Made by a program: the position numbers and the translations under genes. Below the pieces are notes generated by a model. The model made no database searches, had not been told where the DNA came from, and worked only from the letters and a program-made list of their open reading frames with translations. This document shows, in pieces, positions 1 through 28,400 of a stretch of 28,400 bases of DNA. Within the stretch, counting starts at the first letter, position 1. The number at the start of each line of letters is the position of its first letter. The stretch covers positions 1 to 28,400 of the forward strand of contig CAXBQP010000039.1 in assembly GCA_963978095.1 (NCBI GenBank). Direction: 5' to 3'. This DNA is from an uncultured bacterium. Its GTDB lineage: Bacteria; Gemmatimonadota; Gemmatimonadetes; Gemmatimonadales; Gemmatimonadaceae.

Positions 1-32
1 CACTCTTTCCCTACACGACGCTCTTCCGATCT
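1..32 (+). other. Illumina TruSeq Read 1 adapter sequence (technical contamination)
   Basis: CACTCTTTCCCTACACGACGCTCTTCCGATCT matches the TruSeq universal adapter/Read 1 primer (A)CACTCTTTCCCTACACGACGCTCTTCCGATCT. It is joined directly to genomic coding sequence. Confidence 0.98.
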
Positions 33-33
33 G

Positions 34-2319
34 GATCTCGCGGCGGGCACCGACACGCGCATCGATGACGTCACCAGCTACATCTTCGACGACGCCGAAC
101 ATGTGTTGACCTACAGTACCGCCAGCGCCGACTCCGCCAAGACCGGCGTCTGGGTCCGCGACCTCGCGACGGGCTCCGTCACCGCGCTCGCCACGGGGAA
201 GGGGAACTACAAGTCGCTGGCCATGGACCGCAAGGGCACCGCGGCGGCCTTCGTCTCCGACAAGGACGACCCCGGTGCCAAGCCGCGGTACTCGCTCTAC
301 CTCGCCGCGCTCGCGCCCGCCAAGGGTGCCAAGACGATCGCTCCCGCCGAGAAGATCGTTGCGGCGGGCACCGTCGGCGATGGACTCTTCATCTCCGATC
401 GCGGACGCGTCGGCTTCAATCGCGACGGCAACGTGCTGGAGTTCTCGCTCGCGCCGGCCCCAATCGACACCGTCCCCGCCGACTCGCTCATCGACAAGGC
501 GGTCTACGACCTCTGGCACTGGCAGGACCCGCGCATCCAGCCGCAGCAGCGCATCGAGGCGGCCCGCGACCGCAACCGCACCTATGTCGCCGCCTACACG
601 CCGGCGACCAAGAAGTGGGCCCGGCTGACCAACGACTCGATCACGACCGCCACGTTGGCCGACAATGGCAAGGTCGCACTCGGCATCAGCACCATCGAAT
701 ACGCCATCGAAAGCACCTGGGGCGAGGGCGCGAACGACGTGTATTTGCTCGACCCGCAGACGGGGAATCGCACCCCGGTCATCAAGAAGCTCGATGCGCG
801 TCCCGCGCTCTCGCCCGGAGCCAAGTACGTCACGTGGTTCGACGCCGGCGTCTGGTATGCCTACAACGTCGCGACCGGCAAGAAGGCGGACCTCACCTCC
901 GGCATCAAGGGCGTGAAGTTCGAGAACGAGGAGTTCGACAGCCCGGACAACATCCCCGCCTACGGCTCCGGCGGCTGGACCAAGGACGACAAATCGCTGT
1001 TGCTCTACGATCGATACGACGTGTGGGAGGTCGACCCCGCCGGCGTCGCCGCGCCGCGCAACGTGACCGCGGGCGCCGGCCGCAAGCAGATCCGTACGTA
1101 TCGCGTGGTGAACCTCGACACCGAGGATCGCTACCTCGATCCCGCCGAGCCGCTGATCCTCACCACGCTCGACAGCCTCACCAAGGACGGTGGCTACGCC
1201 AAAGCCAAGCTCGGTGCGTCCACCACCCCGGAGCTGATCATCCACGGCCCGAAGCGCTACGCCGGCCTCGCCAAGGCGCGCAAAGCCGAGCAATACCTGA
1301 TGACGCAGCAGACCTACCGCGAGTTCCCGGATCTGTGGACCGGCACGAGCATCGCCTCGACCACCAAGATCTCGAATGCGAATCCGCAGGAGAAGGACTA
1401 TCCGCGCGGGGATGTCGAGCTCGTCAGCTGGTTGAGCAACGACGGCGTCCGCCTGCAGGGCATGCTCTACAAGCCCGAAGGCTTCGACCCGAGCAAGAAA
1501 TATCCGCTCATCGTCTACTACTACGAACGACTCTCCGACGGCCTCCATGGCTACGTCGCACCGAGCGGTCGCAACGTCATCAACCCGCACGTGTACACGT
1601 CGCTCGGCTACCTGATTTTCGAGCCGGATATCGTCTACACGACCGGCGAACCCGGAAACAGCGCCACGAAGTCCGTGGTCTCCGGGGTCCAGTCGCTCAT
1701 CAGCCGCGGCTTCGTGGACGAGAAGCACATGGGACTGCAGGGCCAGTCGTGGGGCGGCTACCAGTCGTCGTTCATCATCACCCAGACGACGATGTTCGCC
1801 GCGGCAGTCCCGAACGCCACGGTCGTCAACATGACCTCGGCGTACGGCGGGATCCGTTGGGGCCCCGGGGTGCTCCGCACCTTCCAATACGAGCACACGC
1901 AGAGCCGTATCGGAGGGTCGCTCTGGCAGTATCCCGAGCGCTACATCGAGAACTCGGCGCTCTTCAAGCTCGATCGCGTCACGACGCCGGTGCTCTTCAT
2001 GGCCAACGATGCCGACGATGCGGTACCCTGGTACCAGGGCATCGAGTTCTACAACGCCATGCGCCGTCTCAAGAAGGAAGCGTACTTCGTCGTGTACAAC
2101 GGTGACGTGCACAATCCGACCAAGCGTGCGAACCAGAAGGACATCGACATGAAGATGCAGCAGTTCTTCGGCAACAAGCTGAAGGGCGAGCCGATGCCGG
2201 ACTGGATGAAGCGCGGCATCCCCTACCTCGAGAAGGGGAAGGATCAAGTCAAGATGGGAACGCCCAGCGCCACCGGCGGCAAGGACGAGCCCCTCGCGCC
2301 CGCGAAGACCCCCGAGTAG
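34..2319 (+). CDS. S9 (prolyl oligopeptidase/acylaminoacyl peptidase) family serine peptidase, 5'-partial
   Basis: Nucleophile motif GQSWGG, Asp in DDAVPWYQG and His in GDVHNP. The N-terminal region is beta-propeller-like. The frame is open back to the adapter junction (DLAAGTDTRIDDVTSY...), so the GTG at 103 is not the true start. Confidence 0.9.
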   Translation, partial: DLAAGTDTRIDDVTSYIFDDAEHVLTYSTASADSAKTGVWVRDLATGSVTALATGKGNYKSLAMDRKGTAAAFVSDKDDPGAKPRYSLYLAALAPAKGAKTIAPAEKIVAAGTVGDGLFISDRGRVGFNRDGNVLEFSLAPAPIDTVPADSLIDKAVYDLWHWQDPRIQPQQRIEAARDRNRTYVAAYTPATKKWARLTNDSITTATLADNGKVALGISTIEYAIESTWGEGANDVYLLDPQTGNRTPVIKKLDARPALSPGAKYVTWFDAGVWYAYNVATGKKADLTSGIKGVKFENEEFDSPDNIPAYGSGGWTKDDKSLLLYDRYDVWEVDPAGVAAPRNVTAGAGRKQIRTYRVVNLDTEDRYLDPAEPLILTTLDSLTKDGGYAKAKLGASTTPELIIHGPKRYAGLAKARKAEQYLMTQQTYREFPDLWTGTSIASTTKISNANPQEKDYPRGDVELVSWLSNDGVRLQGMLYKPEGFDPSKKYPLIVYYYERLSDGLHGYVAPSGRNVINPHVYTSLGYLIFEPDIVYTTGEPGNSATKSVVSGVQSLISRGFVDEKHMGLQGQSWGGYQSSFIITQTTMFAAAVPNATVVNMTSAYGGIRWGPGVLRTFQYEHTQSRIGGSLWQYPERYIENSALFKLDRVTTPVLFMANDADDAVPWYQGIEFYNAMRRLKKEAYFVVYNGDVHNPTKRANQKDIDMKMQQFFGNKLKGEPMPDWMKRGIPYLEKGKDQVKMGTPSATGGKDEPLAPAKTPE

Positions 2320-2342
2320 GCGGACGTACCGCGAAGGGACGT

Positions 2343-2376
2343 CGAGGCCCCGGTGGCTGTCGCCACCGGGGCCTCG
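2343..2376 (+). terminator. Perfect 15-bp GC-rich hairpin downstream of the peptidase (terminator-like, no U-tract)
   Basis: CGAGGCCCCGGTGGC-tgtc-GCCACCGGGGCCTCG, starting 24 nt after the stop codon. Confidence 0.6.
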
Positions 2377-2430
2377 TGCGTGCGGGGATGCCCCCGTTCC
2401 GCGCCATCAGCGAAGCCGGTAGATTCAGGG

Positions 2431-3459
2431 ATGCCCACGGCCATCGAAACACACGCGCTGCGCAAGATCTACGCGGCTCCGCCGGCCCGCAAACGCGGGG
2501 GACCGCGTACCTCGACCTTCGCGCCGCGCACCGCCGCGCCACCACAAGGCGTGCGCGTGGAAGGCGGCGGAATCGCCGCACTCGACGGCCTGGACCTCAG
2601 CGTCCACGAGGGCGAGTTCTTCGGACTCCTCGGCCCGAACGGCGCCGGGAAGACCACCACGATCGGCATTCTCACGACCCGCGTCCGCGCGACGTCCGGC
2701 GAGGCCTTCGTGGCCGGCAAGAATGTGCGCACGGAGGACGTGGCCGTCCGGCGTCGCATCGGCATCGTGCCGCAGATCCCGAACCCCGATCGCAGTCTCA
2801 ATGCCGTCGAAAACCTGATCTTTCACGGCGCCTATTTCGGGATTTCCGCGCGCGAGGCCGAGCGCCGCGCGATGGCGTTGCTCGAGCAGTTCGACATCGG
2901 CGACAAAGCCCAGGCCAAGGTCGAGGAACTCTCCGGGGGACAACAGCAGCGCCTCATGATCGCACGCGCCCTGCTCCATGAGCCGCAGGTCCTGTTTCTT
3001 GACGAACCGACGGTCGGTCTCGATCCGCAGGCGCGACTCGCGCTCTGGGACGTCTTGCGCCGTCTGCACGGTGAGGGACGTACGATCGTGATGACCACGC
3101 ATTACATGCAGGAAGCCGACGAGCTGTGTGATCGCCTCGCCATCGTGGATCAGGGACGACTCCTCGCCTGCGACTCGCCCGCGAACCTCAAAGCCCTCGC
3201 GCCGGGCGATACCCGCATCGACCTCTCGATCGAGGGCGATGCCGCCGCGGCGGCTGCGGCCTGCCGCGCGCTCGACGGCGTGACGCGCGTCGATGTCGCG
3301 GCCCAGGACATCCTCGCCTACGCCGCCCGTGGAGGCGAACTCATCCCGACCCTGATCCGCGCGGTCGAGCAGGTCGGCGCACGCGTCCGCAACATCAACC
3401 TCGCGAAGCCGAGTCTCGAATCGCTCTTCGTGTCGCTCACGGGGAGGAAACTCGAATGA
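2431..3459 (+). CDS. ABC transporter ATP-binding protein (DrrA/NodI-like, ABC-2 exporter)
   Basis: Walker A GPNGAGKTT, signature LSGGQQQR, Walker B VLFLDEPT and H-loop TTHYM. The C-terminus ends in PSLESLFVSLTG. ATG 2431 is preferred over GTG 2353, which lies inside the hairpin. Confidence 0.92.
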   Translation: MPTAIETHALRKIYAAPPARKRGGPRTSTFAPRTAAPPQGVRVEGGGIAALDGLDLSVHEGEFFGLLGPNGAGKTTTIGILTTRVRATSGEAFVAGKNVRTEDVAVRRRIGIVPQIPNPDRSLNAVENLIFHGAYFGISAREAERRAMALLEQFDIGDKAQAKVEELSGGQQQRLMIARALLHEPQVLFLDEPTVGLDPQARLALWDVLRRLHGEGRTIVMTTHYMQEADELCDRLAIVDQGRLLACDSPANLKALAPGDTRIDLSIEGDAAAAAAACRALDGVTRVDVAAQDILAYAARGGELIPTLIRAVEQVGARVRNINLAKPSLESLFVSLTGRKLE

Positions 3460-4241
3460 ACGATCAGCACCCCACCGCGGCGGTCTTCTTCGCGATGCTC
3501 CGGCGCGACGTCCGCGTCGCACGGCGTGAACTGCCCTTCTTCCTGCTGCGGACGACGCTGCAGCCGTTGATGCTCATGGTGGTCTTCGGCTACCTCCTCC
3601 CCAAGATGGGCATGATGCAGTCGGGCTACACCTCCACGTTGCTGCCGGGGGTGCTCGCCTTGTCCCTGGCGCTGTCCGCCGTGCAGTCCGTGGCGCTTCC
3701 GATGGTGGCCCAGTTCGGATTTTCCAAGGAAATCGAAGACCGGCTGCTGGCACCGGTGCCGACCCGGGTCGTCGCCCTGGAGTTGGTCGTCGCGGGTACC
3801 ATGCAAGGTCTGATGGCCGGCCTGTTCGTCCTGCCCGCGGGACGCCTCATCATGGGACCGATCCACGGACTGGCGCTCGGCAACTTCCCGGAGATCTTCC
3901 TCGTGATGGTGCTCGGAGCCGCCACCTTCAGCGCACTCGGCCTCCTGATCGGCTGCGCCATCAGCCCGCAACAGATCGGGCTGATGTTCAGCTCCATCAT
4001 CGGGCCGATGATCTTCTTCGGGTGCATGTACTACCCGTGGCGCGCGCTCGACGCGGTCCCCGTGATGAAGTACGCGGTGCTCATCAATCCGCTCGTCTAT
4101 GTCGCAGAGGGCATGCGGGCGACACTGATCCCGGGCATCCCGCACATGGATCTCGCGGTCGTCTGCGGCGCGCTGGTCGTGTTGCTCGCGCTGTTCTGGC
4201 ATTTCGGACAGCGCGGCTTCATGAAGCGCGCCATCACCTGA
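3456..4241 (+). CDS. ABC-2 type transporter permease
   Basis: About six hydrophobic segments, an EDRLLAPV motif and a C-terminal NPLVYVAEGMR motif. ATGA overlap with the ATPase gene. Confidence 0.9.
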   Translation: MNDQHPTAAVFFAMLRRDVRVARRELPFFLLRTTLQPLMLMVVFGYLLPKMGMMQSGYTSTLLPGVLALSLALSAVQSVALPMVAQFGFSKEIEDRLLAPVPTRVVALELVVAGTMQGLMAGLFVLPAGRLIMGPIHGLALGNFPEIFLVMVLGAATFSALGLLIGCAISPQQIGLMFSSIIGPMIFFGCMYYPWRALDAVPVMKYAVLINPLVYVAEGMRATLIPGIPHMDLAVVCGALVVLLALFWHFGQRGFMKRAIT

Positions 4242-4261
4242 CCCGCACGCGGGAGGAGCAC

Positions 4262-5077
4262 GTGGCGCTCGTCGCGCGTCGACTGTTCGGTGTCGCTCTC
4301 GTGCCACTGGCGCTCGCGTGGCACGCGTCCGTCACGCATGCCCAAGCCGTGCTCAAGGGCGTCGTCCTGGTGAACATCGCCGAGACGCCCATCGCAGGCG
4401 CCGAGGTGGCGCTGCCCGCCCTGAACCTCAGGACCACGAGCGACTCCAGCGGGCACTTCCTCATTACCGGTATCCCGGCCGGCAACTACGCCGTCACGGT
4501 TCGGCACATTCGGTTCTCGCCGATTTCCAGTCTGCTCAGCTTTGGTGCCCAGGACACGGTCGACACGGACATGCTGCTCACCGTGGCCCAGACGGTGTTG
4601 CCCACCGTGGCTGTCGCCGGCGAGCGTGCGCCGACCGGGAAGCTGGCGGCCTTCGAAGAGCGTCGGCGGAACGGGTTCGGTCACTTCCTGACCGCTGATG
4701 ATCTCCGCAAGAATGAGAACGGGCGACTCGCCGAAACGCTGGCGCGACTGCCGGGCAACAAGGTCCTGACGGGCAACTCGCAAGCGGCCTGGCTGTACGG
4801 CGGACGCGGCGTCCAATCGCGCAGCTCGAGTTCGACGCCGGCGGTCGATCCTGTCGACAAAGCCAAGGGCGCCAAGCCCGGCTACTGCTACTCGGCGGTG
4901 GTGCTCGACGGCATCTTCGTGTATCAGGGCAACCCCGGCGAGACCCTGTTCGATCTCAACAGCATTCCGCTCTCGGAGATCGCCGGCGTCGAGTCCTACG
5001 CCGGGGGGGCGACGATGCCCGCGATGTACAACGGAACCCGCTCCACCTGCGGGCTCATCGTGATCTGGACCAAGTAA
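4262..5077 (+). CDS. Secreted protein with carboxypeptidase regulatory-like domain and TonB-dependent receptor plug-like domain, no beta-barrel
   Basis: GGAGGAG RBS before GTG 4262 and a signal peptide ending THA|QA. TTSDSSGHFLITGIPAGNYAVTVR is CarboxypepD_reg-like. The plug-like C-terminus reads LNSIPLSEIAGVESY...CGLIVIWTK-stop. Confidence 0.72.
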   Translation: MALVARRLFGVALVPLALAWHASVTHAQAVLKGVVLVNIAETPIAGAEVALPALNLRTTSDSSGHFLITGIPAGNYAVTVRHIRFSPISSLLSFGAQDTVDTDMLLTVAQTVLPTVAVAGERAPTGKLAAFEERRRNGFGHFLTADDLRKNENGRLAETLARLPGNKVLTGNSQAAWLYGGRGVQSRSSSSTPAVDPVDKAKGAKPGYCYSAVVLDGIFVYQGNPGETLFDLNSIPLSEIAGVESYAGGATMPAMYNGTRSTCGLIVIWTK

Positions 5078-5139
5078 CGAATCGGTCGCAGCCGGCCCGG
5101 GAATACCGCACGCACCCCGTTGTCCCTAGCTTGTAGCGC

Positions 5140-7113
5140 ATGAGCACAACCAGCACACCCGAGACCGCCGTCCAGGTGCCGCCCGACGAACCGGCGTCCA
5201 CCTGGACCATCGAGTCCGCGCGCTCCCTCTACAACATCGAGGGGTGGGGCGACCGCTATTTCGATATCAATGACAAGGGCCACGTGGTTGTGCGCCCGGA
5301 TCGCGAGCACGCGGACCGCACCCTCGATCTGTTCGAACTCGCCTGTGATCTCGAAGCGCAGGGGGTGAACCTCCCCGTGCTGTTGCGCTTTTCCGACATC
5401 CTCCGCAGCCGCATCGAGTCGCTCAACAGCAACTTCCAGGGTGCCATCAAGGAATTCGAGTACACGGGCGGCTACACCACCGTGTATCCCATCAAGGTCA
5501 ATCAGCAGCGTCACGTGGTCGAGGAGATCGTCGAGTTCGGCAAGGCGACCGGGGTGGGGCTCGAGTGTGGATCCAAGCCCGAACTGCAGGCGGTGCTCGC
5601 GCTCTCCGAGAGCACCGACCATTTGATCATCTGCAACGGCTACAAGGACGAGGAGTTCATGCGCCTCGCCCTGATGGGGCAGCGCCTCGGCCACGAGGTG
5701 TACATCGTCATCGAGCAGGTGAGCGAGCTGGACGTGCTCCTCAAGGTCGCCGGCGAGATGGGGGTCACCCCGCAGGCCGGCGTGCGGATCAAGCTCAGCA
5801 CGGAAGGAAGCGGGCGATGGGCGCAGAGCGGCGGTGAGAAGTCCAAGTTCGGGCTCAGTCCGGCGCAGCTGATGCAGGTCATCGAACGGCTGCAGGCCGC
5901 GGGGCAACTGGACATCATCAAGCTGATCCACTGCCACCTCGGGTCGCAGATCACCGATATCCGCTACATCAAGGCCGGGCTCCAGGAGCTCTCTCGGTTC
6001 TATGTCGAACTGCGCGCCCTCGGCATCCCCGTCACGCACGTCGATGTCGGCGGCGGATTGGGCGTCGATTACGACGGCACGCAGAGCACGGCGCAGGCCA
6101 GCGTCAACTATTCGTTGCAGGAGTACGCCAACGACATCGTCTACACGCTGGCGGAGTTCTGCCGGGAGAAGGAACTCCCGATGCCGCACATCATCAGCGA
6201 ATCCGGGCGGGCGCTCACGGCGCATCACGCACTGCTGCTGTTGAGCGTCATCGACGTCGAGTCGGCGCACGACCCGCTTCTCCCCGTCCTCAGCGACGAC
6301 GACCACCAGCTCCTGCATGAGATGGCGGAGGATCTCAAGGCGGTGACGCGCAAGAACGTCGCCCTGCGCCGCGTTCGCGAGATCTACCACGACGCCGTCT
6401 TCGACAAGGAACGGGCGCAGCAATACTTCAGCAGCGGGGTCTTCTCCCTCCGCGAGCGCGCCTTCGCCGAACGCCTGCATCTCTGCACCGTCAATCAGAT
6501 CGCACGCGTCGCGCAGAAGCACGCGGATGAGTTCGAGGACATCCTCCCCGACCTCGATGCCACCCTGCTGGACCGGTACTTCTGCAACTTCTCGCTCTTT
6601 CAGTCCTTGCCCGACAGCTGGGCGATCGATCAGCTCTTCCCGATCATGCCCATCCACCGTCTGGATGAAGAACCGACGCGCCGCGGCACCCTCCAGGACA
6701 TCACCTGCGACTCGGACGGCAAGATCGACCGGTTCGTCGGCTCGCGCGAGGGCGATCCGAGCATGCCGCTCCATCTGTTCAAGGACGATGGTGAGCCCTA
6801 CATGCTCGGCATCTTCCTCACGGGCGCGTACCAGGAGATCCTCGGCGACCTGCACAACCTCTTCGGCGACACCAATGCGGTGCACGTCCGACTCGGCGAA
6901 CAGGGGTACGAGATCACCGACCTCGTGCACGGCGACACCGTCACCGAGGTGCTCAACTACGTGCAGTTCCGCGCCTCGGATTTGCTCACGACGTTCCGCC
7001 GGAAGGTCCAAGCGGCCACGACGATCTCGCGCGAGGAGGCGAACATGTTCATCGCCGACTACGTCGCGGGGCTCGAGGGGTACACCTACCTCGAGGGCGA
7101 CGCCGCGCGGTGA
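5140..7113 (+). CDS. speA: Biosynthetic arginine decarboxylase
   Basis: PLP lysine motif YPIKVNQQ, plus GLECGSKPEL, SGGEKSKFGL, HCHLGSQI, DVGGGLGVDYDG, FSLFQSLPDSWAIDQLFPI, DITCDSDG and GAYQEILGDLHNLFGD. Confidence 0.96.
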   Translation: MSTTSTPETAVQVPPDEPASTWTIESARSLYNIEGWGDRYFDINDKGHVVVRPDREHADRTLDLFELACDLEAQGVNLPVLLRFSDILRSRIESLNSNFQGAIKEFEYTGGYTTVYPIKVNQQRHVVEEIVEFGKATGVGLECGSKPELQAVLALSESTDHLIICNGYKDEEFMRLALMGQRLGHEVYIVIEQVSELDVLLKVAGEMGVTPQAGVRIKLSTEGSGRWAQSGGEKSKFGLSPAQLMQVIERLQAAGQLDIIKLIHCHLGSQITDIRYIKAGLQELSRFYVELRALGIPVTHVDVGGGLGVDYDGTQSTAQASVNYSLQEYANDIVYTLAEFCREKELPMPHIISESGRALTAHHALLLLSVIDVESAHDPLLPVLSDDDHQLLHEMAEDLKAVTRKNVALRRVREIYHDAVFDKERAQQYFSSGVFSLRERAFAERLHLCTVNQIARVAQKHADEFEDILPDLDATLLDRYFCNFSLFQSLPDSWAIDQLFPIMPIHRLDEEPTRRGTLQDITCDSDGKIDRFVGSREGDPSMPLHLFKDDGEPYMLGIFLTGAYQEILGDLHNLFGDTNAVHVRLGEQGYEITDLVHGDTVTEVLNYVQFRASDLLTTFRRKVQAATTISREEANMFIADYVAGLEGYTYLEGDAAR

Positions 7114-7171
7114 TCCTGGTCCGGTTCGTCGATCGCGCGGCGCCCTGCGTGGCGTCCGGCTCGCGGAGGGT

Positions 7172-7786
7172 TCAGCCCCTGGCCGCCGCGTAGCGCGTGG
7201 CCACCTCGCCCCAGTTCACCACGTTCCACCACGCCCCGATGTAGTCCGGGCGGCGGTTCTGGTACTTGAGGTAGTAGGCGTGCTCCCAGACGTCGAGTCC
7301 GAGGATCGCATGCCGCCCTTCCATGAGTGGGTTGTCCTGATTCGGCGAGCTCTCGATGCTGAGCTTCCCCGCGGCGTCGCTCACGAGCCACGCCCAGCCG
7401 GACCCGAAGCGCCCGACGCCCGCGGCCGCGAACTGCTCACGGAACTTCGCAAAGTCACCCGACAGTGCGGTGATGGCGGCACCGAGCGCGCCCGAGGGCT
7501 CGCCGCCGGCGTTCGGCGCCATGATCTGCCAGAAGAGCGAGTGATTCCAATGTCCGCCGCCGTTGTTGCGCACCGCGCCACGCACCGACTCCGGCACCTT
7601 CGCGATGTTGCGGCAGAGATCGTCGAGGCTCCACGAGGCGAGCTCGGGGGCCTTCTCGATCGCGGCATTCAGGTTGTTGACGTACGCCTGATGATGCTTG
7701 CCGTGATGGATCTGCATCGTCTGCGTGTCGATGTGCGGCTCGAGCGCATCGTGTGCGAACGGGAGGGCGGGAAGGGTGTGGGCCAT
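7172..7786 (-). CDS. sodA: Superoxide dismutase, Fe/Mn family (Mn-type signature)
   Basis: [23 protein letters not shown] (GG typical of Mn enzymes), SPNQDNP and DVWEHAYYL. The start MAHTLPALP at 7786 has a GGAG RBS. Confidence 0.93.
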
Positions 7787-7883
7787 TGGAGTTCTCCGAA
7801 GTGTGGTCGCTGTATCGAATATACGGTCCGGGGGTGCGCTCCGGTTCCCGTTCAGCGCGCCGGCCGCGCGCACCGCGGGGTGC

Positions 7884-8516
7884 TCACGGCTTCGCGCCGC
7901 GTCCGCGCAACCAGCCGATGATCGCCGGCGTGATCGAGAGCAGCACGATCACCACGATCAGCTTCTCAACGTGCTTCCCCACGATCGGGAACTGCGTGGC
8001 GATGAAGTAGCCGATCAGCAACATCGACCAGATCCAGGTCAGCGCCCCGGTGATGTTGTACGTCACGAAGGTCACGAACCGCATCTCGGCGGCGCCCGCC
8101 ACGACCGGCGCGAAGGTGCGCACGATCGGCATGAACTGCGCGATGAAGATCGTCTTGCCGCCGTGCGTCTCGTAGAAGGCGTGCGCCTGCTCGATGTAGG
8201 CCCGCTTGAAGAATCGGGAATCCTCGCGCGCGAAGAGCGCCTTGCCGGCGCGCCGCCCGATGAAGAACCCGGTCGTGTTCCCCGCGATGGCGGCCACCGA
8301 GCACATGATGCCGAGCGTCCAGACGTTGAGCGGCACCGGCCCGTCCGGCTGCGAGGCGAGCAGCCCCGCCGTCACGAGCAGCGAGTCGCCCGGGAGCATC
8401 GGGAAGAGCAGGCCCGTCTCGATGAAGATGATCGCGGGAATGCCGAACATCCCCACGGCCACGATGAGCTGGGTCGGGTCCTTCAGGTAGTGCAGCAGGT
8501 CGGCGATCGAGGGCAT
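7884..8516 (-). CDS. DedA/VTT family membrane protein
   Basis: [30 protein letters not shown] and [24 protein letters not shown] motifs. The start could also be 8519 or 8522. Confidence 0.9.
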
Positions 8517-8551
8517 CACCAATAGTAACGACGCGCTAACTTGCAGGCATC

Positions 8552-9304
8552 ATGCCGAGCATCCTCGATCGCATCGTCCTCGTCTTCAACAAGCCGCAGG
8601 ACCCCGTCAACATCGCCGCCACGGTGCGGGTGATGAAGAACATGGGGATCTCGCAGCTCCGCCTCGTGAACCCGGAGCCGTACGATCCCTGGCGCATCGA
8701 AGGCGTCGCCCACGGCACCCGCGACGTCGTCTCGGCCATCCGGCACTTCGACACGCTTCCCGCCGCCCTCGCCGACTGCGTGCTCGTTGCCGCCTTCGCC
8801 GGCAAACGCCGCGCCGCCAAATGGCCCATGGCCACCCCGCGCGAACTCGCCACGCTCGCCGTCGAGCGGGCCGCCGACGGCCCCGTCGCCCTGCTCTTCG
8901 GGCAGGAGGACCACGGGCTCCCGAACGAGGCGCTCGATCTCGCGCAACTGCTCGTCACGATCCCCACCACGGAGCACAGCTCGCTCAACCTCGCGCAGGC
9001 GGTCATGGTGGCGTGCTACGAGTTGCACCTCGCGGCCGGCGATGCCACCCGTGTGCTCGCGCCGCCGCGCAAGGACGCCCCGCCCCCGACGCACGAGGAG
9101 TGGGAGCTGGCCCTCGCGAGCATCACCGACGCCCTGACCCAGATCCGCTTCTTCCGGACCCGCAACGAGGACCACGTGATGCGCACCATCCGGTCGCTCC
9201 TCTCGCGCGCCGACCCCAACTCCCGCGAACTGACCCTCGTGCGGGCCGCCGCGATCGAAGTCATGCGGACCCTCGACCGCGTCAGACGGGGGTTGGAACT
9301 CTGA
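8552..9304 (+). CDS. SpoU/TrmH-family RNA methyltransferase (TrmJ/YjtD-like)
   Basis: PQDPVNIAATVRVMKNMG, ALLFGQEDHGLPNE and SSLNLAQAV SPOUT motifs, with a TrmJ-like helical C-terminal extension. Confidence 0.88.
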   Translation: MPSILDRIVLVFNKPQDPVNIAATVRVMKNMGISQLRLVNPEPYDPWRIEGVAHGTRDVVSAIRHFDTLPAALADCVLVAAFAGKRRAAKWPMATPRELATLAVERAADGPVALLFGQEDHGLPNEALDLAQLLVTIPTTEHSSLNLAQAVMVACYELHLAAGDATRVLAPPRKDAPPPTHEEWELALASITDALTQIRFFRTRNEDHVMRTIRSLLSRADPNSRELTLVRAAAIEVMRTLDRVRRGLEL

Positions 9305-9361
9305 AAATACGTAGTCTTGCGGATGCCCTCTCGACCTGCCATTTTTCACAATCTGTATTCA

Positions 9362-9385
9362 CGCTTGTGAACGATTTCACAAGCG
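9362..9385. promoter_or_regulatory. Perfect palindromic operator CGCTTGTGAA-cgat-TTCACAAGCG (Rex box; also contains CRP-type TGTGA-N6-TCACA core)
   Basis: The core 9365-9382 equals the Rex consensus TTGTGAA-N4-TTCACAA and has 10-bp perfect arms. It lies in the AT-rich intergenic region ahead of the act operon. An extra TTCACAA half-site is at 9345-9351. Confidence 0.8.
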
Positions 9386-9427
9386 AGGAATCCTCATGAT
9401 CCCTCTCATCAGCACCGGATCCAGTCG

Positions 9428-10150
9428 ATGACCGGACTCAGGAAGTGGGCTGCCACTGCAGGAGTCGTCGTGATCGCCGCTACGGCCACGATGATGTCCG
9501 CATACGCCGGCTCACAGCAGGGCGGCGCTCAGGCGCCCGCCGGCAAGAAGGAAACGGCGACCGAAGCCGCCAATCGCGAAGCGACCGGCAAGGCCGTCCC
9601 CGGCCCGTGGGCTTACAGCGGCGCCTCGGGCTACACCAACTACATCGGTGGCGGCGTCGGCCGCTCCCCGGTGCAACCGGTCAAGTTCCCGCACCCGGTG
9701 CACGTGAACACGCTCAAGATGAACTGCGTGTTCTGCCACAGCGCCGCCTTCAAGTCCTCCGACCCGGGGTTACCCGCCGTCGGGACATGCATGGGCTGCC
9801 ACGCAATCGTCGGGGGCGACCGTCCCGAAATCAAGAAGCTCACCGAGTATTACAACAAGAAGCAGCCGGTCCCCTGGGTCCGCGTCCACAAGGTCCCGGA
9901 GTATGTGCACTTCCCGCACATGCGCCACGTGAACGCCGGTGTCACCTGCCAAAGCTGCCACGGTCAGGTCAACAACATGCCGCAGGTCTTCCAGTACGCC
10001 TCGCTCAACATGGGCTGGTGCGTCTCCTGCCATGTGAACGGCTACTCGCCCGCGGAAGGCATGCGCGCGGCCGGATACACTCCCGATAAAGCAGCCCTCG
10101 ACGCCCCGCGCAAAAAGGCGTCGTATGACTGCACCAACTGTCACTACTAG
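9428..10150 (+). CDS. actA: Alternative complex III pentaheme cytochrome c subunit ActA
   Basis: Five CxxCH (CVFCH, CMGCH, CQSCH, CVSCH, CTNCH), plus QPVKFPHPVH, WVRVHKVPEYVHFPHMRHV and LNMGWC motifs. First gene of an actA-F order. Confidence 0.93.
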   Translation: MTGLRKWAATAGVVVIAATATMMSAYAGSQQGGAQAPAGKKETATEAANREATGKAVPGPWAYSGASGYTNYIGGGVGRSPVQPVKFPHPVHVNTLKMNCVFCHSAAFKSSDPGLPAVGTCMGCHAIVGGDRPEIKKLTEYYNKKQPVPWVRVHKVPEYVHFPHMRHVNAGVTCQSCHGQVNNMPQVFQYASLNMGWCVSCHVNGYSPAEGMRAAGYTPDKAALDAPRKKASYDCTNCHY

Positions 10151-10160
10151 GAATCGGCGC

Positions 10161-13100
10161 ATGAGCCAGGACGTCACCGACACGACGCCGACCGACGGCG
10201 TCAAGCGCCGCGAGTTCCTCAAGGTGCTCGGCGCCAGCGGCGCCGCCGCCACCATGGTGGGCTGCAGCAGCGACAAGGTCGAGAAGTTGATCCCCTACGT
10301 GGTCTCGCCGGACAACACCGTCCCGGGCGTCTCCACCTACTACGCCACCACCTGCCGCGAGTGTGCCGCCGGTTGCGGTCTCCTCGTCGAGACGCGCGAC
10401 GGTCGCGCCATCAAGGCCGAGGGCAATCCGGAACACCCGGTGAACCACGGCGCGCTGTGCGCACGCGGCCAGGCCGGACTCCAGGGGCTCTACAATCCGG
10501 ATCGCTTCCGCTCCCCCATGATGCGGCAGGGCGACAAGCTCGTCCCGACCACGTGGGACAACGCGATCAAGACCCTCCAGACCAAGCTCGGCGAAGCCAA
10601 GTCCAAGGGGACCGCCAAAGACGCCGTCTTCATCAACCAGCACGAGCAGGGCTCCTTCCCGGCGTTCCTCGATCAATGGCTCGCGGGGTACGGCATGCCC
10701 GGCGCCATCAGCTACGATGCGGAAGCTCCGCTCGGCGCGCTCGCGGCGAACAAGGCGGCCTACGGTGCGTCGTATCCGAAGCTCGAGTTCAGCGCCGCCA
10801 AGCTGGTGGTCTCGTTCGGCGCCGACTTCCTCGATGGATGGGGGATGGGCGTCACGCACCAGATCGACTTCGCCGACGCGCGCGCCAAGCTCGATGGCGG
10901 CCCGCGTGCGGTGTATGTCGGACCACGTCGCTCGCTCACCGGCTTGAACAGTGACAGCTGGATCCCGGTGCGTCCGGGGAGCAGCGCGATGGTCGCGCAG
11001 GCGCTCGCCGCCTCGGTCGGAGGCAAGGGCGGCATCTCGCTCAAGCAGGCGGCCGACGCGGCCGGCATCTCGGTGGCATCGCTCGAGGCGCTCGCGTCCG
11101 AACTGAAGTCGGTGAAGCCGAGTCTGCTCATCGCCGGTGGCGACGGGGCCGACAGCACGGAGACGGCCGCTGCGGTGGCCGAGCTCAACAAGGCGCTCGG
11201 GAATGTCGGCGTCACGGTGAAGCCCTCCGAGGGCTACAACACCTACGATGGCGTCGCCTCGCATGCCGCGGTGCGCGATGCTGCGGCGCGCATGGCGGCG
11301 GGCAAGGTGTCGGTGGCCTTCGTGCGCGGTGCGAACCCCGCGCACACGATGGCTGGCGCCACGAAGTTCGCCGATGCGTTCGCGAAGGCGGGTTTCAAGG
11401 TCTCGTTCTCGAGCTTCCCCGACGCGACGACGGAACTGTGCGATCTCGTCCTCCCCGATCACCACTCGCTCGAGAGCTGGGGCGATGCGGAGACGGTGAA
11501 GGGGATGCTCTCGTTGCAGCAGCCGGTGATGGATCCGGTGTTCGACACTCGGCAGACGGCCGACGTGCTGATCGCCGTGGCCAAGGGCGATCCGTCGATG
11601 GCGAGCAAGATGCCGGCTGACTATCGCGCCTTCATCGCGTCGCGAATCGGCGGCAACGCGGGCCTCACGGCAGCGCTGCCCAGCGGAATCGCCAAGGGGT
11701 CGGCGCTCCCGCACCCAGCAGCCAAGGCCGTCGCGTCGGCGCACGGCGACGGCGGGGCGAAGGGCGGCGAGTATTTCCTCCACGTCTATCATTCGCCCGT
11801 GCTCGGTGACGGCCGCGGCGCGAACAAGCCGTGGCTCCAGGAGCTGCCGGATCCCGTCAACAAGATCGCGTGGCAGACGGTGATCGAGCTGCATCCCGAG
11901 ACCGCCAAGAAGCTGAACATCGAAGAGGGCGATCACGCCACGGTCACCACGGCGAGTGGGAGCGTGACGGCGCCGGTGTACCTGTACATCGGACTTCGCC
12001 CGGATACCATCGCGGTGCAGGCGGGGCGTGGGCACACGGCGTACGGTCGCTATGCCAACGGATGCGGCGTGAACGCCATGTCGTTGCTGCCGAGCGTCGA
12101 GGGGGGCGCCTCGGGCGCGGTGGTCCTCTCGGGCAGCAAGGCGAGCGTCGCCAAGGCGAGCGGCTCGAGCCGCTTGGTCACCACGGAAGGGTCGGGACGT
12201 CAGCACGGTCGCGGCATCGCCCGCGCCCTGACCGTCGCCGACCTCATGGCCGGCAAGATCAACGAAGAGAAGGAAGCGTTCGTGGGGCAGGCCAAGGTCG
12301 GCTTCCTCCCGGGGCTCCGCTCGCCGGTCGCGAACGACGCGCAGGGTGAACTCGGCGACCCCAAGTCGAAGGACAAGGGCCAGTACGATCCCAACCACTG
12401 GAGCGGCGTCGCCAAGCGTCGCTGGGCGATGACCATCGACCTGGCGCGTTGCACCGGCTGCTCGGCCTGTGTCACCGCCTGCTACAGCGAGAACAACATC
12501 CCGACCGTCGGCGCCTCGCATCAGGGTGCGCAGGTCATGCCTGACCGCACCGGCTTCGGCGCCAACATCACGCGTTCGCGCGAGATGGCGTGGATCCGTC
12601 TCGAGCGCTACTTCGAGATCGACCGCGAGCCCAAGGACGTCGCGTGGAACCCGGACTTCGAGACGCGCGTCGTCCCGATGATGTGCCAGCACTGCGGCAA
12701 TGCACCGTGCGAGCCCGTCTGCCCGGTGTACGCCACGTACCACTCGCCGGACGGCCTGAACGTGCAGGTGTACAACCGCTGCGTCGGCACCCGCTACTGC
12801 AGCAACAACTGCCCGTACAAGGTCCGCTACTTCAACTGGTTCGGCTACGGCGAGCCCAACCGCGCGCAGTACGCGTTCCCGGAGCCGCTGCACTGGCAGC
12901 TCAACCCCGACGTCACCGTGCGTGGCAAGGGCGTCATGGAGAAGTGCTCCTTCTGCGTGCAGCGCATCAAGGAAGCGGAGAACCGCGCGACGCTCGAGAA
13001 GCGCGAGATCCTGCCGGACGAGTTCACGACGGCGTGCGCGCAGGCGTGCCCGTCGCGGGCGATCATCTTCGGCGATGCGGCCGACGACCGTTGGACGGTC

Positions 13101-13220
13101 GCGAAGATGGTGAAGGACGAGCGGGCCTACCATGTGTTCGAAGAGCTGAACACCTACACGGCGGTCGTCTACTTGCAGAAGGTCACTCATCCGTCGGCGT
13201 CCGCGCCGGCGAAGGCGTAA
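10161..13220 (+). CDS. actB: Alternative complex III subunit ActB (Tat lipoprotein; molybdopterin-oxidoreductase-like domain fused to Fe-S domain)
   Basis: Tat motif RREFLK followed by lipobox MVGC. GRAIKAEGNPEHP and ANKPWLQELPDP motifs. C-terminal Fe-S motifs CTGCSACVTAC, CQHCGNAPCEPVCP, CVGTRYCSNNCP (3Fe-4S type) and CSFC...CAQACP. Confidence 0.93.
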   Translation: MSQDVTDTTPTDGVKRREFLKVLGASGAAATMVGCSSDKVEKLIPYVVSPDNTVPGVSTYYATTCRECAAGCGLLVETRDGRAIKAEGNPEHPVNHGALCARGQAGLQGLYNPDRFRSPMMRQGDKLVPTTWDNAIKTLQTKLGEAKSKGTAKDAVFINQHEQGSFPAFLDQWLAGYGMPGAISYDAEAPLGALAANKAAYGASYPKLEFSAAKLVVSFGADFLDGWGMGVTHQIDFADARAKLDGGPRAVYVGPRRSLTGLNSDSWIPVRPGSSAMVAQALAASVGGKGGISLKQAADAAGISVASLEALASELKSVKPSLLIAGGDGADSTETAAAVAELNKALGNVGVTVKPSEGYNTYDGVASHAAVRDAAARMAAGKVSVAFVRGANPAHTMAGATKFADAFAKAGFKVSFSSFPDATTELCDLVLPDHHSLESWGDAETVKGMLSLQQPVMDPVFDTRQTADVLIAVAKGDPSMASKMPADYRAFIASRIGGNAGLTAALPSGIAKGSALPHPAAKAVASAHGDGGAKGGEYFLHVYHSPVLGDGRGANKPWLQELPDPVNKIAWQTVIELHPETAKKLNIEEGDHATVTTASGSVTAPVYLYIGLRPDTIAVQAGRGHTAYGRYANGCGVNAMSLLPSVEGGASGAVVLSGSKASVAKASGSSRLVTTEGSGRQHGRGIARALTVADLMAGKINEEKEAFVGQAKVGFLPGLRSPVANDAQGELGDPKSKDKGQYDPNHWSGVAKRRWAMTIDLARCTGCSACVTACYSENNIPTVGASHQGAQVMPDRTGFGANITRSREMAWIRLERYFEIDREPKDVAWNPDFETRVVPMMCQHCGNAPCEPVCPVYATYHSPDGLNVQVYNRCVGTRYCSNNCPYKVRYFNWFGYGEPNRAQYAFPEPLHWQLNPDVTVRGKGVMEKCSFCVQRIKEAENRATLEKREILPDEFTTACAQACPSRAIIFGDAADDRWTVAKMVKDERAYHVFEELNTYTAVVYLQKVTHPSASAPAKA

Positions 13221-13233
13221 GGGGGGCGCGACG

Positions 13234-14640
<1,407 letters not shown>

Positions 14641-14641
14641 C

Positions 14642-15145
14642 ATGAAGCAAGGCATGCTGGGCGCCTTCCGCGAGCTCGACGCCACCTGTGCGGCGATCGA
14701 GGAGCTCAAGAAGAAGAAGGTGGGCGAGGTCACGGTCTTCACCCCGACTCCGCGCCACGAGATCGAACACGCGATGCATTCGCCGATGAGCAAGGTCCGC
14801 CAGTTCACGCTGGTCGGCGCGCTCTCCGGGGCCTGCTTCGGCTACTGGATCGCGATCTGGAGCTCGGAGTACTGGCCCCTGGTCGTGGGTGGCAAGGCCA
14901 TTTCCACCTGGATCCCGTATACGATTTTCGGATTCGAAGTGATGGTGCTCGTGGGCGCGCTGTCCACGGTGGCCGGCTTCTTCATCCTCTCGCGCATTCC
15001 ACGCCTGACGATGACGGTCGGTTATGACCCCCGGTTCAGTCACGGGGACTACGGCGTGTGGGTCAAGTGCGCGCCCGATCAGCTCAAGAACGCCGAAGAG
15101 ATTCTGCGCCGGAATGGCGCGGTGGAGGTGCGTGGTGATGAGTAA
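14642..15145 (+). CDS. actD: Alternative complex III subunit ActD (DUF3341)
   Basis: Two TM helices, WPLVVGGK and YDPRFS motifs, positioned after actC. ATG 14642 has a GGAGG RBS. Confidence 0.9.
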   Translation: MKQGMLGAFRELDATCAAIEELKKKKVGEVTVFTPTPRHEIEHAMHSPMSKVRQFTLVGALSGACFGYWIAIWSSEYWPLVVGGKAISTWIPYTIFGFEVMVLVGALSTVAGFFILSRIPRLTMTVGYDPRFSHGDYGVWVKCAPDQLKNAEEILRRNGAVEVRGDE

Positions 15146-15860
15146 CAGGATCGCGCGCCGCCTGGCGCTCGTGGTGCTGCCCTTGGCGTTGGGCGCCTGC
15201 GACTGGTTCACCGACTTCAAGCAGCAGCCGTCGGTCGGCACCTGGCAGGAGTTCAACGACAGCACGGCGCTCAAGGGGTTCCGCGGTCAGCCGTCGCACT
15301 CGGTCGGCACCAACGGCACGCTCGCGCCCGGGTATGGGGTCAGCTATCAGCCGTTGCCGCAGACCATCGACTCGCTAGCCGGGATCGCGAATCCGACCAA
15401 GCCCGACGCCCGGTCGCTGCTGAACGGCCGCAAGTACTACTCGATCAACTGCGCCGTCTGCCATGGTGCCGCCGGTGATGCCAAGAGCACGCTCGCGGCC
15501 ATCAACTATGGGTTTGCGCCGAGCCTCTTGACCGATCAGGCCAAGGGACGCAGCGATGGCTACATCTGGGGGATGATGCGCAATGGTCGCGGCGTCATGC
15601 CCTCGGCCAACCGCATCGAAGAGGCGGAGCGCTGGGACGTGATCAACTACGTCCGCGGTCTCCAGGGCCGGTATCCGGTCGACACCGGGGCGGTGGGTCG
15701 CCCCGGCGAGACCGGCGATCTGCTCCCGGGCTATACCAAGCTTGGTCCGACCGTGCCGTCGGCGTATTTCCATCCGAATGTGAAGCCGCGTGAAGCCAAG
15801 GGCGAAGCCCACGGCGAAGGGGCGGCGACTGAAACCAAGAAGCCGGAGGGGCTGGAATGA
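15138..15860 (+). CDS. actE: Alternative complex III monoheme cytochrome c lipoprotein ActE
   Basis: Lipobox LALGAC, a single CAVCH, the GRGVMPS distal Met motif and ERWDVINYVRGLQ. Confidence 0.9.
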   Translation: MSNRIARRLALVVLPLALGACDWFTDFKQQPSVGTWQEFNDSTALKGFRGQPSHSVGTNGTLAPGYGVSYQPLPQTIDSLAGIANPTKPDARSLLNGRKYYSINCAVCHGAAGDAKSTLAAINYGFAPSLLTDQAKGRSDGYIWGMMRNGRGVMPSANRIEEAERWDVINYVRGLQGRYPVDTGAVGRPGETGDLLPGYTKLGPTVPSAYFHPNVKPREAKGEAHGEGAATETKKPEGLE

Positions 15861-17191
15861 GCGGCCATCAAGATACCGGGTACGCGCGCGAACGCGTCGT
15901 CGCTGCGGGCGCGCGCCAGCTCCCGACCTGGATTCGGCAGGTCTCGATCGGCCTCGCCGTGCTGGGCCTCGCCATCTTCCTGTTCGGCGTGTTGTCCGGT
16001 GACCACAAGACGCGCGCCTGGCACGCGTTCCAGGTGAACTGGCTGTTCTTCAGCACGATTTCGTCGGCCGCCGTGATGTTCGTGGCGGTGCAGCGGATCA
16101 CCACCGCGCGCTGGTCGCGCGGCATTGCCCGCATCATGGAAGGGTTCGGGGCGTTCCTCCCTGTGGCCTTCATCGGGCTGGTGGTGCTCGTGCTCTTCGG
16201 GGGCGAGCACGCGTATCCGTGGTGGAACGAACTCGGGGAGCTGAAGCACGAGAAGCAGGTGTATCTCGGACACACCTTCTTCACCCTGCGATCGATTCTC
16301 GCCTTCGCGGCGATCATGGTCATGCAGCTCTGGTATCTCTGGACCTCGGTCCGGTTGGACGTCGGAGTGAGCCCGGAGGGCGGGGCAGGCTGGGCCGCTG
16401 GAATCCGGGCCAGGATGCGCGCCAGCTTCGGCGAAGAGCGTCGCGAACTGCACAGCACCCACTCGCTGCAGGGCAAGCTCGCGGTCATCATGGCGCTGGT
16501 CTTCGGTTTCGGCTGGTGCATCCTCGCGTGGGACCAGTCGATGTCGCTCGACCCGCACTTCTTCAGCACGATGTACGGCTGGCAGGTGTTCATGGGCGGC
16601 TGGCTCGTCTCGCTCATGGTGACGTCGGTCCTCGTCCGCTTCTGGCAGGATTATCTCGGTGCGGACGACCTGATCACCGACTCGCACTTCCATGACATCG
16701 GCAAGCTCTGCTTTGCCTTCACGGCATTCTGGGGGTACCTGACCTTCAGCCAGTTCCTGGTGATCTGGTACGGCAACATGTTCGAGGAAACCCACTTCTT
16801 CACCCTTCGTCTGAGCGGTGTGTGGAAGAACTGGACCCTCGCGGCTGCGTGGCTGACTTTCGCGCTCCCCTTCTTCGGGCTCCTGTCCGTCAAGGCCAAG
16901 ATGTGGCGGCCGACGATGTTCTTCTTCGCCGCCTGCAGCTTCACGGGACTGTGGATCGCCCGCTATGTCGAGGTGTACCCCTCGTCGTACGGCGTCGCGT
17001 CGAACGCGCCATTCAGCTTTTGGGAAGTCGGGATCTTCTTGGGTTTCCTGGGGGCTTGGGGCTTCTGCTACTCGAGCTTCATGGATGCCTTCCCGAAGTT
17101 CCGCGTGTTCCTGCTGACGTCGCCGTACCGCGACGAAGTGCAGATTCCCGTGGATCCGGTCACGATGGAGCCGCTGCCGGCCCACGAGTAA
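15857..17191 (+). CDS. actF: Alternative complex III membrane subunit ActF
   Basis: Polytopic membrane protein with ARWS, DQSMSLDPHFFSTMYG, HFHDIGKL and FSQFLVIWYGNMFEET motifs. ATGA overlap with actE. Confidence 0.92.
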   Translation: MSGHQDTGYARERVVAAGARQLPTWIRQVSIGLAVLGLAIFLFGVLSGDHKTRAWHAFQVNWLFFSTISSAAVMFVAVQRITTARWSRGIARIMEGFGAFLPVAFIGLVVLVLFGGEHAYPWWNELGELKHEKQVYLGHTFFTLRSILAFAAIMVMQLWYLWTSVRLDVGVSPEGGAGWAAGIRARMRASFGEERRELHSTHSLQGKLAVIMALVFGFGWCILAWDQSMSLDPHFFSTMYGWQVFMGGWLVSLMVTSVLVRFWQDYLGADDLITDSHFHDIGKLCFAFTAFWGYLTFSQFLVIWYGNMFEETHFFTLRLSGVWKNWTLAAAWLTFALPFFGLLSVKAKMWRPTMFFFAACSFTGLWIARYVEVYPSSYGVASNAPFSFWEVGIFLGFLGAWGFCYSSFMDAFPKFRVFLLTSPYRDEVQIPVDPVTMEPLPAHE

Positions 17192-17214
17192 GGGGCCGCG
17201 TCGGATGCGTATCA

Positions 17215-17254
17215 GACGGCAGCGGGGGGACGTCCTGCTGCCGTCGGTGTTTGT
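17215..17254 (+). terminator. Putative rho-independent terminator of the act operon
   Basis: Stem GACGGCAGCGGG / CCTGCTGCCGTC (one G-U pair) followed by GGTGTTTGT, 24 nt after the actF stop. Confidence 0.55.
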
Positions 17255-17360
17255 GGGGAGCTCCACTACAGGGGTTAGGGGAGTCGCTGACTGCAGGGGC
17301 GGCCGAGTTACCTTATCATCCGGTTACGCTCCAGCTAAGTTGTTGGTAGAGTTGATCTAG

Positions 17361-17433
17361 GGGGCGGTAGCTCAGCTGGGAGAGCACCTGCTTTGCAAGC
17401 AGGGGGTCACGGGTTCGATCCCCGTCCGCTCCA
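17361..17433 (+). tRNA. tRNA-Ala (anticodon TGC)
   Basis: Acceptor stem GGGGCGG/CCGCTCC with the G3:U70 Ala identity pair. D-arm TAGCTCAGCTGGGAGAGC, anticodon arm CCTGC-TTTGCAA-GCAGG and T-loop GGTTCGATCC. Discriminator A; CCA is not encoded. Confidence 0.97.
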
Positions 17434-17501
17434 TTCATCACCCCTGTGTGTGCCACGATGTCGCTCCGGCATGCCAAGTTCGGTTGGTCGCCCGACACGC
17501 C

Positions 17502-18206
17502 ATGACGCACCCGACGGAGGACGTCTTCGCGATCGAGGCGCAGGGCATCGCCCGGCGCTTCGGTACTCGGTGGATCCTGCGCGGGGTCTCGATGCACGTG
17601 CGACCCGGTGAAGTGGTCGGACTGTTGGGATCCAACGGCTGCGGCAAGAGTACGTTGCTGCGCATGTTGGCCACCCTGCTCAAGCCGACGGCCGGCGCGG
17701 CGGCCATTTGCGGGCATGATGTCGTTGCCGAAGCCGACGAGGTGCGTCGAAACATCGGATTCCTGGCCCACGCCCCGGGGCTTTACGACGACTTGTCGGC
17801 GCGAGAGAACCTGGAGTTCGCCGCCGAGATGATCGGCGGGGGCCACCAGGACATCGACGCGTTGATCGAGCGCGTGAACCTCTCGCATGTGCGGCACGAA
17901 CGCGTGCGCGGATTCTCGGCCGGCATGCAACGCCGCCTCGCGCTCTGCCGACTGATGCTCACCAATGCGCGGGTACTCCTCTTCGATGAGCCGTACAGCA
18001 ATCTCGATACCGACGGCATTCGGTTGATGAACAGCATCATCGCGGAAGCCGCACGCGACGGAGGGGCGGCGCTCGTGGTGCTGCACGAGCTCGCTCCCGC
18101 GGCGGGACTGTTGCACCGAACGGTGACGATCCGCGATGGCCGCGTGGCTGACCCGAGCGCCGCCAGCCCACAGGCCGCCTGCACCGGCGCCGAGGAGGTC
18201 GCGTGA
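17502..18206 (+). CDS. ccmA: Heme ABC exporter ATP-binding protein CcmA
   Basis: GSNGCGKST, FSAGMQRRLAL and LFDEPYSNLD, at the head of the ccm operon. The start could be as far upstream as 17448. Confidence 0.9.
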   Translation: MTHPTEDVFAIEAQGIARRFGTRWILRGVSMHVRPGEVVGLLGSNGCGKSTLLRMLATLLKPTAGAAAICGHDVVAEADEVRRNIGFLAHAPGLYDDLSARENLEFAAEMIGGGHQDIDALIERVNLSHVRHERVRGFSAGMQRRLALCRLMLTNARVLLFDEPYSNLDTDGIRLMNSIIAEAARDGGAALVVLHELAPAAGLLHRTVTIRDGRVADPSAASPQAACTGAEEVA

Positions 18207-18904
18207 CGCGCGTCCTTCAACCGGGTGGGGACACCTGGCGCCGCATCCGGGCGATCGCGTGGAAGGACTTGACCACCGAGCGTCGCTCCAAAGCCGGATT
18301 CAATGCCGTCGTGTCGCTCGGCATCACCATCCTCGTGCTGTTCGGATTCGCGCTCGGTCCGGATGCGCAGGTGCTGCGGGATGCGGCCCCAGGCGCCCTC
18401 TGGCTCGCGGTGCTCTTTGCCGGCGTGCTGGCCTTCAACCGCAGCTATCAGGTGGAACTGGATACCGGTGCGCTGGAGCCGCTGCTGCTCTACCCCGGGG
18501 CACGATGGACCATCTTCACCGGCAAGCTGCTGGCGAACATGCTCTTCGTCGGTCTGCTGCTCGTGATCGTCGTGCTGGCCGGCATGGTGCTCTTTGCCGT
18601 GAAGGTCCCCGAGGCGTGGCCCACGGTGATTGCGGTGCTGGCGCTTGGCGCGATCGGACTCGTGACGCTGGGTACCTTTTACGCCTCGATGGCGAGCCGC
18701 AGCAGGGCCCGTGAAGTGTTGCTGCCGCTGCTGCTCTTTCCGATGCTCGTGCCGGTATTGCTGGCCGCCATGCAGGCGAGCAAGGCCCTGATCGGTGCCG
18801 ACATGATGCTGGAAGCCGGCGCGTGGATCAAGATGTTGATCGCCTACGACCTCATCTTCCTGTTGGCCACGCATCTCGCGTTCGAACATGTGATCGAGGC
18901 ATGA
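18203..18904 (+). CDS. ccmB: Heme exporter protein CcmB
   Basis: AWKDLTTERRS, PGALWLAVLFAG, ELDTGALEPLLL and LLPLLLFPMLVPVLL motifs. Confidence 0.92.
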   Translation: MTRVLQPGGDTWRRIRAIAWKDLTTERRSKAGFNAVVSLGITILVLFGFALGPDAQVLRDAAPGALWLAVLFAGVLAFNRSYQVELDTGALEPLLLYPGARWTIFTGKLLANMLFVGLLLVIVVLAGMVLFAVKVPEAWPTVIAVLALGAIGLVTLGTFYASMASRSRAREVLLPLLLFPMLVPVLLAAMQASKALIGADMMLEAGAWIKMLIAYDLIFLLATHLAFEHVIEA

Positions 18905-18911
18905 TTCCCTG

Positions 18912-19625
18912 ATGACTGCTCCCGTTGCTCCCCCCGCGATCCAGGTACCCAAAGCCGGCGCATGGCCGGTGTTCGGATGGTTCACGCTGGCGTTCATGGT
19001 GGCCGCGCAGGGGTACGCGATCGTCACCTCGCCCGCCGACCGCGACATGGGCGATCTGCAGAAGATCCTCTACGTGCACGTGCCGGCGTCGTGGATCATG
19101 TCGATCACGTTCGCGCTGGTGTTCGTCTACAGCCTCTTGTACCTGTGGAAGGGGAGGGAGAGCCACGATCTGCTGGCGGCGTCGTCGGCCGAAGTCGGCG
19201 CGACCTTCGTCGGACTCACCCTCGTGCAGGGGATGATCTGGGGGAAGCCGACCTGGGGGGTCTGGTGGACCTGGGATGCACGCTTGACGTCGACACTCGT
19301 GCTCTTCCTGGTGTTCGTGGGCTATCTTGCGCTTCGGGCGTTCATCGACGAACCGCAGCGTCGCGGCCAGTGGAGCGCGGCGGTCGGGGTGCTCGGTTCC
19401 ATCAACGTCCCGATCGTCTGGATGTCCGTGCGGTGGTGGCGGACGTTGCACCAGATGCAATCCACGCCGCAAACCATGGATCCCGCCTATCGGAACGGCC
19501 TGCTCGTGAACTTTCTGGCATTCACCCTGCTGGCGGTGTATCTGATCCGGCGCCGGTATGAGGCGTCGATGACGGCGCGTGCCGCCGAGTTGGCGTCGCA
19601 GGCCATGGCGCTGGGAGGACACTGA
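18912..19625 (+). CDS. ccmC: Heme exporter protein CcmC
   Basis: YVHVP, tryptophan-rich WGKPTWGVWWTWDARLT and WWRTLHQ. Confidence 0.95.
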   Translation: MTAPVAPPAIQVPKAGAWPVFGWFTLAFMVAAQGYAIVTSPADRDMGDLQKILYVHVPASWIMSITFALVFVYSLLYLWKGRESHDLLAASSAEVGATFVGLTLVQGMIWGKPTWGVWWTWDARLTSTLVLFLVFVGYLALRAFIDEPQRRGQWSAAVGVLGSINVPIVWMSVRWWRTLHQMQSTPQTMDPAYRNGLLVNFLAFTLLAVYLIRRRYEASMTARAAELASQAMALGGH

Positions 19626-19626
19626 G

Positions 19627-19782
19627 ATGCCGCCGATGGCGGGACCGAACAACTGGAGTTTCGTGATCGCGGCATACGCGATCACCTGGATCACGATCAT
19701 CGGGTACTGGGTGCACGTGCACCGGGCGCTGCGCGACGCGCAGCACGATTTGGATGCGGCGAAGGCCGCAGGAGGGCAGTGA
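19627..19782 (+). CDS. ccmD: Heme exporter protein CcmD
   Basis: A 51-aa ORF with a GGAGG RBS between ccmC and ccmE. It has a WSFVIAAYAIT hydrophobic N-terminus and a charged tail. Confidence 0.8.
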   Translation: MPPMAGPNNWSFVIAAYAITWITIIGYWVHVHRALRDAQHDLDAAKAAGGQ

Positions 19783-20243
19783 TGGCCGCAGTGAAGTCGC
19801 GCCACCTGGCGATCCTCGCCGTGGTCGGTATCCTCGGCACGTTCGCGTGGCTGCTGTACGGCGGACTCGACAAGAACGTCGTGTACTTCTGGACGCCCAA
19901 GGAGCTGATCGCCAAGGGCGATGCCGGATTCGAGAAACCTGTGCGCCTCGGCGGGCAGGTGAAGCCCGGCACCGTCGTCTGGGACGACAAGACGCTCGAT
20001 CTGCGGTTCGTGATCACGGACGTCGATGGCGTGAGTGACATCGTGGTGCACTCCAAGGGGGCGCCCCCGCAGATGTTCCGCGACGCGATGGGGGTGGTGG
20101 TCGAGGGACGGTATGGGCGCGACAAGGTCTTCCAGTCCTCGAGCCTGATGGTCAAGCACTCCAACGAGTACAAGGCCCCCAAGCCGGGTCAGAGCGGGAA
20201 GGACATGGTGAAGACGCTGATGCAGGGGAACAGCACCACGTGA
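19782..20243 (+). CDS. ccmE: Heme chaperone CcmE
   Basis: N-terminal TM, VYFWTP, VRLGGQVKPG, PQMFRDAMGVVVEG and the heme-binding KHSNEY (HxxxY). GTG 19779 is an alternative start. Confidence 0.93.
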   Translation: MAAVKSRHLAILAVVGILGTFAWLLYGGLDKNVVYFWTPKELIAKGDAGFEKPVRLGGQVKPGTVVWDDKTLDLRFVITDVDGVSDIVVHSKGAPPQMFRDAMGVVVEGRYGRDKVFQSSSLMVKHSNEYKAPKPGQSGKDMVKTLMQGNSTT

Positions 20244-22240
20244 CCGGAACTCTGGCGCACGGCGCGATTCTCGTCTCCCTCGCGGTGGTGGCGTTCGGGA
20301 TGTGCTTCATCCCGTTCGCGATCTCGCGCGATCGTCGGGACTGGGTGGCACTCGCCTATTCGGCGGTCTACACGAACTTCCTGCTGATCACCATCGCCAC
20401 GGTCGCGATGGTGTGGGCGCTCGTCGCGCACGACTTCTCGGTGTCGTATGTGGCGCAGGTCGGGAGCAAAGCCACGCCCGTGTTCTACACGATCATTTCA
20501 CTGTGGGGCGCGCTGGAAGGCTCGATCCTCTTTTGGGCCTGGGTGCTGGCGATGTATGCGGCGGTCGTCGTGTGGATCAATGCGCAGCGCCCGGGGAACT
20601 TGGTCCCGTACGCGGCAACGGCCTTGCTCGGCATCTCCCTGTTCTTCGGCATCCTGCTGGTGGGGCCGGCGGATCCGTTCAAGCCGGTCTATCCGGTGCC
20701 GCTCGATGGACCTGGGCCGAACCCGCTCCTGCAGAACCACATCCTGATGGCCGTGCATCCCCCGCTGCTGTATCTCGGCTACGTCGGGATGGCCGTACCG
20801 TTTGCGTTCGCGGTCGGGGCGATGCTGTCCGGCGAGGTGCTGACCGACGACTGGATCACGATCACCCGACGGTGGACCTTGGCGTCATGGGGACTGCTGT
20901 CGGCGGCGATCATCGCCGGCATGTGGTGGTCATACGAAGTGCTCGGATGGGGCGGGTACTGGGCGTGGGATCCCGTCGAGAACGCTTCGTTCATGCCGTG
21001 GCTGACCGCGACCGCCTTCTTGCACTCGGTGATGGTCCAGGAGCGCCGCGGCATGCTCCGACTCTGGAACCTGAATCTCGTCGTCGGCACGTTCGTTCTC
21101 ACGATCCTCGGGACGTTCCTGACCCGGTCCGGGATCATCTCGTCGGTGCACGCATTCACGACGGGGACCATCGGCTACTACTTTTTGGCGTTCATTGCGG
21201 TGACGCTGCTCGCGGCACTGGCCCTCGTCGCCGGGACATCGGGACGCCTCACGTCGGAGAATCGCTTCGACTCGGCCGCATCGCGAGAGACGGTCTTCCT
21301 GTTGAACAACCTGTTCCTCACCGCGTTCATGTTCACGGTGCTGCTGGGCACCCTGTTCCCGCTCGTGGCGGAATCGGTGCGCGGCGTGAAGGTCAGCGTT
21401 GGCGAGCCGTTCTTCAATCGCATGTCGTTGCCGATGATCGTGGCGCTGCTGTTTCTGATGGGGGTTGGCCCTGCGATGCCGTGGAAGCGGATCGGGATGA
21501 CGGAGCTGAAGGCCAAGTTGCGCGCGCCGCTCGTGGGGGCCATCGTGATGCTGGTCGTCGCGATCGCGGTTGGCGCGCGCAATGTCTACGCGCTGGTGAC
21601 CTTCGCGTTCGTCGGATTCTCCGGCGCTGCCAACAAGTTCGAGTTCTGGTACGGCATGCGGGCGCGCCACCGCGCGCACGGTGAGAACTATCTCATCGCG
21701 CTGTTGCGCCTGATGGCGGGGAACCGTCGCCGCTACGGCGGCTATGTTGCGCATCTGGGCATCCTCACGGTCGCCTTGGGGATCGCGGCATCGAGCACGT
21801 TCCGGACGGAGACCGAGGCCACGCTGAAGCCCGGCGACTCCATGACCGTCTCCGGGCATACCGTACGCCTCAAGCAGGTGTGGGGACGCGAAGAGGTGCA
21901 GCGTTCGGTGATCGGCGCGACGTTGGAAATCGTGCAGAACGGTGCCGTGACCGGAACGATCGAGCCGAAGATGAATTTCTATCCGACCTCCCAGCAGCCG
22001 GTGCCGACGCCGCAGGTCAACAGCTCGTTCGCCGGCGATTTGTACGCGAACCTTCAGGCGTTCCGCCCGGATGGATCGAGTGCCACCGTGCGGTTGATTT
22101 ATGAGCCGCTGGTGCCGTGGATCTGGTTCGGTGGCATGATCGTGGTGTTCGGCTCCATCCTGTCGATGCTTCCCGCTCGGACGCGGGGCGTCGACGCGGT
22201 CGCGACCGCTGGCGCCGCGAGCGCGGAAGTCGCCGCATGA
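20240..22240 (+). CDS. ccmF: Cytochrome c heme lyase CcmF
   Basis: WGALEGSILFW, NPLLQ, HPPLLYLGYVG, WGGYWAWDPVENASFMPWL and GTFLTRSGIISSVHAF motifs. Confidence 0.96.
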   Translation: MTGTLAHGAILVSLAVVAFGMCFIPFAISRDRRDWVALAYSAVYTNFLLITIATVAMVWALVAHDFSVSYVAQVGSKATPVFYTIISLWGALEGSILFWAWVLAMYAAVVVWINAQRPGNLVPYAATALLGISLFFGILLVGPADPFKPVYPVPLDGPGPNPLLQNHILMAVHPPLLYLGYVGMAVPFAFAVGAMLSGEVLTDDWITITRRWTLASWGLLSAAIIAGMWWSYEVLGWGGYWAWDPVENASFMPWLTATAFLHSVMVQERRGMLRLWNLNLVVGTFVLTILGTFLTRSGIISSVHAFTTGTIGYYFLAFIAVTLLAALALVAGTSGRLTSENRFDSAASRETVFLLNNLFLTAFMFTVLLGTLFPLVAESVRGVKVSVGEPFFNRMSLPMIVALLFLMGVGPAMPWKRIGMTELKAKLRAPLVGAIVMLVVAIAVGARNVYALVTFAFVGFSGAANKFEFWYGMRARHRAHGENYLIALLRLMAGNRRRYGGYVAHLGILTVALGIAASSTFRTETEATLKPGDSMTVSGHTVRLKQVWGREEVQRSVIGATLEIVQNGAVTGTIEPKMNFYPTSQQPVPTPQVNSSFAGDLYANLQAFRPDGSSATVRLIYEPLVPWIWFGGMIVVFGSILSMLPARTRGVDAVATAGAASAEVAA

Positions 22241-22857
22241 ATCGCACCCGCGCCGTCATCGGCATGCTGATCGCGATCCCCGTGATCTGGCTGTTCGCGA
22301 GAAGCATGGGACGAGACCCCCGCGATCTTGGGCCGTCGCCGTTGGCGGGTCGGGACGCCCCGGGATTCCGGTTGGCGGTCTTCGCGCCGGGACAAGCGGC
22401 GCTGTCGCGTCCCGTGGGAGACACCGTGCGACTGGACGATCTCAAGGGACAGGTCGTGGTGCTGAACTTCTGGGCATCGTGGTGCCTCGCCTGTCGCGAC
22501 GAGCACGAGACCCTGTCCGAGGTTGCGCGGAACTACATCGGAAAGCCGGTCCACTTCCTGGGGGTCCTGTACAACGACGATGCCCTCTCCGGCAACAAGT
22601 GGATCGCCGAGATGGGCGGTCAGAGTTATCCCTCGGTCCTCGATCCCGGGGCGCGTACCGCCATCGACTACGGGTTGTATGGAGTGCCCGAGACCTTTTT
22701 CCTGGATGCCGACGGGCGTGTCGCATTCAAGAATACCGGTCCTGTGACCGCCACGGTGCTGCATCGGGTGGTGGATTCCCTCATGGCCGCGGCGGCCACC
22801 GTGGGCGTCCCCAAACATGGCGCGCAAGCGGCCCCGGCCGGCGCAGGCCCCAAGTGA
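22237..22857 (+). CDS. ccmG: Thiol:disulfide oxidoreductase CcmG/DsbE (TlpA/ResA-like)
   Basis: N-terminal TM, VVLNFWASWCLAC and YGVPETFFLD. ATGA overlap with ccmF. Confidence 0.9.
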   Translation: MNRTRAVIGMLIAIPVIWLFARSMGRDPRDLGPSPLAGRDAPGFRLAVFAPGQAALSRPVGDTVRLDDLKGQVVVLNFWASWCLACRDEHETLSEVARNYIGKPVHFLGVLYNDDALSGNKWIAEMGGQSYPSVLDPGARTAIDYGLYGVPETFFLDADGRVAFKNTGPVTATVLHRVVDSLMAAAATVGVPKHGAQAAPAGAGPK

Positions 22858-23369
22858 TGCGTACGCTGGTGCGAGTCGTCGTGCTCTCGCTCGCGCTGGT
22901 GTCACCGCTGCGCGCCCAAGCGGCGACCGCTGCAACCCGAGACGCGCAGGTCGTCACGCCGGAAGGATTACGTCCGTCGGCGAAATCCCAGGCCACCGAC
23001 CCCGCGCTCGAAGCGCGCACCAGCGAGGTCGCGTCCGGGCTTCGGTGCCCCGTCTGCCAGGGGCTCTCCATCCAGGATTCCCCCTCGGAGCTCGCGCAGC
23101 AGATGCGGAGTCTCGTGCGTGACCAGCTCGCCGCGGGGAAAACCGGCGAGGAGGTCCGCGCCTATTTCATCTCCAAGTACGGCGAGTGGATTCTGCTCGA
23201 ACCCAAAGCGTCCGGGTTCAACGCCCTCGTGTACGTACTGCCGGTGGCGCTGGTGTTGGGTGGACTCCTGTTCATCCTGACCCTCGTCCGCCGCTGGACC
23301 GTCGTCCCCACCGACGGCGACCTCCCCTCGGGCGTCGAGCGCCCTGATCCCGACACCGACGACGTGTAA
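22857..23369 (+). CDS. ccmH: Cytochrome c biogenesis protein CcmH
   Basis: Signal peptide, LRCPVCQGLSIQDS, YFISKYGEWILLEP and a C-terminal TM. The ATG overlaps the ccmG stop (TGATG). Confidence 0.93.
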   Translation: MRTLVRVVVLSLALVSPLRAQAATAATRDAQVVTPEGLRPSAKSQATDPALEARTSEVASGLRCPVCQGLSIQDSPSELAQQMRSLVRDQLAAGKTGEEVRAYFISKYGEWILLEPKASGFNALVYVLPVALVLGGLLFILTLVRRWTVVPTDGDLPSGVERPDPDTDDV

Positions 23370-23375
23370 GTGGAA

Positions 23376-23403
23376 GGATGCCTGACCGGTCAGTCAGGCA
23401 TCC
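23376..23403. terminator. 11-bp inverted repeat after ccmH (terminator-like hairpin or operator)
   Basis: GGATGCCTGAC-cggtca-GTCAGGCATCC, 7 nt after the ccmH stop. There is no immediate U-tract. Confidence 0.5.
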
Positions 23404-23523
23404 GGATACCAAGTTTCAGGTTTCTCCCTACGGGTTATTTCGGCGTGCGCCGTAATGTTCTCCTCGGTAGGAGCCGGAGCTTCGCATCACTTCCATGTTG
23501 GGCCCTCTGGAGGACGAGATCTT

Positions 23524-24921
23524 ATGAGGCGCTCCATTGTTCAGACCATCACGACTCTCGCCGTCGTCGCCGCCGCGCTGAGCGTCGGATGCACCACGGA
23601 GAAGATCGTCTATCGCAGCGGTTCGAACTTCGTGGCCCCCCCGGGCTCCGCGAAGAGCTTTGTGGGATACAGCGACGAGACCAGCAAGCAGACGGTGTGC
23701 GGCGGTTGCCACGTTGACGCGCAGTCGCGCTGGGTGACCACCAAGCACGCGAGCGCGTGGAATACGCTGTCGACCAGTGGGTCCATGCAGGGCTATTGCC
23801 AGGGATGCCATACGGTCGGCGCCTACGGCAACGCGGCGACCGACACCACGGTCGGGTGGAACGGGTCGAAGGATGCGCGTTATCACGACGTGCAGTGCGA
23901 GAGCTGCCACGGCGCCGGCCTGACGCATGCCAGCAGCCCCACCTCGAGCAACCGCCCGCTCGCCAGCATCAAGGCCGACACGAATCTGACGACCGGCTGC
24001 GGCGAGTGCCACAGTGGCACGCACAACCCTTTCGTCCAGGAATGGCGCCTCTCGGGTCATTCCAAGACCGCGACGCTCACCGCCACGATCAAAACGAACA
24101 CCTACTGCCAGACCTGCCACACGGCGCAGGGCGCGCTGGTGGCATGGGGAGTGAGCAGCAACTATGCGGAGAAGGCCGACACGGGCTCCGCCCTGCTGTC
24201 GACCGTGTGCGCGGTCTGCCATGCTCCGCACGGCTCGGCCAACGCCAAGCAGCTCAGGTTCCCCGTCACCACGGCCAACACCGAAACGAATCTGTGCATG
24301 AAGTGCCACCAGCGCCGGTCGAACGTCGACATCACCACGACCAGCGGCGCGCACTCCCCCGAAGGTCCCACCCTGCTCGGCACGGCCGGTTGGTTCCCCC
24401 CGGGCATGAGCCCGGCCGACTCGCTGATCGGTTCGCACGGGAACACGGACCGCAATCCGAACTTGTGCGCGACGTGCCATGTGAGCCGCAACACCATCAC
24501 GGACAAGGCGACCGGCAAGTTCGTCTTCCAGAGCACCGGACACCGGTTCCTCGCGACCCCGTGCGTCGACGCGAACGGTCAGCCGACGGAGAGCCAGACG
24601 TGCACGGTGTCCGCGCAGACCTTCCGCAGTTGCGTTGCCTCGGGGTGCCACGCGAGTGAGACGGCGGCACGCAGCGCATTTGCGACGGCGGATGCGCGCA
24701 TCGCCACGTTGGCCACGACGCTCAGTACGCTGGTGACGCAGGCAAAGGCCAAGAAGCCGACGGATTTCGTCGCGTCGGCACCGATGAACACAGGCCGCGG
24801 TTCTGCCTTCAACGTCACCTTGGCACAAAAGGCGGGAGCGTCGGTGCACAACCCGTTCTTGATCGAGCAGTTGCTCCTCGGAAGCATCAAGCAGATCAAG
24901 ATCGACTACGCGCTCCCGTAA
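23524..24921 (+). CDS. Multiheme c-type cytochrome lipoprotein (8 CxxCH + 1 CX4CH; NrfA/c552-like C-terminus)
   Basis: GGAGG RBS and lipobox LSVGC. Motifs CGGCH, CQGCH, CESCH, CGECH, CQTCH, CAVCH, CMKCH, CATCH and CVASGCH. The C-terminal helical region contains GASVHNP. Confidence 0.88.
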   Translation: MRRSIVQTITTLAVVAAALSVGCTTEKIVYRSGSNFVAPPGSAKSFVGYSDETSKQTVCGGCHVDAQSRWVTTKHASAWNTLSTSGSMQGYCQGCHTVGAYGNAATDTTVGWNGSKDARYHDVQCESCHGAGLTHASSPTSSNRPLASIKADTNLTTGCGECHSGTHNPFVQEWRLSGHSKTATLTATIKTNTYCQTCHTAQGALVAWGVSSNYAEKADTGSALLSTVCAVCHAPHGSANAKQLRFPVTTANTETNLCMKCHQRRSNVDITTTSGAHSPEGPTLLGTAGWFPPGMSPADSLIGSHGNTDRNPNLCATCHVSRNTITDKATGKFVFQSTGHRFLATPCVDANGQPTESQTCTVSAQTFRSCVASGCHASETAARSAFATADARIATLATTLSTLVTQAKAKKPTDFVASAPMNTGRGSAFNVTLAQKAGASVHNPFLIEQLLLGSIKQIKIDYALP

Positions 24922-24924
24922 CCG

Positions 24925-26823
24925 TTGTCCTCTCTGGTGCCAGTTCTGCTGCACGTTGCGGGTTCGGGGGCCGCGCCTGACGGGGCGCTGTCCACCGAAC
25001 CCGCGGCGCGTTTGTTCCGGTTCCTGTTCTCCGTGGTCCCGCAGTGGGTCCAACTCTCCGGCATTCTGATCGGCGTTCCCGTCGGACTGATCGTGGCCTG
25101 GTTGCTGTGGAAGAACCGCCTGGCCGTGCTGGCCTGGTTCCGCGCCCGATCGCGCGGTTTCCAGATCGCCCTCGTCAGCGCCTTCGCCATCGTGTCGCTG
25201 AGTGGCACCGGGACCGGATTGGTCGGTTATCACTACATGATGCACAACAACGACTTCTGCCAGTCGTGCCACATCATGGATACCGCCTGGAACCGCTTCC
25301 AAGTCTCCGCCCACAAGTCGCTGACCTGTCACGAATGCCATCGTCAGCCGATCTGGGTGAGTTCGATCGAGCTTTATTGGTGGGTGACGGAACGGCGCAT
25401 GGCCGTCCCGGCGCACGACAAAGTCCCAACCAAAGTGTGTGCCGAGTGCCACATGCAGGGGGGCGGGGATTCGTCGCGCAAGAACATCATGCTCACGGCT
25501 GGACATGTCGTGCACATGAAGTCCGACTCCGCCGCGCTCAAGCACGTGCAATGCACCACCTGCCACGGACGGGATTTCCATAAATTCACGCCCAACAACG
25601 CGACTTGCGCCCAATCGGGCTGTCACACCGACAAGAAGGTGAAACTCGGCGCGATGTCGCAGGCGGGCTTCCTGCACTGCGTCGTGTGCCATTCCTTCCG
25701 CAATCGCGTGAAGGACACGACGGACGTCAAGCAGGCCTCGAAGTCGATGTCCCCGACCAGCATCCAGTGCTACGGCTGTCACGAGATGACGGATCGGATG
25801 AAGAAGTTCGACCTGACGTCGGACCCGCATCGCGGGGGCTGCGGCACGTGTCACAACCCGCACCGGCAGGAAACGCCCAAGGAAGCGCTGAAGAGTTGCG
25901 CGACCGCGCAGTGCCACGGATCGACCGATACGCTCACGGCGTTCCATCGAGGGCTGGGGGCGCACGCGCTCGACGAATGCAGTGCCTGTCACAAGCCGCA
26001 CAGCTGGAAGGTCAAGGGCAGCGAGTGCCTGGCGTGCCACAAGAACATCTACGCCGACCGTCCCTCACTCCGGAAAGCGACGGCTCCGCCACCCCTCTGG
26101 GATCCCCCGGTGAAACACCCGCAGGCGTGGGAGCCGACCACGCCCCCCGGCGGGCCGTCAGCGTCCGACGCGGACGACGGAGTGTCCGCAGCGGTCGCGA
26201 TCGATGAGCGCGTCGCGGCGCGGGCGACGCACGACGCGGTGTCCCGCGATTCGACGCGCTTTCCGCATGCGCGACACAAGACAGTGCCTTGCGCCGATTG
26301 CCACGCGACCTCCAGTACGCATGGCGGCGTGAAGGTCACGCGGCCGGACGGATGCCGCAACTGTCATCACGCATCCTCCCAGAAGGCCTCGTGTGCCAGT
26401 TGCCACCAACAAGGGCCGAGTGCGGCGCGCACGGTCGACGTGAAGATGACCGTCACGGCGCGGAGGATTCCGCAGGTGGAACGAGCGCTCACCTTCGCGC
26501 ATGCACGCCACGCGGCACTCGCCTGTACGCAGTGCCACGATGACTCCCCGACTCGCGCACCGAAGGCGACCTGCCTCGGCTGTCACGCCGATCATCATCA
26601 GCCCAAGCGAGAATGCGCCGCTTGTCACACGGGCGCCAAGACCGGACATGACCGGGCCGCGCACGACGCGTGCGCGTCCTGTCATACGGCCCCGTGGGTG
26701 GCGCAGCTCCCGTCGTCTCGCACGCTCTGCCTCGCATGCCACGACACGCAGCGCACGCATGAGCCGGGACACGAGTGCTCAATCTGTCATCTGGTGAGTC
26801 CCCATGCCGGAGGACGCCAATGA
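24925..26823 (+). CDS. Membrane-anchored NapC/NirT-like multiheme cytochrome c with 20 heme motifs (18 CxxCH + 2 CX4CH)
   Basis: Two N-terminal hydrophobic segments followed by the NapC/NrfH-type DFCQSCHIM...SAH...CHECH. It has 11 heme motifs, then a Pro-rich linker, then 9 more. The start codon is uncertain (TTG 24925 or GTG 24937). Confidence 0.85.
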   Translation: MSSLVPVLLHVAGSGAAPDGALSTEPAARLFRFLFSVVPQWVQLSGILIGVPVGLIVAWLLWKNRLAVLAWFRARSRGFQIALVSAFAIVSLSGTGTGLVGYHYMMHNNDFCQSCHIMDTAWNRFQVSAHKSLTCHECHRQPIWVSSIELYWWVTERRMAVPAHDKVPTKVCAECHMQGGGDSSRKNIMLTAGHVVHMKSDSAALKHVQCTTCHGRDFHKFTPNNATCAQSGCHTDKKVKLGAMSQAGFLHCVVCHSFRNRVKDTTDVKQASKSMSPTSIQCYGCHEMTDRMKKFDLTSDPHRGGCGTCHNPHRQETPKEALKSCATAQCHGSTDTLTAFHRGLGAHALDECSACHKPHSWKVKGSECLACHKNIYADRPSLRKATAPPPLWDPPVKHPQAWEPTTPPGGPSASDADDGVSAAVAIDERVAARATHDAVSRDSTRFPHARHKTVPCADCHATSSTHGGVKVTRPDGCRNCHHASSQKASCASCHQQGPSAARTVDVKMTVTARRIPQVERALTFAHARHAALACTQCHDDSPTRAPKATCLGCHADHHQPKRECAACHTGAKTGHDRAAHDACASCHTAPWVAQLPSSRTLCLACHDTQRTHEPGHECSICHLVSPHAGGRQ

Positions 26824-28304
26824 GGGACCGCTCGCGCCGGAGCGCCGCCCTGATCGGCGCTCTGATGGCGGTGACCGCGGCGCCGCCGGTGGCGATGGCG
26901 CAGGGGCTCCGCATCACCGGCGTCACCAGCATGCAGTACGTGCAGCTGCGTCCCATGGCGCGTGATTCCACCTTCGCGCCGTATGACCCGAATGCTGAGG
27001 AATGGCGCCCCCGCCCCGACGGCGTGCTCATGCACTGCGGAAGTTCCAACTACTGCTATTGGTACGCGTCGCAAGCCGTCGCCAGCGCGGCTCCGGTGCT
27101 CCAAGATCTCTCGCTCACGGCGTGGGGAGGGGCGCAGGGGCTCAGCGTCCACGCGGACGTTCGCGCGCGCGCGCCACTCATCGCCAAGGGCTTCACCTAC
27201 CCGCGCTCCGACGACGCGGTCTCGTTGCTTGACGCCTACGTGGAGGTACAACGCTCGTGGGGACGTGCGCGCTTCGGTCGACAGTGGGTCATCGGCGGAC
27301 TCGGGTCCTACGACTTCGATGGCGCCAGTGCGCTCGTGCGCCGCGGACGCTGGAGCTACGAGGGGTGGGCGGGGCGCGCGTTGATCGGAGGGCTCAATGA
27401 TTCGCATGCGAGCGGGGCGCTCGCCACGCTCGAGAACTTTCCGCCGGATCAGGACGGATGGATCCTCGGCGCGCGGACGCGGCTGCGGACCGCCGCGGGT
27501 TCGAGTCTCGCCGCGATGTATCAGCGCGTGCTCATCGCCGATCGGAGCGGCGTCTATTCGGAGCGCGCCGCCCTCGATGCGACCACGCGCTGGTCCGCGC
27601 TCGCGCTCGACGGCGCCGCAGCCTACGACTTCGCGACCGGCGTCTGGAACGAAGCGCGCCTTCGACTGCATACCATGCGCGCGGGTCCCGCGGCCATGTC
27701 GGCGGAGCTGCGTCACCACGTGCCATTCTTCGAGCTCTGGACCATTTGGGGCGCCTTCAATCCCGTGGGTTACAACGAAGCGCGGAGTACCGTCGATTGG
27801 CATCCTGCGGGAAGCCATGTGACGCTCTCCGCACATGGCGCCTACCGCAAATACGAGGATGCCGATGCCGGGGTGAGTCTTCGCACCGATGGCTGGCGTG
27901 CCGGCGCCGATCTTGGCTGGGCGGGCAGTGGATCCTTTTCGGCGCTCGGCACTTACGAAGTGACCATCGGCAACGGGGCGTCGCGTAACGATGCGAGTGC
28001 AGCGCTCCGCTATACGAGGGGCGACGCGCTCGCCGTCGGACTCGACCTGTCCGCGCTGCAGAACATCTACGAGTTTCGGGTTGGCACCGGTCGCGTGTTC
28101 GGAGTCGCGGTCAGTGTGGCCAGGCGGATCGTTGACGATCTACGTCTCTCGGGTGACGTCGGTATTTATCGCCACCAACAGCTGCTGGGCGCCCCAGGGC
28201 CCGACTGGAATCAGCAACGCGCATCGCTCCGGTTGGAGTGGTCGGTCGGACGCGATCCCGGGTTGGCCTCCACCGGAAGGCCGGGTGTCACGGTGACGCC
28301 GTGA
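26820..28304 (+). CDS. Predicted outer-membrane beta-barrel protein (putative porin of a porin-cytochrome complex)
   Basis: Sec signal peptide ending AMA|QG and no CxxCH. Rich in Gly/Ala/Trp/Tyr/Arg with many alternating amphipathic strands (AYVEV, RARFGRQW, WSYEGWAG, LRLSGDVGIY, RASLRLEWSVG). ATGA overlap with the 20-heme gene. Confidence 0.7.
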   Translation: MRDRSRRSAALIGALMAVTAAPPVAMAQGLRITGVTSMQYVQLRPMARDSTFAPYDPNAEEWRPRPDGVLMHCGSSNYCYWYASQAVASAAPVLQDLSLTAWGGAQGLSVHADVRARAPLIAKGFTYPRSDDAVSLLDAYVEVQRSWGRARFGRQWVIGGLGSYDFDGASALVRRGRWSYEGWAGRALIGGLNDSHASGALATLENFPPDQDGWILGARTRLRTAAGSSLAAMYQRVLIADRSGVYSERAALDATTRWSALALDGAAAYDFATGVWNEARLRLHTMRAGPAAMSAELRHHVPFFELWTIWGAFNPVGYNEARSTVDWHPAGSHVTLSAHGAYRKYEDADAGVSLRTDGWRAGADLGWAGSGSFSALGTYEVTIGNGASRNDASAALRYTRGDALAVGLDLSALQNIYEFRVGTGRVFGVAVSVARRIVDDLRLSGDVGIYRHQQLLGAPGPDWNQQRASLRLEWSVGRDPGLASTGRPGVTVTP

Positions 28305-28400
28305 CCAGCAGCGCTCCGCGACTTCTGCTGCTCCTGACCGCGCTGCTGTCGCCGCTCACTGTCCGCGCACAGCAACGCGACGGGTTCCCCCATGACGCGC
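28301..28400 (+). CDS. Secreted protein, probable multiheme cytochrome c (3'-partial; not in supplied ORF track)
   Basis: GTG 28301 overlaps the barrel stop (GTGA). It translates as MTSSAPRLLLLLTALLSPLTVRA|QQRDGFPHDA(H?), a signal peptide followed by the FxHxxH-type motif that precedes heme sites in c3/c7-type cytochromes. No CxxCH is visible inside the window. Confidence 0.6.
   Translation, partial: MTSSAPRLLLLLTALLSPLTVRAQQRDGFPHDA

Follow-up and report, generated by a model that had tools for sequence, protein, structure and literature searches.

A candidate porin-cytochrome electron conduit built from new protein families in the Gemmatimonadaceae

Organization of the Gene Cluster

The window, that is, the whole stretch of 28,400 nucleotides analyzed here, is an entire contig of a Gemmatimonadaceae genome and carries at its 3' end four tightly coupled genes, denoted A to D, three of which encode cytochromes with a total of ~45 heme sites (Table 1). 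Gene D runs into the window edge. A and C start with ATG, B with TTG and D with GTG; A and B are separated by a 3-nucleotide gap, B and C overlap by ATGA and C and D by GTGA, and a candidate ribosome-binding site (GGAGGA) lies 9 nucleotides upstream of the ATG of A. The gene order, heme counts, heme-free C, overlaps and FPHDA start of D described in an earlier note on this sequence all held on re-check. Five ORFs with at least three CxxCH motifs were found in the whole 2.98 Mb genome, and since A, B, and D are three of these, the density of heme motifs in the cassette is far above chance.

Table 1. Features of the cytochrome gene cluster and its upstream region.
Feature	Position	Strand	Description
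ccmA, ccmB, ccmC, ccmE, ccmF, ccmG, ccmH	17448..23369	+	cytochrome c maturation system I, directly upstream of the cassette
Stem-loop, perfect 11-bp	23376..23403	+	directly 3' of the ccmH stop codon
Gene A	23524..24921	+	9-heme lipoprotein cytochrome, 465 aa, OcwA-like fold; proposed surface-side terminal electron-transfer protein
Gene B	24925..26823	+	20-heme membrane-anchored cytochrome, 632 aa; proposed fusion of quinol dehydrogenase and periplasmic heme wire
NrfH/NapC/NirT-like module of B, residues 52-261	25078..25707	+	second helix, CQSCHIM, then further hemes
C-terminal ~10-heme c3-like module of B, residues ~443-624	26251..26796	+	separate short gene directly before C in other lineages
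Gene C	26820..28304	+	outer-membrane beta-barrel without heme, 494 aa, 22-24 strands, plug-less; unnamed family; proposed sheath
Invariant loop of C, residues 302-318, PFFELWTIWGAF...	27723..27773	+	predicted to fold inwards and hold D within the lumen
Gene D, first 33 codons only	28301..28400	+	signal peptide, then QQRDGFPHDA; proposed wire threaded through C

The ccm genes were identified by their Pfam domains (ABC_tran, CcmB, Cytochrom_C_asm, CcmE, Redoxin, and CcmH), and ccmF is present in 22 of 79 related loci within the locus sequence retrieved. The stem-loop behind them has a folding energy of -26.5 kcal/mol (z -3.69), a stability reached by none of 200 shuffled sequences. A scan for consensus terminators was negative at this site because a T run is absent; the structure is a possible terminator or processing site dividing the ccm genes from the cytochrome cluster.

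A Is an OcwA-Like Nonaheme Lipoprotein

The product of gene A contains eight CxxCH motifs and one CxxxxCH motif behind a signal peptide that ends in Cys23, a residue invariant in all 59 aligned sequences. The alignment also contains nine conserved His residues outside the motifs, i.e., one per heme. The top Foldseek match of the AF2 model (pLDDT 89.1) was OcwA (6i5b; E 5.8e-7, TMq 0.49, 433 columns), a modest similarity, followed by an S-layer undecaheme cytochrome (6qvm; E 1.1e-5); octaheme and pentaheme nitrite reductases gave weaker matches (E 0.14-0.3, TMq 0.2-0.4). A phmmer comparison with the OcwA sequence (6i5b) gave an E of 1.6e-6. A thus combines nine hemes with an OcwA/NrfA-type scaffold, and OcwA likewise has nine heme sites. 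According to their PDB titles, 6I5B and 6QVM are both cell-surface cytochromes. Among the Atlas clusters that fold like A (TM 0.66-0.72) there is one in which 98% of the members have a Por_Secre_tail sorting domain. A CxxCK motif is absent from A, and for this reason, together with the one conserved distal His per heme, A has no obvious open catalytic heme.

The earlier note had seen no MtrA-type spacing in these proteins. This holds in part: A did not reach the DmsE/MtrA family cut-off (36.9 versus 192.2 bits), but it does show a weak, sub-threshold match to this family and a spacing of ~33 residues across its first seven motifs.

B Joins an NrfH-Like Module to a Long Heme Domain

B contains 18 CxxCH and two CxxxxCH motifs, corresponding to ~26 residues per heme, and Pfam assigns c3/c7 domains to it. 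Two hydrophobic helices, near residues 33-64 and 81-101, lie ahead of the first heme, whose motif, CQSCHIM, follows the second helix; CxxCHxM is found in all 37 long B-type proteins. B therefore has the architecture of NrfH/NapC/NirT proteins, an N-terminal helix followed by a tetraheme module starting with CxxCHxM. A profile of the N-terminal module (A5, n = 38 modules) matched NrfH (2j7a_C) with an E of 1.7e-11 over the helix and hemes 1-3, which supports the quinol-interacting subunit proposed in the earlier note. B itself remained under the NCBIfam NrfH cut-off (TIGR03153; 29.6 versus 134.2 bits, E 5.9e-7) and had no match to Pfam NapC/NirT at E ≤ 0.1. Short forms of B (227-320 amino acids, 9+1 or 8+1 motifs) align to residues ~388-630 of the long protein; in the 46 loci with B directly upstream of C, the long form occurs in 27 and the short form in 19.

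C Is Predicted to Be a Large Plug-Less Barrel

C contains no heme motifs. Its AF2 model (pLDDT 86.2, pTM 0.80) is a barrel of 22-24 strands as counted by DSSP, in which residues 28-478 all belong to the barrel and a plug domain of its own is lacking. The Foldseek matches were outer-membrane barrels, with MtrB (6r2q_B) at rank 29 (TMq 0.40, 10% identity). VIA comparison over residues 28-478 gave Z scores of 20.6-19.0 to 22-strand TonB-receptor and 24-strand usher barrels, and MtrB (6r2q_B) was absent from the best 50 VIA matches. The ushers FimD and PapC were among the best matches in both searches (TMq 0.47-0.49; Z 19.2 and 19.0). The predicted barrel is thus large, of a size like 22-24-strand barrels, and nothing in the prediction speaks against room for a cytochrome.

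None of the 86 members of the C family matched any NCBIfam model at E ≤ 0.01, a library that presumably includes the MtrB/PioB model, and three of the 86 matched Pfam Porin_4 weakly. Annotation pipelines cannot name this barrel because its family has no Pfam or NCBIfam model. MtrB forms a barrel of 26 strands. C does not match the curated MtrB/PioB model, nor is it a 26-strand barrel of ~650-700 residues; its 494 residues compare with 649 in the solved MtrB chain, in line with the shorter barrel described earlier. The loop at residues 302-318 contains the invariant columns P302, F304, T308, W310, F313, and P315, among others, and its residues 308-312 have low pLDDT in the monomer model.

D Is Predicted to Insert Into C

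The remainder of D was located in the same genome on another contig, G000:C42 (27522-26254, minus strand), with 15 CxxCH motifs in 414 amino acids, so that D is nowhere intact in this assembly; D of the closest relative, L002, has 16. The full protein is a secreted 16-heme cytochrome of ~487 amino acids, of which 468 are mature residues (29 per heme). The D family alignment shows 16 conserved motifs and 16 conserved His residues outside them; with the nine of A, one such His per heme fits bis-His electron-transfer hemes. He et al. (2017, PMC5566968) describe low residue-per-heme ratios as characteristic of MtrA-like wires, and by this criterion both B and D appear wire-like.

Co-folding was performed with the L002 proteins, whose C is 69% identical to C of the window and whose D is 75% identical to the fragment of this genome. 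The three ipSAE values were 0.85, 0.84, and 0.86, compared with 0.00 for the best control; at least 79% of the contacts agreed between runs, and the partner pLDDT was at least 72. In calibration, 116 of 157 solved complexes and two of 215 mismatched pairs attained this level, counts that apply only roughly here because the co-fold was run with custom alignments. In the model, the last third of D (residues 318-477) lies inside the barrel and is contacted by alternate (i, i+2) residues on nearly every strand of C (e.g., 119/121/123, 417/419/421/423, and 454/456/458/460), the pattern that a partner within the lumen should produce. The contacts with the lowest error are those that D residues 428-443 and 469-470 make with the invariant loop of C (L002 numbering, window + 8), and their tightness suggests a stable complex. 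The C-terminal end of D points to the loop side of the barrel; the C-terminal heme of MtrA also faces outwards. The model, which contains no hemes and may partly reflect memory of MtrAB (6R2Q), supports an insertion of D in C with the C-terminal third of D in the lumen.

Synteny, Distribution, and Host

With a strict positional filter, D directly follows C in 70 of the 73 loci that extend at least 1.4 kb past C, and inspection revealed a D-like ORF after C in the other three (L044, L068, and L077); the C-D arrangement is thus kept throughout the informative loci. In 40/64 loci, the stop codon of C and the start codon of D share 4 or 1 nucleotides. The order A-B-C was present in 40 and missing in 22 of the 62 loci with at least 4 kb upstream, and in nine of the 62 neither A nor B lies directly upstream of C. 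Because this order varies among loci, only C-D is a fixed pair.

The barrel family was found in 181 of 401 sampled Gemmatimonadota genomes. The probable Gemmatimonadota host named in the earlier note is supported. The host genome contains pufL and pufM over their cut-offs with an adjoining 4-heme ORF, two heme-copper oxidases, and alternative complex III (ACIII), the latter in the same window as the cassette. These genes suggest an aerobic host equipped with a photosynthetic reaction centre, a profile that is atypical of metal reducers. Among the genomes with pufLM over the cut-off, 6/21 hold the barrel family, compared with 181/401 overall (lists compared by eye), and therefore the cassette is not tied to phototrophy.

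A Putative Conduit Across the Cell Envelope

C and D correspond to the operational definition of a porin-cytochrome conduit, an outer-membrane beta-barrel gene adjoining a gene for a secreted multiheme cytochrome (Shi, 2014; He, 2017). An extracellular multiheme lipoprotein is an optional further part of such clusters, and A is a candidate for it. We consider it likely, with a probability of roughly 0.7, that the four genes encode an electron conduit of this kind across the cell envelope, built from new families. The large predicted barrel, the heme motifs of its downstream neighbor, and the modeled placement of D within C at an ipSAE of 0.85 all agree with the porin-multiheme cytochrome conduit put forward in the earlier note.

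In the proposed mechanism, B would sit in the inner membrane, where its NrfH-like N-terminal module would exchange electrons with the (mena)quinol pool, and its remaining ~16 hemes would form a thin wire reaching into the periplasm. The N-terminal nine hemes of D would hang in the periplasm towards B, and its C-terminal third (~7 hemes) would run through the interior of C, the plug-less barrel in the outer membrane. At the outer end, the OcwA-like nine-heme lipoprotein A would take or give electrons. Of this scheme, the predictions cover the heme motifs, the fold of C as a barrel, the co-folding of C with D, the relationships of B to NrfH and of A to OcwA, and the conserved synteny; we infer the order B to D to A, the direction in which electrons flow, and a location of A at the surface, and A could instead face the periplasm. 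Since NrfH/CymA-type modules oxidize menaquinol, a matter of general knowledge only, we favor an outward flow, in which electrons from quinol would reach extracellular acceptors such as Fe(III), Mn(IV), or humics.

The logic of the cassette is that of MtrCAB/CymA of Shewanella (6R2Q; also MtoAB, PioAB, and DmsEF): a NapC/NirT/NrfH-type inner-membrane quinol dehydrogenase, a thin multiheme wire in a large outer-membrane barrel, and a terminal lipoprotein cytochrome. The components differ. The insert D has 16 hemes, whereas MtrA-type inserts have ten; D had no match to the decaheme families, and neither D (16 motifs) nor A (nine motifs) is a protein with ten CxxCH motifs over the MtrA/DmsE cut-off. 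Unlike in CymA, the quinol module is joined to another 16 hemes, and A has the fold of OcwA, not that of MtrC. NrfH of Desulfovibrio vulgaris (2J7A) shares with B the N-terminal membrane helix, the first motif CxxCHxM, and the hemes that follow, but B has an extra upstream helix and 16 more hemes, and an NrfA partner is absent. The best sequence and fold matches of A, OcwA of Thermincola potens (6I5B) and the Carboxydothermus ferrireducens S-layer undecaheme cytochrome (6QVM), belong to Gram-positive cell walls and have no barrel partner, whereas A is a lipoprotein of a diderm with an identity of only 18-20% to them (TMq 0.42-0.49).

The Pcc systems of Geobacter (OmbB-OmaB-OmcB; Ext) likewise combine a porin-like protein with two multiheme cytochromes, one of them periplasmic and the other a lipoprotein. 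Their porins are described as having 18-22 predicted trans-membrane motifs and their periplasmic cytochromes 5-14 hemes (PMC4245776); the numbers of the cassette differ from these figures. That survey covers six phyla, and Gemmatimonadetes is named nowhere in its text (0 occurrences). The PCC3 and PCC4 candidates of Fe(II) oxidizers (He et al., 2017) are likewise known from prediction and have heme-rich wires and an inner-membrane partner; this partner is a 5-helix b-type protein (PMC5566968), in place of the NrfH-like c-type protein B, and PCC3 comprises porins of up to 42 predicted strands (median 34) and 21 hemes, in hosts that are mostly Proteobacteria.

None of the four proteins exceeded the curated cut-off of any characterized EET family, and orthology of all four genes to a characterized complex is thus not indicated. 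The earlier note knew of no characterized EET conduit in Gemmatimonadota. In 2018, however, a MAG classified as Gemmatimonas had already been flagged as carrying a putative 'mto-like' porin-cytochrome system (PMC6137239), and the presence of such systems in the phylum is therefore not a wholly new idea.

Alternative Functions

The same structure could serve an inward flow, in which extracellular donors such as Fe(II), Mn(II), reduced humics, minerals, or other cells feed electrons into the quinone pool, the respiratory chain, or the host's photosynthetic chain, as in PioAB and MtoAB. Sequence does not fix the direction, the host has the pufLM genes with their 4-heme neighbor, the heme-copper oxidases, and ACIII, and porin-cytochrome systems of Fe(II) oxidizers are reported to share this build (PMC5566968). 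We nevertheless regard uptake as rather unlikely, given the low share of pufLM genomes with the barrel family and the combination of an NrfH-type menaquinol module with an OcwA-like extracellular-type cytochrome, which is by general knowledge more typical of outward transfer.

The relationship of B to the NrfH subunit of NrfHA and the weaker structural matches of A to octaheme and pentaheme nitrite reductases could also point to a periplasmic NrfHA-like quinol:substrate reductase formed by A and B, with C as an ordinary substrate porin and D as a periplasmic electron store. The substrate would then be soluble nitrite, hydroxylamine, sulfite, or tetrathionate, and OcwA itself reportedly reduces nitrite and hydroxylamine in vitro. 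Such a reductase is improbable, however, as A has a conserved distal His at every heme and lacks CxxCK, the fixed pair is C-D and not A-B, the co-fold places D inside the barrel, and a plug-less barrel of 22-24 strands far exceeds the size needed by a solute porin. Finally, it is very improbable that C is an usher-like export or assembly pore that secretes D or A, e.g., as an extracellular cytochrome polymer, without being a permanent sheath: TonB-receptor barrels match C equally well or better than FimD and PapC, so that the usher match reflects barrel size only, and C has neither the usher plug nor the N- and C-terminal periplasmic domains, the cassette has no chaperone gene, and the tight predicted grip of the invariant loop on D suggests a stable complex.

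Implications for Gemmatimonadota

Although Gemmatimonadota are among the commoner phyla of soil, sediment, and freshwater habitats, little is known of their physiology; the small number of cultivated representatives are reported to be aerobic heterotrophs or phototrophs. If the conduit reading is true, nearly half of the sampled genomes would encode such a system, many of these bacteria could pass electrons to or receive them from minerals, humic matter, electrodes, or partner cells, and the role of the phylum in iron, manganese, and carbon cycling would be read differently. For the EET field, the cassette would represent a fourth way of solving the same problem, assembled independently of the others, and it supplies concrete, testable complexes. 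New in it would be the barrel family, an insert with 16 hemes, a terminal cytochrome of the OcwA type in a diderm bacterium, and the fusion of a quinol dehydrogenase with a periplasmic wire of its own.

A more speculative extension, which we put forward tentatively, is that the cassette forms a complete 45-heme wire, independent of any soluble shuttle in the periplasm, and works in both directions in this host. The 16-heme extension of B would then directly meet the nine periplasmic hemes of D, so that the hemes would run without a break from the menaquinone pool to the cell surface. In an aerobic freshwater member of the Gemmatimonadaceae with a photosynthetic reaction centre, a shortage of oxygen would lead to the discharge of excess reducing power to extracellular acceptors such as humics or metal oxides, and electrons would be taken up from the same acceptors in the light. 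A large part of the phylum (181 of the 401 sampled genomes) would in that case represent unrecognized electroactive bacteria.

Gene Content and Context of the Cluster

The host genome measures 2.98 Mb at 91% completeness, and the window is one entire contig of it (C39). The earlier note had described four tightly coupled genes, and on re-reading of the window sequence every detail of their junctions and motif counts was borne out. These genes are referred to as A (a 9-heme lipoprotein), B (a 20-heme membrane-anchored cytochrome), C (a heme-free barrel) and D (a 16-heme secreted cytochrome). The start of A at 23524 was preferred over an upstream ATG at 23455 because a GGAGGA motif is located 9 nt 5' of its ATG, and B carries two hydrophobic helices (approximately residues 33-64 and 81-101) ahead of its first heme. 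Only five ORFs with at least three CxxCH motifs were found in the whole genome, namely A, B, D, the ActA-like 5-heme protein of the same window, and a 4-heme ORF beside pufLM.

Features of the window, with the conserved loop of C
Feature	Position	Strand	Description
Prolyl-oligopeptidase family protein	1-2319	+	Ordinary neighbour; overruns contig start
Biosynthetic arginine decarboxylase	5140-7113	+	Ordinary neighbour
Fe/Mn superoxide dismutase	7172-7873	-	Ordinary neighbour; N-terminal extension
Alternative complex III (ACIII) operon	9428-17191	+	Complete-looking; directly upstream of ccm genes
ccmABC and ccmEFGH	17448-23369	+	Directly 5' of the cassette
Stem-loop	23376-23403		Perfect 11-bp inverted repeat directly 3' of ccmH; -26.5 kcal/mol, z -3.69
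A	23524-24921	+	465 aa; signal peptide ending in Cys23; 8 CxxCH and 1 CxxxxCH
B	24925-26823	+	632 aa; TTG start, 3 nt past the stop of A; 18 CxxCH and 2 CxxxxCH
C	26820-28304	+	494 aa; ATGA overlap with B; zero heme motifs
D	GTG at 28301, cut at 28400	+	GTGA overlap with C; signal peptide, then QQRDGFPHDA
Invariant loop of C, PFFELWTIWGAF	Residues 302-318 (310-326 in the closest relative, L002)

Since the ACIII operon directly precedes the ccm genes, we regard the window as a respiratory island. The operon encodes a 5-heme ActA-like protein, ActB (1031 aa; molybdopterin and 4Fe-4S), an NrfD-type ActC, ActD, a monoheme ActE-like protein and a 444-aa ORF without a Pfam match. The stem-loop behind ccmH folds far better than shuffled sequences; a consensus scan of positions 23200-23700 found no promoter or terminator, and the stem-loop was not called a terminator because no T run follows it.

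Elsewhere in the genome, pufL and pufM were identified on contig C1 (G000:C1:123336-126448; Photo_RC 334 and 337 bits), and the 374-aa ORF with four CxxCH motifs just after them is probably the reaction-centre cytochrome. As none of seven other sampled genomes of the same genus carries pufLM, these genes were either gained recently or reflect a binning problem. Two heme-copper oxidases are also encoded elsewhere in the genome. The public DNA data sets in which the stretch occurs come from aquatic and freshwater samples (metagenomes), and no RNA data set is among those listed for the cluster. Judging from ACIII, pufLM and the oxidases, and from these metagenomes, the host seems to be a freshwater Gemmatimonadota bacterium that is aerobic and probably phototrophic. 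A tie between the cassette and phototrophy was rejected, as just 6 of 21 sampled pufLM genomes hold C when the lists are compared by eye.

Distribution and Synteny

The named relatives of C are hypothetical proteins from Gemmatimonadota MAGs. In an even sample of the phylum, the C family was present in 181 of 401 genomes and 80 of 147 genera, being patchy in the window's own family (26/93) and common in a sister family (117/166). From one-genome-per-species contigs, the best 80 of 107 C-encoding places were kept, all of them from MAGs titled as Gemmatimonadaceae, Gemmatimonadales, Longimicrobiales or unclassified bacteria, with a single Krumholzibacteriota.

Full-length C was found in 79 of these loci, 73 of which extend at least 1.4 kb 3' of C. 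Under a strict positional filter, D directly follows C in 70 of the 73, and a D-like ORF occupies this place in the other three; in 40 of 64 loci, the stop of C shares 4 or 1 nt with the start of D. Where at least 4 kb 5' of C was available (n = 62), A was found in 47 loci and B directly before C in 46 (27 long and 19 short forms); A-B-C occurred in 40 loci, A-C with no B in between in 7, and neither A nor B in 9. These counts show that C-D is the fixed core of the cassette, while A and B are frequent companions. Of the 79 loci, 22 have a ccmF within the retrieved sequence.

Within 20 kb, some of the loci L050, L074, L060, L078, L052 and L053 hold two cassette copies or additional genes resembling A or B; in L050 a further B-C-D set lies on the opposite strand, and L074 has two sets with three A-like genes. 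At the most distant loci (L067, L069, L071, L072, L076, L080), the companion of C-D is another membrane-anchored cytochrome, which has 17-24 CxxCH motifs plus one CxxxxCH, again has CxxCHxM as its first motif and shares just 22-34% identity with B. It is encoded some kb away from C-D or on the opposite strand.

The Missing Part of D

The contig ends within D, for which the earlier note had called for a count of heme motifs. Using tblastn, residues 50-487 of the D protein of L002 were matched at 71% identity to contig C42 of the same genome, where a fragment of 414 aa with 15 CxxCH motifs is encoded. L002 itself has 16, as have 61 of the 64 related loci with near-full-length C and D.

No exact terminal overlap joins C39 and C42. 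The final ~250 bases of C42 (positions 11748-12000 of L082, a stretch of C42) are foreign, being unrelated to D and visibly lower in G+C; on the opposite strand they resemble by eye what we take to be a flagellar-motor MotA-type fragment. One public metagenome contig (run X1, record 2, depth 4.4) departs from C42 at L082:11747 and runs 864 letters further. Its first 30 loose letters, translated by hand in the frame of D, agree in 8 of 9 residues with residues 44-52 of the L002 protein, while the foreign end piece was found on a separate public contig (record 3). The end of C42 therefore looks like a chimeric assembly join sharing ~20 bases. Since the public contigs split at L082:11747 and one of them continues the frame of D, the gene is probably intact and the break an assembly artefact, although the basis is thin, namely one contig at a depth of 4.4.

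Downstream of D, genes for a peroxiredoxin, an NtrC-like regulator and an OmpR-type regulator with its kinase were found. They were rejected as parts of the module, as they are conserved in the closest relative L002 only.

C Belongs to a Separate Family of Predicted Wide Barrels

To describe C, 86 homologues were aligned and the protein was folded with AlphaFold2. The β-barrel character that had been proposed for it was recovered in a model with a mean pLDDT of 86.2 and a pTM of 0.80, consisting nearly entirely of β strands. DSSP assigned 22 long strands to the wall and placed a short hairpin within a 45-residue excursion that bears two near-invariant cysteines, so that the strand count is given as 22-24. 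Foldseek matched outer-membrane barrels only, with FimD usher barrels as the best (TMq 0.47-0.49) and MtrB (6r2q_B) at rank 29 (TMq 0.40, 10% identity). Over residues 28-478, VIA-align placed 22-strand TonB-dependent receptor barrels at the top (Z up to 20.6, rmsd 4.3, 358 aligned residues), and the ushers FimD and PapC scored Z 19.2 and 19.0. The matched reference barrels are each closed by their own plug, whereas C has no plug domain, and a plug-less barrel of this width needs content in its lumen.

None of the 86 family members matched an NCBIfam model at E ≤ 0.01. Pfam Porin_4 was rejected for C, as it stayed below its cut-off (21.3 vs. 27 bits) and matched weakly in just 3 of the 86 members. 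The 30 nearest ESM Atlas clusters are all nameless and mostly from Gemmatimonadota. Among 1.84 billion representative proteins, the family profile found just 614 at E ≤ 0.001, of which 207 pass E ≤ 1e-30. By these searches C can be assigned to a compact and distinct family that lies in no curated one. The near-invariant cysteines are residues 73 and 79 (invariant in a 62-row alignment); they are located in the first, long excursion from the barrel and are probably disulfide-bonded to each other within an extracellular loop.

D Is Predicted to Lie Inside the Barrel

Mature C (residues 36-497) and D (20-487) of L002, which are 69% identical to the C of the window and 75% identical to the D fragment of this genome, were co-folded, each with a 62-row alignment whose rows came from one shared set of loci and were ordered alike. 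The three runs gave ipSAE values of 0.85, 0.84 and 0.86, against 0.00 for the best of three controls, with at least 79% contact agreement between runs and a partner pLDDT of at least 72. In calibration, 116 of 157 solved complexes attained this mark, as did 2 of 215 mismatched pairs, a rate that is approximate here as our own alignments were used.

On the side of D, confident contacts were confined to residues 318-477, corresponding to the last seven heme motifs. On the side of C they involve alternate residues of nearly all strands (e.g., 119/121/123, 417/419/421/423, 434/436/438 and 454/456/458/460). This is the pattern of an inward-facing wall, and the C-terminal third of D is therefore predicted to lie within the lumen of C. 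The pairs with the lowest error connect residues 428-443 and 465-470 of D to the invariant loop PFFELWTIWGAF and other long loops of C. Outer-membrane barrels usually have their termini and short turns in the periplasm and their long loops outside. From this topology and the loop contacts we infer that D would reach the outer mouth with its C-terminal end and keep its nine N-terminal hemes on the periplasmic side. The model is heme-free and may carry memory of MtrAB.

The Cytochromes A, B and D

D has 29 residues per heme, and its 16 motifs are accompanied by 16 further conserved histidines (62 sequences), which fits bis-His hemes in a thin wire. A low residue-to-heme ratio is described as a mark of MtrA-like wires in the relevant passage of He et al. 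(2017, PMC5566968). D matches the Pfam c7, c3 and MtrC-domain models, and no NCBIfam model scored above its cut-off.

A is less densely packed, with 49 residues per heme, and its predicted fold has a pLDDT of 89.1. Its only two significant structural matches were OcwA (6i5b; E 5.8e-7, TMq 0.49; 433 aligned columns with 18% identity) and an undecaheme S-layer cytochrome from Carboxydothermus ferrireducens (6qvm; E 1.1e-5), followed by nitrite reductases at E ≥ 0.14. By sequence, too, 6i5b was the top match among solved structures (E 1.6e-6). All 59 aligned sequences have Cys23, a cysteine follows a hydrophobic leader in all 58 homologues drawn from the loci, and nine non-motif histidines are conserved. 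As a lead only, among ESM Atlas clusters of similar fold (TM 0.66-0.72) is one from Ignavibacteriota with a type-IX secretion tail in 98% of its members.

B consists of two fused modules. The proposal of a NapC-like, quinol-interacting subunit agrees with a profile of 38 N-terminal modules, which matched NrfH (2j7a_C) at E 1.7e-11 over the helix and hemes 1-3, although B missed the curated cut-offs (NrfH 29.6 vs. 134.2 bits; Pfam NapC/NirT without any match). All 37 long forms have CxxCHxM as their first motif; in NrfH, this methionine-bearing motif belongs to the quinol-side heme. The C-terminal module (approximately residues 443-624) is encoded as a separate gene of ~280 aa with 10 hemes directly 5' of C in 19 loci, and in some loci with such a short B (L046, L060, L078) the NrfH-like part is placed elsewhere.

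A Putative Electron Conduit Across the Envelope

The interpretation of the cassette as an electron conduit across the envelope, put forward from the window alone, gained support in silico, and we give it a probability of roughly 70%. It rests on predicted folds, the predicted C-D insertion, family relationships and synteny; the order of the components, the location of A and the direction of flow are inferred. B would exchange electrons with the quinol pool and bring them into the periplasm, D would take them across the outer membrane inside C, and A, if exposed, would hand them to extracellular acceptors. We lean towards this outward flow because the quinol module of B is of the menaquinol-oxidising type. 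Because the host has oxidases and a photosynthetic reaction centre, the reverse, a conduit that brings electrons inward, keeps a low but real probability.

A periplasmic NrfHA-like enzyme next to an ordinary porin is much less probable still, since the CxxCK motif is absent, one distal histidine is available for each heme, the barrel is oversized and D is predicted inside it. Least likely of all is an usher-like export pore.

The electron conduit, as predicted, would work like MtrCAB with CymA and the Geobacter Pcc complexes. The suggestion of an undescribed architecture is supported, as the A-D system appears to fall outside both sets of families. Four features set it apart: the barrel is of a new family, the insert has 16 hemes, an OcwA-type lipoprotein occurs in a diderm, and the quinol dehydrogenase is fused with a wire of its own. 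A full-text literature search found no description of the A-D cassette; survey supplements may list clusters of this kind. New porin-cytochrome clusters are routinely flagged by adjacency, according to the survey passages concerned (PMC5566968; PMC13264449). The kind of system is already known; the families and the component make-up appear to be new. For the phylum itself, the pertinent passages name it in generic FeGenie or PCC surveys (PMC8478452, PMC13264449, PMC11495043, PMC9671151) and note an "mto-like" system in 2018 in a MAG classified as Gemmatimonas (PMC6137239).
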